A stretch of 64,000 nucleotides of DNA, taken from positions 1 through 64,000 of IMG/VR virus record IMGVR_UViG_3300025608_000017. The stretch is one strand, 5' to 3'. This DNA comes from a virus. Taxonomy: Duplodnaviria; Caudoviricetes. Shown here one piece after another: positions 1-64,000 of the stretch. The position numbers and the translations under genes are program-made. The notes beneath the pieces were generated by a model, which saw only the letters and a list, made by a program, of their open reading frames with translations, had not been told where the DNA came from and did no database searches. Position 1 is the first letter of the stretch. Each line of letters starts with the position of its first letter.

Positions 1-1
1 C

Positions 2-1042
2 GTCATACAATGCTGCTCCGCTAAAAAATTCTTTGTTTAGTTTTGTGCGTTGCTTTTCAAGACTCACAAGATAATCATCATAGTTTTCCATGTAGTCACG
101 AATCTTAGCAACAAGCTCGCCACGATGCTGACGATATGTGCTGTAGTCTTCTGTCCACTTGCTGGGATATGTAAACTCTGGCACAGCCATTTCACTGTAG
201 CTCAGTCTATCAGGAACAACAGGAATAGCATCTACAAGTGCGCCTTCATACCAGCTAATGCCCAGTGTTTCCTGCAAGTTAGCTGAGAACACCATCTTAG
301 CTTCACCCAACAAGTTGTGATACTCGTTCTTAGTAAGCTCACGTTCTTGACACACTACAAATTCATATTCAGGAAGTTGTTCAGCTAGGTCACGGAAAAT
401 GTCTACTTGCTTCTCTGGTGCTACACGATGCGGGAACAAGATAAGATCTCGCTTTTCCATTCCTGTGTATTGTATAAGACTGTCTTTCAAATACTCCATA
501 GGCCAGCCTACTTTGATCGCTTTGTCCATGTCAACATCATAATTGTCCATCATAGTGTCTGTAAACAAATCAATATGAAAGTCAGTGGCATAGAAGTTGT
601 CATCGTAGCACTCGTACATTGACATTTCAGCATGTCTAACCCAAGGTTTATCTCCTATGAGACGACCCAAGAAGTCATGAGGATCATAACTACCAGCATG
701 CCAAAGGCCACCGATTCCAATGTCGACCCCAAGGAGTTCAGCCATGTAGCGCAACTGGATAACAGTTGGGTTCCACGCATCCGTATATAGGAAATAATCT
801 CCATCTTTAATTTCTCCGTTACAAAACATCTCGCCAATTTGTTCGAGTTGTTTAGATTTATAAACGTTAGTACCACCGAAGTTAAGGAAAGCCCCAGGCG
901 TAGTTGCCTGAGGCGTTTCCCCACCACTAATAACAACTACATTGTCATTTGTAGCGTGACGCAGTTGTTTGGGCAAATGTTCTTTCCATTGCTTAGTATA
1001 ACGTGTGTCTACTGCTTCGATGTCGACAATGTAGATGGTCAT
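2..1042 (-). CDS. GT-B fold glycosyltransferase (GT4-like), runs off the left edge
   Basis: Not in the ORF track because it has no stop in the window. Manual translation from ATG 1042: MTIYIVDIEAVDTRYTKQW...LWHAGSYDPHD...FPHRVAPEKQ...VFSANLQETLGISWYEG. The E-x7-E motif (ETLGISWYE) is typical of retaining GT4 enzymes. Confidence 0.75.
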   Translation of the reverse strand, partial: MTIYIVDIEAVDTRYTKQWKEHLPKQLRHATNDNVVVISGGETPQATTPGAFLNFGGTNVYKSKQLEQIGEMFCNGEIKDGDYFLYTDAWNPTVIQLRYMAELLGVDIGIGGLWHAGSYDPHDFLGRLIGDKPWVRHAEMSMYECYDDNFYATDFHIDLFTDTMMDNYDVDMDKAIKVGWPMEYLKDSLIQYTGMEKRDLILFPHRVAPEKQVDIFRDLAEQLPEYEFVVCQERELTKNEYHNLLGEAKMVFSANLQETLGISWYEGALVDAIPVVPDRLSYSEMAVPEFTYPSKWTEDYSTYRQHRGELVAKIRDYMENYDDYLVSLEKQRTKLNKEFFSGAALYD

Positions 1043-1044
1043 AA

Positions 1045-1284
1045 TTAGTTACTCCGGTTGTTATTGCGTGGTGTAAACTTGCGTTCGCGTTGAACAAAGT
1101 CTTTGCCGCCGTTTCGTGCTTTTGCTCGTAGCCAGCCTTGATACTTTTGATAGGCAATCCAATTAGGATCATCCTTCTTATAAAGTGCTGCTTCATCAAA
1201 CACTTTGCCTTCAAAACGACAATAATCACGATATTGATCGAGATCGTTAAAAACTTTATTCACTGCTGGATTAGCAATTGTCAT
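1045..1284 (-). CDS. hypothetical protein
   Basis: 79 aa ORF packed in the operon between the DpdL-like gene and the GT. Confidence 0.7.
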   Translation of the reverse strand: MTIANPAVNKVFNDLDQYRDYCRFEGKVFDEAALYKKDDPNWIAYQKYQGWLRAKARNGGKDFVQRERKFTPRNNNRSN

Positions 1285-1299
1285 AATATATTCCTCTTG

Positions 1300-1740
1300 T
1301 TATGACTTGGGATAAAAAATAGAACAGCCATTTTCGTTATCTTCAGCTACGCTGATCTCTACAAAGCGGCCGGGATACTTTGCAGCGATTTCTTGATACA
1401 AGTCATCTGCGATCATCTCACAGCTCTTGTGGTCTAACTCTAGTACGCCTTCGACGTCATAGAGTCGTTGCATCCAGCGTTTAAACTGAATGAACTCAAT
1501 GTCGCGATCATTATGAAATACTTCAATACGAACACGAAAGTGAAAGATATGACGATGCGGAATGCCAAGGAATGATACATCATCCCAATCGCCTGTTGCT
1601 AGTTTAGGATCAGTATCTGCGCCTGGGTACATATGTACACCTTCTTTAGCGAAAGTTACCCAAATACTACGTTGTGCTGTGTCCATGTTTCTCTCTTCTT
1701 TTAATTTACGTAACATGTAATCGTGATAGCGTTCTTGCAT
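1300..1740 (-). CDS. dpdL: QueD-like T-fold protein with the DpdL (CDG decarboxylase) signature
   Basis: FLGIPHRHIFHF matches LxxxHRHxF, the motif I recall for DpdL, rather than the QueD CxxxHG[HY] motif. It also has HNDRDIEF and SCEMIA...EDNENG T-fold motifs. Confidence 0.7.
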   Translation of the reverse strand: MQERYHDYMLRKLKEERNMDTAQRSIWVTFAKEGVHMYPGADTDPKLATGDWDDVSFLGIPHRHIFHFRVRIEVFHNDRDIEFIQFKRWMQRLYDVEGVLELDHKSCEMIADDLYQEIAAKYPGRFVEISVAEDNENGCSIFYPKS

Positions 1741-1746
1741 AATACT

Positions 1747-1775
1747 ATTATACCTTCAATCAATGACTGTGTCAA
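1747..1775 (-). promoter_or_regulatory. consensus sigma70 promoter TTGACA-N17-TATAAT for dpdL/GT
   Basis: Exact consensus read on the minus strand, overlapping the 3' end of the upstream ORF. Confidence 0.8.
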
Positions 1776-2283
1776 GTCCATAATCGTTCCAATCTGTATA
1801 AACTTTACGATCCATTAGATTGTGTACGCTATGACACCACACTCCGCTATTTGTATCGCCCCATGTGTTGTCATCTAGCTTAACAGTTGCATTATAATTG
1901 AACTGTTTAATGTAAGGAAGTTTGACACTAATCATACTAATAAAGTTATTGTATTCATCATATCCAGATTCTAATACACCATAACTGTATACTGCATCAA
2001 AGTCTAGTGTACACCAGTAGCCTTCTTTGAGAAGTGGCATAATCATGTCTTCCCATGCTTGCCAGTCTGCTGCATCTTCTGGAAGATTTAGACCGGGAGT
2101 AAAGCTCTGGCTAGTTCCAAAGTATAGATGCTTGATGCCGTGAGCGTCTGCACGTTTTTTAATTTCTTCTGCAGGTTGTACACCTACAACAAACAGTGTT
2201 TGCTCACCGTACATAGCAGTATGCTCGACTTCAGTACCAATAAAGTATACTACATCTTGTCTTTCTTCAGTGTTTAGTCCCAT
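1756..2283 (-). CDS. hypothetical protein in the deazaguanine locus
   Basis: 175 aa globular ORF (YFIGTEVEHT, HLYFG, WCTLDFD, GVWCH). Family not recognised. Confidence 0.7.
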   Translation of the reverse strand: MGLNTEERQDVVYFIGTEVEHTAMYGEQTLFVVGVQPAEEIKKRADAHGIKHLYFGTSQSFTPGLNLPEDAADWQAWEDMIMPLLKEGYWCTLDFDAVYSYGVLESGYDEYNNFISMISVKLPYIKQFNYNATVKLDDNTWGDTNSGVWCHSVHNLMDRKVYTDWNDYGLDTVID

Positions 2284-3200
2284 TTGATATAACCTCTGCT
2301 GTAGCCGTTAGGACGATTTAGTCCATCGTCAAATGCTTGTTGCCATTCCGTACTTCTATTATACGCTTTAGTCCAGAAGTTGTCAACTATTAATTGCTCA
2401 TTAGTGATCCATTTTTCGGCACACACCATTGCATCAATAAAACATTCTGCTCTCGGACTGGGAAAAACAATAGTACAGGCTTTCCAAAGTAGGTTGCCGT
2501 AATCACTTGTTAATTGCTTCTGCACTCCTAGCACCAACAATGCTTCGTTGGTATATTCAACAGCATCCAACACGTCTGTTCTTGAACTTAGGTCTATAAC
2601 AACATCGTAACTTCCAACAGGCTCACTCTGTAAAGTGTCTCCCCATAGCTCTCTGTTATAGTTGCCTACAACATCAACAGCTTCAAACTTGATATCAAGT
2701 AGTTCTAAAGTTTTGTATACAATTTGTGCAAGAAAGCCACTGCCTAAAATAAGACAGCGTTTGCCTTCGCCTGCCCGAACTTTGATTGCATCTAACGGTT
2801 GCATCACAACATTAATGCCACATGCAACAGGTTCTAGGATGTATTTAGGCTCAGCACTGGGAACAGGAACATATTCATTTGCTCTACAATTGTAGTAGTC
2901 TGCATATGCAGGCTCGCCCCTTGTTGCTACATAATCACCAACACCGACATTACTGATGTTGTCTCCTACTTGTGTAACAACACCCAGTCCTTCGTGTCCT
3001 TGCATACTCAGTGGAAGCGGCCCGAAGTTTCCCAGCATCATTTCTAAATCGCTACGACACACTCCGGTCATGACAGCTTTAACTTCTATCTCATCCGCAG
3101 TGTGCGCAGGCTTGGTCCATTCGATTTCTTCGAACTTGCCTTTGCCTGTTGTGCTTAACAGTTTAACTTTCATAGTGCCTCTATTTGCTGATGAATCCAA
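2274..3200 (-). CDS. Zn-dependent alcohol/polyol dehydrogenase (MDR superfamily)
   Basis: GVCRSD, GHEGLG and LEP catalytic Zn ligands; GSGFLA Rossmann loop; no structural-zinc Cys lobe. Confidence 0.85.
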   Translation of the reverse strand: MDSSANRGTMKVKLLSTTGKGKFEEIEWTKPAHTADEIEVKAVMTGVCRSDLEMMLGNFGPLPLSMQGHEGLGVVTQVGDNISNVGVGDYVATRGEPAYADYYNCRANEYVPVPSAEPKYILEPVACGINVVMQPLDAIKVRAGEGKRCLILGSGFLAQIVYKTLELLDIKFEAVDVVGNYNRELWGDTLQSEPVGSYDVVIDLSSRTDVLDAVEYTNEALLVLGVQKQLTSDYGNLLWKACTIVFPSPRAECFIDAMVCAEKWITNEQLIVDNFWTKAYNRSTEWQQAFDDGLNRPNGYSRGYIKWD

Positions 3201-4036
3201 ACATCTTGTGACAATTGTTCACGCCAGAACTCATTGTTATTTAGGTTGTCCACAGCATCTTGTATCATATTTTTGTATGCACTTTCTGGACACCAACCTA
3301 GGTCAATAACAGTATCTTTGTCAAATCTAATACAACTTTCTTCTTTAGTCATATCTCGCCAATTTGCTTCAAGATGCCATTTGTTGTCATATTGCAAACT
3401 ACTAAAGTCGTCTACATCATGTGTGCCTTGACGGTTGATAGTGCCGTAGTCAGTGCTGTCAACTTCATCCAATTGCCATTGCTGTTTACTTTGTTTTTCA
3501 CTTGCAGATGTATTGTTCCAGTCCGTATTCATTACAATGTACAAGCTTAAAAGATGAGGCAATAAGTCTCTGCTCACGCCGCCGTATGCTAATTCTTTAT
3601 TAGTAAACCAACTGCCAGGATTAGGAATACAGTTCTTTCTAATCCAGTTAATGTCTACACGATTGCTCTGAGTTGCTAGAGACTTCATTTCAGAAATGTT
3701 GTCTCTCCACATATTATTCTTTACCATCATAATACGTGTATCGGGAAAACTGTTACACACAGTTTTCCATTCATTGCTATCTTTAAAGCCAGGCTTTTCT
3801 ACAAACACAATATCAGCATGTGGCGCAACAAGTTCTGTAATTTCTTTGTGTGTAAAATTAGGAGTACACACATTAACAGTGTCAAAGTGTCCGTGAACTT
3901 CTAGTGCAGTTTCCACTCTAACATAATCAGGGTCTTTGCTCGGATCAGTATCTACAGTTACTACACTGTATCCTAAACTAGATAGCACAGACTTGTATAA
4001 TCCGCCTATGCCCATTCCTATTACAAGACTTTTCAT
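3170..4036 (-). CDS. Gfo/Idh/MocA family oxidoreductase
   Basis: IGMGIG Rossmann loop, VCTPNFTH, VFVEKP, GGVSRDLLPH motifs. Confidence 0.85.
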   Translation of the reverse strand: MKSLVIGMGIGGLYKSVLSSLGYSVVTVDTDPSKDPDYVRVETALEVHGHFDTVNVCTPNFTHKEITELVAPHADIVFVEKPGFKDSNEWKTVCNSFPDTRIMMVKNNMWRDNISEMKSLATQSNRVDINWIRKNCIPNPGSWFTNKELAYGGVSRDLLPHLLSLYIVMNTDWNNTSASEKQSKQQWQLDEVDSTDYGTINRQGTHDVDDFSSLQYDNKWHLEANWRDMTKEESCIRFDKDTVIDLGWCPESAYKNMIQDAVDNLNNNEFWREQLSQDVWIHQQIEAL

Positions 4037-4155
4037 TCTTCTTCCTTAACTAAGAAGTGAACCTTAACAACACCATCTTTGTTCTTTTTAATATAGTATT
4101 CAAGACCTGCGTCTCTAAATATTTTTTTAAGTTCGTCGAAGGTATGTTCTTTCAT
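4033..4155 (-). CDS. small hypothetical protein (40 aa)
   Basis: Manual: MKEHTFDELKKIFRDAGLEYYIKKNKDGVVKVHFLVKEEE, with ATGA overlaps on both sides. Confidence 0.6.
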   Translation of the reverse strand: MKEHTFDELKKIFRDAGLEYYIKKNKDGVVKVHFLVKEEE

Positions 4156-4361
4156 TCTAAACCTTTTTGTAGCAAGTATGCATTGATTCGATGCATTTCA
4201 TCTTTTAGATAAAGTTTCATAGTTTTCATTCTACGAACTTCATCTGTTACTGTCATATTATTATACTTGGTTTCAAGTTCTTCGTCAAGTTCTTTGTGCT
4301 TGCGACTTAGTTCATCATAATGTGCTAAAAGTTTATCTTTAGTTTCATTATAGTTGCTCAT
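4152..4361 (-). CDS. small coiled-coil protein (DUF465/YdcH-like)
   Basis: LSRKHKELDEEL...KTMKLYLKDEM pattern; likely start is MSNYNE at 4361. Confidence 0.55.
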   Translation of the reverse strand: MSNYNETKDKLLAHYDELSRKHKELDEELETKYNNMTVTDEVRRMKTMKLYLKDEMHRINAYLLQKGLE

Positions 4362-5883
4362 CCAAATTCTCCAACTTAGTTTCGTCAAAAGTTTCTTCGT
4401 CGTCTGAAACTTTTGGCTCTTCTACATCAAATAGTGCATTAAAATGTGTGCTAGCATTTACTGTTTTCTTGCCAACCGCGCCGCGTGTGCCAGGAATCTG
4501 CATCCACAATCTACTGTGATCTTCTATTATTTTATTTGCTTCTTCTCTAGTTTCAGCAGCAAAAACAGCATTGATAACATCTCTGCTGTAGAGTTGATCA
4601 AATTTTTCATTCACCAGCATTGCAGGAACTTTTCCTTCGTCATATTGACGATTTGCTTCTTGTACAGCGTTTAGATGCATCCATACATTGTGTGCCATTA
4701 GAATTGCATAACTAAAACTATCCCACGAAGTTCTACCTTCCTTGCCAATTCTGTTTAGATCACCAGGTGCATAAATGCACACGTCTTTGGTTAAGACATC
4801 GTTCATAACTGGACTATTAGAAAAGTTTTTATGATGACCGTCTTGGACCACAGCATCTCGGAACAGTCTTGTATCCTGTGCATACTTCTTGTCATCTAAT
4901 GCTGCTGCCATTCGATATGACCACTTGCCGCGATCTTCTATTTCAAGTTCGGTGTAGACCTGACCGTTTGCAGTTGCAAGAAACGGACTAGCACAATCAA
5001 AACTAATAGTAAATTTAGGATTATGATACTTGCGCACAGCACGTTGAATGTCGGTTAGAACCAACGCCCACTCTAGTTTGCTTGTACCCAAGAAGTGCAT
5101 CCAGTCGTGCAGTCCTTCTTCTAGCAATCCATCAAAGCGTAGTGCAACCAAACGTTTAAGAACCAAGTGTACGTCACACATGTTCTGTCCGCCCATGCCC
5201 CAACCATTGAAATGATTGTCTGGATATATCTTTGGATCACAGAACTTCTTCATACGATCATACCAATCGTCGGCATCTGCATGATTCTCGCCTTGTAGAA
5301 CGTTTAAGAATTTGCAATTGCCGTTTCTGTTTTGGATAAAGTACTCATTATTAATTTCAGTAGCTTTGCATGCTTCTTCGTATGTGCTAATGCCTGTAGC
5401 TTTTTGACCTTCTGGTGACCGAGCAACCCATGCCGGAATATCCAAGCACATACCATAGTCCATTAGGCTGTCCATCCAAGTCAACACTTGTTTGCGCTTT
5501 TTCATAGCAGCAGGACAGTTGGGATCTTTCCAGTCAGCGGGCCATTTGCCTTTACCAATCTGGAATCCACCTGAGTCGCCTAATACCCAACTATCGCCAT
5601 TACGTGGGCGTTTGCGGAACATATCTTCTCTATCATCTTGCTTGTTTAAATCAAGATTAGCATGTCCTGCAGAGTACAAACACCATTTGTAATAGAGTAA
5701 CGGACTTTTAGGATCCAAGTAATTGATACTTTCTACATCGTTTGTAAAGTTTTTAGGCAGTCTAGAAGGTTCAATATACGGATACCTATTTCTCTGATAT
5801 CCAACGAATGCTGAGTAAAATCCGGATGTTGCCGGTAAAAATAGTGCATAATCACTTTGTGTTGATGTTAAGTCTTTGATCAT
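4348..5883 (-). CDS. dpdA: DpdA-family 7-deazaguanine DNA transglycosylase (TGT fold)
   Basis: TGT motifs DSGGFQ, LDIP, VLQG, GWGMGG, HFLGTS, SFDCASP, in a phage locus with QueD-like genes. Subfamily not assignable by eye. Confidence 0.8.
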   Translation of the reverse strand: MIKDLTSTQSDYALFLPATSGFYSAFVGYQRNRYPYIEPSRLPKNFTNDVESINYLDPKSPLLYYKWCLYSAGHANLDLNKQDDREDMFRKRPRNGDSWVLGDSGGFQIGKGKWPADWKDPNCPAAMKKRKQVLTWMDSLMDYGMCLDIPAWVARSPEGQKATGISTYEEACKATEINNEYFIQNRNGNCKFLNVLQGENHADADDWYDRMKKFCDPKIYPDNHFNGWGMGGQNMCDVHLVLKRLVALRFDGLLEEGLHDWMHFLGTSKLEWALVLTDIQRAVRKYHNPKFTISFDCASPFLATANGQVYTELEIEDRGKWSYRMAAALDDKKYAQDTRLFRDAVVQDGHHKNFSNSPVMNDVLTKDVCIYAPGDLNRIGKEGRTSWDSFSYAILMAHNVWMHLNAVQEANRQYDEGKVPAMLVNEKFDQLYSRDVINAVFAAETREEANKIIEDHSRLWMQIPGTRGAVGKKTVNASTHFNALFDVEEPKVSDDEETFDETKLENLDEQL

Positions 5884-6240
5884 TTAATTCCCTATCAAGT
5901 TTTGTGATATTACCATCATACTCAGCCAAATCCATAATGTATTAAATCCAACAAGTGTAGGTAACAATTTTTTGTTACTTGCCCATATAAGAGACAGGCT
6001 AGTAACCAGTGCTACAAAATATAATTGCCAAATATTCACACCGAATATTAATGCAGGAATAATGATAATAGCTTTTGCAATCCAACTAGCAGCTTCGATA
6101 ATATTGTAATTGGTCCAGTAAGAACGTGTAAACCACATTTTATAACATTCAAGAACATTACGCCAGCCGGTTACAGTATAAACAGCACTAGTCAATAACA
6201 ACCAGCTGACGATAGCAAATATTACTTGAGTTTGTGTCAT
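5884..6240 (-). CDS. small multi-pass membrane protein
   Basis: 118 aa with about 4 hydrophobic segments. Confidence 0.7.
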   Translation of the reverse strand: MTQTQVIFAIVSWLLLTSAVYTVTGWRNVLECYKMWFTRSYWTNYNIIEAASWIAKAIIIIPALIFGVNIWQLYFVALVTSLSLIWASNKKLLPTLVGFNTLWIWLSMMVISQNLIGN

Positions 6241-6243
6241 ATT

Positions 6244-6987
6244 TTATTTGCTCTGCGCTGGAAGAATGTAACTGTATTCTGCAAGTCCGCTATCAACTGT
6301 GATCTTCATAGCGCCTTGATCTGAAATACTCATTGTAACATCACCGCTCAAGTTTAGAATTGCTTGTACAGCAGCCACAGGCCAACTCCATGTGTGTTGT
6401 AGTGTACCTTCTACAGCGTTCTGAAACACAAACTCGCCTGCGTGTGTACTTGCATCGCCAAAGCTAAACACGAGATCATTTGTGCCACCAGTTGCTTTAG
6501 TAGTAACATTGAATGTAGGTTCTTCGTTGTGTGCAGCACTCATCAGTTTCATACGTCCGATACTAGCAACACTAGGTTTAAACTCTACTGCCCATGCAGC
6601 ACCTTTAAATGTAACAGTTTTTAACTTCTCTTCGATAATTGCTTTGTTCATAAAGCGATAATCATTTTGGAAGTCACCTGTTGCATTTTCAAAGTGAATG
6701 TGCGTAGGAATTGTTTCACCATTGCGTTCTGCTTGTACAACTTCAATTTTAGCATCCGTTTTATATTCTGGATTCTTTAGGTGTAGTGCAAGCTTGTCTA
6801 GGTTAGGCATACCAAATGTGCCTGTGAACTCGTTAACTGCATTATGTGTAGTTGCACTTAGAATTACACTGCGATCTTCTGCCATCGAGTCAACTTTTGT
6901 TTCACCGTTATCCGATGTAACTTTAACCAGTGGCAAAAATCCTAGTGCATGTGTGTGTGCAACTACGTCTTGTAAAATATCTTTCAT
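6244..6987 (-). CDS. DNA polymerase sliding clamp (gp45/PCNA-like)
   Basis: 247 aa with clamp-like size and beta-rich pattern (SMAEDRSVIL, C-terminal YSYILPAQ); polB and a clamp loader are in the window. Confidence 0.65.
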   Translation of the reverse strand: MKDILQDVVAHTHALGFLPLVKVTSDNGETKVDSMAEDRSVILSATTHNAVNEFTGTFGMPNLDKLALHLKNPEYKTDAKIEVVQAERNGETIPTHIHFENATGDFQNDYRFMNKAIIEEKLKTVTFKGAAWAVEFKPSVASIGRMKLMSAAHNEEPTFNVTTKATGGTNDLVFSFGDASTHAGEFVFQNAVEGTLQHTWSWPVAAVQAILNLSGDVTMSISDQGAMKITVDSGLAEYSYILPAQSK

Positions 6988-7754
6988 ACTGTTTCTCCAT
7001 TGAATATGTTTATTATATTGCCTTTGTCTTCATTTGTCAAGAACTTTTCTACCGTGTATTTAGGTTCAAAGCCCAGTGCCTTCATTTTTTGTGTGTTAGC
7101 ACATGTCCAACTTCTTTCTCCTGGGGTATTTAGACGCACCGGTAAGTCCGGAGCCAAGTCTTGGATCCTAACAGGATTCCCCGTGCCAATATCAACTACA
7201 CCTTTAACGTGTGTAGCCTTTATTAATATTTCAATTGCATCTAGTACATCTTCTAGATGAATAAAATCTCTATAGTGGTTAGTTACGTATTCTAGTGTGC
7301 CGTTGCGTAACTTGTTAAAGAACATATTTTCTCTAGGACAACTATCGCTATACACTGTATGAAAACGCATACCCACATGATCTGTACCGTAGCGTTCTGC
7401 AAGTTCTTCCATGATGAACTTACTAGCTGCATAAGGGTTCAAATCGGGCTCGTAAGCACTCGAACTGCTCGCATACAGTATACGTGTACCTTCATAGCGT
7501 TCGAATAGTCTACGGGTTGCTTCTACGTTGTTGTTCCAATATCCTGCAGGGTCTGTAAAACTTTCACGTACACCACTTTTGCCTGCTAAGTGAATAACAA
7601 GATCGGTGTCGTCTTGCCATCTATCATACGTAAGTAAATCAAACTGAGGACCATTCTTTACGTCAACGCCAAATACATTGTGCCCTCTGTTAATAAGACG
7701 TTTAAATAACGCTGTTCCAATAAAGCCTTTATGACCCGTTAATAGAATATTCAT
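6984..7754 (-). CDS. NAD-dependent nucleotide-sugar epimerase/dehydratase (extended SDR)
   Basis: TGHKGFIG, HLAG, ASSSS, YAASK, RFHTVY, RDFIHLED motifs. Confidence 0.9.
   Translation of the reverse strand: MNILLTGHKGFIGTALFKRLINRGHNVFGVDVKNGPQFDLLTYDRWQDDTDLVIHLAGKSGVRESFTDPAGYWNNNVEATRRLFERYEGTRILYASSSSAYEPDLNPYAASKFIMEELAERYGTDHVGMRFHTVYSDSCPRENMFFNKLRNGTLEYVTNHYRDFIHLEDVLDAIEILIKATHVKGVVDIGTGNPVRIQDLAPDLPVRLNTPGERSWTCANTQKMKALGFEPKYTVEKFLTNEDKGNIINIFNGETV
7012..7040 (-). promoter_or_regulatory. consensus sigma70 promoter TTGACA-N17-TATAAT for clamp to dpdA
   Basis: Exact consensus inside the 3' end of the epimerase gene. Confidence 0.8.
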
Positions 7755-8458
7755 GCTGCTATACCTTGTTCTTGAAATATTTGCAAATACTCCATAGTCT
7801 GTTTCCAGCCGTCTACTTTTCTAAAATGTTTTACTACATTTGCTATAGGAAGATCATTACCGCCTTCATAGATAGCGTCACCAAAGAACCAAGTAGTATC
7901 TTCTTTGTCAAAGTCTTTTATGATTTGACTCTTATCAAAACCTTTAGGGCTAATATCAATACCTGTTTCGCCACCAACTTTTGCTTCTAAGTCAGGAAAC
8001 ATTGTATTAAATGCTGTTGCAATTGTATTACGTTCGTTTGTAGATGTGTCGTATGCTACATACTCTTGACGTTGTTCTGCATCAGCACCACGTCCTACTA
8101 CACTAAAGTTTACCATACCAGGGCGTTTTTCAATATGAGTACCTGTGCGCAAGTTAAATCTACTTTCGTACAAACAACCATTTAAAAAGTATTCAGCAAA
8201 CTCTGGTAATGTCCAATCGTTTGTATGAACGTGTGTTGCGCCTTTCCAAACGTCATTTCCGTTGCATTGATAAACACGTTTACATAGAATATAAGTGTCT
8301 TCGCCTAGTTGCTCGATGGTTTTAGACTTGTCACTGCCAGTAACTAGATAAACGTCATTACTCAAACAAAAAGAATTAAAGAACATTTTAAAATGTATGT
8401 CAATAATACCTCTGCTAGGTGTTAGTGTACCGTCTACATCAAATATAAATTTATTCAT
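7751..8458 (-). CDS. HAD IIB phosphomannomutase-like enzyme
   Basis: FDVDGTLT, LVTGSD, IEKRPGMVNFSVVGR, GGETGIDI, FFGD...GGND (eukaryotic-type PMM motifs). Likely start is MNKF at 8458. Confidence 0.85.
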   Translation of the reverse strand: MNKFIFDVDGTLTPSRGIIDIHFKMFFNSFCLSNDVYLVTGSDKSKTIEQLGEDTYILCKRVYQCNGNDVWKGATHVHTNDWTLPEFAEYFLNGCLYESRFNLRTGTHIEKRPGMVNFSVVGRGADAEQRQEYVAYDTSTNERNTIATAFNTMFPDLEAKVGGETGIDISPKGFDKSQIIKDFDKEDTTWFFGDAIYEGGNDLPIANVVKHFRKVDGWKQTMEYLQIFQEQGIAA

Positions 8459-8609
8459 AATCGCAATATGCAACCTCATTATTTTCAAACATTGTTTCTA
8501 GTACAGCTTGTTCAATATGACAACTCATAGCAGTCTCAAACTCTGCATAATGAGTTACCTTAGGTTCTTCAAGTCCGATAACTGTGCTAACAATCCAAAG
8601 TGTCCACAT
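8451..8609 (-). CDS. small hypothetical protein (52 aa)
   Basis: Manual: MWTLWIVSTVIGLEEPKV...; overlaps both neighbours in coupled fashion. Confidence 0.55.
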   Translation of the reverse strand: MWTLWIVSTVIGLEEPKVTHYAEFETAMSCHIEQAVLETMFENNEVAYCDYE

Positions 8610-9022
8610 CACTGTTCTCTTTCTGCTACTCGCTTGCGCAAATCACTTGAACTAAAACGGTGATCACGCTTGTTAAAATGCAAGTCTATATCGCGGCGTC
8701 TACAAATATCCTTACCTGTAAAGTCTTTGTCACGATACTCCTCTCCTAATATTCTAACATGAATATTGTACATTGTCAAGATATCTTCTAGATCTTTTTC
8801 TGTACCATAGGGGATAATCTCATCAACATACTTAACTGCTTTGAGTTGTGTGTAACGCTCTACAACAGTTTGTATAGGAGCGTTTTTTTCAGCACGATCA
8901 ACGCTAGGATCTACCTGCAATCCGCAGATCAAATAGTCGCATTGTTCTTTTGCTTCACGCAACATTTGTACGTGTCCTGCATGACAAAGGTCAAACGTAG
9001 ATGCTGTAAAACCTACTCTCAT
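8609..9022 (-). CDS. TagD-like cytidylyltransferase (HxGH nucleotidyltransferase)
   Basis: TFDLCHAGH, VERYTQL...VDEIIPY, GEEY, RDHRFSSSDLR motifs. Confidence 0.85.
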   Translation of the reverse strand: MRVGFTASTFDLCHAGHVQMLREAKEQCDYLICGLQVDPSVDRAEKNAPIQTVVERYTQLKAVKYVDEIIPYGTEKDLEDILTMYNIHVRILGEEYRDKDFTGKDICRRRDIDLHFNKRDHRFSSSDLRKRVAEREQ

Positions 9023-9126
9023 TGCATATCCTCCGCTAATTCTTTTAGTTTTTCTATAAGTTCTTCAATTGTATTTAGGTCCTGCTCGCTTTCTGTATCA
9101 ATTTCTATTTCTAATTTAATTTTCAT
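9019..9126 (-). CDS. small hypothetical protein (35 aa)
   Basis: Manual: MKIKLEIEIDTESEQDLNTIEELIEKLKELAEDMQ; fills the gap between polB and tagD-like. Confidence 0.5.
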   Translation of the reverse strand: MKIKLEIEIDTESEQDLNTIEELIEKLKELAEDMQ

Positions 9127-9127
9127 A

Positions 9128-11797
9128 TCACTCTCCAAAGTCAAACAAACTGTTGAATGTAGTGTGCTGTTTAGTATCTTCTAGTGGATAGTTCAACACA
9201 CCAATCAAGTTGTCCAACTTGTTGTCGATAATAGTTTCTGCCATTGCTGCGTCATCAAACGGAAGTTCTTTGAACCACTCTGGCAGTCTCATTTGATCTG
9301 TTGGATACGCTACACTTGTGTACCCTAACGGATTCTGTTTTAGTTTGCAAACAATAACTTTCATACCATCTACAATTTCTTCACTGTATTTGTCACCGTT
9401 CATACGCTTTAGTGTATTCCAGTTGATACTTGCTCTTACGTGTCCAGGCATGTTTGCTTTGCCTTGCTTTTCTTCCAAGCGTCTGTAGTGTCCAACTTTG
9501 TTTGCACGTTTGGGACTACCTTTCTCCCAACCTGGTCTTGCACTAAACTCCTTGCGGAACACAGTGATACGTTCAAGTACATCTTCACGTGGCTTATCTG
9601 TAAGTACCATTAGCAAGAGTTCACTAAGGAACTCTTGCATAAACACAGGAGTATCTGAACGTCTCAGGTCCAATCCCATAGCTTTTACTTTGCCTGGCTT
9701 ACCGTCTGTGTCTGTTCTAAAACCTTCATTGTCCACAACCAGTGCCGCATAACGTTTCTTAGTAATGTACAAACCTGTTTGTGCAACAATCTCACGTCCT
9801 GCTGCAATAACATCTGCACGACTCTTTGGACAATGGAATGATTTGCCCATCATGTCAACGAATGTACTGTCTACAGCTTCTGACACTTGATCATACAATT
9901 GGATTGCTTTTTCAGTGTCCCACGGAATTTTTCCAGCTTCGATTTCTTGGCCTAAAGTGGGCCAAGCACTAAAGTACACAGAGTCAGTATCACCGTAAAT
10001 AACAGCTTCGCCGACATGATCATAAACGCCTGTAATAACTTTGTTTGCTTCTGCACTCATATGTTTAACAATTGTACGTCCTGTTAGTGTAGTTGATTGT
10101 CCAATACGTTTGTCAAAGAATCTACAACCAGGGTTAAGGATCGCACCATACAAACTGTTCAAGTTAATCTTCTTAACCAGCTGTCGTTTGTCCCAGTATT
10201 CGATCTCAGCGTCATTGCCTGCATCTTTTGCTTTTTTCAGCATCTTCTGTAAGTCTTTACGCTCACTATACCAACGCTTGAGGATACCTGGAATAACACC
10301 TTCAAACTCTGTTGTAAAGATTGTACCGTTAGCAGAGAGCATCCAAGGTTGGTTACTATCAAAGATTACTTTGTAAAGTTCTGCACCACTTAGTACATCA
10401 CTGCCGCCATTTTCCCACTCGACAGTAAGTGCAACATCCTTGCGTTGCTCCATAACTGCTTCGTATTCTTCAGTTGCAAATCTACCTTCCCAACTGCCTG
10501 CAAAGCTCTTCTTCTTTAGCCCCATATCTTCTGTAACACGAGCATCACTAATCTCAGGACGTATTTGTCCTACAATAGTTTCTGGAGCCATATTCAGCGC
10601 ACGAATCACTGACGGATACAGTGAGTTCAAATCCATTGACGCTACCCACTTGTGCAATCCTTTCTTAGGAAACGCAACATATGCACCAGCCGCTTGTGTG
10701 TTTTCATCATCACGCTTTGCACGATTAGGTACTTGTAAGCCTCTATGCCACGCTTCGTTTACAATAGCTTGTTCTGTAACAGCAACAGCACCCATTGTTG
10801 TTTGTAGAAGCACTGTGTTAGCGTGTGCAAGCTCATTACTCAAGTCAATAAAGCGTAATTTCTTGTCCAACTTGTCAAGTAGTGCAGTATCCTGAATGTT
10901 ATATTCGATAAACTTGCGGAAATCGTTGTTGTATAGTGCATCAAGTGTTCCTTCATACGGAACTTTGTTCTCGCCTACTTCAATCTCGCCAATAGCGTCC
11001 AGTCGATATGTGTGGCGTTCTTCATATGTGTACTTGCGATACAAGTTCAAACTGTCTAAGTGTACACGACCCACCAAGTCAAATGTTTCACTTTCCTTGC
11101 CAAACTTTTCATATGTACGCTTCTTGGGCAACTGTCCCCAAAGACAAAAGCGTCTTGTGTCATCTTTGCTCAATACACGAGCAGTTCTGTTTACAGTGTA
11201 GGGAATATCATAACCTTCACTGTTCCACCCTGATAAGATATCGCTGTCTTCGATTAGTGTCAAGAACGTGTCAATCATATCACCTTCTCGCTCAAATAGC
11301 ATTACATTGTCAATGCCTTCAAGTTCTTTTTCAGCTTGCTCCATAGTAAGTGTTTTAGGTGGAACAGCGAGACACACCATTGTCTCTAACCATTGTAAGT
11401 AAACTGAGATTGACGTAATAGGCATAAACGGATCACTAGGATCAGCAAAGCCTTTTTCCGGATCAAAGTCCGTCTCAATATCGAAAAACGCAATGTTTAG
11501 CTTAGGAGCATCTTGATTGAGATAGTGTTCACTCAAACATTGAAAGATTGGATTGATGTCACTTTCGAACAGTTCTTTGTCTCTGTTGATAGCAACTTCC
11601 TTACGAAAGTCTTTTGTGTTCTTGCACACAATACGACTTAGAGGATCACCGTACACACTCTTGTACTTGCCTCTAGCGTCTTTATAATAAAATGTATATT
11701 TTACAGGATATTCGCGGTAAGTTCTTTTACCGTCTTTGCGTTCGACTGCTTTGATCATATCTTGATCACGGTCAAACATTGCGTCTACATAGCTCAT
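9128..11797 (-). CDS. polB: family B DNA polymerase (T4 gp43-like)
   Basis: Exonuclease DIETD/GWNSEGYDIPY/YNIQD; polymerase DLNSLYPS, KINLNSLYG, YGDTDS. Confidence 0.97.
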   Translation of the reverse strand: MSYVDAMFDRDQDMIKAVERKDGKRTYREYPVKYTFYYKDARGKYKSVYGDPLSRIVCKNTKDFRKEVAINRDKELFESDINPIFQCLSEHYLNQDAPKLNIAFFDIETDFDPEKGFADPSDPFMPITSISVYLQWLETMVCLAVPPKTLTMEQAEKELEGIDNVMLFEREGDMIDTFLTLIEDSDILSGWNSEGYDIPYTVNRTARVLSKDDTRRFCLWGQLPKKRTYEKFGKESETFDLVGRVHLDSLNLYRKYTYEERHTYRLDAIGEIEVGENKVPYEGTLDALYNNDFRKFIEYNIQDTALLDKLDKKLRFIDLSNELAHANTVLLQTTMGAVAVTEQAIVNEAWHRGLQVPNRAKRDDENTQAAGAYVAFPKKGLHKWVASMDLNSLYPSVIRALNMAPETIVGQIRPEISDARVTEDMGLKKKSFAGSWEGRFATEEYEAVMEQRKDVALTVEWENGGSDVLSGAELYKVIFDSNQPWMLSANGTIFTTEFEGVIPGILKRWYSERKDLQKMLKKAKDAGNDAEIEYWDKRQLVKKINLNSLYGAILNPGCRFFDKRIGQSTTLTGRTIVKHMSAEANKVITGVYDHVGEAVIYGDTDSVYFSAWPTLGQEIEAGKIPWDTEKAIQLYDQVSEAVDSTFVDMMGKSFHCPKSRADVIAAGREIVAQTGLYITKKRYAALVVDNEGFRTDTDGKPGKVKAMGLDLRRSDTPVFMQEFLSELLLMVLTDKPREDVLERITVFRKEFSARPGWEKGSPKRANKVGHYRRLEEKQGKANMPGHVRASINWNTLKRMNGDKYSEEIVDGMKVIVCKLKQNPLGYTSVAYPTDQMRLPEWFKELPFDDAAMAETIIDNKLDNLIGVLNYPLEDTKQHTTFNSLFDFGE

Positions 11798-12495
11798 TTT
11801 ATTAGTCTCATTCCTATTTTTTTAGCTGTTGCGTATGGTGTTTTAAAACTAGATATATAGTTTTGTAATCCCATCCATTTTTCTTGCGAAATTAATTTAG
11901 ATTCTATGCTTAATTTCGTATCCGATAACGGAGTAAGGTGTGCAATAATAGTACCAGCCTTTAACATTAAAGTTTTTTCTATAGAACTATTAGGTAACAT
12001 GATATTAATATGACTTGCATGTTGATATTTAAATTCCATTACTCCTGGCAACACATTGTACCCATCAATGTGTTCTTTGTGCCAAACTGCATCATGCATT
12101 AAAAAAGGAGTATCTTTATTACTAGTAATATGCCATGGACTCATCAATTTAATATGCAGGCTATTTTTAAAACCATCACCCCATTGATCAGGTGTATGCA
12201 CTTGAATAAATTCTCTAGACATTTGTCCAATGCCCGGCATCTGTACATCTGTAAGCTGGTTGCCTTTATAGGTGATTTTAATATCTGACCATAAAGGTAT
12301 ATTAATACTTTTTTTGAATAATTCGATAAATCCTGGACACGTTGCAAGTGTAGGATACTCTTGATTTCGATCGATTGTTTTAAACCAATCTGGAAGTAAT
12401 TTCATACCTTCCTGTGGAGAAAATAAGTCTCTCTTTTGTTTACTACCTGATGTATGAAATATCAGATGTGTAGCAGTGTCTTTTTTCTTAAACAT
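11794..12495 (-). CDS. hypothetical protein (possibly DUF6065-like), paralogue of 30262..31005
   Basis: TCPG...IPLWSD, KLMSPW, VLPG, KAG motifs shared with the paralogue. An ATG with SD at 12495 is preferred over TTG at 12522. Confidence 0.6.
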   Translation of the reverse strand: MFKKKDTATHLIFHTSGSKQKRDLFSPQEGMKLLPDWFKTIDRNQEYPTLATCPGFIELFKKSINIPLWSDIKITYKGNQLTDVQMPGIGQMSREFIQVHTPDQWGDGFKNSLHIKLMSPWHITSNKDTPFLMHDAVWHKEHIDGYNVLPGVMEFKYQHASHINIMLPNSSIEKTLMLKAGTIIAHLTPLSDTKLSIESKLISQEKWMGLQNYISSFKTPYATAKKIGMRLIK

Positions 12496-12571
12496 TCTTT
12501 TTCCTTGTTGCTTTTTGGCCAACTAACCTTTAACCTGCTCGTAAAGTGAGCGAATCTACAAGTATATAGTA

Positions 12572-12853
12572 TTATATAAAAAACAATTGGTAAAGAGCGA
12601 TAGTATTCATCATCACAAACCAACTGCACAATACAATAACAAATGCTGCTTGTCTAATCACAGCACTAACTACACCTAAAAGACTACCTACAAGATACAT
12701 TGGAACAAATATCTTTGTTGCAGGATCTAAGATAGTAAATGTTAGTACAGCACTTGCACTGATTAGCAGTACTGCTTCTATCATTTCTGCATAGAAAGCC
12801 ACCGGACTTGTCCTATAGCTTTCCTTAAAAAATTCACCTATACGGCTGATCAC
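12572..12853 (-). CDS. small membrane protein
   Basis: 93 aa with 3 hydrophobic helices. Confidence 0.65.
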   Translation of the reverse strand: MISRIGEFFKESYRTSPVAFYAEMIEAVLLISASAVLTFTILDPATKIFVPMYLVGSLLGVVSAVIRQAAFVIVLCSWFVMMNTIALYQLFFI

Positions 12854-13110
12854 TTGTCAACACCTACTGTAGCAACAAGTGTTTCGAGATCGTCAAATGC
12901 ATCTGCATGCTTTTCCCAATCACGTTTTTGTGCAATCTTAATTGCTTTGTTGATCAGTGCTGGCTTGATGTCAAGTTCTTCTGCTACAGCTTTTACAGTG
13001 TCTTTAAGACCACCTTGTAAGTCTTCAATTTCTTGTAGTACAGTCACGCCTTCTTGTACAAGACGCTCGAGTTTTGCTTTTTCTTCAGCACCATAGGTAC
13101 GATCACTCAT
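12850..13110 (-). CDS. dsbA: T4 DsbA / GapR-like dsDNA-binding protein
   Basis: 86 aa coiled-coil pattern EIEDL..LKD.VKAVAEELDIKPALINKAIKIA typical of the Phage_DsbA/DUF2312 fold. Confidence 0.65.
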   Translation of the reverse strand: MSDRTYGAEEKAKLERLVQEGVTVLQEIEDLQGGLKDTVKAVAEELDIKPALINKAIKIAQKRDWEKHADAFDDLETLVATVGVDK

Positions 13111-13144
13111 AGTTTTCTCCTTGTGAGTTTGTAGTGTTGTTACT

Positions 13145-13173
13145 ATTATATGGTATATTTAGGTAGATGTCAA
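13145..13173 (-). promoter_or_regulatory. consensus sigma70 promoter TTGACA-N17-TATAAT
   Basis: Exact consensus upstream of dsbA-like. Confidence 0.8.
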
Positions 13174-14774
13174 GATTTTATTTCTTGAAAATTGTATGTA
13201 CTACTATAGTCATGTTTGGCACAATACATATTTTCTATTCTGTCTTTACCACCAATTTGAACATCTGTAAAAAATTCTTTTTTATAATTTTCCAATAGTT
13301 CGTTGTAAAGTTTGTCGTCAGTTTCTGCTTTTTCAATTAATGGCCAAACTGATTTATCATAATAGGCGTAAAGACTAAATGTTTTAATTAACTTTTGTAC
13401 ATCATCAGGTTGTAAATAAGGCTGGGGCATTTTTAAAAGCCAACTGTCCAAAAACCCTCCGATATCATTTTTTGTATCGCCATTAATATGATTAGGATCC
13501 ATAAAGCCCGATTCTATTGCTATTTTCCTTAAATCTGTTCCGTGATACAGTTGTAGCATTACTACTGATAATCCATCATATCCTTTAGAGTTATGCACAA
13601 ATTCTGCTGTATCTAAAACCAGTTGTCTTGTTTCAAATGGCATGCCGATTATAACGTTTAAACTATATGGAATATTACTGTCATTAATATACTCCATATG
13701 TTTATAATATACTTCATTTGAAACATTACGTTTTAGATATTTTTTTCTATATTCTTCATTGCCGCTTTCTAAACCAAATGTCATTCTGTAGATGCCTGCT
13801 TCCTTTAGTGCTTCTAAAACATCCGGAGTACAGTTTTCTATTCTAGTATTCATCCAAAACGGAATCTTATACTTTGACCACATTTCACAAAAATCAAAAA
13901 TTTCTCGTTTGGGCCTTGCTAAAAAACTATCGTCTTGAAACATAATTAAATCTGGATCATAAAGTTCTTTATAATATAATAAATCTCTCTCTACAATAGA
14001 AGCAGGCTTTCTTCTCATATAATTTTCATTATTGTTAATTTTAGAAAAGTTTCGTGTAAATGGACTGTTACAGTATGTACAATTGTATGGACAGCCCCTA
14101 TATGTTTCCATACTAACTGCTCGTTTGAATAACTTGCCTCCCATAGGACGATTCCATCGTTGTCCTTGAAAGCAAGAAAAATCTGGTGTAATTTCCGTTA
14201 TATCGCACAACGGCTGCGGCGGATTCTTTTTAATTGTGCCGGCGGATGTTTTGACCCATAGTCCTCTGACGTTTTCAATAGTAGAACCCTGTTGCAATGC
14301 ATCAATGCAATCTGATAATGCTCTTTCTCCTTCATGTAAACATATGGCCTTTACATTTGGATTGTTTATGACTATATCAGGTGCAGCAGTAGGAAATATT
14401 CCTCCTAAAATATGAGGAATGTCAAAATCTTTAATACTTTCTAATAAAATTTTTGCTGTATACCAAACGTCTTCTTGTACACTCATTAATATTAAATCAG
14501 GTTTAAATGTTTCTACCTTGTTAATAAAATCAGGAATGATTTCATTAGTAGGCTTAATGTAAAACATATCCTTTATTTCTTCTTCTTTATTAGGCCTATT
14601 TGCGCCTACTTCTGTGCTCCGTATATGTTTGTTAGCATATTCATCGCTATACTGCGTAGTTTCAAAAATTTCAACATCGCAGTTTTTCTTCTTTCCGATA
14701 GCATTAAAAATTGCCATAGCAATACTAGGCGACATCATAAGAGGCAAGTTAGGATAAACTAATAAAATTTTCAT
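13170..14774 (-). CDS. cobalamin-binding radical SAM enzyme (class B methylase-like)
   Basis: N-terminal B12-binding domain (LGGIFPT, EGE); RGCPYNCTYC; FQDDSF; FGLESG; IIGMPFET. Confidence 0.9.
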   Translation of the reverse strand: MKILLVYPNLPLMMSPSIAMAIFNAIGKKKNCDVEIFETTQYSDEYANKHIRSTEVGANRPNKEEEIKDMFYIKPTNEIIPDFINKVETFKPDLILMSVQEDVWYTAKILLESIKDFDIPHILGGIFPTAAPDIVINNPNVKAICLHEGERALSDCIDALQQGSTIENVRGLWVKTSAGTIKKNPPQPLCDITEITPDFSCFQGQRWNRPMGGKLFKRAVSMETYRGCPYNCTYCNSPFTRNFSKINNNENYMRRKPASIVERDLLYYKELYDPDLIMFQDDSFLARPKREIFDFCEMWSKYKIPFWMNTRIENCTPDVLEALKEAGIYRMTFGLESGNEEYRKKYLKRNVSNEVYYKHMEYINDSNIPYSLNVIIGMPFETRQLVLDTAEFVHNSKGYDGLSVVMLQLYHGTDLRKIAIESGFMDPNHINGDTKNDIGGFLDSWLLKMPQPYLQPDDVQKLIKTFSLYAYYDKSVWPLIEKAETDDKLYNELLENYKKEFFTDVQIGGKDRIENMYCAKHDYSSTYNFQEIKS

Positions 14775-14862
14775 TATATATTTTTCTCAAGGTAATTGTT
14801 ACTAGTATATACTACTAATTATAAAAGTCAATCAACAATCTGACTTTGCACTGTTATGGAAA

Positions 14863-15645
14863 TTATTTTTTAGAATTTAATTTGCGCAAAAGCATTTCTT
14901 TAATCGACTCGACACTTTCGGTTTTTGCAGTCTTTGCTGCATCTTTCCATGCCTTGTCTGTTGGCGCTTTGGGATGATTTTTCGAACGACTTGTGCCAGC
15001 TTTTTTACGAGCGTTTACGTTGTGGTATAAGCCTTTGTTTTCTTCTTCGATATCTTCGTTCCACTTGTCTAACCAAGTTTCGAAACGTTGTATCTTTTTA
15101 GGGTCTGCTGCAATTTGTTGTAGTGCAACTGTATGCTTTTTAAGAAAAGCTGAATACTGTTGTTTCGATGCTCTGGGAGCAGAAGACTTTTTTACTGTTT
15201 TACTATCTTTAGTATCTTTTTTTGACGAATCTTTAGTTGAATCTTTCTCTGGTCTAAGTAAATTTAAGCTGTTATACTTGTCTCTGCCTGTTTGAAAGTC
15301 GTCTTTAAAGTCTTCGCCTACTAATTTGTCGCGAGTTGGATTTTTAGTAGTTCCTGCAGGATTTTTCTTAATAGCGTCTTTACCTTTAAGTTGACCTGCA
15401 CTGCCTGTCTTTTGTGATTCGTTTAGAGTAACACCTGCTAGTGCAGCAAAGTCTGCTACACTATAATCACGATCCATTTCTAATGAACCTTCTTGTACTT
15501 CTACACTTTCCTGCACGTAGTTTACGTCAGGCGCGGCACTTTTCTGCGCTTCGCTGCCTGCACTCTCAGCTAGCTTGCGCATATCTTCTGCCGGATCACT
15601 AGGATCTAGTGCAAATAATTTGTGTTGTAGTGCATTAAAATCCAT
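14863..15645 (-). CDS. probable capsid-internal protein
   Basis: Low-complexity and Lys-rich, with many h-x-E sites (LAE, VQE, LNE, VGE, IKE). Confidence 0.55.
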   Translation of the reverse strand: MDFNALQHKLFALDPSDPAEDMRKLAESAGSEAQKSAAPDVNYVQESVEVQEGSLEMDRDYSVADFAALAGVTLNESQKTGSAGQLKGKDAIKKNPAGTTKNPTRDKLVGEDFKDDFQTGRDKYNSLNLLRPEKDSTKDSSKKDTKDSKTVKKSSAPRASKQQYSAFLKKHTVALQQIAADPKKIQRFETWLDKWNEDIEEENKGLYHNVNARKKAGTSRSKNHPKAPTDKAWKDAAKTAKTESVESIKEMLLRKLNSKK

Positions 15646-15655
15646 TAGTTATTCC

Positions 15656-16321
15656 TTAGTCACATTTGCACGAGCCAGGCTCGCCACGCGGTACGCCTGC
15701 AACTTTGCGACAGCCTTTCCAGCATTTTTTATAAATTTTGCTGTTGCCATGACGCTTGCCTTCTTCTAGTTCTGCAAGTTCTTTTTTCTCAGAAGCAGTT
15801 AACATAGTTTTGCCACATTCATTGCAAGTTTGTGTTGCTTCAGAAAGTTTATTTGCTAGTTTGTCTTGTAGTGATTCTTTGTAATCTTTCTTGTCTTTTT
15901 TCTTATTTTTCATCTTCTCCACATTCTTTTTGAACTGCGGAGGAACTTTGCCTTCTGCAACAGCATTACAGTTACAGTGCTTACAAGTTGGAGGACATGT
16001 GCAATCTTCTGCTTTAGTATCTGCACCACAACACTTGTCTGAACAATGTGTATCTCTTGCCTCAGTCACTTCGCCCATAGGACTGTTTTCATAGTCCATA
16101 TGATGATATACACTGCCAATCATGTCTGCTGATTTGGTAATTTTACTCTGTACCCAACCTTCTAAGCCTTCAGCTTCACTAACGCCTTTTAGCATGTCGT
16201 GTAGTTTGATTGCATATTTTGCTAATTTATATAGATCAGCGCGAGCCATTTGTACTTCATGGTCTTTTTCAGCAGCGTGTGCTAAGTCGCCTAATCCTTC
16301 TCTAATTTCTTTATCTCTCAT
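15656..16321 (-). CDS. probable capsid-internal protein with Cys-rich segments
   Basis: Starts MRDKEIREG; contains CSDKCCG/CTCPPTCKHCNC; late promoter upstream. Confidence 0.55.
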   Translation of the reverse strand: MRDKEIREGLGDLAHAAEKDHEVQMARADLYKLAKYAIKLHDMLKGVSEAEGLEGWVQSKITKSADMIGSVYHHMDYENSPMGEVTEARDTHCSDKCCGADTKAEDCTCPPTCKHCNCNAVAEGKVPPQFKKNVEKMKNKKKDKKDYKESLQDKLANKLSEATQTCNECGKTMLTASEKKELAELEEGKRHGNSKIYKKCWKGCRKVAGVPRGEPGSCKCD

Positions 16322-16348
16322 TGAGGTGCTCCAATACGTATTATAGTG

Positions 16349-16355
16349 TATTTAT
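16349..16355 (-). promoter_or_regulatory. T4-type late promoter ATAAATA
   Basis: 28 nt upstream of start 16321; the same heptamer recurs 19-30 nt before 7 other starts. Confidence 0.65.
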
Positions 16356-16531
16356 GCCTTTTTGTTCTTAGGCTTCTTTTTCTTGCCAGCCATTAGCATG
16401 TCTCCGTCAACAGCATTTTTAGCAGTACCGTCTGGATTACGTTTCTGCATCATACTTTTGCCGCCTACAGGAGTTACTGCTACAGCCATTGCACCTGATG
16501 TATTTTCATTTACTATATCACTCATTTTCAT
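16352..16531 (-). CDS. small basic protein (59 aa), probable internal protein
   Basis: Manual: MKMSDIVNENTSGAMAV...GKKKKPKNKKA. Confidence 0.6.
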   Translation of the reverse strand: MKMSDIVNENTSGAMAVAVTPVGGKSMMQKRNPDGTAKNAVDGDMLMAGKKKKPKNKKA

Positions 16532-16542
16532 TTGCGTTGTCC

Positions 16543-16686
16543 TTATCCGTGTTCAAACCTTGCCACTGACTTTGGTGCATAGTTTTGCCTTTCGGTATAC
16601 TGTTTCCAAAATGCATTACGTTCGTTAGTACTAGCTCTACGTGCTTCGTGTTCTTTTAACTTTTTAACGTAATACTCTATGTCCAT
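16543..16686 (-). CDS. small hypothetical protein (47 aa)
   Basis: Manual: MDIEYYVKKLKEHEARR...; TAATG overlap with the upstream gene. Confidence 0.5.
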   Translation of the reverse strand: MDIEYYVKKLKEHEARRASTNERNAFWKQYTERQNYAPKSVARFEHG

Positions 16687-16889
16687 TATTTCTTTCCGTA
16701 TCTTTCATTTAATATGTCTTGTATCACTTGTGATCCTTTGTGTGTAAAGAATCGAGGAGCAATACTGTGTATTATAAGCATTGGTACAAGTAATTGTAAA
16801 CGTAGTGCAGTCCAAAGTGCAGCTCGCATATGCTGTAAGCCGGTTTCATTTTGTTCTTCTAAATGCTTTTTACACTCTTTGCTAAACAT
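16686..16889 (-). CDS. small protein, DUF6356-like
   Basis: HLEEQNETGLQHM...LIIHSIAP.FF..GS pattern. Confidence 0.55.
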   Translation of the reverse strand: MFSKECKKHLEEQNETGLQHMRAALWTALRLQLLVPMLIIHSIAPRFFTHKGSQVIQDILNERYGKK

Positions 16890-16891
16890 TA

Positions 16892-17662
16892 TTACTGTCT
16901 TTCTTTTTCTTTACTTGCAATCCACTTCATCATATTTGTAGCAGGATTTGCTAGATACCATCCAACATCACGATATGTTTTAAACTTATCTACCAATAGA
17001 TCTTGTTTGATAGCAGCAAAACTTTTCCTATTATCTATTGTTATTAATTCTTTGACTTTCTTACCGCCAAACTTACTCAAAAACGATTCTAAGTTTAACA
17101 TATAATAAAACTCTGTATCTAATATAACTTCGCCTTTGTGTTGGCTATAACTAGGAATACCTTTTTGATAACCACTTAGTATTTTTTGTAATTCTTCACC
17201 TTCTGGCTCATCTCTGCGACTAATAGTGCTGCCTCTAGGTCCAGCACCTTGAGCGTATTGTGGATCATATCCTTTGAAGCCACCCAAGTCGTCGATGTCT
17301 GGGTTCCAATAAGCAGTAAAGTCGCTACCTGGAATTATTATATGATTTGTACCAAAATAGTTGCTGTTGCTTGCAGGTGCTACTGTAGTTGTTTGTGCAG
17401 GACTAGCAATGTTCAGCCCTTTAAGCACTGCTGTCTGTATAGGATTAAAATTCCCCATTACACCTTTTCTAGCAGGATTGGTTATTTTTTGTATTAGGTT
17501 ATTTTTAGCACCGCCGTGATATTCACCTCCGTGCATTGCTCTATAAAGAATAGGCTGGTTGCCCATTTTACTACAAAGTTCAGCAGCAACTTTCAAACGT
17601 TCTACAGCATGTTCAGTATTGTTAACTGGTATAACTTCTTCGGTGATTTCGTTGATCTTCAT
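16892..17662 (-). CDS. probable internal protein, possibly ADP-ribosyltransferase-like
   Basis: Starts MKINEITEE; contains ILYRAM, QTTT, KGEVIL. Confidence 0.45.
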   Translation of the reverse strand: MKINEITEEVIPVNNTEHAVERLKVAAELCSKMGNQPILYRAMHGGEYHGGAKNNLIQKITNPARKGVMGNFNPIQTAVLKGLNIASPAQTTTVAPASNSNYFGTNHIIIPGSDFTAYWNPDIDDLGGFKGYDPQYAQGAGPRGSTISRRDEPEGEELQKILSGYQKGIPSYSQHKGEVILDTEFYYMLNLESFLSKFGGKKVKELITIDNRKSFAAIKQDLLVDKFKTYRDVGWYLANPATNMMKWIASKEKERQ

Positions 17663-18297
17663 TTCTTCTTCCTACCACTCTTCATATTGGCACACCAATG
17701 ATACATTTTAGCCTTTTCACCACTTGCATTCTTAGCACGTTTGCGTAGTGCTGTTACACTACCATTGCAACTTGCACCTGAACGTTTTACACGCCCTGGT
17801 CTGCTTTTGCCTTTTTTCTTACCATCAGCAAAGTTTTCACTATACGCTTTGTCTGTTGCTGCTTTTGCACGATCAGCATCTGGGTGGTTAGGATTAATGC
17901 CAACTACTTCGCCGTTCATTAGATCACTAATGTTAGCACTCTTGCCTACTTTGTCTAATAGTATGTGCAAACTGTCGTTAGGATCGTAGTCTGTTTCATA
18001 ACCCGGCTTACCACGTACCTCAGTACGCTTGCCTGTAGCAGTGTCAGTAATGTTTAACACCAGCATTTCTTTATCACGCTCTAGTTGTAGTTTGTAACCT
18101 TCAGCAAGTCCTAGGTTAAACAACACATTAGTCGATTTACCTTTTACACGTTTGCTTAGTGTAGGCGGACGTCCGTCTCGGTCTACTTTATTGCCAAACT
18201 TAGCAGCTTGTTTCGTAACTTCGTCAGGACCTACGTCAACAGTTTGATTCTGTTTGGTAATGCGTCCAACGCCTTCTGTTATCTCACGTAATCTCAT
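17659..18297 (-). CDS. probable capsid-internal protein
   Basis: Starts MRLREITEG; basic C-terminus with CNGS...HWCANMK. Confidence 0.55.
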   Translation of the reverse strand: MRLREITEGVGRITKQNQTVDVGPDEVTKQAAKFGNKVDRDGRPPTLSKRVKGKSTNVLFNLGLAEGYKLQLERDKEMLVLNITDTATGKRTEVRGKPGYETDYDPNDSLHILLDKVGKSANISDLMNGEVVGINPNHPDADRAKAATDKAYSENFADGKKKGKSRPGRVKRSGASCNGSVTALRKRAKNASGEKAKMYHWCANMKSGRKKK

Positions 18298-18298
18298 A

Positions 18299-18544
18299 TT
18301 ACCAAATCTTTACTATGTGAAAGTCTGCAGGCTTTTGAAGTTTTATTTCATTCTTCTTGCCGTCTAAATCGTAAAAAAGAAAATACTTAGGTGTAGCTTT
18401 AGCTATTTTCTTTGCTTGATAGAATTGTTGCTTTGTTTTTTCAGTACGAGCGCCATCTGCATGTACAGTTGTTTCGCTGGGAACAGTTATGATTAGCTCA
18501 TACTCTTCTCTTGTTACTTTCTTCCACCAAGTTCTTAAACCCAT
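18299..18544 (-). CDS. hypothetical protein
   Basis: 81 aa, coupled to neighbours. Confidence 0.65.
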   Translation of the reverse strand: MGLRTWWKKVTREEYELIITVPSETTVHADGARTEKTKQQFYQAKKIAKATPKYFLFYDLDGKKNEIKLQKPADFHIVKIW

Positions 18545-18753
18545 TACTTGCGTCCTCTAAAAGTATGCCCTGTCATATACGGTTTACTAAACCATAGTTC
18601 AAACCATTCTTTATCACCGGGCTTGATGTTGTTCGCTTTTTCTTTTTTCTTTATAGCGTCAGCAGTCTGACTTATGTTCTCAAGCGTATACTCTGTGTAA
18701 CCTTTGAATTCGTTTACACCAGCTAGTTTCTTTATACGCTCAAGTTCATCCAT
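18544..18753 (-). CDS. hypothetical protein
   Basis: 69 aa MDELERIKKLAGVNE...IKPGDKEWFELWF. Confidence 0.65.
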   Translation of the reverse strand: MDELERIKKLAGVNEFKGYTEYTLENISQTADAIKKKEKANNIKPGDKEWFELWFSKPYMTGHTFRGRK

Positions 18754-18935
18754 TATTCTTCCCAGATCTTTGCAAGTCTGTCACCCATTGCTCTAATTTT
18801 TTCAGCCTCGCTTGCATTACCATTTTGTGATACTGGAGCAACTTTCTCAGTTTCGACAGGAGCTACAGCAGCAGAATCTTTTCGATTGCCGTCTGTTGCA
18901 CTAAATATATCATCTGTGTTTACTGCTTTATACAT
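18753..18935 (-). CDS. hypothetical protein
   Basis: Likely start is MYKAVN at 18935, avoiding overlap with the upstream gene. Confidence 0.55.
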   Translation of the reverse strand: MYKAVNTDDIFSATDGNRKDSAAVAPVETEKVAPVSQNGNASEAEKIRAMGDRLAKIWEE

Positions 18936-18936
18936 A

Positions 18937-20064
18937 TTAGCTTCTCTTTTTCTTGTTGTGCTGTGCCCACGCAATTGCATATGGTGCGCCAGGATCATCA
19001 AACTTTTTCTTTAGTGCTTTGACTTGCTTCTCTCTACCTGGAGGTGCTTTTTCAACAGTCTTTCTATACTTCTTTTTCATCTTCACTTCATCAGGTGAAT
19101 CGCCAAAGTATTTGTGTACTAAATCGTCAAGTTCGTTGTGGAATTTTTTTTCATCTTCTGGCGATACATCTTCGTCTACATTATCAGCTTGTAAAATTCT
19201 CTTGACATCATACTGGTCTATATCAAAATCATAGGCTATTATATCTATTGCTGTTTCTGTATCTTTGTTTTGGTCTTTTAGTTCTTTATAATACTCAACT
19301 ATTTCTGGAGCAAGTCTTATCATATCTTGTGCCATTTTTTGATTTCGTTCTTTATTCCAAGTATCAAGAGCATCTTTGTCTAAATCTGGATTAGCAGGAT
19401 TTGATTTTTTAAAAGGTATTACATCACCTTCGTCTACAGATCCGCCGAGTGCTTTGTCAAGTAGTTGTACTGCTGCTTCTGCACCATTGCCGTACATGAG
19501 TTTGGCAGCTTTTAGTTTATCTTCGTCACTCATTTCCGGCCAACTGGCTCTTAGTTCACTTGCACTTTTGATCTGCATACCACCAAAGTCAAAGTTGATA
19601 GTAGGACCGTATGCCATATAGCCCATTTCGTCGTGTGTGTTTACATTTTTACCTGTGTAGCTTCTTAGATATCTTGGCTCGTTTGTAGGCTTTTTAGTTT
19701 TCCTATCAATCTTCATTCTATCAGGTAACGGTTCTTCGTTTTTGTCTTTTTCACTGCGAACAAATACCAATGCAGTATCATCGTCTAACAAATGCGAGTA
19801 TTCTCTATTGTTAAAAGGTGATCGAACTTGCATAAAGTTACTTTCAGGAACGCCCGCCATTGCAGCAAGTTTCTTTTTAACTTCAAAAGGAAAGGGTCGT
19901 GTTTCTTGGTCATTAGTTGCAGCAACATAAACGTTTGCTTTTCCGAATGTTTTTACTGCCCAGTCGTATAAACTTTTATGACCAGGGTGAAAAGGATGAA
20001 ATCCTCCTGGCATTACAGCTACTATTTTACGGGCCTGTGCTTCAAATAATTCTCTTAATAACAT
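18937..20064 (-). CDS. HxGH nucleotidyltransferase-domain protein with putative capsid-targeting leader
   Basis: MLLRELFE leader, then VMPGGFHPFHPGH and IKSASELR. Confidence 0.7.
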   Translation of the reverse strand: MLLRELFEAQARKIVAVMPGGFHPFHPGHKSLYDWAVKTFGKANVYVAATNDQETRPFPFEVKKKLAAMAGVPESNFMQVRSPFNNREYSHLLDDDTALVFVRSEKDKNEEPLPDRMKIDRKTKKPTNEPRYLRSYTGKNVNTHDEMGYMAYGPTINFDFGGMQIKSASELRASWPEMSDEDKLKAAKLMYGNGAEAAVQLLDKALGGSVDEGDVIPFKKSNPANPDLDKDALDTWNKERNQKMAQDMIRLAPEIVEYYKELKDQNKDTETAIDIIAYDFDIDQYDVKRILQADNVDEDVSPEDEKKFHNELDDLVHKYFGDSPDEVKMKKKYRKTVEKAPPGREKQVKALKKKFDDPGAPYAIAWAQHNKKKRS

Positions 20065-20393
20065 CAGTACGCTCCATTACGTATCTGTGTCATTTCTTCT
20101 CCAAAGACTTTGTTAATTAGTAGACCTTTGTCTTCGTCTTTGAATACATTTTTCATACTGCCAAGATCAAACTTTTTGCAATATGATTCCATTGCACGAC
20201 TGCATACTTCGCCTAAACATTCTTCTGCAACACACTTTTTACCTGTGTCAACACGATCTTTCATACGCATAATAGCAGGAAACAATTGCTTGCGATAGAA
20301 CATAGGATCATTACGCATAAAGATAGCAATATCGTCTACTACATCAAATGGTAAACGATCATCAGTTGGTTGTGCAAATTCATCTATTCTCAT
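20064..20393 (-). CDS. hypothetical protein
   Basis: Likely start is MRIDEF at 20393; the longer track ORF overlaps the upstream gene. Confidence 0.6.
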   Translation of the reverse strand: MRIDEFAQPTDDRLPFDVVDDIAIFMRNDPMFYRKQLFPAIMRMKDRVDTGKKCVAEECLGEVCSRAMESYCKKFDLGSMKNVFKDEDKGLLINKVFGEEMTQIRNGAY

Positions 20394-20394
20394 A

Positions 20395-20958
20395 TTACCA
20401 CTTCCTACATGACCAATAACGGGCCTTTGTTCTCGGTCCTGGATTGTCACAGTTGTGTCTTGCTCTAAAAGAACGTCTACGTGCCGGATTAGACTTTTTA
20501 ATTTTACTGTCTGGATCGCCAAAGTTAACTTTCTTAACGTTTTTGGTCTTAGGATCCTTTACATATACTTTGAACTTTTTAACATCGCCGCGCATTGGTT
20601 TGCCAAGTTTGACTTTACGACCTTGGTACTCTGCTTCATCCATTTCGTCATCTTCGTTGAACCACATAACACCATAGTTTTCAAAGAACTCATCACCTTC
20701 GTATGTTTCTTCTTCTACTTCTGCATCGCCGGCACTAATTTCAATATCAAAATCTTCGTAGCCTTGCTCAAACATATAGTCTGCTAATTTCTCAGCATAC
20801 TCGTTTGCTTCGTCTTCTGACAATTCTCTTTGTAGAGGAATTTGAAACACTGTGCCGCCTTGTGCAGTTTCAAAAATTTCTTGTTCTGCGAAAACACTCT
20901 CGTCTAACAACTGAGCGCCTTCTTGTTTTTCCATTACTATTCTTACAAAGTGTTCCAT
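20395..20958 (-). CDS. probable head-associated protein (DUF6321-like C-terminal domain)
   Basis: Acidic N-terminal half; basic C-terminus EAEYQGRKVKLGKP...RARHNC...ARYWSC; late promoter at 20988-20994. Confidence 0.6.
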   Translation of the reverse strand: MEHFVRIVMEKQEGAQLLDESVFAEQEIFETAQGGTVFQIPLQRELSEDEANEYAEKLADYMFEQGYEDFDIEISAGDAEVEEETYEGDEFFENYGVMWFNEDDEMDEAEYQGRKVKLGKPMRGDVKKFKVYVKDPKTKNVKKVNFGDPDSKIKKSNPARRRSFRARHNCDNPGPRTKARYWSCRKW

Positions 20959-20983
20959 TGTGCTTACCTTATTCGCTGCCGTA

Positions 20984-21697
20984 CTAATATTTATCAATAT
21001 CGCCACAGTATACTAATTTCTCTACACTACGGATACTTGCGCCTGCAAGTAATGTTACAAGATTTAAAATCTTTTCATCTCTCAAATAGATATAAAGACC
21101 ATTTAAATAGCCGTATTTTTCCAAACTTTCTAATGCAATTGTACCTATTTTACACTTATCTTTGTTTGCTCGTAACCAATTTGCAAAATCAGTATTAATA
21201 CGAGTGCTATTAAACCAAACTTTTATTGGTAAATCTGTTGGCTGATCAACAATTTGTATTTTAGTTTTAGATTTTAAAATATCTATGTGCTTGGGATTAG
21301 GTTCCCAGAACTCAGTAGTTGAGGTACGTAGCTTATGTGCAATATCTAATAAAAATTTCTTATTATTACTAAACACTGCAATTGAACAATACGGATCTAT
21401 TCTTAATTTATATTCGTCAAATTTTCTAAGACTAGAATAAACAGTCATAGCATCAAGATATTCATTAACATCAATTACAACATCTGATCGAAATTGCCGT
21501 TTTAGTAATGGCTGATTTTGTCTGTATTGTTCAGTTAATCTGTCGAGATGTTGTCTTGCATAACTTAATTTTTCTTTCTTTTGGAGTTCTGAACGAAAGA
21601 TGCCGTTAAGTTCATTTCGGAATACCAATTTATAAAGGTATTCCGAATAGAACAACTTACTTGATTCAGAGTGTTTCAACTGTTTTCTCGTTAACAC
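20984..21697 (-). CDS. hypothetical protein
   Basis: 237 aa ORF directly downstream of clpA. Confidence 0.65.
   Translation of the reverse strand: MLTRKQLKHSESSKLFYSEYLYKLVFRNELNGIFRSELQKKEKLSYARQHLDRLTEQYRQNQPLLKRQFRSDVVIDVNEYLDAMTVYSSLRKFDEYKLRIDPYCSIAVFSNNKKFLLDIAHKLRTSTTEFWEPNPKHIDILKSKTKIQIVDQPTDLPIKVWFNSTRINTDFANWLRANKDKCKIGTIALESLEKYGYLNGLYIYLRDEKILNLVTLLAGASIRSVEKLVYCGDIDKY
20988..20994 (-). promoter_or_regulatory. T4-type late promoter ATAAATA
   Basis: 30 nt upstream of start 20958. Confidence 0.6.
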
Positions 21698-23915
21698 AAG
21701 TTAATACCAAACTGTTACTTTTAAAATCAACAGTTACTTTACCACCAGTTTTTAACTCACCAAACAAGATTTGTTTTGATAGCGGGCGTTTAATATCTTG
21801 ATCAATTACACGCTGCAATGGACGAGCACCCATTTTAGGATCAAACCCTTTGTCTACAAGATAATCAAGTGCTTCGTCTGTAACAACAATGTCAATGCCT
21901 TTGTCTTTGACCATGTTTTTAAGTTCAACAAGGAACTTTCCAACAATCTTCATCATCACAGGCTTGCCAAGACTTGCAAATGTAATCACACCATCAAGTC
22001 TGTTGCGGAACTCTGGACTAAAGAATTTCTTAAGAGCTTTGTCTTCGTAGACATGTTCGTTATCATCTCCACCAAAGCCAATTGTATTTTTCTCAGCATC
22101 CTTTGCACCTAAGTTAGTAGTAAGAATCAATGTACAGTTACGTGCATCTGCTTCTTTACCGTTTGAACCCGTGATCTTACCATTGTCCATTACTTGCAAC
22201 AAGATTTGTGAAACATCTGGGTGCGCTTTTTCAATCTCGTCAAGTAGCAATACACAGTTAGGCGACTCTTGTAGCTTGGTAATCAAGATACCTGCGTTTT
22301 CTTCGTGACCTACGTAGCCTGGAGGTGAGCCAATTAGCTTGCTTACACTGTGTTTCTCCATATATTCACTCATATCAATACGTACAAGTTTTACACCCAG
22401 TTGTTCGGCAAGTGCTTTGGCTGTTTCTGTTTTACCAGTACCAGTTGGACCCATGAACACAAACGCACCTACTGGCTTATCATCTGGCTTGAGACCTGCT
22501 TGACTCACAAGAATCTTGTCTACAACGCTTTCAATAGCATCGTCTTGACCGTAAACAACTTTCTTAATATTATCTTCAAGATTAGCAAGATTACTTGTTT
22601 CACGTTCTGCTACTTGCTCTGTAGGCAAGTCTAACATTTTTGCAATTTCAAACTGGATTTCTTCTTCGCCGACAACTTTTTCGCCATCGACAACATTATT
22701 AACTTTAAATCGACTACATGCTACGTCAATCAAGTCAATAGCTTTATCAGGCAGTTTTTTATCGCTTTGATATTTAACACTTAGTTTTACAGCAGCATTA
22801 ATAGCTTCTTGTGTAATAGTAGTTGCGTGATAGTCTTCGTAGTATTTCTTAATACCCTGTAAGATTTCTACAGTGGTTTCTTTACTAGGCTCGCCGATTG
22901 TTACACGCTGGAATCGACGCATAAGAGCACGATCCTTTTCAAAGTACTTGCGATATTCCTCCCAAGTAGTTGATGCAACAACTTTCAAATCACCTTTAGT
23001 AAGTGCAGGCTTTAGCATGTTAGCAAGATCATTTGATCCGCCACTGCCACTTGCTCCAGCGCCACTCATCATGTGCGCTTCATCGACAAACATAATGGTT
23101 TTGCCTTGCTTTGTAAGTCCTTGCAGTACTAGTTTAAAGCGTTCTTCAAAGTCTCCTCGATACTTAGATCCAGCAAGCATAGCACCAATATCTAGATTGT
23201 ATACTTTATACTCTTTTAAGAATTCAGGAACAGTTCCTTGTTCGATGTTATAAGCAAGACCTTCTGCAATAGCAGTTTTACCTACGCCTGGATCACCTAC
23301 CATTAGTACGTTGTTTTTAGCACGACGACCTAGTGCAAGTGCCAAGCGTTCGAGTTCTTCGCCGCGACCAATAATAGGATCTACTTTGCCGCGCTTAACT
23401 TGATCGTTTAAGTTAGTTGTAAATGCACGGAGTGCTTTACGAGCTTCGCCACTCATTTCTTCTTCGGTATCAAACTCTTCTTGGAGTTCGTTATTGATGA
23501 AATCTGCAAACTTTTGCTTATCTACTTTTCCTTTTTCTAAATAGTAAGCTGAAATACTTTTTCTTTCAGAAAGAATAGAAAGTAGAACATCTGTTAGTTC
23601 AATGTGTGTCCGTCCGGCAAATAGTGTTTGTGTAAATGCACGATTGAGTACACGTTCTACAGTTGCAGTTTTTTTAGGTTTAAATTTAGTTTCATCTATT
23701 TTAATATCATCACATTGCGTTTTAAGATGATGTTCAAGATTAGCTTTGATATAATCAACATCAGCACCAAACATTGTAATAACATTTACAAAATTTTCTT
23801 CACAGAACATTCCGTACAGCAAATGTTCTATTGTTACATACTCATGCTGTAGCTTTTGTGCATCCTTGATGCTTTTATCAAATACTAATTGCAGCTCTTT
23901 GCTTGGTTCTACCAT
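21666..23915 (-). CDS. clpA: ATP-dependent Clp protease ATP-binding subunit ClpA
   Basis: Clp N-domain (HEYVTIEHLL); two AAA+ modules (GDPGVGKT/FVDEAH and GPTGTGKT/LLDEIEKAH); no ClpB M-domain. Confidence 0.92.
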   Translation of the reverse strand: MVEPSKELQLVFDKSIKDAQKLQHEYVTIEHLLYGMFCEENFVNVITMFGADVDYIKANLEHHLKTQCDDIKIDETKFKPKKTATVERVLNRAFTQTLFAGRTHIELTDVLLSILSERKSISAYYLEKGKVDKQKFADFINNELQEEFDTEEEMSGEARKALRAFTTNLNDQVKRGKVDPIIGRGEELERLALALGRRAKNNVLMVGDPGVGKTAIAEGLAYNIEQGTVPEFLKEYKVYNLDIGAMLAGSKYRGDFEERFKLVLQGLTKQGKTIMFVDEAHMMSGAGASGSGGSNDLANMLKPALTKGDLKVVASTTWEEYRKYFEKDRALMRRFQRVTIGEPSKETTVEILQGIKKYYEDYHATTITQEAINAAVKLSVKYQSDKKLPDKAIDLIDVACSRFKVNNVVDGEKVVGEEEIQFEIAKMLDLPTEQVAERETSNLANLEDNIKKVVYGQDDAIESVVDKILVSQAGLKPDDKPVGAFVFMGPTGTGKTETAKALAEQLGVKLVRIDMSEYMEKHSVSKLIGSPPGYVGHEENAGILITKLQESPNCVLLLDEIEKAHPDVSQILLQVMDNGKITGSNGKEADARNCTLILTTNLGAKDAEKNTIGFGGDDNEHVYEDKALKKFFSPEFRNRLDGVITFASLGKPVMMKIVGKFLVELKNMVKDKGIDIVVTDEALDYLVDKGFDPKMGARPLQRVIDQDIKRPLSKQILFGELKTGGKVTVDFKSNSLVLTCVNEKTVETL

Positions 23916-23919
23916 AATA

Positions 23920-24723
23920 TTATAGTTCCTTTTTGATATCTTGTATTTTGTTTAGTACTGAATTATCAGTTATTTTTGGTATCTTTGCATCAATTGTGAC
24001 ATATAAATTGCCACGTTTCCCGCTTCTCATATTAGGCACACCGTATCCGGGTATACTAAATGTAGTACCGATCTGTGTTCCTTGCGGGATCTTAAGTTCT
24101 AGTTTTTTATTCTCTAACGTTGTAATTATTATAACACAACCCAACAATAAGTCAAATACATTTACGTCTTTTTTAACAATTAAGTTATCGTTGTCTCTGT
24201 CCCAATTTTTTTGTTTAGTAACAAAAATTCTGACTTGTAAATTTCCTCTAGGATATCTAGGATGTCCTTCGTCGCCTAGACCTTCGTATTGTACAGTGTC
24301 ACCGTGCTTTGCGCCAGCTGGCACTTCAACTGTAACTGTCTCTAATCTGCCTGTGCTTAGTTGATACTGAATAATGAGACTTTTTCCTGTTAAAACATCC
24401 TTTAAATCTATTTTTGCTTGTACAGTAATATCTCTGTTACGAGGAGTTTGTCTCTGTTGACCAAATCCTTGACTGAACATATGTTCAAACGGTGACCCTC
24501 TAAATGGATTTTGCTGTTGATTTTGAAATGGATTATGTGGATGATCGTATGCATCACGTTTGTCACTGTTACTCAGTACTTCGTATGCACTTTGTACTTT
24601 AATAAACTCATCTTGATTCCCACCACGATCAGGGTGATGTTGCATACTTTTTTTCTTGTATGCTTTTTTTATTTCTTCTGGTGTGGCGTTTCTATTAACG
24701 CCCAAGATAGAGTAATAGTCCAT
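23920..24723 (-). CDS. dnaJ: DnaJ-family co-chaperone (J domain + DnaJ_C, no Zn finger)
   Basis: DYYSILGV...HHPDRGG; VPAGAKHG...GEG...GNL; C-terminal substrate domain. Confidence 0.92.
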   Translation of the reverse strand: MDYYSILGVNRNATPEEIKKAYKKKSMQHHPDRGGNQDEFIKVQSAYEVLSNSDKRDAYDHPHNPFQNQQQNPFRGSPFEHMFSQGFGQQRQTPRNRDITVQAKIDLKDVLTGKSLIIQYQLSTGRLETVTVEVPAGAKHGDTVQYEGLGDEGHPRYPRGNLQVRIFVTKQKNWDRDNDNLIVKKDVNVFDLLLGCVIIITTLENKKLELKIPQGTQIGTTFSIPGYGVPNMRSGKRGNLYVTIDAKIPKITDNSVLNKIQDIKKEL

Positions 24724-24770
24724 ACATTTACTTATCGTATGGACTATTATAGTTTATTAGTAGTGATTAG

Positions 24771-25226
24771 TTACTTGCCTTTGCCTTTGTATGCTTGTGC
24801 ACCAAAGAACGCTGCAACAATACCAGCAACAGCAACAAAATATGTTGGTGCCATGCTGCCTAATACCTTTGCTGCTTCTCCAAGTCCTGCAAAGCTTGCG
24901 CCTACAACTGCAAATGGATACAATAGTAGTCCAAATAGTGCAAACCATGTCATACTACGCTGTGCATCACGCATAGCATCTGCATCTTCAAGTTCTTTAC
25001 GTTTAAACTCTAAGTGCATTTCCATTTCTTCTTTTGAAATGTGTCCATCACCGTTCATATCAGCACCGCCAATAGCACCACTATCAATAGTCATTGTGCC
25101 TGCAGGTCTTTCGTATGAAATTTCTGGTGCTGCTGCTGGAGCAGGTGCCGCTGTTGGAGCTGCTGCTGGAGCTGCTGCTGGAGCTGCTGCTTTGCTTTTT
25201 AATTCGTCTGGCTTTTTACGTGGCAT
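24771..25226 (-). CDS. holin-like membrane protein with EF-hand loop
   Basis: Ala/Pro linker, DMNGDGHISKEE, then two TM helices; last gene of the lysis cassette. Confidence 0.5.
   Translation of the reverse strand: MPRKKPDELKSKAAAPAAAPAAAPTAAPAPAAAPEISYERPAGTMTIDSGAIGGADMNGDGHISKEEMEMHLEFKRKELEDADAMRDAQRSMTWFALFGLLLYPFAVVGASFAGLGEAAKVLGSMAPTYFVAVAGIVAAFFGAQAYKGKGK
25129..25191. repeat. 12-nt coding tandem repeat (gctgctggagct)n encoding PAAA
   Basis: Directly visible. Confidence 0.85.
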
Positions 25227-25227
25227 A

Positions 25228-25503
25228 TTATTTTCCCTCTAGTTTTTTAATACGAGCTTCTAACTCGTCTACTTTTTTAGTTACTTTAGGATATCTTTTA
25301 CGCCATGCTTCCGGATCGTCTTGTAGGAAATCCCAACCAAAACGATCTACTAAACTATCTAGTAGTGCATCAAATTTTGACATTAAATAAAGTGCTGCGT
25401 GTGTATTTCTAAACCACGCTAAAAATGCTGCCCCAAGCACTGATCCAGCAATAGCTGTGTAGATCCACAGCGTATCGCCAAACATGCGATAAATCATATC
25501 CAT
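25228..25503 (-). CDS. small membrane protein (holin/antiholin candidate)
   Basis: N-terminal TM helix and coiled C-terminus; late promoter at 25528-25534. Confidence 0.55.
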   Translation of the reverse strand: MDMIYRMFGDTLWIYTAIAGSVLGAAFLAWFRNTHAALYLMSKFDALLDSLVDRFGWDFLQDDPEAWRKRYPKVTKKVDELEARIKKLEGK

Positions 25504-25527
25504 AGTAAACCCTCTCGTTACTATGAA

Positions 25528-25534
25528 TATTTAT
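25528..25534 (-). promoter_or_regulatory. T4-type late promoter ATAAATA
   Basis: 25 nt upstream of start 25503. Confidence 0.6.
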
Positions 25535-25536
25535 CT

Positions 25537-26001
25537 TTAGTTAAATGGATTTAGGTCTATGCCGCTCTTAGCAGCTTCTACAGCAGCCGCTTCTTCTTGG
25601 GCTTTGCGTTGTAGCTCTGCATCTTCTAGAGCTTTTGTAGACGCTTTGTAGTAGTTGTCGTAAGCCAGTATAATTTGTTGTTGCTGTTGTACCAGCGCAC
25701 GAATGTCTGAGAAGTTTAAGCCAAGATTTTCATAACCTTGTGCTGTTAATACAAATATAGCCAGAGGAGCGCCGCCTGCTGTTAGTTGAGCAAGTTTTTC
25801 ATCCATATTTTCTTCGTTAATAACAATCCACTCGATACGGCGCATGTTGACTTGATCAACATCTGGCAGTACTAGTTCAGGTTTATCAATTGGCTTCGAC
25901 GTTACTTGTATTGTTTGCGGGGTCGTTGAGCAAGCCGCGAGCCCTAAAACTATCATAAAGCCAAGGACACTCTTTGTTAAAAGATTCGCCGTTAGTTGCA
26001 T
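25537..26001 (-). CDS. outer-membrane lipoprotein, o-spanin (Rz1-like)
   Basis: Lipobox LAAC followed by a Pro-rich segment; overlaps the i-spanin. True start may be MIVLG. Confidence 0.7.
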   Translation of the reverse strand: MQLTANLLTKSVLGFMIVLGLAACSTTPQTIQVTSKPIDKPELVLPDVDQVNMRRIEWIVINEENMDEKLAQLTAGGAPLAIFVLTAQGYENLGLNFSDIRALVQQQQQIILAYDNYYKASTKALEDAELQRKAQEEAAAVEAAKSGIDLNPFN

Positions 26002-26389
26002 TTTTCTCTTCCTCTGTTAGTGCAGCATTTGATAATAACTCGAAACATCTACTTGCATTTGCTGTACCTCTATTAACAGCACGTTCAATTGACTCTGGCT
26101 TATTTGCTGCTAATAGCCCCAAGTCAAAATCTGCAAGTTTACTTGCTAATCTATTGTTCTGTTGACGAATGGCAGCAAACTCACTATTAACTCTTTTGAG
26201 TTCTTCGTTAGCTGCTGCAAAATCTGCTGCCATTGTCTTGATAGTTTCTTCGTTTGTAGCTACTGCCATTTCTAATTTAGCATTGTTTTCTGTAAGTACA
26301 GCAATAGTCTTCTGTGTATCTGTGTAATACCAGTATCCTATACCACCCATAGTCATAATAACAATTAAAAGTATTCCTGACAGTTTCAT
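25886..26389 (-). CDS. inner-membrane spanin (Rz-like)
   Basis: N-terminal TM helix plus long coiled coil, directly after the endolysin. Confidence 0.7.
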   Translation of the reverse strand: MKLSGILLIVIMTMGGIGYWYYTDTQKTIAVLTENNAKLEMAVATNEETIKTMAADFAAANEELKRVNSEFAAIRQQNNRLASKLADFDLGLLAANKPESIERAVNRGTANASRCFELLSNAALTEEEKNATNGESFNKECPWLYDSFRARGLLNDPANNTSNVEAN

Positions 26390-26392
26390 AAT

Positions 26393-27241
26393 TTAGCCCT
26401 CAAACATAAGTTTTAGACTTGCAGGTCCCATAATACCGTCCGGTGTTAGTCCGTTTTCTTCCTGCCAAGCCTTTACGTGTGCTTCTGTGCCTTTACCAAA
26501 GATACCGTCTGCACCTATTTCCAATTCTTCTTGTACTGCTGCAACAGTTGGTCCTCTTGAACCTACACGCACTGTTTCATATACAATAGCAGCCGGATCA
26601 AAGTCACCGCCTAGTACATGCATAGCATGCTCATAGTGCTTTTCACGATCCTCTAAGCCAATGTAGCCACCGTTGATACGTTTTGTAGCACCTTTAACAT
26701 CACAAGCATCTGCATACTTGTTGATATTGTTTGTATCCCAGAACCAGCAAGCACTATCAAGTGCGCCTTTTTTAGTGCGTACATATTCGACAGCTTCTTC
26801 TGGCGACATTTCCATTTCTTCACCAAATTTAGTGTAGTTGTATCTGCCTGTCAACTGTAGTATGCCGCCGCCTCTAAAGCGCCATCCATCGCCACTATCT
26901 GTATCGCCGTTGTCCATTCTATCTGCATAGATTACATTTGCAATTTTACGTGGCTGTCTGTGATATTCTTGTGCATCTCTACCAGCACGTTTAAAATACT
27001 TACCAAACAGAGCATCAAGTGCTTTAGCTGAGTAGTTTAGGTTTTCAGTTAGTACTTTAAAGTTGTTTGATTCGTGTCCGCACTGTGCAATAAACATTGC
27101 CACACGCTCTGGTGTATCTACTTCCCATAGAGGGAGGATTTCGCACATTGCGTCATACCAGTCTTCTGCTTCTTCGTTACCACGAAGCATCTCAATTACC
27201 ATTTCTTCGGTAAATTCAAATTCAAAATCTTCAGCTGCCAT
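26393..27241 (-). CDS. endolysin: GH19 chitinase-like domain + peptidoglycan-binding domain
   Basis: FIAQCGHES, ENLNYSA, FRGGGILQLTGRYNY, TKRINGGYIGLEDR; C-terminal DGIFGKGT...WQEENGLTPDGIMG. Confidence 0.92.
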   Translation of the reverse strand: MAAEDFEFEFTEEMVIEMLRGNEEAEDWYDAMCEILPLWEVDTPERVAMFIAQCGHESNNFKVLTENLNYSAKALDALFGKYFKRAGRDAQEYHRQPRKIANVIYADRMDNGDTDSGDGWRFRGGGILQLTGRYNYTKFGEEMEMSPEEAVEYVRTKKGALDSACWFWDTNNINKYADACDVKGATKRINGGYIGLEDREKHYEHAMHVLGGDFDPAAIVYETVRVGSRGPTVAAVQEELEIGADGIFGKGTEAHVKAWQEENGLTPDGIMGPASLKLMFEG

Positions 27242-27250
27242 TTTCTATCC

Positions 27251-27985
27251 TTATAATATAATGCGTTCAAGTACTAAAGTTTGATCATCGTTTTCAAACG
27301 TTAGCTTACTGCCATATTTAGTAATGTTGTAGTCGCCAATGTACTTAGAAAGGAAAATAATTTCACTAAAGTCGTTTGCATTAAAGGATTCAGTAATAGA
27401 ATCAAGTGTTTTTTGTGTAGGCCCAAAGTCTACAAATTTAAATGCAATTGGATCTGCCCATGCTTTTTTAATAGTGAGCATGTCTCCCCACATGGTTACG
27501 TTTTCAACCATGCTCTTGTTAAAGAAATTTGTATAGTTGTTTAGAGACTCTGACAAGTCGCCGCGAATGTCACTATCCACACCGTATAGGTCTGCTTCAA
27601 GTGGAATTGTTTCTTCAAGTTCTTCAAGTGTTAAAGGCTTACTGCGGAACTCTTTGTAGTAGCGAAATTTAATATCTCCCATTCCAGTTAGATTTTCCAA
27701 ACCATTAGCCAGTTCCATAATTTGCTCACCAACAGCATCGTCTCTTTCAATTTCAACAAACACTTTATATGTGCCATCTGCTTGTTCGCCACTAGTAGCG
27801 TCAGCGTCAAGTACAAATGTGTATCCGCGTTCCATGAAACTTGCTAAATCATCGGCACTTTCTTTGGTCTTAGTAGCAAATGCAACAGTAACAATGTCCT
27901 TGTCAGCGCCCATTTTACTTTTGTAGCCGTCTATTTCTAAAATGTCGTCTACTAGGTCTTTTAAGTCGTATTGTTGCAAGCTCAT
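27251..27985 (-). CDS. hypothetical protein
   Basis: 244 aa acidic protein in a late operon. Confidence 0.7.
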   Translation of the reverse strand: MSLQQYDLKDLVDDILEIDGYKSKMGADKDIVTVAFATKTKESADDLASFMERGYTFVLDADATSGEQADGTYKVFVEIERDDAVGEQIMELANGLENLTGMGDIKFRYYKEFRSKPLTLEELEETIPLEADLYGVDSDIRGDLSESLNNYTNFFNKSMVENVTMWGDMLTIKKAWADPIAFKFVDFGPTQKTLDSITESFNANDFSEIIFLSKYIGDYNITKYGSKLTFENDDQTLVLERIIL

Positions 27986-28497
27986 TATATTCCTGCCTCC
28001 GCTGCTGGATCTGCTGCAACATCTGCAGGTTGCGCTTCTGGTGTGGGCTCAGGTGATTGTGTAGGATCAATAAATGCTGCTTCGATATAACCTGTGTAAA
28101 TATCTGCAATTAGTTTTTTAGGCATCTGAATTTCAACAATCCAAATTGGACGTCTATCTAGTTTGCCTTTTTTAGTACCTGGACGAATATCATCTTGTTT
28201 TTCAATTTTGCGCGGTTCAACAATATGACTTTTCTTGTATTTTACTTTACAGTCATAATCTAATAGACGTTTTCCACCCATTGGATCCGGCATGTTCTCA
28301 GCATCCCAAAAGAAACTACAAGTAACCCAATGTCTTTCAATTTTTGGACCTTCGGCTATTTCGCCATCTTTCCAGTTTTTGTAAACATAGATATCCAACT
28401 CATCCAACACCCGTTCAAAGTCCTTTAGTACATTGAAGGAAGTATTCGAATCATAGATAGATTCTACATTTTTAATAATATCTAAAACGTCATGCAT
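27985..28497 (-). CDS. hypothetical protein
   Basis: 170 aa; late promoter at 28526-28532. Confidence 0.7.
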   Translation of the reverse strand: MHDVLDIIKNVESIYDSNTSFNVLKDFERVLDELDIYVYKNWKDGEIAEGPKIERHWVTCSFFWDAENMPDPMGGKRLLDYDCKVKYKKSHIVEPRKIEKQDDIRPGTKKGKLDRRPIWIVEIQMPKKLIADIYTGYIEAAFIDPTQSPEPTPEAQPADVAADPAAEAGI

Positions 28498-28525
28498 ATT
28501 TAAAGTCCAGTCTCTTTACTATACT

Positions 28526-28532
28526 TATTTAT
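28526..28532 (-). promoter_or_regulatory. T4-type late promoter ATAAATA
   Basis: 29 nt upstream of start 28497. Confidence 0.6.
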
Positions 28533-28658
28533 CGCAGTTTAGGAGTTAAGTTATATTTTTATTCTGGCATCTCGATGATAAGTAATTGTGTAGGGAAGAT
28601 ATTTTCCGTACTGGAAAATAAAGTCCTTGCTAAATTATCCCACCAAGGAGGACACTTA

Positions 28659-29387
28659 ATGGGTGCTAAGAGAAAAGCTGCTGAAAAGCGCAATTCAAAC
28701 AAAGGCTACAACAATGTAGTCGATATTAAACCATTCCAAAAGCCTAAAAAACAGGTTGAAATACTTCCAAGAAATAGAAATCAAGAAAGCTACGTGTTAT
28801 CACTGCTCGATCAAACGAAAGACATAGTCTTTGGCATCGGTCCAGCAGGAACTGGCAAAACTCTATTGGCTGTGCAAGTAGCTGTCAAAATGTTTAAAGA
28901 AGGTGCTGTTGACAAGATTATTGTTACACGCCCGGCTGTTTCGGTTGACGAAGATTTAGGATTCTTACCAGGTACGCTAGAAGAAAAAATGGCACCATGG
29001 ACAAGACCTATCTTTGACGTACTAAAAGAGTATTTTAGTGCAGCTGAGATCACTGGAATGATTCAGGAAGGCATCATTGAAATATCACCATTAGCATATA
29101 TGCGTGGTAGAACTTTCAAGCGTTCGTTTATTTTAGCAGACGAAATGCAGAACGCAACACCAAACCAGATGAAGATGTTGTTAACACGTCTAGGCGAAGA
29201 GTCTATGATGGCAGTAACAGGCGATCTCAATCAAGCAGATAGATTAAAAGATAATGGCTTAATTGATTTTACTAATCGATTAGAAAACGGCAATCAATCA
29301 TGTTTGGACATAGTCCACTTTGCGCAAGGAGATATCGAAAGACACGCAGCAGTTAAGGCTGTCCTTCAAGTTTATGGTGATGAATAA
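28659..29387 (+). CDS. phoH: PhoH-like ATPase
   Basis: GPAGTGKT, TRPAV, LGFLPG, PLAYMRGRTF, DEMQNAT, GDLNQAD; SD AAGGAGG before ATG 28659. Confidence 0.93.
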   Translation: MGAKRKAAEKRNSNKGYNNVVDIKPFQKPKKQVEILPRNRNQESYVLSLLDQTKDIVFGIGPAGTGKTLLAVQVAVKMFKEGAVDKIIVTRPAVSVDEDLGFLPGTLEEKMAPWTRPIFDVLKEYFSAAEITGMIQEGIIEISPLAYMRGRTFKRSFILADEMQNATPNQMKMLLTRLGEESMMAVTGDLNQADRLKDNGLIDFTNRLENGNQSCLDIVHFAQGDIERHAAVKAVLQVYGDE

Positions 29388-29805
29388 CTTCAACATCTGA
29401 CTTGTTCAAAAAATCAATGCCCTGTGTGCTACGATATTCATTTTTGTAGTACACAGTGGCTATTCCACTTTGATATATTAGTTTAGCACAGTCAATACAA
29501 GGCTGGTGTGTAACAAACATTGTTGCACCCTCTCCGCTTTCGGGACTTTTTGCTAGTTTAGCAATTGCGTTAGACTCGGCATGTAGTACTTCTGGTTTAG
29601 ACTTTAGAATAGTATTGCCCCAATCGTCCTCACCATTCCATTCTTCGCAACAGTTGTCCCATCCTGCGGGCATGCCGTTATATCCAATAGATATAATACG
29701 ATCATCCTTAACAACAATAGCGCCCACTTGTAGACGCTGTGCTGAACTTAGTTGTGCAAAACGTTCTGCAACGTCCATGTATGCTTCAATAAACTTAGGT
29801 TTCAT
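29353..29805 (-). CDS. dCMP deaminase
   Basis: VGAIVVKD.RIISIGYNG, HAESNAI, PCIDC. Confidence 0.92.
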   Translation of the reverse strand: MKPKFIEAYMDVAERFAQLSSAQRLQVGAIVVKDDRIISIGYNGMPAGWDNCCEEWNGEDDWGNTILKSKPEVLHAESNAIAKLAKSPESGEGATMFVTHQPCIDCAKLIYQSGIATVYYKNEYRSTQGIDFLNKSDVEVIHHHKLEGQP

Positions 29806-30095
29806 TTTGACCATTCCAATATAAACATTGTTAATAATTTGTCTGTAGGTAAGATTAAAGTCATGCCCTGCATCTTGCATTTATTCTTAGAGCACCATGC
29901 TAATAGTTTATCGACAGTTTCTTCAGCACCCCAAAACTTGTAGTCTGTTAGAATTATTAAGTGTCCAGGGTCTTCGTGAAGCACACTGTCTGCTATAATG
30001 AATCGATTGATTTTCCAATCTGCAAGTATGTCTTCATTCATTTTAACAACATTAATAGGTATTCGTGTTTTGTGTATATTAGAGGCCAACTCCAC
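29802..30095 (-). CDS. hypothetical protein
   Basis: ORF in operon; start uncertain. Confidence 0.55.
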   Translation of the reverse strand: MELASNIHKTRIPINVVKMNEDILADWKINRFIIADSVLHEDPGHLIILTDYKFWGAEETVDKLLAWCSKNKCKMQGMTLILPTDKLLTMFILEWSK

Positions 30096-30265
30096 CCTTT
30101 GATAGGGGGACGTCCGTTTTGATCATATAGTATATGCACAATATGGTATTTTGTTAACCATATACGTTTTTTGCTAAAACTACTGTAAACAGGCAACCAA
30201 GCAAACTTTTCTTCATGTCGCTCTTGGTCGTTTAGCTTACTGCCGTAGTAACCATGTCCCATCAT
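30038..30265 (-). CDS. hypothetical protein
   Basis: 75 aa, KFAWLPV...RIWL pattern. Confidence 0.6.
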   Translation of the reverse strand: MMGHGYYGSKLNDQERHEEKFAWLPVYSSFSKKRIWLTKYHIVHILYDQNGRPPIKGWSWPLIYTKHEYLLMLLK

Positions 30266-31005
30266 TCTGGTAAATCTATGTCTTGGTGCTTAATTTTATA
30301 AGTTTTCTTTTCTTTAACATATTTGGTCCAGCCTTTAAATGTCATTTTGTGCATAGCTGTAATTGCATTATTTCGTATCCATGCTAATTCACTTGCATTG
30401 CCTGTTCTAAGAAGTACCGGATCTCTTTTAATAGGAATCATTTGTACCAGAGGATCGCCTTGTTTAATAAATGTATACTTGTTTTCTTTGAGCATTACAT
30501 TAATAGGAGAATGAAGTCCGCCGAGATCATGATCAATAATACCTGGCATCGCTTCAAAATTTACATCCTCATGATAAAACATCGGAAGATACAAAATACT
30601 CCATCCTTTTTTAGACCAAGTTCTCCATGGATTGTCTAATTTTAAAGGAGTTCTTACACGATATTTCTTTTCAAGAAAATCTCCAATTTGTTCTTTAGAA
30701 TGTATTGCATTATTATATGTTGGATCACTATATCTACCAAAGATATTGTCTCCTTGCGGAGTAAACTCCATGTCACACCATGCAGGTATCACATAACCTA
30801 ATGAAAGATAATCTTTAATACCTGGGCATGCTTTTACAGTTTTTATACTATCAATCATATGAGTTTGTTTATCAACAAACGCTGGTAAATTTTTAAAACG
30901 TGTTGGTAGAAAATTAGAAGCAGGTGTAATAGGTGCATATTTTCTTACAGCCCAATTATCACACTCGAAATTAATTTCAGGAGTTTTTTTAAAAAGATTA
31001 AACAT
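30262..31005 (-). CDS. hypothetical protein (possibly DUF6065-like), paralogue of 11794..12495
   Basis: KACPG...GYVIPAWCD, KLDNPW, MPGIID, KQGDPLVQMIP. Confidence 0.6.
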   Translation of the reverse strand: MFNLFKKTPEINFECDNWAVRKYAPITPASNFLPTRFKNLPAFVDKQTHMIDSIKTVKACPGIKDYLSLGYVIPAWCDMEFTPQGDNIFGRYSDPTYNNAIHSKEQIGDFLEKKYRVRTPLKLDNPWRTWSKKGWSILYLPMFYHEDVNFEAMPGIIDHDLGGLHSPINVMLKENKYTFIKQGDPLVQMIPIKRDPVLLRTGNASELAWIRNNAITAMHKMTFKGWTKYVKEKKTYKIKHQDIDLPE

Positions 31006-31893
31006 TTATACCGCCATCGGTGCTTTAATACTATCCATAGGATCGTAATTATTCAGTTTATATTGTGCAGGCACAGTCTTTACAAGCTCGTCTAAATTAG
31101 TAAACGCAGGCATTTCTAGTGTAGGACCAGCAACTGGTGTTCTTATAATCTGCTGCTTTACTTGTTCAAAGTGATTTTGGTAGATGTGACAATCGCCACC
31201 AGTCCAAACAAAGTCACCGACCTTCAACCCAAGAAGTTGTGCAAACATATGTGTGAGAAGACTGTAGCTGGCTATGTTAAAAGGTACACCCAAGAACATA
31301 TCAGCGCTGCGCTGATACAATTGACAACTTAGTTCACCGTCTTGAATATGAAACTGAAACATAGTATGACAAGGAGGCAATGCCATTACATTTACTCTGT
31401 CAGCATTCCAAGCACTTACAATATGACGTCTACTATTGGGGTCATAGTACATATTTTCCAGTACTTCTGCAATTTGATCTACAAATCCAAGTGCAGCATC
31501 CCAGGTTCGCCATTGATGCCCGTACACAGGTCCTAGGTCCTTTACTGTATCTGTGTTAACATAGCCTAGGTCTTTTGCTTGTTTGTTGGCATTAGCAGTC
31601 CATATGGTGTTTTTGCCCACTAGTTCTTCACGTGGCTTACCGTAATGTATCTCAGCTAGCCTACGTTCGTCACTTGAACCTTCCAAGAACCATAGCAGTT
31701 CACTTACTACACTCTTCCAAGCAAGCTTCTTTGTAGTAACAGCAGGAAATTCGTTGCGCAAATCAAAACGCATTTGATGTCCGAATACACCGCGTGTGCC
31801 TACACCTGTTCTGTCGTCACGATCTTTGCCATGTAGTAAAATATGATGTAATGCGTCTAAATACTGTTTCAATCTGCTTTCCTTTTCTTCCAA
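31006..31893 (-). CDS. thyA: thymidylate synthase
   Basis: DRTGVGT, LGPVYGHQWR, ALPPCH, YQRSADMFLGVPFNIASY. Start may be TTG near 31872. Confidence 0.95.
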   Translation of the reverse strand: MEEKESRLKQYLDALHHILLHGKDRDDRTGVGTRGVFGHQMRFDLRNEFPAVTTKKLAWKSVVSELLWFLEGSSDERRLAEIHYGKPREELVGKNTIWTANANKQAKDLGYVNTDTVKDLGPVYGHQWRTWDAALGFVDQIAEVLENMYYDPNSRRHIVSAWNADRVNVMALPPCHTMFQFHIQDGELSCQLYQRSADMFLGVPFNIASYSLLTHMFAQLLGLKVGDFVWTGGDCHIYQNHFEQVKQQIIRTPVAGPTLEMPAFTNLDELVKTVPAQYKLNNYDPMDSIKAPMAV

Positions 31894-32363
31894 ATTTCAA
31901 AAGTTACATCGTCGTGTGCTTCTGACCAAGTTTTTTCAAACAAACTTTCAATTTTTCTAATAGGCAAGTGTGCATCACACTCGTATGTGCCTGGAATACG
32001 ACTAATATAAAACTCGTCAATAACGCCCAGTGTCTGTTCAATAACATTAGGACCACCGATTACCCAAGTAATCAATCCACTGTACTTAGCTTCAACGCTG
32101 CGCACACCTTCAATAATATCACCGTTGACGAAATCATCTGCAAGCGGACAGTTTTCAGGCTTGCTGGTTACAACAACGTTCTTGCGTTTAGGCATAGGCT
32201 TTGGCATGTCCGGATCGAGATATGTTGCACTGCCCATTACCACTACATGACCTACAGTGTTGTCTTTGAACCATTGAAAGTCACGTTTGACGTGCGGCCA
32301 CGGAAGTGTGCCTTTGTTGCCTACTCCGCCGTTCTCGTCACATGCTAATATTGCTTTAATCAT
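31869..32363 (-). CDS. folA: dihydrofolate reductase
   Basis: [30 protein letters not shown]. Confidence 0.92.
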
Positions 32364-32707
32364 TCTATTACCTTTACTGGAATAATTCCAAATTCCTCAT
32401 ATTTATTAGGTACGCCATCAAATGCTTCATGATCTGTCATAGGGTCTTTTTCTTCTGTAATATTTACGCCCCATTCAGAAACTTCTCTATTAATAGCATC
32501 CCATTTTTCTCGTTCATCAAACTCAAGAGCACTATCTAATACAATGGCACTCACTGGACACTCTGGTTCACAAACACCACAGTCGATACATTCGTCTGGA
32601 TTAATTGCTAAAAAATTATCTGCTTCGTAAAAACAATCAACTGGACAAACTGAGATGCATGTTGTATGTTTGCATTGTACACAGTTGTCAGTTACTAAGT
32701 ATGTCAT
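32360..32707 (-). CDS. fdxA: 7Fe ferredoxin (FdxA/FdI type)
   Basis: [24 protein letters not shown]...[13 protein letters not shown]. Confidence 0.92.
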
Positions 32708-33621
32708 TATAACCTCGCTAATCTAATTAATGTTGCGGCTAAGTTAATTTCTGGATCTGCAACTAATGCATGATCTACTAACCCTTGTTTAATAGTTAGC
32801 ACTGCGCTGTCCTGTTGTTCTTCGTTTCCGAACAGCTCGATGTTGTCATACAGCCAACGATAGATTTCATCCATCTCTTCTGGCAATACTTGGCTACAAA
32901 TAAGTTTACGTGCTTCTGTAATTTTACCTGCTTTAAACAAGTCCACCATCTCAAGTTTATAGTCACTTGTTGACGCATCTGCGTTCTTAGTAATCAGTGT
33001 ACCTGTTTGCGACTCCAATTGCACAGTGTTGATACATTTACGCAAGTCTGGATAGTAAGCCTTGACATACGTATCTAAGGTGTCTAGTTCAAACTGTACG
33101 CTCTCTGTAAGCAGGATCTCTGCCATACGTGCTGTAAACTCTACCTGATCAATCTTAGCAATGTGCATGTGCTGACAGCGACTGTGGATAGCTGGCATAA
33201 TCTTGTTAGGATAGTTACAGGTTAGGATAAAGCGCACACTGTGACTGTAGTCTTCCATCAAGTTACGTAGTGCAGGCTGCACACTGTTGATGTTCATGTA
33301 GTCTGCTTCGTCAATAAGCACAACCTTAAAGTCACCAAACGGCATAGTCTGACAGAATGTAATAAGTTTGTCAACCCATTCAATCTTACGTGCTTCTTTA
33401 GATCCGTTAGCAATCATAACGTCAGTGTCTTGCACATCAAGTTGATTGATAAGAATCTTAGCAATAGTTGTTTTACCTAGCCCTGCACTACCACTCAACA
33501 AAATATGCGGAATACTACCACTGTCAATCCAACCTTTGATTTGTTCACGCTGCGATTCGTCACGAAACACGTACCCATCTACACTTTTAGGACGATACTT
33601 TTCTACCCATAATTCTTTCAT
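32707..33621 (-). CDS. clamp loader AAA+ subunit (gp44/RFC-like)
   Basis: [25 protein letters not shown]. Confidence 0.92.
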
Positions 33622-33625
33622 TAGT

Positions 33626-34129
33626 TTATCCTTCTGTTAAGTCGTACTTAAAGTTTTGTGTTGTACTGTTAATAGCAATTTGTTTTGCACCATTGCGTAT
33701 GTGAAAATGTGTAGCCATAGGAGTTAGCGGACTTAATGTTACTAGCGTTTTTATACTGTCTGATTTTCTCATTAGTTCGCCTACCTTGCCAATAAGTTCT
33801 TTTCCTGCGCCGCGCTTGCGACTCCATACAGTATAAGCAACTGCTGTATCTGCATCTTCTTTAAAATATGCGTTTTGACTCATAAGATCTAGTTCTTTAG
33901 TACTGCAAGGTATGTCATTTGTGTAAGCAATACAAATAATTCCTTCAATTTCATCTTGATACTTTAGCCCGTATATTTTTCTTCCATAGTTAGTACGCCA
34001 TTCTAAATCAAGTTCCGGACGTACCGGATCTTCACTTACATCAATATCTTCTAATTCAACTAGCTCAGTAACTTTAACCCATCCAAAGAAGTTGTCAATT
34101 TTATTCTTAAACTTTTTAACTTTACTCAT
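33626..34129 (-). CDS. hypothetical protein, GNAT-like
   Basis: YTVWSRKRGAGKELI resembles the acetyl-CoA binding motif A; FHIRNGA resembles motif B. Confidence 0.45.
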   Translation of the reverse strand: MSKVKKFKNKIDNFFGWVKVTELVELEDIDVSEDPVRPELDLEWRTNYGRKIYGLKYQDEIEGIICIAYTNDIPCSTKELDLMSQNAYFKEDADTAVAYTVWSRKRGAGKELIGKVGELMRKSDSIKTLVTLSPLTPMATHFHIRNGAKQIAINSTTQNFKYDLTEG

Positions 34130-34413
34130 TCGACCAACTTACTCCATATCTTTAGTTTATCACGTTTAGTAGCTATTCTAGCATCAATTTCTTCTTTTGT
34201 CAACAAGCCACACTCGATCATTAGATCAATCAAACATTGTACATCGCCCACTTCTTCTAGCAGTTTGGTGCGATTGTTGATTGCAATTTCGTTGTCTTCT
34301 AGTGCTTGTTCAATTGTATCAAACTTGCGAATAATTTTACTACAGCGTTGTGCAAGTTCGCCGCACTCTTCCATAGTAATAACCATAAGCTCTTGTAATT
34401 TGTTTAATGGCAT
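34126..34413 (-). CDS. MazG-like nucleotide pyrophosphohydrolase
   Basis: EECGEL...EEVGDV. Confidence 0.8.
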   Translation of the reverse strand: MPLNKLQELMVITMEECGELAQRCSKIIRKFDTIEQALEDNEIAINNRTKLLEEVGDVQCLIDLMIECGLLTKEEIDARIATKRDKLKIWSKLVE

Positions 34414-34952
34414 TAGCGTTGAACTCCTAGTTCTTTGTATGCAAACTGCACACCCTTTGCTTGGAAGTAAGCGTCTGCTAGTGCGTTGTGCAAGTCAGTC
34501 TGTTGCAGAACTTTGCGTGGATCGACTTTACAGCATCCGAAAAGTGTACGAGCATCTTTGATTTGCCAAAACTGCCAAGGAATGGGAACACCTAGCATAC
34601 GATACATATCTTCCATAATAGTCAAGTCAAAGCCATAGCCTTGTCCCCAGATAGTATCAACACCTACGCTCCATTTGCTTACTTGACGCAGTGCTTCTTC
34701 TACAGTCACAGCACCAGTCTGATCAAATGCTTCTTCCATTGCTTTAGGATCTTGTTTAGCCCACCATGCAATAGTATCATCGCTTGTGGTACGTCCTAAG
34801 CGATCCTGATCGTCTACACTAACTTTAAGATAGAGTTCACTGTGTGGCTCACTATCGTCAAATGGATTAAATTTGATTGCTCCTAAACTTAGTACAGTAC
34901 AACTGGGTTTTGTATCCAGTGTTTCTAAGTCAATCATTCCGTGAGTAGCCAT
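34413..34952 (-). CDS. DEDDh 3'-5' exonuclease (Rv2179c-like)
   Basis: IDLETL, GFDL, KDART, HNALADA. Confidence 0.85.
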   Translation of the reverse strand: MATHGMIDLETLDTKPSCTVLSLGAIKFNPFDDSEPHSELYLKVSVDDQDRLGRTTSDDTIAWWAKQDPKAMEEAFDQTGAVTVEEALRQVSKWSVGVDTIWGQGYGFDLTIMEDMYRMLGVPIPWQFWQIKDARTLFGCCKVDPRKVLQQTDLHNALADAYFQAKGVQFAYKELGVQR

Positions 34953-34954
34953 AA

Positions 34955-35116
34955 TTAGCCCTTCCTATTTTCTTGTCCAATGCCCGAGATGATAAGGAAT
35001 ATATAAAGAATAGGCCAAGCCCATCCAGTTAGGTATCCTGTAATGTGTAGTGTCATTAGTGCAATGCCTGTAAGTCCTGTTGTACCTAAGCCTGCTGTTT
35101 GTGGTGTAATTTTCAT
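34955..35116 (-). CDS. small membrane protein (53 aa)
   Basis: Manual: MKITPQTAGLG...WAWPILYIFLIISGIGQENRKG; SD AAGGAG; different frame from the track ORF. Confidence 0.65.
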   Translation of the reverse strand: MKITPQTAGLGTTGLTGIALMTLHITGYLTGWAWPILYIFLIISGIGQENRKG

Positions 35117-35139
35117 GAAAACTCCTTAGCTTTATACAT

Positions 35140-35168
35140 ATTATAACGTACAAATGCTAAGGAGTCAA
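35140..35168 (-). promoter_or_regulatory. sigma70 promoter TTGACT-N17-TATAAT
   Basis: Near-consensus, upstream of the nucleotide-metabolism operon. Confidence 0.75.
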
Positions 35169-35176
35169 GTGTTAAT

Positions 35177-35875
35177 TTAGATATTTTTTTCGTTATAAAT
35201 TTTGCTTCGAAAGTCGTTAGTCAAGTCAATCGGTTGTGACGAATTAAAACTATCAACAACTTTTTTAGCCAATACATAATGATTATCTATAGTCATATGA
35301 TTTAATCTAGGGTCAAACCCTGTTTTTCTATAAAATTTAACCAACGTTTCGGCAGAAGCAAATTCTGCATCACACACATGCTCTGTTAAATTTCCATACA
35401 CCCCTGGATAATCAGCAAACCCAGGAACTACTAAAAACTTTACACCAGGTCTTGAAATTATCAAATATTGTATAGCATAAACATATGCAGTATATTGTAT
35501 ATCGTCTAACTGATTATTCTGTAAGTGTGTGACATATTGTTTTAAAGCTAATTCGTGTTCTTTTGGATGTGCGCCAGATTTCATGTTGCTAAAGTTGCTT
35601 AGTGCAGGATCATCTGGAAAAAACCATTTTCTATTAGGACTTGTCGGCTGTATAATAACATAGTCATTTTTTGAAAAATTATTACAGTTCTCTATTAATT
35701 TTTTAAAAATGTAATCATTTGCTACGCCAAATTGCGAAAAGTTTTCAATGTTGTCTTGGTCAATATTTAAACTTTCTGCAACAAGGTCTAACCAATTTTT
35801 TTCATAATGCCATATATTCTCGTGTCTAAAAGAAGACCCGATACTATAACTATCTCCAAATACCCACAGTTTCAT
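35177..35875 (-). CDS. SGNH-hydrolase-like protein
   Basis: WVFGDSYS block I, GVAN block II, C-terminal NH. Confidence 0.55.
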   Translation of the reverse strand: MKLWVFGDSYSIGSSFRHENIWHYEKNWLDLVAESLNIDQDNIENFSQFGVANDYIFKKLIENCNNFSKNDYVIIQPTSPNRKWFFPDDPALSNFSNMKSGAHPKEHELALKQYVTHLQNNQLDDIQYTAYVYAIQYLIISRPGVKFLVVPGFADYPGVYGNLTEHVCDAEFASAETLVKFYRKTGFDPRLNHMTIDNHYVLAKKVVDSFNSSQPIDLTNDFRSKIYNEKNI

Positions 35876-35876
35876 A

Positions 35877-36233
35877 TTATGCTTTTACAAATTTGTCTAG
35901 TTCAGGCGCTTTCCAATTTGACGGTTTCAATACTTTCCCGTCTTCTCTCTTGCGCACTTTGCCAGTCTCTGGATCAATCTTTGCAAAGTTTGTGTCCATT
36001 ACTTCTTCCCATGCGCCTTCTCCGTCAAATCCGCCTGCTCTGATAGCACCCATAGTAACAACTAGGATATCTACTAGTGCATCAAGTTGTTCTACCTTGT
36101 CATCTGCTGCTACCGCTTCTACAAGCTCGCTTACTTCTTCGTCAATAAGCGACAAGTACATCTTGTAGTTTGCGTCACTAGGCTCTTGGTCACACGCTTT
36201 TTGAAACGTGTCAATATCTTTAAATGGATTCAT
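35877..36233 (-). CDS. all-alpha NTP pyrophosphohydrolase (PRA-PH/MazG superfamily)
   Basis: LIDEEVSEL, EQLDALVD, WEEV..TNFAK, GKVLKP. Confidence 0.82.
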   Translation of the reverse strand: MNPFKDIDTFQKACDQEPSDANYKMYLSLIDEEVSELVEAVAADDKVEQLDALVDILVVTMGAIRAGGFDGEGAWEEVMDTNFAKIDPETGKVRKREDGKVLKPSNWKAPELDKFVKA

Positions 36234-36242
36234 TTGTTCCTC

Positions 36243-36641
36243 TTACATGAATGCTGATGGGTCAATTGTTGCATGTTCGCCGTCACCGTACTCTCCGCCG
36301 ATTTGAACGCCTTCTGGTTTCTCGTTTGATACTGCTAGAATACTCTCGCTTTCTACCATACGATATTCTTTTTCGCCTGTTCCGTCGTCGACTAGCATAC
36401 TGCGTGTCCAACGTCCGTGTTCTATAAGAATCCAGTCACCTGCTGCATACTCGTCTTTGTTGTCTGGACCTTTATCATATACTCTAGCCCACCGAGGATA
36501 GATGCCCCGAGTCGTGCCGTCGTCGTCCTTGATGATAAGTCCGCCCGCAGTCTTTTGTTCGCCAAAATACATATCAGTCACAAGTACTCTGTTTCCGATA
36601 GCACGTAGACTGCCTTCGATTGCATTAAGATTTATAGCCAT
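36243..36641 (-). CDS. groES: co-chaperonin GroES-like
   Basis: LRAIGNRVLV, KTAGGLII, GDWIL, ESILAV. Confidence 0.75.
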   Translation of the reverse strand: MAINLNAIEGSLRAIGNRVLVTDMYFGEQKTAGGLIIKDDDGTTRGIYPRWARVYDKGPDNKDEYAAGDWILIEHGRWTRSMLVDDGTGEKEYRMVESESILAVSNEKPEGVQIGGEYGDGEHATIDPSAFM

Positions 36642-37060
36642 TATTCACCTTTAGGTACAAAGTTGCCGTTTTCGTCTTCTACCCATGCATCAGCTTCATC
36701 AAGCATCTCTTGTTCTGCTGCTGTTAATGGAGCGTCAATGACAGCTTCATCTTTTTTAGTACTGGTTGCAGCTTTTTTTGTAGGGGTTTTCGCCGCAGAT
36801 GGAATATCTTCTTGTGGTTTATTAGATCGAGCTCTGCCGCTAGAATCTTGTACTGATCCTGCTTGTGCATAATGCTCTGCCACAACTTCTTCACGTTTTT
36901 TAATAATTTGACCACCTGGGCCTAGTTCGTCGCCGCGAGCATTTACTCGAGCATTACCAACCGCAGGTGTTAGTTCATTGCGTTTTCTAAGCAGATCCAT
37001 GTCTACTTGTTTGCCTCGCATACTTCTGTGCTGTTTTTTAGCTGCTGATACTTTTGACAT
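36641..37060 (-). CDS. hypothetical protein
   Basis: 139 aa; VGNARVNARGDELGPGG motif followed by a low-complexity tail. Confidence 0.65.
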   Translation of the reverse strand: MSKVSAAKKQHRSMRGKQVDMDLLRKRNELTPAVGNARVNARGDELGPGGQIIKKREEVVAEHYAQAGSVQDSSGRARSNKPQEDIPSAAKTPTKKAATSTKKDEAVIDAPLTAAEQEMLDEADAWVEDENGNFVPKGE

Positions 37061-37087
37061 ATCTTTCTCCTTTAATTATATACTTAC

Positions 37088-37609
37088 TTATCTCAAGAAC
37101 TCTCTCCAATCCAGGTCAAACTGGATTGAATTAATACGATGTACACCTATCAAATACAACACATAACTTGCTACACTTGATCCGCGTCCTACGCCCCATA
37201 CAATATCATTCTCACGCATAAAGTCTACAAGATAGATCATATAACGTAACAAGTTCATCATTCCTCTACCTTCAAACTCTGCAAGTTCTTCAGCGGACCT
37301 TGCTGTTTCGTCTTGTGTAGTACATTTTGTAAGAACGTAGTTGTGTACGTTTAGTGTTTTGTATTCATCAGGCATAAACCATTCACCTTGACATACACCG
37401 TCAAAAGTCTTTTGATCTACATCTAGGGGAATATATTTCTGTAGTTTGTCAAAGCCTTGTTCTTCCATCGCAGCATTGAACTTGTCTACATCGTCGTCAG
37501 CATCACACAACACTACATGCACCTTATCCGCATGACCACTATAGATCATATCGACTAAGTCTTTGTTTGTAAATCGTGGAATACCAAGTTTGTCAGTTTT
37601 CATAAGCAT
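37088..37609 (-). CDS. stand-alone DNA polymerase III alpha (DnaE)-like fragment
   Basis: YLVDFMRENDIVWGVGRGSSVASYVLYLIGVHRINSI.FDL..REFLR mirrors the DnaE GPGRGSAAGSLVAYALGIT.IDP..FDLLFERFL motif. Confidence 0.75.
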   Translation of the reverse strand: MLMKTDKLGIPRFTNKDLVDMIYSGHADKVHVVLCDADDDVDKFNAAMEEQGFDKLQKYIPLDVDQKTFDGVCQGEWFMPDEYKTLNVHNYVLTKCTTQDETARSAEELAEFEGRGMMNLLRYMIYLVDFMRENDIVWGVGRGSSVASYVLYLIGVHRINSIQFDLDWREFLR

Positions 37610-37618
37610 ACACTTATT

Positions 37619-37858
37619 TTAACTTACATTAATTAAATCGTCAAGTCCTGATTCGCCATTTTCTTGATTTTTCTGACGTTCGTATTCGACGGCACGGCGT
37701 GTTTGTACTTCTTGTTTGTAGATTTCTAAGAAGTTTGAGATTTGATGTTGTACTCCAGGATTTGCAGTCATAAAGTATCTGCGTTGGAGTACAACTATTT
37801 TTTCTTCTAATTCGTTTATAGTAAGATCTGCTAAACTATCAACCAACGGATTAATCAT
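37619..37858 (-). CDS. hypothetical protein
   Basis: Likely start is MINPL at 37858. Confidence 0.6.
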   Translation of the reverse strand: MINPLVDSLADLTINELEEKIVVLQRRYFMTANPGVQHQISNFLEIYKQEVQTRRAVEYERQKNQENGESGLDDLINVS

Positions 37859-38445
37859 TAGGTGTATTGTCCTCTGTATTCTGCATATACAGTTGTTCCT
37901 TGATTGTATGTCCAAAAATCAATGATTATAGGATTAGTACTACTGTCTACAGTAGCAGTTGCAACGCCGCCTACTCTAGGATAATCTGCACTATATTTAA
38001 TTATTCCGCCGCCATCGACCGTAAACGTTACAGTTTTAGCAGTGTCATTGCCTAACATCTGAACAGTCATTTTAGCAACATGATCTCTTTCAGGCCAATC
38101 TGAAAGTGCAAAGTTAATAGTGCTGTCGCCTTCAGATAAATTAATATTCATGCTTTGGTAGTGTCCGTTTAAAAAACTAATATTCATTCCACTAGTAGCA
38201 GCACCGATGTTATGATACTTTTCAGTGTTTAGTGAAAAATTAGCATTTGTAACATCACTACCTAAAAAATCATTCGATTCGTTTAGTTTAGCAGTATTAG
38301 CTTGGAGAGCAGTTATTTCACTAGTTGCTGTTGCTAATCCTGTTTTAATAATTGTGAAGTTGTCGCGAAATCCTTGAGTGTCGTTATCGACACCTGCTAC
38401 TGGATATGCTCCATCAATTGTTCCACTTATAATATTGCTTGGCAT
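37858..38445 (-). CDS. putative virion structural protein
   Basis: YPVAGVDNDTQGFRDNF N-terminal motif; late promoter at 38464-38470. Confidence 0.6.
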   Translation of the reverse strand: MPSNIISGTIDGAYPVAGVDNDTQGFRDNFTIIKTGLATATSEITALQANTAKLNESNDFLGSDVTNANFSLNTEKYHNIGAATSGMNISFLNGHYQSMNINLSEGDSTINFALSDWPERDHVAKMTVQMLGNDTAKTVTFTVDGGGIIKYSADYPRVGGVATATVDSSTNPIIIDFWTYNQGTTVYAEYRGQYT

Positions 38446-38463
38446 GTTAATTCCTCTTTTGTA

Positions 38464-38470
38464 TATTTAT
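38464..38470 (-). promoter_or_regulatory. T4-type late promoter ATAAATA
   Basis: 19 nt upstream of start 38445. Confidence 0.6.
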
Positions 38471-38475
38471 CGATG

Positions 38476-41400
38476 TTACACATTGAATTGGTAATTTGCG
38501 AACAGTACAAATTTCTCAACATCGCTGTTTTCTGTTTGTTTGACAATATATCTGTCTATATCGTAGTTGATTATTTTAGGATCAAAACCATAGTTTTTAA
38601 TGTTATTGATTATACTTGCTGCTTCGCCAGGTTTGCAATAACAAATAGGTATAGCAGTTATGTAGTCTAATTCTTCAAATCCTGTTTGTGCAGTACGCAT
38701 CCATAATGGAAGATAGTTTCTTTCTTCTTCGCCAATAGTTTTAATATTTGCTCTCATATTATCTATACTACTTATGTATCTAACAGAATCGTTTGATTGG
38801 CTAACATTGACAGCATTAGAATCTGTTTTAATAGTGTTGGTTTTAGGTCTAAAGCGATAAGGTTCGCTTTCTCCTTTTTGCAGTTCAATTGTTACTGTTC
38901 CGCCATCACGCACTGTAATTTCAAAATCTGCATCGTCAACATTAAGTTCTTCTTCAGCAGGCGCACGAGTGTCGATTATTATTTCGTCAGTTTGACCAAA
39001 TACAAATCTTACAGTTGATCTAGTACCGATTGCTAATTGATTATACCCTGCATTAAATCTAGTTGCATCGTCTACTACTGCATATTGTATACTATCTACA
39101 GTAATTTTTTCTTTGTTTTTTATTTTAAAACTTTCAGCCGTCTTTGTGTTAGCAACAGTCGAGTTTGCAGGATCTTTAACTTCTATATATACCACTTCGT
39201 ATATTGTATCTGAAGTTGCACTTTCCTTTGCTACAGCACTTTTAATGTCGCCAAGTATATATTTTTTACGCTTGTGACCTTTAGCTGCCGCAGCAATAAA
39301 TTTATCAATAGAAGCTGCTTCTACGCCTGCATAAACAAGCATATCTAAATTTTTCTGTATGCCGAACGTAGTATCGCTCGGTCGATAAATTTTATTAGGA
39401 GTAAACACTTCAGGGTTACTAATAAAGTTTTTATAGTAAGTTTTTTGATCTGTTGGTAGCATCGGACGCATGTAAATATCAGTATATTTCGTTCTATTTA
39501 AATCTACAACATTTAACGAAAATTCACGTTCAATTGCTGTATAGTTAAATCGATCTCTTGCTTCAACTGTAAATTTATAGCTTCGGTCAAATGTAGTATC
39601 ACCTGGTAAACTACCGTCCCAAGTAACTGCTAAATTTTCAAACGTGGTTAATCCAGGATTGTCAACAGTGCCAAACTGTCTTGGTGTACCAATTATTTCA
39701 CCGTCGTAGTTAAGTGTTAGACCAAATGGCAGTTTTCCTGACTTTAAAGTATAAATCATAGCAGTGTCTGGCACTGTTGTTTCTGCTATTAATTTCAAAG
39801 TACTTGTAAAGTTAGCATTGATATTTCCTAAATCAGCAGGCGTAATCCAATTGATATTACTATCAATTTCGCCAATTACACGCACTTCAAATGTTTTGAC
39901 AGTACTAGGTATATCTATTTCATCATTAGATGCAACAATTAAATTCTTAAAGAAACTATCTTTAGCAAATAATGAAATACCTATATTTCTGCCATTATTC
40001 AATTGTGAAATTAGATTTTTATCTAAAGTTATTTTATCTTCGTTATCTCTTATAAGAGTTGCAACTATATCACTACTGTCTGAACCTGCAAAAAAGTCTT
40101 GTATATTTGATCTTATTCTCGAATACGATGTACTAGGCACTCTAATACGCCAATTTAAATCGTCGATTACTGTAATATATGCTGTGTCATTATATTCTGC
40201 TTCTAGTGCTTGCTCTGTTGCAGTAATTCTATCAGCTAAACTAAGATCTTCTAGTGTTTCTGCAACTTCTTGCCAGTTTGCACTTATGAAATCTAATTGT
40301 ACAATACCCTCAACTAATATGTCGTCACCGAATTCGTCTTTTTGTGAAGCTGTACTGTGCGATACTGTACATTGGTATATTTTTCCGTCGCCACCTGTCT
40401 CGATAGTATTGATAACATAATCGCCTATAAAATAATTTTCGTTTACTTCTATCACTCGTGGAGAATATGCTGGCAAAAATGGATCATTGGCTGTAGTCTG
40501 AGTAACTTGCCACTCTATGTAAGGAGTAAATGTATTAAGAGTATATGTTTCTGTATTACTAAATCTTAATGTTCTATTAGTATATTTTGTTTTAGCTGCT
40601 TCTGTTAATCTACTAATAAAAATATGATCTTGCCCAACTGTTGCAGTTTGACTTAATTGTAAATTAATACTAGGAGCAAGTGTTTCGTCAACAAATATGA
40701 TATCATAATCTGTATTTCTAGCATCAACGTTAGTAACTGTATATTGTCTTTTACCTAACAGAATCTTTTTACCAACTAATTCAAATAGGTCATTGGTGCC
40801 GTCTATGTCGCCAGTTAAATCAATTTTATTAATTTTAAAACTATTATTGCCTAATAATACATCTTCGTAAAAGTTTGCAAATATTGTAACTGTTTCTAAG
40901 TCTGTAGTTATTCTAGTTGCTCTCACAGTAAATCTATAATTTTGTGTAATAGCAGGCTGATAAGGAATGCGTCCGATAACTTCGCCAGTTTGACTGTCTA
41001 ATTCCATTCCTGGAGGCAATTCACTTGGAGTGCCATCATCATTTACATCTTCGAGTGTGTAAACCACAACACCTTCTAATGTCCAGTTATCTACAATTTC
41101 TAAATATATTGTTGTATAATTATTTGCTCGTTTAAATCCTAAGTCCGTAGGTGTGATCCATACAGGAGTTCTTACATTTGTGTTATCAGCAGTAAATACA
41201 CCTGTGCTTGCTTGCATAATGGTATTGTCTGCTTTTAAATAGTCATCGCCGACTAGATAAATTTTAAATTCACGTCTTACAAAGTTTTCGCCGTCTGTAA
41301 CTGTAACAGCAAACGGATAGTATCTATTTAATTTTCTTAGATTTGCAGTAGGTTCGTTATAATCAAAATCAACAGTGTCATAATAAAAACTACCGTAACC

Positions 41401-41988
41401 GTTTGAGCTGGTTACTGAATAGTCTATCGGAACGCCAGAGAATGGAGCACTATCATAACCTCCTCCAATATTTCGTTTATCTAAACTGAGCAATGGCTCA
41501 GTAGTGCCTTGCAGCCTTCCGTCATCTGATAGTGTAATACCTACCGGAAGTGTGCCATCGCCATCAGCAATAAAATATGAAAGTTCATCGCCTGCACTTA
41601 AATCAGAATCAGTTGCTACTAACTGATAATCGACAATTTCGTTATCGAGGATAAACAAGCTATTGTTTGAACCAATTGGCAATAGTCCTTCGTTAGTTTG
41701 CCATGTAGGACTATCTGGACCAGTAACTACAAACTCAATAGTACAGTCTTGAAAACCTTCGTCGGTTGTTGCTCGGAACACAGCATTAAATGTTGTATCA
41801 TATGCAACTTCATATACTGTGCCTACTATTATATTATTTTCTAGTCTTGACCCTGTGGGAATTTTGCCACTAATTAATTCTACGTCAGCAGTAATACCAT
41901 TTGCTAATGGCAACGGAATATTAACCTGAGTTCTTTCGATTAGTGTTCTAAGACGATTTCCAGTTGCAACATTCCATAATTTTAACAT
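38476..41988 (-). CDS. baseplate wedge-like structural protein with Ig-like repeats
   Basis: 1170 aa with repeated GxLPxGxxL...GxIxG Ig/He_PIG-like units, in the structural module. Confidence 0.65.
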   Translation of the reverse strand: MLKLWNVATGNRLRTLIERTQVNIPLPLANGITADVELISGKIPTGSRLENNIIVGTVYEVAYDTTFNAVFRATTDEGFQDCTIEFVVTGPDSPTWQTNEGLLPIGSNNSLFILDNEIVDYQLVATDSDLSAGDELSYFIADGDGTLPVGITLSDDGRLQGTTEPLLSLDKRNIGGGYDSAPFSGVPIDYSVTSSNGYGSFYYDTVDFDYNEPTANLRKLNRYYPFAVTVTDGENFVRREFKIYLVGDDYLKADNTIMQASTGVFTADNTNVRTPVWITPTDLGFKRANNYTTIYLEIVDNWTLEGVVVYTLEDVNDDGTPSELPPGMELDSQTGEVIGRIPYQPAITQNYRFTVRATRITTDLETVTIFANFYEDVLLGNNSFKINKIDLTGDIDGTNDLFELVGKKILLGKRQYTVTNVDARNTDYDIIFVDETLAPSINLQLSQTATVGQDHIFISRLTEAAKTKYTNRTLRFSNTETYTLNTFTPYIEWQVTQTTANDPFLPAYSPRVIEVNENYFIGDYVINTIETGGDGKIYQCTVSHSTASQKDEFGDDILVEGIVQLDFISANWQEVAETLEDLSLADRITATEQALEAEYNDTAYITVIDDLNWRIRVPSTSYSRIRSNIQDFFAGSDSSDIVATLIRDNEDKITLDKNLISQLNNGRNIGISLFAKDSFFKNLIVASNDEIDIPSTVKTFEVRVIGEIDSNINWITPADLGNINANFTSTLKLIAETTVPDTAMIYTLKSGKLPFGLTLNYDGEIIGTPRQFGTVDNPGLTTFENLAVTWDGSLPGDTTFDRSYKFTVEARDRFNYTAIEREFSLNVVDLNRTKYTDIYMRPMLPTDQKTYYKNFISNPEVFTPNKIYRPSDTTFGIQKNLDMLVYAGVEAASIDKFIAAAAKGHKRKKYILGDIKSAVAKESATSDTIYEVVYIEVKDPANSTVANTKTAESFKIKNKEKITVDSIQYAVVDDATRFNAGYNQLAIGTRSTVRFVFGQTDEIIIDTRAPAEEELNVDDADFEITVRDGGTVTIELQKGESEPYRFRPKTNTIKTDSNAVNVSQSNDSVRYISSIDNMRANIKTIGEEERNYLPLWMRTAQTGFEELDYITAIPICYCKPGEAASIINNIKNYGFDPKIINYDIDRYIVKQTENSDVEKFVLFANYQFNV

Positions 41989-42010
41989 TAAATAGATTCC
42001 TTATACAACG

Positions 42011-42017
42011 TATTTAT
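42011..42017 (-). promoter_or_regulatory. T4-type late promoter ATAAATA
   Basis: 23 nt upstream of start 41988. Confidence 0.6.
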
Positions 42018-42027
42018 CGGAAATATG

Positions 42028-42786
42028 TTATACAGCAATTGTGCCGAGATCAAGTGTTGTAGTATTAGGTGTAAGTATAGACCCGCCGTCTACATCAGTA
42101 TTAACTATTAAATATTCTAATATATTAGACACAGTAGGAAACATTTGACCAAAGTCTGCCACGTTGTCTCCGAGAATGTTACGTATATCAATGTTGTGGA
42201 CCAGGCCTGTCACGTTTCCTACAACATTACCTGTTACGTTTCCTACAACATTACCTGTTACGTTCCCTGTTAAAGGACCATTAATTCCGGAACTAGTAAT
42301 AGTGCCTACATTTAATAGATTATTTGCCTGTGCATCAAGATCACCACTTAATTGAGGAGATAAATCTGATACCAAATCGGTAATACCTGTATACTCAACA
42401 GTAAGCACACCGTCTACAATCTCTGTGCTAATGTCTGCTCCACCAGTTATAGTTAATGCTGCACTATCCTCTAATACAACATCACCTGTGTCAGCAGTAA
42501 TAGTCAAATCACTTACACCACGGTCTGCGGCTATCACAATCTTATTATCATCAGCAGTCAATGTTACATTTGAACCAGCACTAATTTTTTTAAACTCTAA
42601 GTCATATGAACTTCTACGGAAGAATAAGCCTTCTCCAGTGTCTCCTAAGTTACTAGCAGACGTTTGTTCATCATCACGTAAGTCTAACTCTTCAAAGTTT
42701 GAATTAATTTTGATCATTGCTTCACGAAGATCATCACCTGTTCCATCGTTTGCAACATTGCCTATATTAATTAATTGTACTGCCAT
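42028..42786 (-). CDS. baseplate/tail-fibre-associated trimeric protein (gp9/gp10-like N-terminus)
   Basis: INIGNVANDGTGDDLREAMIKINSNF; LSPQLSGDLD; GNVT/GNVV repeats. Confidence 0.65.
   Translation of the reverse strand: MAVQLINIGNVANDGTGDDLREAMIKINSNFEELDLRDDEQTSASNLGDTGEGLFFRRSSYDLEFKKISAGSNVTLTADDNKIVIAADRGVSDLTITADTGDVVLEDSAALTITGGADISTEIVDGVLTVEYTGITDLVSDLSPQLSGDLDAQANNLLNVGTITSSGINGPLTGNVTGNVVGNVTGNVVGNVTGLVHNIDIRNILGDNVADFGQMFPTVSNILEYLIVNTDVDGGSILTPNTTTLDLGTIAV
42205..42270. repeat. 24-nt coding tandem repeat encoding GNVTGNVV
   Basis: cctgttacgtttcctacaacatta, about 2.5 copies. Confidence 0.8.
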
Positions 42787-42787
42787 T

Positions 42788-44338
42788 TTATCTTCCTAAT
42801 TTCATTTGAACATTACTATTGAACTTGTTAAATGCAAATCTATTTTCGCCACCTAACAAACTACGTGTGTCAGTATAAGCAACTGCGCTTGCAGTGTCGT
42901 ATAGTTGTACAGTTTTAGCAGTAGAGTTAATAAACGACAACCCTTGTGCAGGCGTTGCATTGGGATTTAATTGAAGCCACAATGCTAGTAATCCTGCAAC
43001 TTGTGGACTTGCCATACTTGTGCCGCCTATGTTATTAATTAAGAATGTAGCATCTGCTGGATAAGGGTTGTCAACTAAGGTAGCACCAAATCTATTAGTT
43101 GTACTCATTGCACTCATAATATCTGTGCCTGGAGCATACACACTTACACCTGGACCGCACTCTGAACTAGCTGATTTTTGTTCTAATCCTCCTGTGTGTT
43201 CTGCACTATCAATGTTGCCTACTATATGTGCTTCGTCGTCATAAGGACTAGAACCTCTTTGATAAGATACTGAGCCAGTATTTGCTGCCATAAAGTTATC
43301 ATAGTCATCGCCGCCTGCAACATCAATCTTATGACTCCTGTTTCCTGCTGCAACACACACATGTATTCCGGCATCAATCATTAATTGCACATCAGCATCA
43401 ACTGATGCTAGCCTTAAATTTGTTGCAAATCTGCCATTGCTTGTAGTTGGTGGCAATCCAAATGCCCAACGTTTTGCTGTGGTATCAATATCTGTACCTG
43501 TTTTTAAATCGCCTCTGTATGTAAGGTTAGTAACAGTATCATAACGTCTTAAATAACCCCAACTGTGATTAACAACTGTTGGTCTTTTATAACCTGTTGC
43601 AGGATCTACTGCTTTAGCATTGTGCCACGCTATAATAACGTCAGCCATAGCAGTAACAGTGATACCGCTATTTGGATCTGTTGGGCCTTCTAAGCCAGCT
43701 AATTTTATACTATAAATTTTAGCGTTTTTGGCCCAGCCATATGTTTTGCCTGCCAGTGTGCCAGCAACGTGTGTGCCGTGTCCGTCATAGTCTGTGTAAT
43801 GTTCTGGCGGCATTGTTCCAGAAACACCACTTACATCAAACCAGTCAATTTCTTGTACTCTGCTTACTCCATCAGCATCTTGAAATTCTGGATGATCAGC
43901 TTGTATGCCGCTATCTACAATAACAACATCAACACCTGTGCCGTCTAGTGTGTAATTATATCCGCCTGTAACGTTGACACCAGTATAGGGATTAGTAGCT
44001 TCGTTCATTCTACGCATGCCCCAATTTAAAAACTCGCCGCGGTCCAGTGTGGTTTTTGTAAACAGACCAGTTTGCTCGGCTCTAACTCCGATACCTGTAT
44101 CTGGATCTAAATCGGGCAGCAAATCAACACCATAAACTCTTGAATCATTTTTCAGTGCTTCTGCTTCGTCGTCTGTTAAATTATAATGTGTGTTACGAGT
44201 ATTAGTAGCACGTTGATCTGCAACGTTAACAGTGCGTCCAGGTATTGCTCCAGCTCCTGTAGTTGCAATCATTTCTTGATTAAATGCTACGTGATCTACA
44301 CCTCTGTTTAAACTTACAATATATTCTTTTTCACTCAT
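42788..44338 (-). CDS. subtilisin-family (S8) serine protease
   Basis: Catalytic triad VDSG / HGTHVAG / GTSMASPQVAG; oxyanion Asn in AAGN; N-terminal prodomain. Confidence 0.92.
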   Translation of the reverse strand: MSEKEYIVSLNRGVDHVAFNQEMIATTGAGAIPGRTVNVADQRATNTRNTHYNLTDDEAEALKNDSRVYGVDLLPDLDPDTGIGVRAEQTGLFTKTTLDRGEFLNWGMRRMNEATNPYTGVNVTGGYNYTLDGTGVDVVIVDSGIQADHPEFQDADGVSRVQEIDWFDVSGVSGTMPPEHYTDYDGHGTHVAGTLAGKTYGWAKNAKIYSIKLAGLEGPTDPNSGITVTAMADVIIAWHNAKAVDPATGYKRPTVVNHSWGYLRRYDTVTNLTYRGDLKTGTDIDTTAKRWAFGLPPTTSNGRFATNLRLASVDADVQLMIDAGIHVCVAAGNRSHKIDVAGGDDYDNFMAANTGSVSYQRGSSPYDDEAHIVGNIDSAEHTGGLEQKSASSECGPGVSVYAPGTDIMSAMSTTNRFGATLVDNPYPADATFLINNIGGTSMASPQVAGLLALWLQLNPNATPAQGLSFINSTAKTVQLYDTASAVAYTDTRSLLGGENRFAFNKFNSNVQMKLGR

Positions 44339-44352
44339 TTTATTTTCCTATA

Positions 44353-47328
44353 TTATGCTGCTGCTGCAACTGTTACCCAAGCACCGCCTAGATATGCTAC
44401 TAATGTGTTCTTTGCGTTTGAAGCAGGATCCCATCCTGTTCCGTCTGCTACTGCTATCATACCGTTTACTGGATTAGCAGGTTCTGCATTCAATGGTGTT
44501 AATGTTAATGTATCACTAAACATTGCATAATTTGTAGCGTCTACCATTAGAGCACTGTCATCTGCAAACACACTACCTGTTACATCGCCTGCTAATGCAC
44601 CTGTATGATTGCCTTGTGCGCTGCCTACTAGAGTACCGTTAACTGTTGCATTGTGTATTGTTACTGCTTGGCTACGCGAACTTGATGTAGTACCAATCAC
44701 AACATCGCCTGCTGCACTAGTAGCATTAATTGCAATATTTGCCACGTCAGCAGGATTGCCTGGAGTAACTGGTTGAGTAGTTAACTCAATATAATTTATG
44801 CCAGCTTGATCCATTTGTATCTTGCTTAGTCCGGCATCATCTGTACCTGCGTTAATATTAATAAATCCATCAACATTTACTGTTAAATCGTCACTTGTGT
44901 GATTTTCAATAGTTGTCGCTTTAATAAGTGTACCAGATATATTAGCAGATACAATCGGACCAACAATTGTGCTTGACTGACCATCTATCAATACAGTACT
45001 GTCATCGCCTACTACGCTACCTTTTAAATCACCAGTAACGCCACCTTGCGCTGTGAGATTTGTAGTAATTGGTCCAAAAAATCTAATATCATCTGCTGTT
45101 AGATTAATTATTCTGTTTGTGCCGCCGGGTCCGATACTAATTGCATTGCCGTCGCCTGTAGCAGTAGTAATACTCATACTGTCGTCTGCTGTAATATTAC
45201 CTGATACTACAGCCGGCATTGCTACTGTACCGTTTATTGTTGTAGTACTGCCGCTATTACCAATTGTAATTGTTGTAGCATCGTCTTGTCCTATCGTAAG
45301 TGCTGTGTTGTCAATATTACCGTTAACATTGCCTGTTAATTCGCCTATAACATTACCAGTTAATAATGCGTTAAATGTTCCGTCTACTGTTGTAGTATTA
45401 CCTGCCTTACCGATAGTAACATCGCCAGTTGTAGCACCTGTGCCGATATTAACTGTGCCGGTTGCTGCACCATTAATATCTACTCCGGCAGTTGACGTAA
45501 TGTTAATGCCACTGTCGCCGACTGTTACATCCCCACTTGATGCGTCACCTAAACTAACTGTTCCGCCTGCACCTCTGTAGATGTTTAGTGCAGCACTGTC
45601 TCTACCTTGTACAGTAGTTGTAATTACTTCTATGTTTTCAACATCGCCTACTACTTTGCCTGCAACACCGTCTACAAGTACTGTACTATCATCTCCAAAT
45701 ACACTACCTGTTACATCACCGTCAAATGTACCTGTAACTTCTAAGTTGCCATCAACTTTTACTTTACCCACTGGTAACAATTCAATATCAGTTGTAACAC
45801 TTACAATTTGTACAAGACCATTGCCGCCCATTGTAAGTGTGCCAGTTGCAGTAACATTACCGTCTGTCATTACAAGATCATCAGTTGATACTGATAAACT
45901 TCCTACAACATAATTAGCCTCAAGTCTATTAGCAAGTAGAGTAGCGTCATCAGTAACTATCCACTTGCCACCAAAGTTTTCTGTCCATACTAATGATCTG
46001 TTTGGCGATGTTCCTCGCTCGATTTCAATACCTGAAGTAGTTAGCGTAACTCCTGCACCTGCTTCACCTTTGTTAAGTGTAATAACATTGTCAGTAATAT
46101 TTGTATTTGTAGTTTCGATGTTTGTAGTTGTACCTGTAACTGTTAAGTTACCTGCAATAGTAACATTGTTAAAGTTTGAAGTACCAGCTGCTGTTGTTAT
46201 GTTTCCGTCGAATGTTCCTTCATGTAGCCCTGTCCATGTACCATTTTGATAAACTTGCAATCTAGAAGTTGTAGTATTGTAAATTACATCGCCTTCTTGT
46301 GCAGCGATTGCTAGTTGATCGACTGCTGTAGTAGAAGAAAACTTGAACGGAACTCCGCCTTGTATTTTTACTCTGTTGCCTGCCGTAATAGCCAAGTCGG
46401 TGCTTGCTGTTAATTGTGCAATTCCAATTGCTTCGCTTAAATTAACAGCATCAGTACTAATATCATCTGTATTAACTGTTACAAAGTTTGCTTCATTGAA
46501 TGGGAATTCTTCCGTTCCTATTGCGCCGCCTTGTGCAAATTCTGGAGTTAGTGTGTCTAATAGTCTAGCAGTACCAATGCTTACTGTATTGCCATTAGTA
46601 GGAAGTATAACAATATCGTCGCCTTCGATATATCCTGTGGTTGCACCAAAATCTATATCGCCTACAATCTTACTTGCAACAGCATCTACTAATAGTGTAC
46701 TGTCATCGCCAAAAACACTGCCTTGTATATCTGTTACAAAAACACTGCCGTCGTCGAATAAACCGGATAGTTGTGCATCTAAATCAGCTTCTCTTAGATA
46801 TCCAATATCGTCTGTAAATTCTGATAAGAAAGTCGGTGCGCCTTCTAACGCTGCATAAGTTATTTTAGAAGTTTCTGCATTGAATACAATCTCTCCATTG
46901 TATCCTCGAAGGTTTCCTTTTAGCGTAGTAGCAACAATTTCATTAAATCTTGCCGCAAGTGAACCTACGTTACCTACGCCAGATTCACTTGGTACGATGC
47001 TAGTATCAACTGTAATAGTATCAATTTCGATATTGCCTAGGTCACTCAGAGGTCTATACTCTAATCCAGTACCATCAGCTTTTACTTTTACAAAGTAGTT
47101 TGGAGAGCCTATAAACGAACTAGGAGTGTCTGTTAAATCTGCAAATGCTTGTGCAACAAGTCTATTTCCAGCAACTCTAATATCAGCAGCATTGATTGTT
47201 CCTATTGCGGTAATATTCTGCACACCAACAATACTGTTGTCTGCAAGATTTAAATTATCCCCAGCTTGGATTTCTTTAATTTTATTGTTATCTGTAGTAT
47301 CAAGTACTAGGGGAAATCTATTTGCCAT
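44353..47328 (-). CDS. tail fibre-like structural protein with internal repeats
   Basis: 991 aa, Gly/Thr/Asp-rich; four GSV[FV][GA]DDS.L.VD repeats; late promoter at 47353-47359. Confidence 0.7.
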   Translation of the reverse strand: MANRFPLVLDTTDNNKIKEIQAGDNLNLADNSIVGVQNITAIGTINAADIRVAGNRLVAQAFADLTDTPSSFIGSPNYFVKVKADGTGLEYRPLSDLGNIEIDTITVDTSIVPSESGVGNVGSLAARFNEIVATTLKGNLRGYNGEIVFNAETSKITYAALEGAPTFLSEFTDDIGYLREADLDAQLSGLFDDGSVFVTDIQGSVFGDDSTLLVDAVASKIVGDIDFGATTGYIEGDDIVILPTNGNTVSIGTARLLDTLTPEFAQGGAIGTEEFPFNEANFVTVNTDDISTDAVNLSEAIGIAQLTASTDLAITAGNRVKIQGGVPFKFSSTTAVDQLAIAAQEGDVIYNTTTSRLQVYQNGTWTGLHEGTFDGNITTAAGTSNFNNVTIAGNLTVTGTTTNIETTNTNITDNVITLNKGEAGAGVTLTTSGIEIERGTSPNRSLVWTENFGGKWIVTDDATLLANRLEANYVVGSLSVSTDDLVMTDGNVTATGTLTMGGNGLVQIVSVTTDIELLPVGKVKVDGNLEVTGTFDGDVTGSVFGDDSTVLVDGVAGKVVGDVENIEVITTTVQGRDSAALNIYRGAGGTVSLGDASSGDVTVGDSGINITSTAGVDINGAATGTVNIGTGATTGDVTIGKAGNTTTVDGTFNALLTGNVIGELTGNVNGNIDNTALTIGQDDATTITIGNSGSTTTINGTVAMPAVVSGNITADDSMSITTATGDGNAISIGPGGTNRIINLTADDIRFFGPITTNLTAQGGVTGDLKGSVVGDDSTVLIDGQSSTIVGPIVSANISGTLIKATTIENHTSDDLTVNVDGFININAGTDDAGLSKIQMDQAGINYIELTTQPVTPGNPADVANIAINATSAAGDVVIGTTSSSRSQAVTIHNATVNGTLVGSAQGNHTGALAGDVTGSVFADDSALMVDATNYAMFSDTLTLTPLNAEPANPVNGMIAVADGTGWDPASNAKNTLVAYLGGAWVTVAAAA

Positions 47329-47352
47329 TCTTTAAAATCCTATTGTTATACA

Positions 47353-47359
47353 TATTTAT
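47353..47359 (-). promoter_or_regulatory. T4-type late promoter ATAAATA
   Basis: 25 nt upstream of start 47328. Confidence 0.6.
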
Positions 47360-47368
47360 CGTATCTCA

Positions 47369-47572
47369 TTAAAGTGCTGCGATCCTAGCCTGAAAGTCTG
47401 CAAAGCTTGTTGCAGCAGCTACTTCTGTTTGTAGTGTTGCTAAACTAATAAAAGCTTCGTCAGCGGTATACAACTCGTCGAAGTTGTCATTTGCTTTGTC
47501 AAATGCTGTGCGCAACGGATCGCCGTCACCTTTGTTTGCACTAGTACCTAGATTAATTGTTTGCTTTGCCAC
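47369..47572 (-). CDS. stand-alone gp9/gp10-like N-terminal domain miniprotein
   Basis: GTG start; INLGTSANKGDGDPLRTAFDKANDNFDELY. Confidence 0.65.
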   Translation of the reverse strand: MAKQTINLGTSANKGDGDPLRTAFDKANDNFDELYTADEAFISLATLQTEVAAATSFADFQARIAAL

Positions 47573-47705
47573 GGTCTGCCCCTTTGTTGACTTGTATTCT
47601 TAGTTTGCCCGCAGTAGCAACTACTTGTCTGCCTTGCGGATTTTTAGTGTCATTGCTGGCTTTTACGCCAGCTTTGATTAATTTGTCTACTGATTTTTTA
47701 TCCAT
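47553..47705 (-). CDS. small basic protein (50 aa)
   Basis: Manual: MDKKSVDKLIKAGVKAS...; TAATG overlap with the giant gene. Confidence 0.5.
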   Translation of the reverse strand: MDKKSVDKLIKAGVKASNDTKNPQGRQVVATAGKLRIQVNKGADRGKANN

Positions 47706-50700
47706 TAGTGTTTACCTACTACAACTTCAACTGTGCCTTTGTCACCGTCAAGTTTGTCTTCTAGTGCTTTACCAATTACACTGCCAACAGTTGGTGTATT
47801 GTTAACAATAGCATAACCTGGAACATTACTTGCTACAAGCATATCGCCTTTTGCAACTTTGCCAATTACATTACATGGTACACGCCCTTGTAGTGCTATT
47901 GCAACAACGTTGTCGCCTTCACAATGCGAGTTCATTAGGTGTGCTGGGTTAGTCGATACAACGCCTGCTACACGATGTGTACCGTGTGTTGTACTTTGTG
48001 TAACTTCAGCTGCGCCGCCAAACTCAATAACTGTGCCAGGAGTATACTCTGCATCAGCCAAGTAATTCTCTGCCAAGTCAGCGTAGTATGATTCAGTTGC
48101 AGTACCACGGAACAATGTTGCATAAACATCTTTGTACTTTTTAGTTGCACTACCAATGTCATATGTATTATCAGTATCAGGCACTATGCCTGTTGAGCTA
48201 AAGATAGCAGGTACAACACTTGATGCACTACCTGTGTCAGCAGTAACAATGCCTACTTGTCCAGCAGTAGTTTTACCAGTGTTAGCGCCAATTGCAATAG
48301 CTGTACTTGCAGCACCTTTTTCACCTGGTGCTTCAATAAAGCTTGAATAGATCCAGTCAACTCCAAGTACTTTCTCACCTGTAAAGTTTGAAGTACCTTG
48401 CAAAATACTTTCGCTAATACCAGTGCCGCCGATGCCTACACTGCCTTTTACCAACATATCTGGGTATGTAGGTGAGCCGCCGCCAGTGCCGCCCACTGCT
48501 GTAAATATCAAACCTTGTGATGGTGTTTTTACTTGTAATGTTAAACTATCTAAACTTAACACTTCGTAGCTACTATCACCGCCAAGTATTAAAGAGTTGA
48601 CCTGTATGGTACCTTCTTGATCTGTCTTTACAATACTATTGCCTTCTCCAGTAACACTTATGTTACTAATGCCATATGTGCCGTCACCTGTTTTGACCAG
48701 TGCTTCGCCTGCATCGCTGGCTGCTAATATTTCAGCAGTAAAGTCAGCATCTAATAATCCAGTGCCTTCATCTACAATTGTACTAAACGGTATTTCACTT
48801 ACTACTCCTGAGCCATCTGCACTTCTGCCTAAAACAGTATCAGTTGCAATATTTTCCAAGTCTATTAAACTAACACTGCCTGATTTAACAGTTACCCAAC
48901 CGTCTGTAACTTCAAACTTAGCATCATCAAAGCTTGCACTACCTAAGTCACTTTGACTAATGCCCGTAGCATCTACTCGTGTAGTTGCAGCATTTAAGTT
49001 TAGTTTACTTTGTGCAATTTGTGCTGTTCCTGATACATCAGCATTAACAACTGAACCTGTTGCAACAGACATGTTGATTTCAACTTGTCTACCATCTCCT
49101 GCTGTTCTAGTGGTGGTAATAACAACATCACTAGACTCTGCTGCAACACCATTTGCCCATTCATCAACTGGACCATCGAGAACATTGCCTTGCTTTCCGC
49201 CTGGTGCTGTGAGTACATCTGCTGCGGGGCCATCTGCAGGCTTGCCGTCACTGAATACTCCTGTTAAAGGTTCATATGTTATTTCAACAATATTCCCTTC
49301 AATTCCAACTAATCCATCTTTATAATCAACAACAGTGCCTGTTGCACCTGATATAGAACCAGTAATTACATCAGATACTGCAAACCCGCCGCCTAAAATA
49401 CTTCCGGCTTCTAAAATAAGTTTCTTATTTCCTGTTGAAACCAGCAATTGGTTAGCTGCAATATTATTATACTCAACACTACGCAAGTCTTTGATTTCAT
49501 CATTGCCTCCACGGCCTTCGTCAACATAAGATTTAGTTGCAGCATCTGCATCATTAACAGGAGTACCTAAGTTAGTAATAGTATTGCCTGCTGCGTTTAA
49601 GTCGTCTGTCATTGGTACAGCACCGTTAGGAGCAAGCACACCTGGCCCAAGTTTGTTAGCAACAGGAGCACCAGTTACATCGTAACCCAAACGTCTGTTA
49701 ACATAACCACGTACAGCACTTTCTGTTGGAACTGTATCCGAAGCGTTATCTACCATTGCTGTGTCTGTTGAGAACTCAGTAATAACAACACCACGTTTAA
49801 AGCCTAGTCCGTCTACATCACTAAGTGCAAGACTTGCACTAAATGTAACTGTACCAGTACCTTGGTCCACACTAAAGAATCTACCAACTCTAAAGATACC
49901 GTTTTGGTCTGTACTCACATAGAACACACGACCTTTGCCTTTTTCAATAACTTCGTTAGATTCTTTCTTTTCACCCGGTTCGCCAAAAATAACGTTCGGA
50001 TAGTTACTAGTATTAAATCCTCCTGTACCAATGTCTAAGAAATCGTGTCCTGTAGCACGACACGTACTAATGTTAACAGTAACACTACCAGTAGCGCCTG
50101 CTTTCAATCCTGCACGTAGAGTAACTAGTTCACTGCCTAATACAGTTGTACTTGCAATACCAGTTGCATCAGTTTGGTTAATAGTATCATAATCAACCAA
50201 ATCAACAATTGCATATATGTTATCTTCACCTGGCTCTTCGACTACATCTCCAGCACCAACTCCACGGTAGTTAAACACATAATGTTTCTTGCCGCCCCAA
50301 GTAATAATTGGAGAGTCTGTTGCTAAACTATCAGCAGTCCATCCAGCTGGTCTATTTCCTGTTGGAGTTCTAGCATTATTATTGAGTCTGAATATTTCGT
50401 TTTCGTCTGCTAGTTTAACAGCAAGCACAACATCGCCAACTGTATTACCTTTGGTAGTACCTGTGCCTGCCAGTGCAGTTTCCTGTGCTTTAGCAGGATC
50501 AATACTTAATCTAATAAAATCGTATGTACTATCAAGTCCAGCTTGTGAAGTGTTTTCAGGCAGATCGTTGCCGAGACTATCACTTGTTAAGAAACTGATT
50601 GATCTATAAACAAAGTCTGGATTTTCATCAAAGGTTAGTGCTGTACTTGGACGAATTGTTAATACATCGGGACGAGCCAAATCACTAATAATATGTGTTT

Positions 50701-53700
50701 GATTTCTGTAGTAAACAATACTGGTGTTAAATGGTACAATTTCTAGTAGACCGTTTGCACTAAATTGTGTGTCACTTGTACTAAAGTTTAGCTTATACAC
50801 TTTACCGCTATACATCGGTGTTGAACCTTCAACAGCAATAGTACCTGCGGCGCTTACTTCAGTAATTGCACCATCACCGTCAACATCATCAACTGTAACT
50901 GTACAATCGTTTGCTGGTGTCGCACCACCTAATTTATCACCTGTTACAACAAATGTATCGCCTACTGTATAGTTAACACCGTCATTTGCCCCAGCAAATT
51001 CTACACTATATCCTGCATCTATCGTTTTATACAAATTAAACACAAATCCAGTTGCAGCTGGATCTGTCTTAGTTGCAGTATAATCAGTTGTTTCTGCAAG
51101 TAAAGGATATTCCCCAATAATGTGAGTTACAAGTTCTGCGTTTGCAACTTCGTAACGTGCAAATGCTGGACGAGCAGGGTGATAAATGTTAACTTCTGAT
51201 CTGTTGCTCGGTACATCTTTCATATCATATACGTATACTGCCAGAGATTCTTTAGGATTATCATATCCATTAGCATCAACACTAACAGGAACACTATTTG
51301 CACCAAGTGCTCCACTAACACTACCAGTTATTTCATTAGTTGTATCAAATGCTCCTGTGATGCTTGTTAAATAAACTACATTACTGCCGCCTGTTGTACT
51401 TGTAGCAACAGCAACTTCACCAGTTGCTCCACTAAGTGCTTGTGTTAATGTTTCTCCTGCTTGTAGTACCAATGGTCCTGTTGTAAACAAGATTGCATCA
51501 ACATCAAATGCTTTAGCAGGTTGCGTCATATCTTCATACAGTGCAATCGAGTCTGGAATTTCGTTTGGATCTGATCCTTCTGCAACTAGGCCAAATTCGC
51601 CATAACAACTCGAACCTGTTAGTGATCTAATTTCAGCACCATTTTTTGAATAGTAACTAGCGTGACAGTAGTATGTGAACATACTAACCATTTCTGATAG
51701 AGCGCCGTTTGCAGCAACTAGACCGTAGCCTAAATCGTTAACCTGTGTAAAGTCGTTACCTAAGATACTTCTGTTACCAGCTGTTTGTAGTGTGATTGGC
51801 AATGGTGAGTCTATGCTCTGTAGAACACGATTAATAATTAATGCTCTATTAGAAATAACATCATTTGCTGCATCTGTTAGCTCTGCACTCACTGCAAGTG
51901 TTGTTAGATCTGGATTAACAACATCTGGCAAGCTATTCAAATTACCTGCTGTAACAACATTTTCAATAATTTGCAATAGTGCATCTAGTGCATTACCTTC
52001 TGTTGCTGTTGCTGCCGCTCCTGATGTATCTTGTACTTCTACGTTTCCAATTTGAGGAGTTGTAGTAGCGACACCGGTTGCATCTGTAATAACTGCTGCA
52101 ACTACTGTTGCTAGGTGATCATATGCTGCTGCTGTAGCAAGTCTCTGTGCTTCTGGTAACTGGGCTGCTGCACCATCTAAGTATGCCATAGCGTTAGTTA
52201 CTGTACCGCTGTTACCACCATAAAGAATATCATACGTTAACGCATCGACAATGTATCTTACATCTCTAGCACATTTAGTTTGATTGTATCCTGCTGGAGG
52301 AGTATTATTGTTTACAAATGCAACAACTTCAGCTGCTAAAAATGCTCTGTTGTTCTGTAGTCTTGTAGCAGCGTCATCTGCATCGGTTGTTGGAAGTGCC
52401 GCAGGAGAAGGGAAAGAAAGTGCATCTGCTACACCATCACCTGGCTCACTTACACTCTGTGTACCGTTATTGATAATATCAATAACTTCATCAAAGCCTG
52501 CATTTGATCTTGCTAATGCTGTTGCACTATCTGCTATTTCTGTAAGTGCTGCTACTTCAGTTTTACCTTTTGTAATGGCTTGTACAGTTTGTGTCTGTTG
52601 ATTATTTTGTACATACGAGCCTGTTGCTCTTTGATAAGCAAGTCCGTTGTACACACTATTATAGTTTGTGCCAAGTGCAACATCAAATGTAATCCCGTCT
52701 AAAATGTATCCAGTATCTCTAGCACACTTTACACTATCAAATTCAAAAGTACCAACTGAGTCTAAATCAACTCCGGTTGCTAATGTACTCGTAATACCGG
52801 TAAATCCTGTACCATTGTTTGAACTTGGGTCAAGAATTAGCTCTGCTGTTCCAGCATTTTTATCATAATTTGTTACAGCATTAACTTGAAAACGTCTACC
52901 GTCAATGTAGAAGGCACTTGGTGTTTCTGGACGTCTTACAAATAATCCCTGTGGCTCTGTCGGCGAGCCTAAACTTTGGATACTTAATCTAAATGCACTG
53001 CCGTCGACTTTTTCTGTAACTTGTACTGCTGAGTTACCAACAAACGCATCAACAAACAATCCTCCTCTAAACGCTTGCTTGTTAAGTGACTGTGAGAAAC
53101 TTGAACCAGTTTGGATGTATGGAGATTTAGTTAGTACCTGACCTTCAGGATCAAGTACACACATAAATCCGCCATGTCCTTGTACTGTAATATTACGCAC
53201 CATTGTTGCATCATTCATTAAGAACACATCCATGTCAATGTTATTCAATGGCGGATTATAATCTTCATTAAATGCAAATTTAACTGTGTCGATTAAGTTT
53301 TGTAGTACAACATCTGGTCCATCAATCACTCTCCAGAATTCTGCAATAGTTGCTGCATCAAATGCCGAGCCACTGATATGTTCTTTAGTAGGAGTATAAT
53401 ATGTAGTTACACCTAGTCCAGTTGTAAACTTAATTACATTGCCCAGTCTATAAGTTTCGCCACTTTCCCATGAATCAGGCTCGCCTGATCCGTTGAACAA
53501 GTCTGCTGCGTATAGTCTATTACTAGCATCGCCGCCTGCCTGATTATAAAGTGTAGTTGGATTTTCACCTAAGATCAACTTGCTTGCTATTGTATAGATA
53601 TGTTGAATGCCTGCAACAGTTTCATCTTCTGTACCTGCTTCAACTGCACCTGCATAGTATTCACCTTGTGCTTCTAGTGCAAACTCATTGCCGCCGTTGC

Positions 53701-56446
53701 GGAAGTCTTTTACTAGTGCATCGACAATTAGTCCAACGTCTCTAAAACATTTTGCTCTACTGTAAGAACCAACCAGTGCAGGGTATGTTGTTTCAATATA
53801 GTTAACAACTTGTTCTTGTATAAACTCTTTGTTGTCAATAAGTGTAAGGGCGTTTGTTTCCCACTTGCCTACATTTTCATAACCAGCACCTGTATTTTTA
53901 AGATAAGCAGGATGACTCAAGTAATGATACCCGAAGTACCCGTCAACTTTATTAGTTAGTGGATTTACATATTCGATACCATTAGGAACTCGGGCAATTA
54001 CAAATGTAATGCTCGACGCACCGCCAGCGCCTAGTTGATCGTCTAAAACAGTTATTCGTTCACCATTTTGCCAGTCTTTGCCTGAATTGGTTACAGTAAT
54101 ATCTGTTATTGTGCCTCCTGCACCAACAGTAATATCAAATTCTGCGTCTTTGCCCAACTTATCAGTAGTCCACGTACTTACACTATACGTTCCTGGAGTT
54201 CTTGCTGCATTTGTCTGCGGATCAAATGATACAGATTCGATATTTGATGTACCTAGTATAAGATTATCAAACTCTGCATCACGATAGAAGAACGTGTTTG
54301 CCCAACGTGATTGCGACACACGTTTCTTTGGACGGATAATACAACGTCTAAATTCGTCACCCTTAACACTTACGTTTGCAGGAATACGGATTGGATAGTC
54401 TTCTTCGTAAATACCACTTTCAATTCTTATTGAAATCTGTGTTTCACGCACATAGTTACCATACTCTAATGGTTCACCTGCTACAAATTCAACAGGCTCT
54501 AATAACTGTACTTCAATTTCATCTGTTCCAACAATACTAACTGCTCTTGGACCTGCTTCGTATTTATAGTCAATAATTCTACCAACTGCGCCTGAGTTTT
54601 TACCACGTACAACTTTACCAGGAATAATATCAGTGTTTTCTGGATTTGCTTGATTGATAAATCCAAGGCCACCATTGTTAATATTAATTTTATAAGTTGT
54701 TTGTCCATCAACAATTTGTGGAGCATCTAACACACCATTTTCGATAACGTCTAGTATGATATCCATTTTTTCGCCAATGGCTTCGTCGGCACTTGTATCC
54801 GGTAGTGCTAGATTAGTTACTTGTGATACTCGTGATTGATATGTTGTAGGCACAGGTGTATTTGTTAAAATATATTGTGTAACAATCGTTTTAGCATACT
54901 CAATACCTGCAATAGTTTCTACACGCTGTGAGCCAATTGCTTTTTGCGCACTAACATTCGAATAGTAACGGATACCTGCCCAACGTGATAGATAGTTAGC
55001 GTTGTTGCCTAGTAGTGCATCTAAACTAACACTATCTAAAATAAATTCAACATCGCGTTGACAAATTTCTACGTCATACGATCCTGCAAAGCTAGGAAAT
55101 GTTGCGTCAATATATCCTGTAACTTCTTTAGCAATAAACTCTTTGTTTGCTACAATGATTGCTCTTGCATTAGCACGGTCTGCAATAGGTGATGAAATGC
55201 CAACAGTATTAGTTAGTGCAGTATTGCCTCCTGTTGCATAAGTCATTGTTTGCATATAAGGACCTGGCTCAGGCGGCGCAGCAATAATTATTTCTTCTGC
55301 TTTCCGTGCTGCTGCATTAATTGTGCGATACGCATATGCTGGTGCACGACCTTCTTTACCATCTGGCGTAAATGTTTGTTGATCTGAACCCGATGTACTT
55401 ACATAAAGATTAACTTGACTCTGTGCTGCTGCATTGTCTACATACAGTTTCGTAGCAGCTTGTAGATCATCAGGACCGTTTGGAAGACCTGTACCTCTTA
55501 GTTCGCCAGGATGGTCAAACAAATTAAGAGCGCCGGTCATATCATCACCCTGACGCCTTACTATACTTTTACGAGGTATAGCAACATTGTCTAGCCAAAA
55601 GCCTCTGAGATTTTCATCATATGCTGCATCAGTAATTGTAAATGTTCCTGAGCCGCCGGACAGCAAAATTCTTCCAGTTGAGTTGATAGCATCATCTTCG
55701 CTATTGTATAAAGCAATATTATCTGTATCGACTATACTAATATATACAGTTCCGCCAGTGGTAACACCAAAAGGATCATCGCCTGTTGAGTTAAATATAA
55801 ATGCAGCGCCGTTGAACGCCGTTGTTAGCCCGTGATCAACAATAGTTAGGTTACCGAGATTAAAACCAGAAGCAGTAAAAATATAGCCAGAGTCGTCAAG
55901 TGGCTCATCACCTAGACGTAGTCCGCCGCCAGCAACTTCTTTTGACTGATAACTTCTGTCAGCAAATGCTTTGTCAATAACAAGGGCACCTGTTGTTAAG
56001 TTTGTTCCGTGTACACTGTTAAATGTATCAATTGCAGCTTGCGTAACACTTACATTAGCAATTGGCTGTGTTGCAGCATCTAGCGGTCCGCCTAAGATTG
56101 GCTCAGGGTCGTTTGATACTTTTGATACAAGTTGTTTAATAATTACTTTGCCGTCAACTGTAAAATCAAAGCCAATAGTGTCTGGTGTGCCGTCTAGGCT
56201 ATTATCTGAAGCAAGTTCAAGTAAATCAATGCCACTGCCGTCTGACTTGACCAAAGGAACTTTGTTTTCGTTACCTTCATATGTGTTAGGAGTGTCATTG
56301 AGATCAGTGAATGATATCTGTCCGCCAATACCAAATACAGCATATAGTTCTTGAAAGTTTTCGTTTACTTTACGAAACGACTCGCGAATACTATCGCCTG
56401 TGCCGTCATTACCTTCAATGCCGATATCAATTTGTTGCTTTGCCAT
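47705..56446 (-). CDS. giant tail/baseplate structural protein (2913 aa) with C-terminal autocleaving chaperone-like domain
   Basis: gp9/10-like N-terminus; DAATKxYVD fibre motifs; C-terminal YADLAENY...GVVSTNP...ALQGRVPC..IGKALE (peptidase G2/IMC-like). Confidence 0.8.
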   Translation of the reverse strand: MAKQQIDIGIEGNDGTGDSIRESFRKVNENFQELYAVFGIGGQISFTDLNDTPNTYEGNENKVPLVKSDGSGIDLLELASDNSLDGTPDTIGFDFTVDGKVIIKQLVSKVSNDPEPILGGPLDAATQPIANVSVTQAAIDTFNSVHGTNLTTGALVIDKAFADRSYQSKEVAGGGLRLGDEPLDDSGYIFTASGFNLGNLTIVDHGLTTAFNGAAFIFNSTGDDPFGVTTGGTVYISIVDTDNIALYNSEDDAINSTGRILLSGGSGTFTITDAAYDENLRGFWLDNVAIPRKSIVRRQGDDMTGALNLFDHPGELRGTGLPNGPDDLQAATKLYVDNAAAQSQVNLYVSTSGSDQQTFTPDGKEGRAPAYAYRTINAAARKAEEIIIAAPPEPGPYMQTMTYATGGNTALTNTVGISSPIADRANARAIIVANKEFIAKEVTGYIDATFPSFAGSYDVEICQRDVEFILDSVSLDALLGNNANYLSRWAGIRYYSNVSAQKAIGSQRVETIAGIEYAKTIVTQYILTNTPVPTTYQSRVSQVTNLALPDTSADEAIGEKMDIILDVIENGVLDAPQIVDGQTTYKININNGGLGFINQANPENTDIIPGKVVRGKNSGAVGRIIDYKYEAGPRAVSIVGTDEIEVQLLEPVEFVAGEPLEYGNYVRETQISIRIESGIYEEDYPIRIPANVSVKGDEFRRCIIRPKKRVSQSRWANTFFYRDAEFDNLILGTSNIESVSFDPQTNAARTPGTYSVSTWTTDKLGKDAEFDITVGAGGTITDITVTNSGKDWQNGERITVLDDQLGAGGASSITFVIARVPNGIEYVNPLTNKVDGYFGYHYLSHPAYLKNTGAGYENVGKWETNALTLIDNKEFIQEQVVNYIETTYPALVGSYSRAKCFRDVGLIVDALVKDFRNGGNEFALEAQGEYYAGAVEAGTEDETVAGIQHIYTIASKLILGENPTTLYNQAGGDASNRLYAADLFNGSGEPDSWESGETYRLGNVIKFTTGLGVTTYYTPTKEHISGSAFDAATIAEFWRVIDGPDVVLQNLIDTVKFAFNEDYNPPLNNIDMDVFLMNDATMVRNITVQGHGGFMCVLDPEGQVLTKSPYIQTGSSFSQSLNKQAFRGGLFVDAFVGNSAVQVTEKVDGSAFRLSIQSLGSPTEPQGLFVRRPETPSAFYIDGRRFQVNAVTNYDKNAGTAELILDPSSNNGTGFTGITSTLATGVDLDSVGTFEFDSVKCARDTGYILDGITFDVALGTNYNSVYNGLAYQRATGSYVQNNQQTQTVQAITKGKTEVAALTEIADSATALARSNAGFDEVIDIINNGTQSVSEPGDGVADALSFPSPAALPTTDADDAATRLQNNRAFLAAEVVAFVNNNTPPAGYNQTKCARDVRYIVDALTYDILYGGNSGTVTNAMAYLDGAAAQLPEAQRLATAAAYDHLATVVAAVITDATGVATTTPQIGNVEVQDTSGAAATATEGNALDALLQIIENVVTAGNLNSLPDVVNPDLTTLAVSAELTDAANDVISNRALIINRVLQSIDSPLPITLQTAGNRSILGNDFTQVNDLGYGLVAANGALSEMVSMFTYYCHASYYSKNGAEIRSLTGSSCYGEFGLVAEGSDPNEIPDSIALYEDMTQPAKAFDVDAILFTTGPLVLQAGETLTQALSGATGEVAVATSTTGGSNVVYLTSITGAFDTTNEITGSVSGALGANSVPVSVDANGYDNPKESLAVYVYDMKDVPSNRSEVNIYHPARPAFARYEVANAELVTHIIGEYPLLAETTDYTATKTDPAATGFVFNLYKTIDAGYSVEFAGANDGVNYTVGDTFVVTGDKLGGATPANDCTVTVDDVDGDGAITEVSAAGTIAVEGSTPMYSGKVYKLNFSTSDTQFSANGLLEIVPFNTSIVYYRNQTHIISDLARPDVLTIRPSTALTFDENPDFVYRSISFLTSDSLGNDLPENTSQAGLDSTYDFIRLSIDPAKAQETALAGTGTTKGNTVGDVVLAVKLADENEIFRLNNNARTPTGNRPAGWTADSLATDSPIITWGGKKHYVFNYRGVGAGDVVEEPGEDNIYAIVDLVDYDTINQTDATGIASTTVLGSELVTLRAGLKAGATGSVTVNISTCRATGHDFLDIGTGGFNTSNYPNVIFGEPGEKKESNEVIEKGKGRVFYVSTDQNGIFRVGRFFSVDQGTGTVTFSASLALSDVDGLGFKRGVVITEFSTDTAMVDNASDTVPTESAVRGYVNRRLGYDVTGAPVANKLGPGVLAPNGAVPMTDDLNAAGNTITNLGTPVNDADAATKSYVDEGRGGNDEIKDLRSVEYNNIAANQLLVSTGNKKLILEAGSILGGGFAVSDVITGSISGATGTVVDYKDGLVGIEGNIVEITYEPLTGVFSDGKPADGPAADVLTAPGGKQGNVLDGPVDEWANGVAAESSDVVITTTRTAGDGRQVEINMSVATGSVVNADVSGTAQIAQSKLNLNAATTRVDATGISQSDLGSASFDDAKFEVTDGWVTVKSGSVSLIDLENIATDTVLGRSADGSGVVSEIPFSTIVDEGTGLLDADFTAEILAASDAGEALVKTGDGTYGISNISVTGEGNSIVKTDQEGTIQVNSLILGGDSSYEVLSLDSLTLQVKTPSQGLIFTAVGGTGGGSPTYPDMLVKGSVGIGGTGISESILQGTSNFTGEKVLGVDWIYSSFIEAPGEKGAASTAIAIGANTGKTTAGQVGIVTADTGSASSVVPAIFSSTGIVPDTDNTYDIGSATKKYKDVYATLFRGTATESYYADLAENYLADAEYTPGTVIEFGGAAEVTQSTTHGTHRVAGVVSTNPAHLMNSHCEGDNVVAIALQGRVPCNVIGKVAKGDMLVASNVPGYAIVNNTPTVGSVIGKALEDKLDGDKGTVEVVVGKH

Positions 56447-56460
56447 TTATATTGCTCCGT

Positions 56461-56826
56461 TTATATTGCTGGGGTTGCCAGATTATTCATATCAAAATTT
56501 ACGCTTATACCACAGCCGCATGCTGATTGAGCGTTAGGATTGATGATTTCAAACATCGAACCCATAATATCTTTTTTGTAATTTATTTCAGTTCCTACTA
56601 AAAACATAATACTGGCTGCACCAATTACAAATATACCGTCGTTGTCTGTTTTTAACACTACATCATTAGATTCAACTTCGTCTGCGGAGTTTATTGTTCC
56701 CCAATCGTATTCAAATCCTGCACATCCGCCACCTTTTAAATTTAATGTAACTGCATAGCACTGAGTATCATCGCATATAGCGTCAATCTGTGCTTTTGCA
56801 CTGTCAGTTAGTGTACAAATAGTCAT
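56461..56826 (-). CDS. iscA: A-type Fe-S cluster carrier (IscA/HesB)
   Basis: KGGGCAGFEY and NPNAQSACGCGIS. Confidence 0.9.
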   Translation of the reverse strand: MTICTLTDSAKAQIDAICDDTQCYAVTLNLKGGGCAGFEYDWGTINSADEVESNDVVLKTDNDGIFVIGAASIMFLVGTEINYKKDIMGSMFEIINPNAQSACGCGISVNFDMNNLATPAI

Positions 56827-56846
56827 GATGTTTCCTTCTATGATAG

Positions 56847-56853
56847 TATTTAT
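56847..56853 (-). promoter_or_regulatory. T4-type late promoter ATAAATA
   Basis: 21 nt upstream of the iscA start. Confidence 0.55.
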
Positions 56854-56887
56854 TATTTAATTTTATAATCTTAATGTAAATATAGTT

Positions 56888-57175
56888 ATGTTCATAAGAG
56901 AATTTAAAAAGCAAACACGGCATGTGCGCACCAGCAAAACGGGCACGGAACACGCCTATACACGCGAATTAACTGTGTGTGTATTTCGTTGCGACAGTTG
57001 CGATACAGAGTTTGAACGTACAAGAGGTAGTATGGATCCTAAGCGCCTAAGTAATTCTTACTTTCACGTATGTAAGAACTGTGATAGTAAGAAATTTGCT
57101 CAAAAGAAAGGCGTAGAACAGAAGCAAAAATGGAATATGACTGCTAGTAGTTCTACGCCTATTAGTAAACTTTAG
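56888..57175 (+). CDS. zinc-ribbon protein
   Basis: CDSC...CKNC; one of the few plus-strand genes. Confidence 0.7.
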   Translation: MFIREFKKQTRHVRTSKTGTEHAYTRELTVCVFRCDSCDTEFERTRGSMDPKRLSNSYFHVCKNCDSKKFAQKKGVEQKQKWNMTASSSTPISKL

Positions 57176-57381
57176 TTTCTTCTAAAAAGATCAGCAGCAT
57201 TACACTGCGGTTGAGCTCTACAATTTCTAATATTATTCTCCCACATAATTTGATCTGGCATCCAATCAAACTCGGGTAGATCTCTATAAGTATTAGCAGA
57301 ACTATTACATCCTGCTAACAATACAGCTAAAACTACTATAGATAAATGTACTACAAATATAGAATGCAGTAGTCTAATCAT
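57172..57381 (-). CDS. small putative lipoprotein
   Basis: Hydrophobic signal with lipobox LAGC; two further Cys. Confidence 0.55.
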   Translation of the reverse strand: MIRLLHSIFVVHLSIVVLAVLLAGCNSSANTYRDLPEFDWMPDQIMWENNIRNCRAQPQCNAADLFRRN

Positions 57382-58648
57382 TTCCGGCTATCATCCTTTG
57401 TGATTTAAGTTTGTTGTATCCCTCATCGTCTAAGTGTGTAATAGCAAGCCAAGCATGTGTCATCTCATCGCCTGTGCGTGAGCCGCCCATTACCCACATA
57501 TCTGGATCCGGATTGTTTGGATTGTCTGAGGTATTGTCATACCACTGTTTTAATATAATAACTGCGCCTGCAGGTATTAATGGTGCCACTTCAGGAGCAT
57601 ACAAATGGCTGTGATGCCATGTTGCGCTCCACTTAGAGATTTGACTCACTGCTTCTGTTCTACCAGTTTCAGGATAGAAAATTTCTAGACTTGCTGCATT
57701 CATGCGCAAGTGACCGTGTGGTTGGAAACTATCTAAACGCACAGGATGGTCGAAAGAATGGAAACCTTGTGTCATTGCATATCCATTGGGTGGGATAACC
57801 AGATCGTCCTGATCCCCTAAGCGATACAAACTCAAATCTTGTTTGTATTTTAATTGTTGGCTTTCCTCTTCTGTGTATAACCAAAGACCAATCTCTACCA
57901 CATTGTCTTTGATGACAGAACCTGGGGCCATTGCTCCAAGACCACCTGGGAACATGTGAATATCCCAACTGATTTGTGCGTCTGCGGGGATCGTACGGCA
58001 GACTCCTTCTGGTACAATCTCTCCCCACTTTCCCATAGCATACTCAGTGAGCATGCCTTCACGCCCTTCTGCTGTGAGAATACTTGAGTTAGCGTGATGT
58101 ACTACTGACTTGGCTGCACCTCGTGGTTTGACTTGAACTGCTTTGATACATCTGTCTTGAGTAATACCACTTGGTACTAAATGCTTGTGCCATAGATCAT
58201 TGCCGTTTGCAGGAATGTCTATTGCTACACTAGGAATGATTGCGTCTGGTGTTCCAAAGTCACCTTCAAAGTTCCATGCTTCCGGATCTCTAATTGGAGG
58301 TGCTTGTACAGCAACGTCTTGGTCACCGTACTGTGCGCCTGAGTTTACCCACGCAACAACTGTGTCAATATCTTCTTGTGATAAACGCCAGTCGCCTTGT
58401 AGGTCTTGTATGCCTATACCGTGATCGTAAGCATACGGAGGCATTTCTCTATTTGCTACTTTTAATTGTATAAGAGGTGCCCATGGGCGTACCTGCTCAT
58501 AGGTTTCAAAACTCATAGGTCCTATGCCGCCTTGACGGTGACACACAACACAATTGTTGTTGATAATTTCTGCTACTTCGTTTGTGTAAGTTTGTGCTGA
58601 TACAGCAAAGGGAAACAGCACAGCGAATACTGCGATAATGTGTTTCAT
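57374..58648 (-). CDS. secreted heme-c domain + type II copper monooxygenase (PHM/DBH-like)
   Basis: Signal peptide; CVVCH; VVHHAN (CuH); PHGHL and GDEMT (CuM). Confidence 0.8.
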   Translation of the reverse strand: MKHIIAVFAVLFPFAVSAQTYTNEVAEIINNNCVVCHRQGGIGPMSFETYEQVRPWAPLIQLKVANREMPPYAYDHGIGIQDLQGDWRLSQEDIDTVVAWVNSGAQYGDQDVAVQAPPIRDPEAWNFEGDFGTPDAIIPSVAIDIPANGNDLWHKHLVPSGITQDRCIKAVQVKPRGAAKSVVHHANSSILTAEGREGMLTEYAMGKWGEIVPEGVCRTIPADAQISWDIHMFPGGLGAMAPGSVIKDNVVEIGLWLYTEEESQQLKYKQDLSLYRLGDQDDLVIPPNGYAMTQGFHSFDHPVRLDSFQPHGHLRMNAASLEIFYPETGRTEAVSQISKWSATWHHSHLYAPEVAPLIPAGAVIILKQWYDNTSDNPNNPDPDMWVMGGSRTGDEMTHAWLAITHLDDEGYNKLKSQRMIAGND

Positions 58649-58735
58649 ATATAATTCTCCTGGGAACTATTAATATTTAAACACATTATCGCAGTATTGC
58701 AACCTCTTTCGGCAAGAAGTTACAATTTATTACAT

Positions 58736-58969
58736 TTAGCTTCTTGAAGGGTATATACCCTCTAATGCAATAATTGCTTTACAGCCGTTTAGATCTTCTA
58801 TTTTAGGTAAGGCAAATGTTGTTCTACCATCGCCGCCATAGGTTGTACCTAATATACTAAACAATGCTTCCCATTCTGCAATAGGCAGTAGTTGATGTTG
58901 GCAAAATGACCAACCTCTTGGAGCAAAGTTACCTGCAAAGTATTTTACTTCTCCTACAAACGGTTCCAT
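58736..58969 (-). CDS. phage tail collar domain protein
   Basis: FVGEVKYFAGNFAPRGWSFC...LFSILGTTYGGDGRTTFALP. Confidence 0.88.
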   Translation of the reverse strand: MEPFVGEVKYFAGNFAPRGWSFCQHQLLPIAEWEALFSILGTTYGGDGRTTFALPKIEDLNGCKAIIALEGIYPSRS

Positions 58970-59133
58970 TATTCAGCCTTCCAAATTGTCCAAGCACCAT
59001 AAGCAATAGCGCCATAAGCAACTAGAGCAGCGATTGGTTTAAAAATTAAAAACGCAATACCTGCGCCAATTAGTACTGCGCCGTCGAGTGTTGTTCTTTC
59101 TTCTAGTCTTTTCTTAATCCATGCTTTAACCAT
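58969..59133 (-). CDS. small membrane protein (54 aa)
   Basis: Manual: MVKAWIKKRLEERTTLDGAVLIGAG... Confidence 0.6.
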   Translation of the reverse strand: MVKAWIKKRLEERTTLDGAVLIGAGIAFLIFKPIAALVAYGAIAYGAWTIWKAE

Positions 59134-59190
59134 TTTTAAATCTCCTGTGTAAAATATTTAGTAAATAATAGTTCCTTAAGGAGGAAAACT

Positions 59191-59481
59191 ATGTTTAAAT
59201 GGATGAAAAACTTATTTGTAAAAGCAGAGGATGTAGCAATTCCAGCACAAAAATTATCTGATATTGCTCCCAAAGCAGTTACAACTAAAAAAGCAGTAAA
59301 AGTAGAAAAGGTTGTTGAAGTTGACGCAAAGACTGTAAAAGTCACTAAAGCAGGTTTATCAAAGTTAACTAAGCAAGGCTTAGAAGACTTTGCAAAATCT
59401 AATTATGGTGTTGACATTGACAAACGTAAAAAGAAACCTGACCTAGTTAAAGAAGTATTAGCACTTTCTAAGAAGGCCTAA
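59191..59481 (+). CDS. Lys-rich protein with Rho-N/SAP-like helical C-terminus
   Basis: SD GGAGG; LSKLTKQGLEDFAK...KKPDLV; GTAAATA upstream. Confidence 0.6.
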   Translation: MFKWMKNLFVKAEDVAIPAQKLSDIAPKAVTTKKAVKVEKVVEVDAKTVKVTKAGLSKLTKQGLEDFAKSNYGVDIDKRKKKPDLVKEVLALSKKA

Positions 59482-59755
59482 TCATACCCTTTAGCTGTTC
59501 AATTGCAGTTTCACAGCGAGTCAGCTTACGCTCTAATACAGTAATAGCTGCTCGCTGTTTTCTTGACTGCTCTTCCAAACTGCGCACATAAGCTTCTGTA
59601 GGAATCTTTTGTACACTTCCATCTTCACCTAACATTTCAAACATGTCAGCGCCTTGCGCACGTAATCCACCTGCTACACGATTAGGATTCTTGTCAGATG
59701 ATGACTGGGTCTGGGTTGGATTTTTTCTTCCGTACATTTGATTCAAATAGCTCAT
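59468..59755 (-). CDS. hypothetical coiled-coil protein
   Basis: Likely start is MSYLNQ at 59755. Confidence 0.6.
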   Translation of the reverse strand: MSYLNQMYGRKNPTQTQSSSDKNPNRVAGGLRAQGADMFEMLGEDGSVQKIPTEAYVRSLEEQSRKQRAAITVLERKLTRCETAIEQLKGMIRPS

Positions 59756-60782
59756 TGTCTTTTCCTTTGTAATATTTATACAACTCAATACTTGCTAGAT
59801 TTTTGCATTTTGCCTCGCACATGATATCTGTGTAAGGTAAAAATGAGAGTGCATAATCATTGACTACACTATTAGGATAGTAATCACTGTGTGCTCGCAG
59901 TTTTGCTTTCTTGTGTCCTGCTTCTAGTAGTGCGGGCATATCAGGCATAGTATCGTGTGCAAATCCCTCTGGCAATGCCGTGTCTCTGCTATACGAATAA
60001 TGTATTGCAGGACGAACACCTCTCCAACTGTCAACTATGCGTTTAAATCTATCGTCGGTGGGAAGAAGGTATGTTCCTTCACGGCACCAGTGATGGTGTA
60101 TGTCCAAAACGAGTGCAAGGTCGTCGGCAAGTTCGAGGCTGTGCTCAACTCCCCACTTGTTTTCGTCGTTCTCGATTGTAATGGAGTTTCTTGCTTCAGG
60201 CGAGAGTCGTTTAAGTGCGTCCTTGATCCCTTGTGGACCTTTTCGACCCGATATATGGACATTGCATTTAAAGTCTTGGAATTGTTTTCCGAAACCCATA
60301 TAGCGGATGAGGTTGGCGTGATATTCAAATTCTTCTATGCTCCGTTCTACAATTTCTTCGTTGTCACTAGCTAGAACAGTAAATTGTCCTGGGTGCATGG
60401 ATAGTCTGACATCTAACTCTCTTGCCGTATCGCCAACAGCACCATAATGTTTTTCAAGATAGGCAATAACATCAGGACGCTGCCAGTAATAACTCCAATC
60501 CCGCTGAGTATAAACAGGAAGCTGATTGCTGCCCAATCTAACCATACGAAGTTCTGGAGGAAGGCTTCCCACATATTCTACTAACCTTTTGGCTGCTGCT
60601 GCATTATGCACCATGATATCCCACAGGCGCTGTTCTGCAACATCTTTTGTCTGCCTATTTAGCCATTGCACAGTTGTGCATTTTTCAGTTAGCGGACGTT
60701 GTATTTCTTCAAGTATTTTCTTTTTTTGTGTTTGATCTGGATGAAGATACTTGCATGCGAAGCCTATACGTTTGGTTGTCAT
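59694..60782 (-). CDS. uvsE: UV damage endonuclease UvdE/UvsE
   Basis: RIGFAC, RLSMHPGQF, IENDE, LDIHHHW, HYS, RAHSDY, IMCEAKCK. Confidence 0.92.
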   Translation of the reverse strand: MTTKRIGFACKYLHPDQTQKKKILEEIQRPLTEKCTTVQWLNRQTKDVAEQRLWDIMVHNAAAAKRLVEYVGSLPPELRMVRLGSNQLPVYTQRDWSYYWQRPDVIAYLEKHYGAVGDTARELDVRLSMHPGQFTVLASDNEEIVERSIEEFEYHANLIRYMGFGKQFQDFKCNVHISGRKGPQGIKDALKRLSPEARNSITIENDENKWGVEHSLELADDLALVLDIHHHWCREGTYLLPTDDRFKRIVDSWRGVRPAIHYSYSRDTALPEGFAHDTMPDMPALLEAGHKKAKLRAHSDYYPNSVVNDYALSFLPYTDIMCEAKCKNLASIELYKYYKGKDNELFESNVRKKKSNPDPVII

Positions 60783-60812
60783 AATGTGTGCCTATTCGTT
60801 TATTGTTTAATT

Positions 60813-60841
60813 AGTATAACACTGTTAACGCCAGTTGTCAA
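60813..60841 (-). promoter_or_regulatory. sigma70 promoter TTGACA-N17-TATACT
   Basis: Near-consensus, upstream of uvsE. Confidence 0.75.
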
Positions 60842-61405
60842 CTATCTTGTAGTATTAAAACTGATAACTGTACGGGCATCATTGTTATTTTTGTCAGTGT
60901 AGTGCTCTAGCCAACTAGGGAATATCACCAACAAGTCCTCATAGCAAGGAATACAATGTTGGTACTCGTTAAATGGACTGTCTGTTGAAAAAATATCGTT
61001 CATCCTATATGGCTTCAATGGACTTGAAAAATATAAATTTGACGAACCTTCTGGTGCATTAATATAATACGCTCCACTTAATACACTTCCTTCGTGCCTA
61101 TGCGGCACAACACTGCCTCCATCATTCATTCGATTAAACCAGCTATTTCCGACTTTTAAAGGAGAATAACCGCCAACCGAAGCGTATTGCTTAATATTAT
61201 TAGAAATATCTGTTTTTAATTCAATTAAATCGGGATGATCTAATATTGGAGAGGATGAAAAGCTACTGAGTCCGTTATCTAATAAGTCGTGATCTGTTAA
61301 CTCTGTATTTTTTATTATTTCCAAAGCTCTTGTCTTACAAGAATGATTGCTCATATCTACTAACATTACTGCTGTTGGGAATATGCTTATTATTTTGTTA
61401 TCCAT
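60842..61405 (-). CDS. putative 2OG-Fe(II) oxygenase (TIGR02466-like)
   Basis: PHRHEGSVLSGAYY, FPSWLEH, RTVISFN. Confidence 0.8.
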   Translation of the reverse strand: MDNKIISIFPTAVMLVDMSNHSCKTRALEIIKNTELTDHDLLDNGLSSFSSSPILDHPDLIELKTDISNNIKQYASVGGYSPLKVGNSWFNRMNDGGSVVPHRHEGSVLSGAYYINAPEGSSNLYFSSPLKPYRMNDIFSTDSPFNEYQHCIPCYEDLLVIFPSWLEHYTDKNNNDARTVISFNTTR

Positions 61406-61406
61406 A

Positions 61407-62234
61407 TTATATCCAATTGTCTATTACCCATTGATCTTTGCAGTTGTGCGGATTAGGATCACCATGAAATACTGCTACACTTGTTGCATCTTTAATCACA
61501 GGATCGCCGTTCTTTTCAAAGTCACGCTGTCCCCTAGGCTTGTTGTTGTAACGAGGTTTGCCACGCATTTCCCACTTGTAGCTTTCGATCCATTCATCAG
61601 GCCAATATGCATAAGTGCCATCTTTAACAGTTGCTCGAATCCAGTCTTGATCACCGTGATAGCGTCTGATAGGAATGTTTGGGCTTTTGATAAAGTCTGT
61701 GTACACTGCACTGTGTTGTCCGGTATTAAGCCTAAAAATACTGCTATTAAATTTGTTGTAGTTACGTATCATAGATCTATTAAAATCACGTATGATACAG
61801 AATTTTCCCGGCTCATATGTAAACAGGTGATCGATATTTCTAAAGATCACAACATCAAGGTCAAAGAAAAGAATTGTCCCGTTTAAACCTAGTTTGGGAT
61901 TAAAGAACATAGGCTTATACCACCAACCTTGTACACCTGCAATTGGCGGCAACGGCTCAATTCTAATCTCACTGTCAATGTCTGTAGGATTTTCTGTATA
62001 GCACACAAACTCAAACGGAACTGTTAAGTTACGCTTTACCATAGAGTAAAGTTTATTAACATATTCCGCCGAGTATTTGTTGCCGTACTTTAAACAGACT
62101 ACATAATTATTTCTAGTTGTTCTCAATGGTGTAGTAGAAGGCAAAGAATTACTTACTGATTTCTTTTTTTCTTTGTCGAGTGCTTTTCTTGCTCGACGCT
62201 GATCCTTAGTTTCTCCATTGATATACTTTTTCAT
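61407..62234 (-). CDS. GT-A fold glycosyltransferase
   Basis: CLKYGNKY, WYKPMFF, FFDLDVVI (DxD), NSSI, GDQDWI, VFHGDPNPH (GT8-like). Confidence 0.75.
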   Translation of the reverse strand: MKKYINGETKDQRRARKALDKEKKKSVSNSLPSTTPLRTTRNNYVVCLKYGNKYSAEYVNKLYSMVKRNLTVPFEFVCYTENPTDIDSEIRIEPLPPIAGVQGWWYKPMFFNPKLGLNGTILFFDLDVVIFRNIDHLFTYEPGKFCIIRDFNRSMIRNYNKFNSSIFRLNTGQHSAVYTDFIKSPNIPIRRYHGDQDWIRATVKDGTYAYWPDEWIESYKWEMRGKPRYNNKPRGQRDFEKNGDPVIKDATSVAVFHGDPNPHNCKDQWVIDNWI

Positions 62235-62683
62235 TATGCTTCGTAGATAGCTGAGTTAGCGCCGTGCTCTGCACATTCTACCTTTACACAATAACAACGA
62301 CCGTCTGTTGCTTCTCGAATCAGTTTGTCAGCAAAGTAAAATGCGTGTTCTGCAAACTTCTCTGCACCTACACCGCCAAACTCTCTTACTTCACATAATC
62401 CTTTTTCTTGTAGATCATAAAAGTCTTGTTTGTGTGGATCGTTAAAGTCTACACATAGTTTGTGATCGAAGTTTTCTTCCAGCCATGCTTTGAGTGGCTT
62501 TAGCCCACCAAAGTCTACTGCCCAGTTTTTATTGTCTAGATAATCACATCCAAATGTAAATGTAAATGCTAGACTGTAACCGTGTAGTAGATGACAGTGT
62601 GAATGATCTGCGTTAGGTTGACGGAACACCGCTGATAGTCCGATGTTGTGTCCGTAGTGTTTTGTGCTTAGATGTCTTGCCAT
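62234..62683 (-). CDS. queD: 6-carboxy-5,6,7,8-tetrahydropterin synthase
   Basis: CHLLHGY (CxxxHGY), VDFGGLK, FDH, AEKFAE, EHGANSA. Confidence 0.88.
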   Translation of the reverse strand: MARHLSTKHYGHNIGLSAVFRQPNADHSHCHLLHGYSLAFTFTFGCDYLDNKNWAVDFGGLKPLKAWLEENFDHKLCVDFNDPHKQDFYDLQEKGLCEVREFGGVGAEKFAEHAFYFADKLIREATDGRCYCVKVECAEHGANSAIYEA

Positions 62684-62746
62684 ATATTTCTCCTATTAAA
62701 TATGCGGCGGCAGAGTTAGAAGGGTTGACGCCAAGTCCTTATACTA

Positions 62747-62775
62747 AGTATACTACAAACTACTTATGTTGTCAA
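62747..62775 (-). promoter_or_regulatory. sigma70 promoter TTGACA-N17-TATACT for queD operon
   Basis: Near-consensus, giving a leader of about 57 nt. Confidence 0.75.
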
Positions 62776-63334
62776 CCTTTACATTAGGATATTTCCAGGC
62801 TTTTGGCAGTTGCCAGTTATCTAGCTGATGTATAATAAAATTAGTATTTGAAAAATGTTGAAATATTTTACCTATTTGATAGATCCAGTATCTTGGATCA
62901 ACTGCATTCTTGTGTGCAAGAGAATAATTTGTTGTATCTTTGTATATATTGTTGACTTTGTTGTCTATGCTGTACAAATCGAAGCCTATTAAATGTATGT
63001 CATCTGTTGTCAACTTTGCTGCTAGTAGCACAGCATATGGCCCAGCTCCCCAATGTATAGGATCGTCAGGACGTTCGCTACCTGCATAAGGCAAGTCCGG
63101 AACCATTCGTATGTTCTTTACTGATTTATAATTTACAAAATGGTTTTTGCGAGTATGCACTTTTGCATGCTTATGATAAAATTTATCAAATGCTTCGACT
63201 AGCATACGTTTGTCAACACATATTAAATGATCTACTTTAGTATCCCTTAGTATTGCATTACAGCCTATTTTGGTATACTCCAAAGACTCGAGATCTATGC
63301 CGTGACGGCTTTCACCATTTCCAATTACTAACAT
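62753..63334 (-). CDS. Rossmann-like protein (DUF115/sialyltransferase-like)
   Basis: LVIGNGES...GCNA...LICVD...LIGFD. Confidence 0.5.
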   Translation of the reverse strand: MLVIGNGESRHGIDLESLEYTKIGCNAILRDTKVDHLICVDKRMLVEAFDKFYHKHAKVHTRKNHFVNYKSVKNIRMVPDLPYAGSERPDDPIHWGAGPYAVLLAAKLTTDDIHLIGFDLYSIDNKVNNIYKDTTNYSLAHKNAVDPRYWIYQIGKIFQHFSNTNFIIHQLDNWQLPKAWKYPNVKVDNISSL

Positions 63335-63342
63335 AATGTTAT

Positions 63343-63648
63343 TTACTTTTTAATTTCGTTGACTTCTTTTTTAATATCAACTACTTCTTCAACAACTATA
63401 TCAAGTTTTTCTGAAGTTTTGCCAAGCACACTTGTGACACCTGCAATAGTGTACAGTGCCCACCACCACCAAACCACACTAACTGCAAACATTAGTGTTG
63501 CACCAATAGTGAGTGTTACATGATAATATGATCGTAAGCCGATAAATTCTAAGAAGAACAAGCCTGCGAGAGCAACTAAGGGCAGCACAGTTGCCGCCCA
63601 TGCCCATATACTAATTTGCGATAATGCTCGCTTGTGAAATTCTTTCAA
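63343..63648 (-). CDS. membrane protein
   Basis: Two TM helices plus a coiled C-terminus. Confidence 0.6.
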   Translation of the reverse strand: MKEFHKRALSQISIWAWAATVLPLVALAGLFFLEFIGLRSYYHVTLTIGATLMFAVSVVWWWWALYTIAGVTSVLGKTSEKLDIVVEEVVDIKKEVNEIKK

Positions 63649-63716
63649 TTGTATTAGCCCTTTGTATTATTAATATATATATTTAACTAAAGTTATTGTT
63701 TAATTATAATACTATT

Positions 63717-64000
63717 TTATGAGCTAATTTGACCAAATGCTTTCCATTCGCCTGGAGTGCCTTCACGTACACACACCCATCCTACATAACCTGTTGCTAC
63801 TGCCTTTGTATTGTATACAATATCGCCTTGACGGTAAGTTCCACTTGAAGGAATAGCAGTGCCTGTCATTATTTTTGTGCCTGATACTTCAATGCCGTTA
63901 GCAGTTGCAAAGCTGACATCTTCTGATACATTATTAACACCTACACCTAACTTACCATGTACACTCACTCGTGCATCAGATCTTCCGTTCCTGCCAAACT
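63717..64000 (-). CDS. C-terminus of a tail-fibre-like protein (truncated by the window edge)
   Basis: GKLGVGV...GDIVYN...GWVC...GEWKAFG. Confidence 0.6.
   Translation of the reverse strand, partial: FGRNGRSDARVSVHGKLGVGVNNVSEDVSFATANGIEVSGTKIMTGTAIPSSGTYRQGDIVYNTKAVATGYVGWVCVREGTPGEWKAFGQISS

What the first reader, a model, noticed from the sequence alone, without database searches (positions are those of the whole stretch)
2..5883. Candidate pathway for a sugar- or polyol-hypermodified 7-deazaguanine in phage DNA
Seen: one tightly coupled minus-strand run reads dpdA-like transglycosylase, two tiny ORFs, Gfo/Idh/MocA oxidoreductase, Zn-dehydrogenase, unknown 175 aa, DpdL-motif T-fold protein, 79 aa, GT4-like glycosyltransferase. 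A canonical queD lies at 62 kb. Established: phage DpdA swaps guanine in DNA for 7-deazaguanines (preQ0, preQ1, ADG, G+, CDG, DG and methyl/formyl-preQ1) made through FolE/QueD/QueE. To my knowledge no glycosylated DNA deazaguanine has been characterised. Inference: the oxidoreductase pair and the GT build and attach a sugar or cyclitol to the inserted base, loosely analogous to glycosyl-queuosine in tRNA, as anti-restriction armour. Caveat: DpdL yields side-chain-free DG, so the GT acceptor may be CDG, another base, or not DNA at all.
Basis: partly seen in the sequence, partly recalled or inferred. Interest (0 to 1): 0.9.

Follow-up and report, generated by a model that had tools for sequence, protein, structure and literature searches.

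The report
Sugar enzymes inside phage deazaguanine genes
An uncultured giant marine phage carries the genes that replace guanine in its DNA with a 7-deazaguanine, and among them sit a sugar-transferring enzyme and two sugar-type dehydrogenases. This suggests, without chemical proof, a sugar-bearing DNA base that I found described in no paper.

Summary
The gene run exists as described. The 511-aa protein is a divergent DpdA: hhalign gives 95.6% to the DpdA3 group, which in turn matches E. coli TGT at 92.8%. The 146-aa protein carries the DpdL motif LxxxHRHxF. The 347-aa protein (351 aa in full) is a confident GT-B/GT4 fold with its donor-binding residues conserved.

New here:
- The Gfo/Idh/MocA and Zn-ADH pair is missing from most close relatives (1 of 63 loci has it). 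Wherever it occurs in IMG/VR it lies inside the same module. Where the contig is long enough, DpdA is present in 75/75 loci, ADH in 75/75, the 175-aa protein in 65/66, DpdL in 55/55 and the GT in 48/48.
- The trio Gfo, ADH and 175-aa protein also occurs in Pseudomonas phage PA5oct.
- The GT lies beside DpdL in PA5oct, Phosso, ACP17, X1 and BCSR5.
- A 97%-complete 33-kb phage has a GT orthologue with the motifs intact but no DpdA, DpdL or QueE. The acceptor is therefore not proven to be a deazaguanine.

QueC is absent from near-complete relatives, so the pathway stops at CDG or DG. No chemistry is known; PA5oct DNA has an unidentified modified G. This scan has noted the GT-in-deazaguanine-cluster pattern many times on other DNA (512 notes).

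Verdict: a real, testable candidate for a new hypermodification.

The parts
2..1042 (-). GT-B/GT4-fold glycosyltransferase (347 aa here, 351 aa in full; the C-terminus is cut by the contig end)
   Evidence: AF2 model with pLDDT 96. VIA Z 25-27 to retaining GT4 enzymes: sucrose-phosphate synthase, BshA, MshA. 28 of 50 family members hit PF00534. R206, K211, E258 and E266 (EX7E) are near-invariant. It lies next to DpdL in PA5oct, Phosso and ACP17 and within the same cluster in X1 and BCSR5.
1045..1284 (-). 79-aa basic protein (pI 9.7) of unknown function, conserved between dpdL and the GT in the marine/freshwater clade only
   Evidence: Present in 63 of 63 close loci and 52 of 80 Gfo-type loci. 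No family hit. No similarity to the PA5oct 86-aa ORF.
1300..1740 (-). DpdL-type T-fold protein (proposed CDG decarboxylase)
   Evidence: LGIPHRHIF fits LxxxHRHxF (motif from PMC10516641). phrog_17812, E 6.6e-31. 30-66% identical to the DpdL of phiST, ACP17, PA5oct and Phosso.
1756..2283 (-). 175-aa protein of unknown fold and function with a conserved GxEVE motif
   Evidence: Homologues in PA5oct (next to Gfo-ADH) and ACP17 (next to DpdA). Possible remote relatives in X1 and BCSR5. AF2 pLDDT 74; best structural Z 6.5, which is not significant. No profile match to QueE.
2274..3200 (-). Medium-chain Zn-dependent dehydrogenase (MDR)
   Evidence: PF08240, 46.5 bits. C48, H69, E70 and G153-x-G155 are invariant in 53 homologues. 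Follows Gfo in 75 of 75 loci.
3170..4036 (-). Gfo/Idh/MocA oxidoreductase, nearest to enzymes that oxidise sugar or cyclitol ring hydroxyls
   Evidence: PF01408, 24.5 bits. Weak NCBIfam hits to levoglucosan, xylose and inositol dehydrogenases. Best PDB hit is DgpA, E 2.4e-4. K81-P82 and D157-x3-H161 are invariant in 59 homologues. Follows DpdA in 75 of 75 loci.
4152..4388 (-). DUF465 small coiled-coil protein, conserved after dpdA
   Evidence: PF04325, 31.3 bits. Present in all 63 close loci.
4348..5883 (-). Divergent DpdA (TGT-superfamily DNA guanine transglycosylase), related to DpdA3
   Evidence: D103-S-G-G-F-Q108, D148, H263-x-L-G266 and D296 are invariant. hhalign to the DpdA3 group gives Prob 95.6%, E 1.2e-8, and that group matches E. 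coli TGT at Prob 92.8%. Homologues lie beside QueF/QueC/FolE in Vibrio phage 2.275.O and near QueE in PA5oct.
5884..6240 (-). 118-aa predicted membrane protein between the clamp gene and dpdA (optional)
   Evidence: Hydrophobic sequence. No family hit. Present in 21 of 80 Gfo-type loci and absent in L007.
6244..6987 (-). Sliding-clamp-like protein that precedes dpdA in this phage, PA5oct and Vibrio 2.275.O
   Evidence: blastp 29-35% to the PA5oct, Phosso and Vibrio 2.275.O proteins. The Phosso homologue is annotated as a sliding clamp but lies beside dpdL/GT rather than beside its dpdA-like gene.
6984..9022 (-). Nucleotide-sugar supply genes: SDR epimerase/dehydratase (6984-7754), PMM-like HAD (7751-8488), cytidylyltransferase-like (8609-9022)
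   Evidence: PF01370 97.9 bits, PF03332 85.7 bits, PF01467 54.9 bits. Conserved upstream of the clamp gene in L007, L022 and L042.
62234..62683 (-). QueD/PTPS-family protein with motif CxxxHGY
   Evidence: PF01242, 45.9 bits. Sequence.
1747..1775 (-). Perfect sigma-70 consensus promoter-like site just upstream of dpdL. Similar sites lie at 2358-2386 and 7012-7040, and an 11/12 site at 4260-4288.
   Evidence: This is a pattern match only.

Best explanation
The locus is a QueC-less 7-deazaguanine DNA-modification module extended by sugar chemistry.

Proposed order of events:
1. FolE and QueE (just beyond the contig end in close relatives) and QueD (at 62 kb) make 7-carboxy-7-deazaguanine (CDG).
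2. The DpdL-type T-fold protein converts CDG, with decarboxylation to 7-deazaguanine as the proposed reaction.
3. The divergent DpdA3-related transglycosylase swaps the base for guanine in phage DNA.
4. The GT4-fold enzyme, fed by the adjacent mutase, nucleotidyltransferase and epimerase genes, most likely adds a sugar to the deazaguanine-derived base, either before or after insertion.
5. In this phage and a large sister clade, the Gfo/Idh/MocA and Zn-dehydrogenase pair further changes that sugar. The likely chemistry is oxidation of a ring hydroxyl to a keto group followed by reduction, giving an epimer or a modified sugar.

The result would be a sugar-bearing purine that shields the DNA from host nucleases.

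Shown here: the gene identities, folds, conserved catalytic residues and linkage.
Inferred: every chemical step, the acceptor atom and the sugar.
For: Identity of the deaza core:
- The DpdL motif and homology.
- DpdA by profile comparison and by genomic context.
- FolE, QueE and MetK lie downstream of the GT in L007, whose GT is 89% identical.
- QueC is absent from five relatives, including a 96%-complete 356-kb genome.

The GT is a true enzyme:
- pLDDT 96 and Z 25-27 to GT4 enzymes.
- The R/K pair and the EX7E motif are conserved across 50 diverse members.

Linkage of the GT:
- It lies within the deazaguanine cluster in PA5oct, Phosso, ACP17, X1 and BCSR5.
- It does so in 5 of 5 distant IMG/VR lineages that have upstream sequence.

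Linkage of the dehydrogenases:
- DpdA 75/75, ADH 75/75, 175-aa protein 65/66, DpdL 55/55 and GT 48/48 in Gfo-bearing contigs, down to 51% identity.
- Their catalytic residues are invariant.
- The nearest solved relative, DgpA, oxidises a sugar hydroxyl of a glycoside (the function is from my own knowledge).

Other support:
- Sugar-nucleotide genes lie next door.
- A TS-family hydroxymethylase is absent from the 96%-complete relative, so hmC/hmU is an unlikely acceptor there.
- PA5oct, which has the module, has a modified G of unknown structure and resists all nucleases tested.
- Cui et al. could not obtain dDG in E. coli from ACP17 dpdA plus dpdL alone, and suggested that other enzymes may be needed.
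Against: - 7-deazaguanine has no hydroxyl or amine at C7 to accept a sugar, and no conserved hydroxylase accompanies the GT in the minimal clusters.
- phiST reaches dDG with DpdL and without any GT.
- Seven DpdL-bearing phage lineages show no GT by tblastn.
- A 97%-complete 33-kb phage has a GT orthologue with the motifs intact but no DpdA, DpdL, QueE or TGT.
- The dehydrogenase pair is absent from most close relatives.
- The GT family's conserved acceptor-domain residues include many acidic ones, and the protein has pI 4.7. This is not what one expects of a DNA-binding face, although DpdA here is also acidic.
- There are no mass-spectrometry data for any member.
Confidence: 0.42

Rival explanations
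1. The GT (and here the dehydrogenases) act on something other than a deazaguanine: another DNA position, a phage or host protein, or a host envelope glycan. They sit with dpdA/dpdL only because both belong to the early replication and anti-defence block. The DNA then carries plain dDG or dCDG.
For: - A GT orthologue with the motifs intact occurs in a 97%-complete 33-kb phage without DpdA, DpdL, QueE or TGT, next to a SAM methyltransferase.
- phiST makes dDG without a GT.
- DG offers no obvious acceptor atom.
- In PA5oct the Gfo, ADH and 175-aa trio lies 26 kb from dpdA.
Against: - The gene order differs between lineages (DpdA-GT-DpdL, GT-DpdA-DpdL, DpdL-GT), yet the GT stays inside the cluster.
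- The Gfo pair lies between dpdA and dpdL in 75 of 75 contigs.
Confidence: 0.27
2. The GT works on a free small-molecule intermediate (CDG, DG or a pterin precursor), and the sugar either is removed later or marks a by-product. The final DNA base then carries no sugar. GT4 enzymes often take small acceptors.
For: - The best structural matches are small-molecule GT4 enzymes: BshA (malate), MshA (inositol phosphate), sucrose-phosphate synthase and LmbT.
- The conserved acceptor-domain residues are rich in acidic and aromatic side chains.
- HuiG, a GT, N-glycosylates a free 7-deazapurine in huimycin biosynthesis.
- A Gpt-like PRTase travels with the module in the marine clade and in PA5oct, which hints at free-base handling.
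Against: - No hydrolase that would remove the sugar is conserved in the module.
- A wasteful transient glycosylation has no precedent in deazaguanine pathways.
Confidence: 0.16
3. A pterin-glycoside-like route. DpdL acts as a PTPS-like enzyme on a pterin, the two dehydrogenases reduce a keto side chain (as sepiapterin reductase does), and the GT glycosylates the resulting diol (as cyanobacterial BGluT does). The product is a pterin glycoside or, after QueE, a 7-(dihydroxyalkyl)-deazaguanine glycoside.
For: - The T-fold, reductase and GT4 trio mirrors PTPS, SR and BGluT.
- A BH4 glucosyltransferase appears among the GT4 structural matches, at rank 47.
- This route would supply the hydroxyl acceptor that DG lacks.
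Against: - DpdL lacks the catalytic Cys of QueD/PTPS.
- Most GT-bearing clusters have no dehydrogenases.
- phiST DpdL goes with unsubstituted dDG.
- The BGluT match is no better than that of any other GT4.
Confidence: 0.06

Closest known systems
DpdL/DpdA3 dDG system of Cellulophaga phage phiST (Cui, Hutinet et al. 2023, PMC10516641)
   Same: FolE, QueD and QueE without QueC. A T-fold protein with LxxxHRHxF. A TGT-superfamily DNA transglycosylase related at the profile level.
   Different: phiST has no GT, no 175-aa protein and no dehydrogenases. Its DpdA3 is 259 aa against 511 aa here. Its product, dDG, has been measured; nothing has been measured here.
Pseudomonas phage PA5oct (Wroclawvirus) and Acidovorax phage ACP17 deazaguanine clusters
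   Same: DpdA, GT, DpdL and QueE are adjacent in both. A homologue of the 175-aa protein is present in both. PA5oct also has Gfo, ADH and the 175-aa protein as a trio, plus a PRTase.
   Different: In PA5oct the trio lies 26 kb from dpdA. ACP17 lacks the dehydrogenases. Both are cultured, so both can be tested. PA5oct DNA has a modified G of unknown structure.
T4 alpha- and beta-glucosyltransferases acting on 5-hydroxymethylcytosine in DNA
   Same: A phage GT-B enzyme is proposed to add a sugar to a non-canonical DNA base as protection against nucleases.
   Different: The GT families differ. No T4 enzyme is among the top 50 structural matches. The T4 acceptor has a hydroxymethyl group, and no equivalent is evident here.
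QTMAN (GTDC1), the GT4-type enzyme that mannosylates queuosine in eukaryotic tRNA
   Same: A GT-B enzyme with a Glycos_transf_1-type C-terminal half acts on a 7-deazaguanine derivative in a nucleic acid (function from my own knowledge).
   Different: The QTMAN_N domain (PF12038) gives no match on this contig, even at E 10, nor in 50 family members. The QTMAN acceptor is the cyclopentenediol of Q, which this pathway cannot make.
HuiG of huimycin biosynthesis
   Same: A glycosyltransferase that glycosylates a free preQ0-derived 7-deazapurine.
   Different: HuiG belongs to a secondary-metabolite pathway in actinomycetes that has QueC and no DpdA. Homology to the phage GT was not tested.

Membership tests
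TGT/DpdA superfamily (DNA or tRNA guanine transglycosylases) | Catalytic Asp in a DSGGFQ-type motif and the nucleophile Asp in an FDC-type motif, in the right order and spacing | tested here: met
   D103-S-G-G-F-Q108, H263-x-L-G266 and D296 (SFDCASP) are invariant in 6-8 homologues. They align with the QG, LMGVG and FDCV motifs of E. coli TGT.
TGT/DpdA superfamily (DNA or tRNA guanine transglycosylases) | Match to the Pfam TGT model PF01702 | tested here: not met
   No hit in hmmscan at E 0.01 or in the six-frame search. DpdA3 was likewise found only by HHpred.
DpdA3 subfamily | Profile-level homology to phiST CGPG_00065 and its relatives | tested here: met
   hhalign A8 against A7: Prob 95.6%, E 1.2e-8, 180 columns. 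A7 against E. coli TGT: Prob 92.8%. The length (511 against 259-446 aa) and the insertions set this protein apart as its own branch.
DpdA3 subfamily | Exchanges guanine in DNA for a 7-deazaguanine | not testable with these tools
   Needs an enzyme assay or nucleoside mass spectrometry.
DpdL (proposed CDG decarboxylase) | T-fold protein with LxxxHRHxF in place of the QueD motif CxxxHGH | tested here: met
   LGIPHRHIF. H36, H62, H64, F66, H76, E108 and E133 are conserved with phiST DpdL.
DpdL (proposed CDG decarboxylase) | Co-occurs with FolE, QueD, QueE and DpdA but not with QueC | tested here: met
   FolE and QueE in L007. QueD in the window. No QueC above the cut-off in five relatives, one of them 96% complete.
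DpdL (proposed CDG decarboxylase) | Decarboxylates CDG | not testable with these tools
   Not shown biochemically even for phiST or ACP17 DpdL.
GT-B fold, GT4-like retaining glycosyltransferases | Two Rossmann-like domains superposable on GT4 enzymes | tested here: met
   pLDDT 96. Z 26.7 with rmsd 3.1 over 317 residues to 6kih. Z 26.1 with rmsd 2.7 over 303 residues to BshA.
GT-B fold, GT4-like retaining glycosyltransferases | Donor-binding R/K pair and the EX7E motif | tested here: met
   R206, K211, E258 and E266 are invariant or near-invariant in 50 diverse members. The meaning of the motif is from my own knowledge.
GT-B fold, GT4-like retaining glycosyltransferases | Match to Pfam Glycos_transf_1 (PF00534) | tested here: inconclusive
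   The window protein gives no hit. 28 of 50 homologues do, with a best E of 5.7e-9.
QTMAN/GTDC1 | N-terminal QTMAN_N domain (PF12038) | tested here: not met
   No match on the contig at E up to 10. None among 50 family members.
Gfo/Idh/MocA oxidoreductases | NAD-binding Rossmann domain with the EKP motif and the catalytic D-x3-H | tested here: met
   PF01408, 24.5 bits against a cut-off of 24. K81-P82 and D157/H161 are invariant in 59 homologues.
Medium-chain Zn-dependent dehydrogenases (MDR) | GroES-like domain with Cys/His/Glu zinc ligands and a GxGxxA/G nucleotide site | tested here: met
   PF08240, 46.5 bits. C48, H69, E70 and G153-S-G155 are invariant in 53 homologues.
QueD (CPH4 synthase) | PTPS fold with CxxxHGH | tested here: inconclusive
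   PF01242 is met at 45.9 bits, but the motif reads CHLLHGY, with the third His replaced by Tyr.

The most novel reading that the evidence does not exclude
A large, globally abundant group of jumbo phages, together with cultured PA5oct and ACP17, replaces guanine with a glycosylated 7-deazaguanine. This would be the first sugar-bearing purine in any DNA. The Gfo/Idh/MocA and Zn-dehydrogenase cassette in this phage would remodel the sugar, so that related phages carry different sugars on the same base, much as T-even phages vary their glucosylation.
Probability: 0.35. Interest if true: 0.9.

Novelty: new variant of a known kind. Interest (0 to 1): 0.72.

Why it matters
Eight 7-deazaguanine derivatives are known in phage DNA, and none carries a sugar. 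A glycosylated deazapurine would be a new class of DNA base. It could explain why PA5oct resists every restriction and CRISPR system tried.

The GT family is large: 1195 clusters at 50% identity and more than 8000 close metagenomic relatives. Whatever it does is therefore common in aquatic phages.

The optional dehydrogenase cassette suggests that the modification diversifies, which would bear on how defence systems that sense modified bases keep up. Two cultured phages make the question testable by routine nucleoside mass spectrometry.

Tried and rejected
- **Direct family searches.** Pfam, NCBIfam and PHROG scans of the GT, DpdA-like, 175-aa and 79-aa proteins gave nothing. So did phmmer and profile searches of the PDB for DpdA and for the 175-aa protein.
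hhalign probability was 0.3%, so this was rejected. The protein atlas added nothing for it.
- **175-aa protein compared with two neighbours.** It shows no similarity to phiST CGPG_00066 or to the Phosso protein annotated 'glycosylase'.
- **GT as a QTMAN family member.** There is no QTMAN_N match. I could not obtain a QTMAN sequence for a profile-profile test, because bacterial genome handles were unreachable.
- **hmC/hmU as the acceptor.** This is unlikely, because the 96%-complete relative has no TS-family gene.
- **Dehydrogenases elsewhere in close relatives.** None were found.
- **Complex prediction was not used**, because I claim no protein-protein binding.

Full report
**Setting.** The window is bases 1-64000 of an 84,153-bp linear IMG/VR contig rated 23% complete. 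Relatives reach 236-356 kb at 67-96% completeness. The virus is therefore a jumbo phage of roughly 350 kb. Almost all genes lie on the minus strand, and G+C is about 39%. The GT gene has more than 8000 close metagenomic relatives, some of them from Tara samples, so the group is abundant in aquatic samples.

**The observation.** The nine ORFs exist as described, with gaps of -41 to +15 nt. Only three have direct family hits: ADH_N, a marginal Gfo/Idh/MocA hit, and DUF465. The DpdL-like protein hits only the unnamed phrog_17812. The rest needed deeper tests.

**DpdA.**
- The 511-aa protein has no TGT Pfam hit and no PDB sequence match.
- Its homologues lie beside QueF, YhhQ, QueC and FolE in Vibrio phage 2.275.O, and near QueE in PA5oct.
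- Eight homologues keep DSGGFQ, a QG, an HxLG and an SFDC-type motif.
- A profile of the window-type family matches a profile of the DpdA3 group (phiST DpdA3, ACP17, X1, BCSR5) at 95.6%, E 1.2e-8.
- The DpdA3 profile matches E. coli TGT at 92.8%.
- I file the protein as a long, divergent branch related to DpdA3.

**DpdL.**
- The 146-aa protein reads LGIPHRHIF, the LxxxHRHxF signature that Cui et al. give for DpdL.
- It is 30-66% identical to DpdL of phiST, ACP17, PA5oct, Phosso and others.
- The QueD at 62 kb is a PTPS-family protein, but its motif is CxxxHGY.
- QueC is absent from five large relatives.
- FolE, QueE and MetK follow the GT in the 89%-identical relative L007.
- The precursor is therefore CDG, and DG is its proposed product.

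**Glycosyltransferase.**
- The family holds 1195 clusters at 50% identity.
- 28 of 50 members hit Glycos_transf_1.
- The model has pLDDT 96. It superposes on retaining GT4 enzymes at Z 25-27.
- R206, K211 and the EX7E pair E258/E266 are conserved.
- It is not a QTMAN_N protein.
- Its conserved acceptor-domain residues include many acidic and aromatic ones, and its best structural relatives take small acceptors. Whether it acts on DNA or on a free base stays open.

**Linkage of the GT.**

| Phage or group | Arrangement |
|---|---|
| PA5oct | DpdA-GT-DpdL ... PRTase-QueE |
| ACP17 | QueD-FolE-175-like-DpdA-GT-DpdL-QueE |
| Phosso | DpdL-GT-x-FolE ... QueE |
| X1 | FolE ... GT-DpdA-DpdL-QueE |
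| BCSR5 | DpdL ... GT-DpdA-x-QueE |
| Distant IMG/VR GT lineages | DpdL immediately upstream of the GT in 5 of 5 loci with enough upstream sequence; DpdA in 4 of them; FolE and QueE in the 4 long enough |

The gene order differs between lineages while membership persists, which argues for a functional tie. Part of the conservation among this phage, PA5oct, Phosso and Vibrio 2.275.O is shared ancestry, because the surrounding replication genes are syntenic too.

**The dehydrogenase pair, which is what is particular to this window.**
- Among 63 close loci that hold both DpdA and the GT, 57 read DpdA-DUF465-175aa-DpdL-79aa-GT. Only one, L007, has Gfo-ADH.
- Five relatives that are 34-77% complete have no homologue of either dehydrogenase anywhere. 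The pair is therefore dispensable for the module.
- A search with the Gfo protein found 141 viral contigs at 51-94% identity.
- In the best 80 of these, wherever the contig reaches far enough, DpdA precedes Gfo in 75/75. ADH follows in 75/75, the 175-aa protein in 65/66, DpdL in 55/55 and the GT in 48/48.
- PA5oct keeps Gfo, ADH and the 175-aa protein as a contiguous trio 26 kb from its dpdA.
- Catalytic residues are invariant in 53-59 homologues: EKP and D-x3-H in Gfo, and the Cys/His/Glu zinc ligands and GxG in the ADH.
- The nearest solved relative of the Gfo protein is DgpA, followed by inositol 2-dehydrogenase. NCBIfam gives weak hits to levoglucosan, xylose and inositol dehydrogenases, and for the ADH to a keto-inositol dehydrogenase.
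- I read the pair as a sugar or cyclitol hydroxyl oxidase/reductase couple that tailors the transferred sugar. This is inference.

**Sugar supply.** Upstream of the clamp gene lie an SDR epimerase/dehydratase, a PMM-like mutase and a cytidylyltransferase-like enzyme. Sister clades carry a UDP-glucose dehydrogenase-like gene in the same place.

**The 175-aa protein.**
- It is conserved with a GxEVE motif.
- It is present in PA5oct and ACP17.
- It has no recognisable fold.
- It is not related to QueE at the profile level.
- It is missing from the distant GT lineages, so it is not a universal partner of the GT.

**Counter-evidence.**
- One GT lineage (L178-L181) sits in small phages. The 33,093-bp record G008, rated 97% complete, has a GT with every motif kept.
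- G008 has no DpdL, no DpdA of either type, no QueE and no TGT. Positive controls rang for the DpdA and QueE profile searches, and the named control genomes rang for TGT; the DpdL search had no positive control.
- The gene next to that GT is a SAM methyltransferase.
- Seven DpdL lineages show no GT by tblastn, and phiST makes dDG without one.
- DG itself offers no obvious acceptor atom.
- These points hold my confidence in a glycosylated deazaguanine below one half.

**Literature.**
- I found no paper that describes a sugar-bearing deazaguanine in DNA.
[quoted passage not shown] It is reported to hold a modified G of unknown structure and to resist all nucleases tried in vivo.
- Cui et al. could not obtain dDG from ACP17 dpdA plus dpdL in E. 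coli and suspected missing enzymes. In ACP17 the GT lies between those two genes.

**Earlier work in this scan.** The pattern of a GT inside a DpdA/DpdL cluster has been noted many times on other DNA, with the same cautious verdict.

**Verdict.** The gene content is real, and the deazaguanine core is secure. The sugar step is a well-supported hypothesis with real counter-evidence, and the dehydrogenases are an optional tailoring cassette.

Noticed in passing
IMG/VR record G008 (loci L178, L192, L193); GT at L192:949-2010, methyltransferase at L192:2468-3166: A 33-kb, 97%-complete siphovirus-like phage (lambda-type tape measure, collagen-like and RCC1-repeat proteins) carries an orthologue of the GT directly followed by a class I SAM methyltransferase. 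It has no deazaguanine genes at all.
   Followed up: partly
window 7012-7040, 2358-2386, 1747-1775 (minus strand); 11/12 sites at 8751-8779 and 4260-4288: Three perfect TTGACA-17-TATAAT sites lie in 9.3 kb, each just upstream of a gene start (clamp, 175-aa gene, dpdL). This suggests strong host-RNA-polymerase promoters and several transcription units inside the 'operon'.
   Followed up: no
window 5884-6240 (minus strand): A 118-aa hydrophobic protein with no family hit is wedged between the clamp gene and dpdA. It is present in 21 of 80 Gfo-type loci and absent in the closest relative, L007. It could be a small transporter.
   Followed up: partly
window 62234-62683 (minus strand): The QueD/PTPS homologue has CHLLHGY where QueD has CxxxHGH, so one presumed zinc-ligand His is replaced by Tyr.
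   Followed up: no
L007:11581-15280; L022:11401-12954; L001:11425-12389: Downstream of the GT, relatives carry a Gpt-like phosphoribosyltransferase, in some a HIT-family protein and an unassigned 145-aa protein, then FolE, QueE and a SAM synthetase. PA5oct also has a PRTase and a truncated SDR epimerase between DpdL and QueE.
   Followed up: partly
window 57374-61405 (minus strand): Near queD lie a 2OG-Fe(II) oxygenase (60842-61405), a UvdE UV-damage endonuclease (59694-60782) and a protein with weak cytochrome c hits (57374-58648).
   Followed up: no
L042:4548-5297 and 43 of 80 Gfo-type loci: A short (249 aa) UDP-glucose/GDP-mannose dehydrogenase-like gene lies upstream of the clamp gene in the sister clade, in place of or beside the epimerase, PMM and cytidylyltransferase set. 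This hints at different sugar donors in different clades.
   Followed up: no
L001:10772-11149 (PA5oct DpdL): PA5oct DpdL reads HFH where all other DpdL proteins aligned read HRH.
   Followed up: no

Follow-up and report, generated by a model that had tools for sequence, protein, structure and literature searches.

The window, that is, the whole 64,000-nucleotide stretch of viral DNA analysed here, contains a giant gene for a tail-fibre or baseplate-fibre protein of 2913 aa (Table 1). The genes around this ORF are baseplate and fibre genes, and a homologue of the fibre gene is located after the genes for the portal, the prohead protease and gp23. PHROG families of tail fibres and baseplate wedges match the protein with E-values from 6e-54 to 2e-5, and a Pfam search of the 2913 residues placed PF07880 at the N-terminus with 24.9 bits against a cut-off of 25. 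The borderline T4 gp9/10-like N-terminus and the tail-fibre matches agree with an earlier, sequence-only reading of this DNA, which had taken the product for a virion protein. A PDB sequence search with the C-terminal 314 aa of the fibre returned no solved relative; blastn with the fibre region of the window gave zero matches among cultured phages, and the ESM Atlas gave no usable match.

The sequence-only reading had pointed to four C-x-R-D motifs in a protein otherwise poor in cysteine. The protein contains 12 Cys (0.41% of its residues), and four of them lie within C-x-R-D, exactly at the residues and nucleotide positions given by that reading; the peptide strings quoted there also agree with the translation. 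The binomial probability that at least four of the 12 Cys precede x-R-D is 1.3e-8, given the protein's own composition. These motifs sit in four related repeats of about 150 aa each (r1 to r4). In pairwise self-BLAST, the segments 420–572, 866–976, 1236–1338 and 1352–1498 align with each other with E-values of 1e-7 to 1e-16 and identities of 27–34% (31% between r1 and r4), which establishes the repeats as genuine.

Table 1. Features of the giant fibre gene, with positions in the window
Feature	Residues	Position	Strand	Motif and Cys codon	Evidence
Giant tail-fibre/baseplate-fibre gene	2913 aa	47705..56446	-		ORF list and translation; PHROG phrog_9851, phrog_5342, phrog_4527
T4 gp9/gp10-like N-terminal baseplate attachment segment	3-40	56327..56440	-		PF07880 borderline; phrog_958 baseplate wedge
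Globin repeat r1	423-576	54719..55180	-	Cys462 in CQRD, 55061-55063	Self-BLAST; AF2 pLDDT 93.3; Foldseek
Globin repeat r2, final helix diverged	863-1000	53447..53860	-	Cys900 in CFRD, 53747-53749	Self-BLAST E 5e-14 to r1; alignment
Globin repeat r3, without first helix pair	1232-1346	52409..52753	-	Cys1241 in CARD, 52724-52726	Self-BLAST; alignment; PF00502 E 0.29
Globin repeat r4	1353-1526	51869..52390	-	Cys1392 in CARD, 52271-52273	AF2 pLDDT 92.9, pTM 0.87; Foldseek; VIA-align
Conserved tail-fibre segment	2127-2252	49691..50068	-		phrog_9851 tail fiber protein, E 6e-54
C-terminal tail-fibre tip region	2729-2895	47762..48262	-		phrog_19602 and phrog_22593

Fold of the repeats and their relation to phycobiliproteins

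AlphaFold2 models of r4 and r1 were built with no templates. The r4 model is all-helical, and r1 has the same fold (confidence values in Table 1). The top 50 matches of r4 in a Foldseek search of the PDB were exclusively phycobiliproteins (probability 1.00, TMq 0.55–0.63, E 0.015–0.09), as were the top matches of r1 (TMq 0.61–0.69); across the models the Foldseek E-values are modest, from 0.004 to 0.09. VIA-align, which is independent of Foldseek, compared the r4 model with 48,161 representative chains and ranked eight phycobiliprotein chains first, with Z 11.8–14.1 and rmsd 2.1–3.0 over 113–136 residues. Allophycocyanin reached Z 14.1, with 117 residues aligned at rmsd 2.2; the Z was 13.4 for both phycoerythrin and the bilin domain of ApcE. 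Below the phycobiliproteins came globin-coupled sensors (10.9), photocobilins (10), RsbR (8.5) and haemoglobins (6–8). A Z of about 14 can be reached by chance for helical models; in this case the ranking is coherent, and Foldseek concurs with VIA-align.

Residues 1–147 of the r4 model align to residues 32/34–159/184 of the phycobiliprotein chains, and the model has no counterpart to chain residues 1–31, which form the N-terminal X-Y helix hairpin. Since the model covers chain residues 34–159, the domain corresponds to the globin core without this hairpin. On the strength of these models, the four repeats are very probably phycobiliprotein-type globin domains, with helices A/B-E-F-G-H and no X-Y hairpin, and the C-x-R-D motif is on the helix equivalent to phycobiliprotein helix E. 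A globin or phycobiliprotein-like fold had been proposed from the letters of the sequence, and the r1 and r4 models, with phycobiliproteins placed first by Foldseek and VIA-align, support it.

The sequence relation to phycobiliproteins is weak, though consistent. When the four repeats were made into a profile and run against PDB sequences, seven of the ten weak matches were phycobiliproteins (E 0.055–0.9), and in these alignments of about 100 residues the fibre Cys falls on Cys82/84. The best window copy scored 11.5 bits against PF00502 (E 0.29, profile positions 75–152), the gathering threshold being 22.2 bits. The comparison with this family, suggested in the sequence-only reading, was favourable in structure (Foldseek, r1 and r4) but stayed under the threshold in sequence score. 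A set of 86 diverse repeat copies, from the window and 80 IMG/VR contigs, was compared with 24,736 Pfam families. PF00502 had the most copies with a match at E<=1, namely 12, and the runner-up had three; the best E-value to PF00502 was 0.0032, and every match was under the gathering score. An hhalign comparison with a phycoerythrin-beta alignment scored 25.1 (E 0.0026, 63 columns), higher than all 30 column-shuffled controls (maximum 20.6), and here too the fibre Cys falls on Cys82/84. With the deeper 86-sequence profile the HMM-to-sequence signal for phycobiliproteins became weaker, not stronger, so homology rests mainly on fold and motif.

Phycobiliproteins (PF00502; CpeB, CpcA/B, ApcA/B and the ApcE bilin domain) thus share with the fibre domain the same globin-type helical fold (Z 12–14, TMq up to 0.69) and a C-x-R-D on the equivalent helix, common to all four window copies. 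The pattern K-C-x-R-D-[VI]-G-Y...Y-x-L-L-x-G-G and a Tyr before the Cys are also common to both. On the other hand, phycobiliproteins are free subunits of about 170 aa, whereas the fibre domain is present as 1–36 copies inside virion fibre proteins of 800–7300 aa. The X-Y hairpin, with which phycobiliproteins build the alpha-beta monomer and the (alpha-beta)3 discs, is absent from the fibre domain, which also scores below the Pfam cut-off and has its own family-specific invariant residues D54, Y70 and N60.

Distribution of the domain and conservation of its site

When 1.84 billion representative proteins were searched exhaustively with a profile, 1316 were found to contain the domain; they hold up to 36 copies each and reach 6382 aa. 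The Cys, which the sequence-only reading expected to be conserved in homologues, is present in 96% of 1482 copies; the Arg and the Asp of the motif are present in 96% and 99%, and D54 and Y70 in 100% and 98%, respectively. Among the 1420 copies with the Cys, the Arg is missing in 26 and the Asp in none; among the 62 Cys-less copies, these residues are missing in 32 and 18 (Fisher 7e-33 for the joint loss of Arg with Cys, 1e-26 for that of Asp). The structural D54 is retained with or without the Cys. The Cys, Arg and Asp of the motif behave as a single unit and are lost together.

On the cellular side, 185,579 prokaryote species, represented by one genome each, were scanned with a pattern; the four loci that it matched are all in MAGs. 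In cultured phages, 130 of 50,697 records carry the domain (tblastn), and these correspond to 129 cyanophages and one uncultured marine virus. Matches in BFVD have annotations limited to tail or structural proteins. The globin domain is essentially viral. In the literature searched, we found no paper describing the domain and none linking a globin or a phycobiliprotein with a tail fibre.

Bilin genes, CpeT and light-dependent adsorption

The DNA polymerase of the window is nearest to those of jumbo phages of Sinorhizobium, Agrobacterium, Vibrio, Yersinia and E. coli (42–50% identity), and CheckV estimated the 84-kb record to which the window belongs as 23% complete. This kinship, together with this degree of completeness, indicates a marine jumbo myovirus and not a classical T4-like cyanophage. 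The giant fibre that contains the repeats, probably attached to the baseplate, thus belongs to an uncultured jumbo myovirus from the sea.

A search for bilin reductase or lyase genes, proposed in the sequence-only reading, had a mixed outcome. No heme oxygenase, FDBR or CpeT gene was found in the window's own 84-kb record. A second contig, G002, is collinear with the window genome (74–83% at the nucleotide level), its r4 has 95% amino acid identity to the window r4, and it encodes a heme oxygenase, a CN-hydrolase-like protein and an FDBR, the last matching the crystallised PcyX (PDB 5OWG) with an E-value of 1.6e-78. PcyX converts biliverdin into phycoerythrobilin (PMC6755814). In G002, hemO and pcyX lie about 36 kb from the fibre gene and do not form one cluster with it, and the bilin genes would map about 10–12 kb past the end of the window's contig. 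Since the 84-kb record is without these genes and ends short of that region, their presence in the window's own genome is suggested by synteny. A search of 40 PcyX-lineage contigs brought up no CpeT, so bilin attachment in these phages would need autocatalysis or another lyase.

In IMG/VR there are 266 contigs with PcyX relatives. Of 50 that were searched, 21 carry the globin domain, in an ORF of 2100–3640 aa; the proportion is 13 of 14 for contigs that extend 45 kb or more downstream from pcyX and 10 of 11 for contigs of at least 75 kb, counts that ignore phylogeny. In the reverse direction, one of 33 domain-bearing IMG/VR contigs has an FDBR, a figure that is uninformative because these contigs are fragments of 7–36%; the usable test of co-occurrence starts from PcyX and is conditioned on contig reach. 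The five closest cultured jumbo relatives, which infect heterotroph hosts and have complete or near-complete genomes of 349–490 kb, carry neither the domain nor an FDBR. A Rhodobacteraceae MAG includes two contigs with the domain and three with an FDBR.

According to Rockwell et al. (2023, PMC10151467), phycobiliproteins and BBAG-1/3 have CXRD as their chromophore motif. BBAGs (bilin biosynthesis-associated globins) are phycobiliprotein paralogues outside phycobilisomes, to which bilin is attached without a lyase (PMC10151467); such lyase-free attachment would account for the lack of a lyase among the PcyX contigs. Compared by their published description, BBAGs resemble this lineage in the CXRD of BBAG-1/3, and their genomes encode a heme oxygenase and an FDBR, as the collinear relative G002 does. 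They are stand-alone cellular proteins clustered with FDBR, whereas the fibre domains are internal to a virion protein and distant from hemO-pcyX in G002.

In addition, 17 reference genomes of T4-like cyanomyoviruses and one podovirus were searched with the domain profile and the Pfam CpeT family. Both the domain and CpeT are present in 12 cyanomyoviruses (S-PM2, P-HM1, P-HM2, P-SSM4, Syn9, S-RSM4, P-RSM4, Syn1, Syn19, Syn33, S-SM1 and S-SSM5); the domain without CpeT is present in two (P-SSM7 and S-ShM2); CpeT without the domain is present in none; and three genomes (P-SSM2, S-SM2 and S-SSM7) have neither. The association is significant when phylogeny is ignored (12/2/0/3, Fisher p 0.015). 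The three phages with neither trait may be relatives of one another. Three phages from different genera, S-PM2, Syn1 and S-RSM4, have cpeT 0.7–1.5 kb upstream of the giant globin-bearing 'short tail fiber' gene and on the same strand. Canonical CxRD copies are found in S-PM2, Syn1, S-RSM4 and P-HM2; in the Syn9-type proteins, of 6000–7300 aa, the copies have mostly CxDD or CxTD. Both these variant motifs and the domain without CpeT in two phages run counter to a reading of the fibre as a bilin carrier or a sensor. To our knowledge, the role of phage cpeT is unsettled.

Phages P-HM1 and P-HM2 do not adsorb in the dark (Liu et al., PMC6628666), and the same paper, citing Jia et al., gives S-PM2 as a phage whose adsorption requires light. 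P-SSM2 does adsorb in the dark, less well, and the podovirus P-SSP7 adsorbs in the dark too (PMC6628666). Light-dependent adsorption is ascribed there to light-sensitive receptors or tail fibres that are yet to be identified. S-PM2 has nine copies of the domain, P-HM1 and P-HM2 have four each, and the domain profile search found none in P-SSM2 and P-SSP7. Domain presence thus agrees with the adsorption phenotype in five of five phages, which represent about four independent data points.

The auxiliary genes hemO-pcyX, pebS and cpeT of phages (PDB 5OWG; PMC11480375) are found in the phage lineages that bear the domain. They encode enzymes; the fibre domain, on which those papers are silent, is a candidate for their acceptor, and the target of hemO-FDBR in the infected cell has been called 'still enigmatic' (PMC11480375). 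P-SSM2 has an FDBR and no fibre domain, and hence the bilin genes of phages cannot have this domain as their sole purpose.

Proposed bilin binding and its alternatives

We propose that each domain would bind a bilin through a thioether at the C-x-R-D Cys during fibre synthesis, and that, as in phycobiliproteins, the Arg and the Asp would hold a propionate and the pyrrole nitrogens. For the jumbo phage lineage we expect phycoerythrobilin, which the phage heme oxygenase and PcyX would produce from host heme, and its attachment could be autocatalytic, as in BBAGs and ApcE, or proceed through another lyase. In T4-like cyanophages, the bilin may come from the host or the phage, and phage CpeT would be the likely lyase. 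The resulting fibre would be pigmented. That the domains bind a bilin is favoured by the genomic evidence, and we give it about an even chance; the explanation of the repeats as parts of a bilin-binding globin fibre, taken as a whole, appears to us just as evenly poised. More speculatively, the pigment may turn the fibre into a light sensor and gate adsorption to daytime. This further step, from pigment to light-gated adsorption, is offered tentatively and with more doubt than belief. A similar reserve applies to the general form of the idea, in which virions of PcyX jumbo phages and T4-like cyanophages would carry a covalent bilin as the photoreceptor that permits adsorption only in light; we hold it to be rather unlikely, if possible. 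Most phycobiliproteins and BBAGs are not photoswitches, which counts against the sensor reading.

The main rival is a structural module with no chromophore, in which a phycobiliprotein-derived globin would have been recruited to serve the trimeric fibre as a rigid bead or spacer, and the C-x-R-D kept for folding or for contacts between chains. Such a role would suit tandem arrays of as many as 36 copies in proteins of up to 6382 aa, the PcyX lineage without a lyase, the domain without CpeT in P-SSM7 and S-ShM2, the persistence of CxDD, CxTD and Cys-less copies, and the loss of the hairpin used in phycobiliprotein assembly. However, one would not expect of a spacer that precisely the three chromophore residues be preserved at 96–99% in 1482 copies, nor that C, R and D be lost together while the invariant D54 stays, and the domain tracks the genes for bilin supply and for the lyase in two unrelated phage groups. 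We consider this structural role possible, on balance somewhat doubtful.

The pocket could also receive another ligand, such as heme, non-covalent biliverdin, a metal held by Cys/Asp or a molecule of the host surface, in which case the likeness to a bilin site would be partial. Globin folds are versatile in the ligands they bind, photocobilin domains and sensor globins follow at Z 10–11, and in the hhalign comparison the invariant D54, Y70, N60 and T86 are not matched by any fixed residue of phycobiliproteins. We judge this improbable: there is no pattern of proximal and distal His, the register of C-x-R-D on helix E is that of phycobiliproteins and BBAGs, and the genomic partners are bilin-specific enzymes. 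The least probable explanation, and a very improbable one, is convergence, that is, an unrelated helical repeat with a short K-C-x-R-D-x-G-Y motif, for which AlphaFold2 was drawn to a phycobiliprotein-like solution. It is in keeping with the fact that every sequence-level statistic is sub-threshold, but the models had no templates, two copies with 31% identity arrive at one fold with pLDDT 93, which spans 150 residues, far more than the 25 of the motif, and both aligners place phycobiliproteins first across the whole domain.

The biochemistry of phage heme oxygenase, PcyX/PebS and CpeT has been described, and their purpose is unsettled. With bilin binding as the preferred reading, the fibre domain is a concrete candidate for the bilin acceptor, and for a light sensor, in phage lineages with hemO, PcyX/PebS or CpeT. 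Whether virus particles carry pigment and sense light can now be tested, as the matching pigment would be made by the genes of a close relative, to judge from their sequences. If the proposal is true, one mechanism would explain the hemO-pcyX cassette, phage cpeT and the light-dependent adsorption of cyanophages that is independent of photosynthesis. A large branch found only in viruses would then be added to the bilin-binding globins, and these phages would provide the first pigmented, light-sensing virus particle.

Bilin cassette and PcyX contigs

In contig G002, which is collinear with the window, the bilin cassette follows the order GroEL-like chaperonin, Hsp20, ClpS, heme oxygenase, CN-hydrolase-like ORF (265 aa) and PcyX. 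Among the 14 long PcyX contigs with enough downstream sequence (at least 45 kb past pcyX), the globin domain was absent from only one, the 107 kb contig G042 (IMGVR_UViG_3300000101_000007; locus L113), where a rearrangement or an exchange of the fiber may be involved.

Neighbors of the giant fiber gene

The fiber/baseplate operon of the window also encodes a protein matching a protease-family PHROG, and 2OG-Fe(II) oxygenase genes lie upstream of the giant globin fiber gene both in the window and in the T4-like cyanophages S-PM2 and Syn1; the fiber protein may be a modification target of this enzyme.

Features of the bilin cassette and of the fiber gene neighborhoods
Feature	Location	Strand	Remark
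Bilin cassette	G002 (L083), 3499-8051		contains hemO and pcyX
252-aa protein, gp9/10-like N-terminus	window, 42028-42786		adjoins the 516-aa protein
516-aa protein, phrog_3677	window, 42788-44338	-	within the operon
2OG-Fe(II) oxygenase	window, 60842-61405	-	~4.4 kb upstream of fiber gene
2OG-Fe(II) oxygenase (T4-like GC104)	S-PM2 (L182), 4308-4889		directly upstream
2OG-Fe(II) oxygenase (T4-like GC104)	Syn1 (L197), 2073-2645		directly upstream

Cyanophage copies and a bacterial bin

In the 6000-7300-aa proteins of Syn9, P-SSM4, P-SSM7 and S-ShM2 (L205-L208), the Arg of the C-x-R-D motif is replaced, while the Cys and the last Asp are kept (CxDD, CxTD, CxLD). They form a sub-type of their own, possibly with a different ligand site. 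The S-PM2 RefSeq record (L182, NC_006820.1 168556-173383) places 16 tRNA features within the coordinates of the giant fiber CDS, which looks like a coordinate error of the record and not biology.

The globin domain was also found on two ~50-kb contigs of the MAG Rhodobacteraceae bacterium Water_Bin34, and genes of the FDBR class, which includes PcyX, on three contigs of the same bin (L166, L167, L169-L171). Either phage DNA was wrongly assigned to this bin, or the contigs point to the host that such phages infect.
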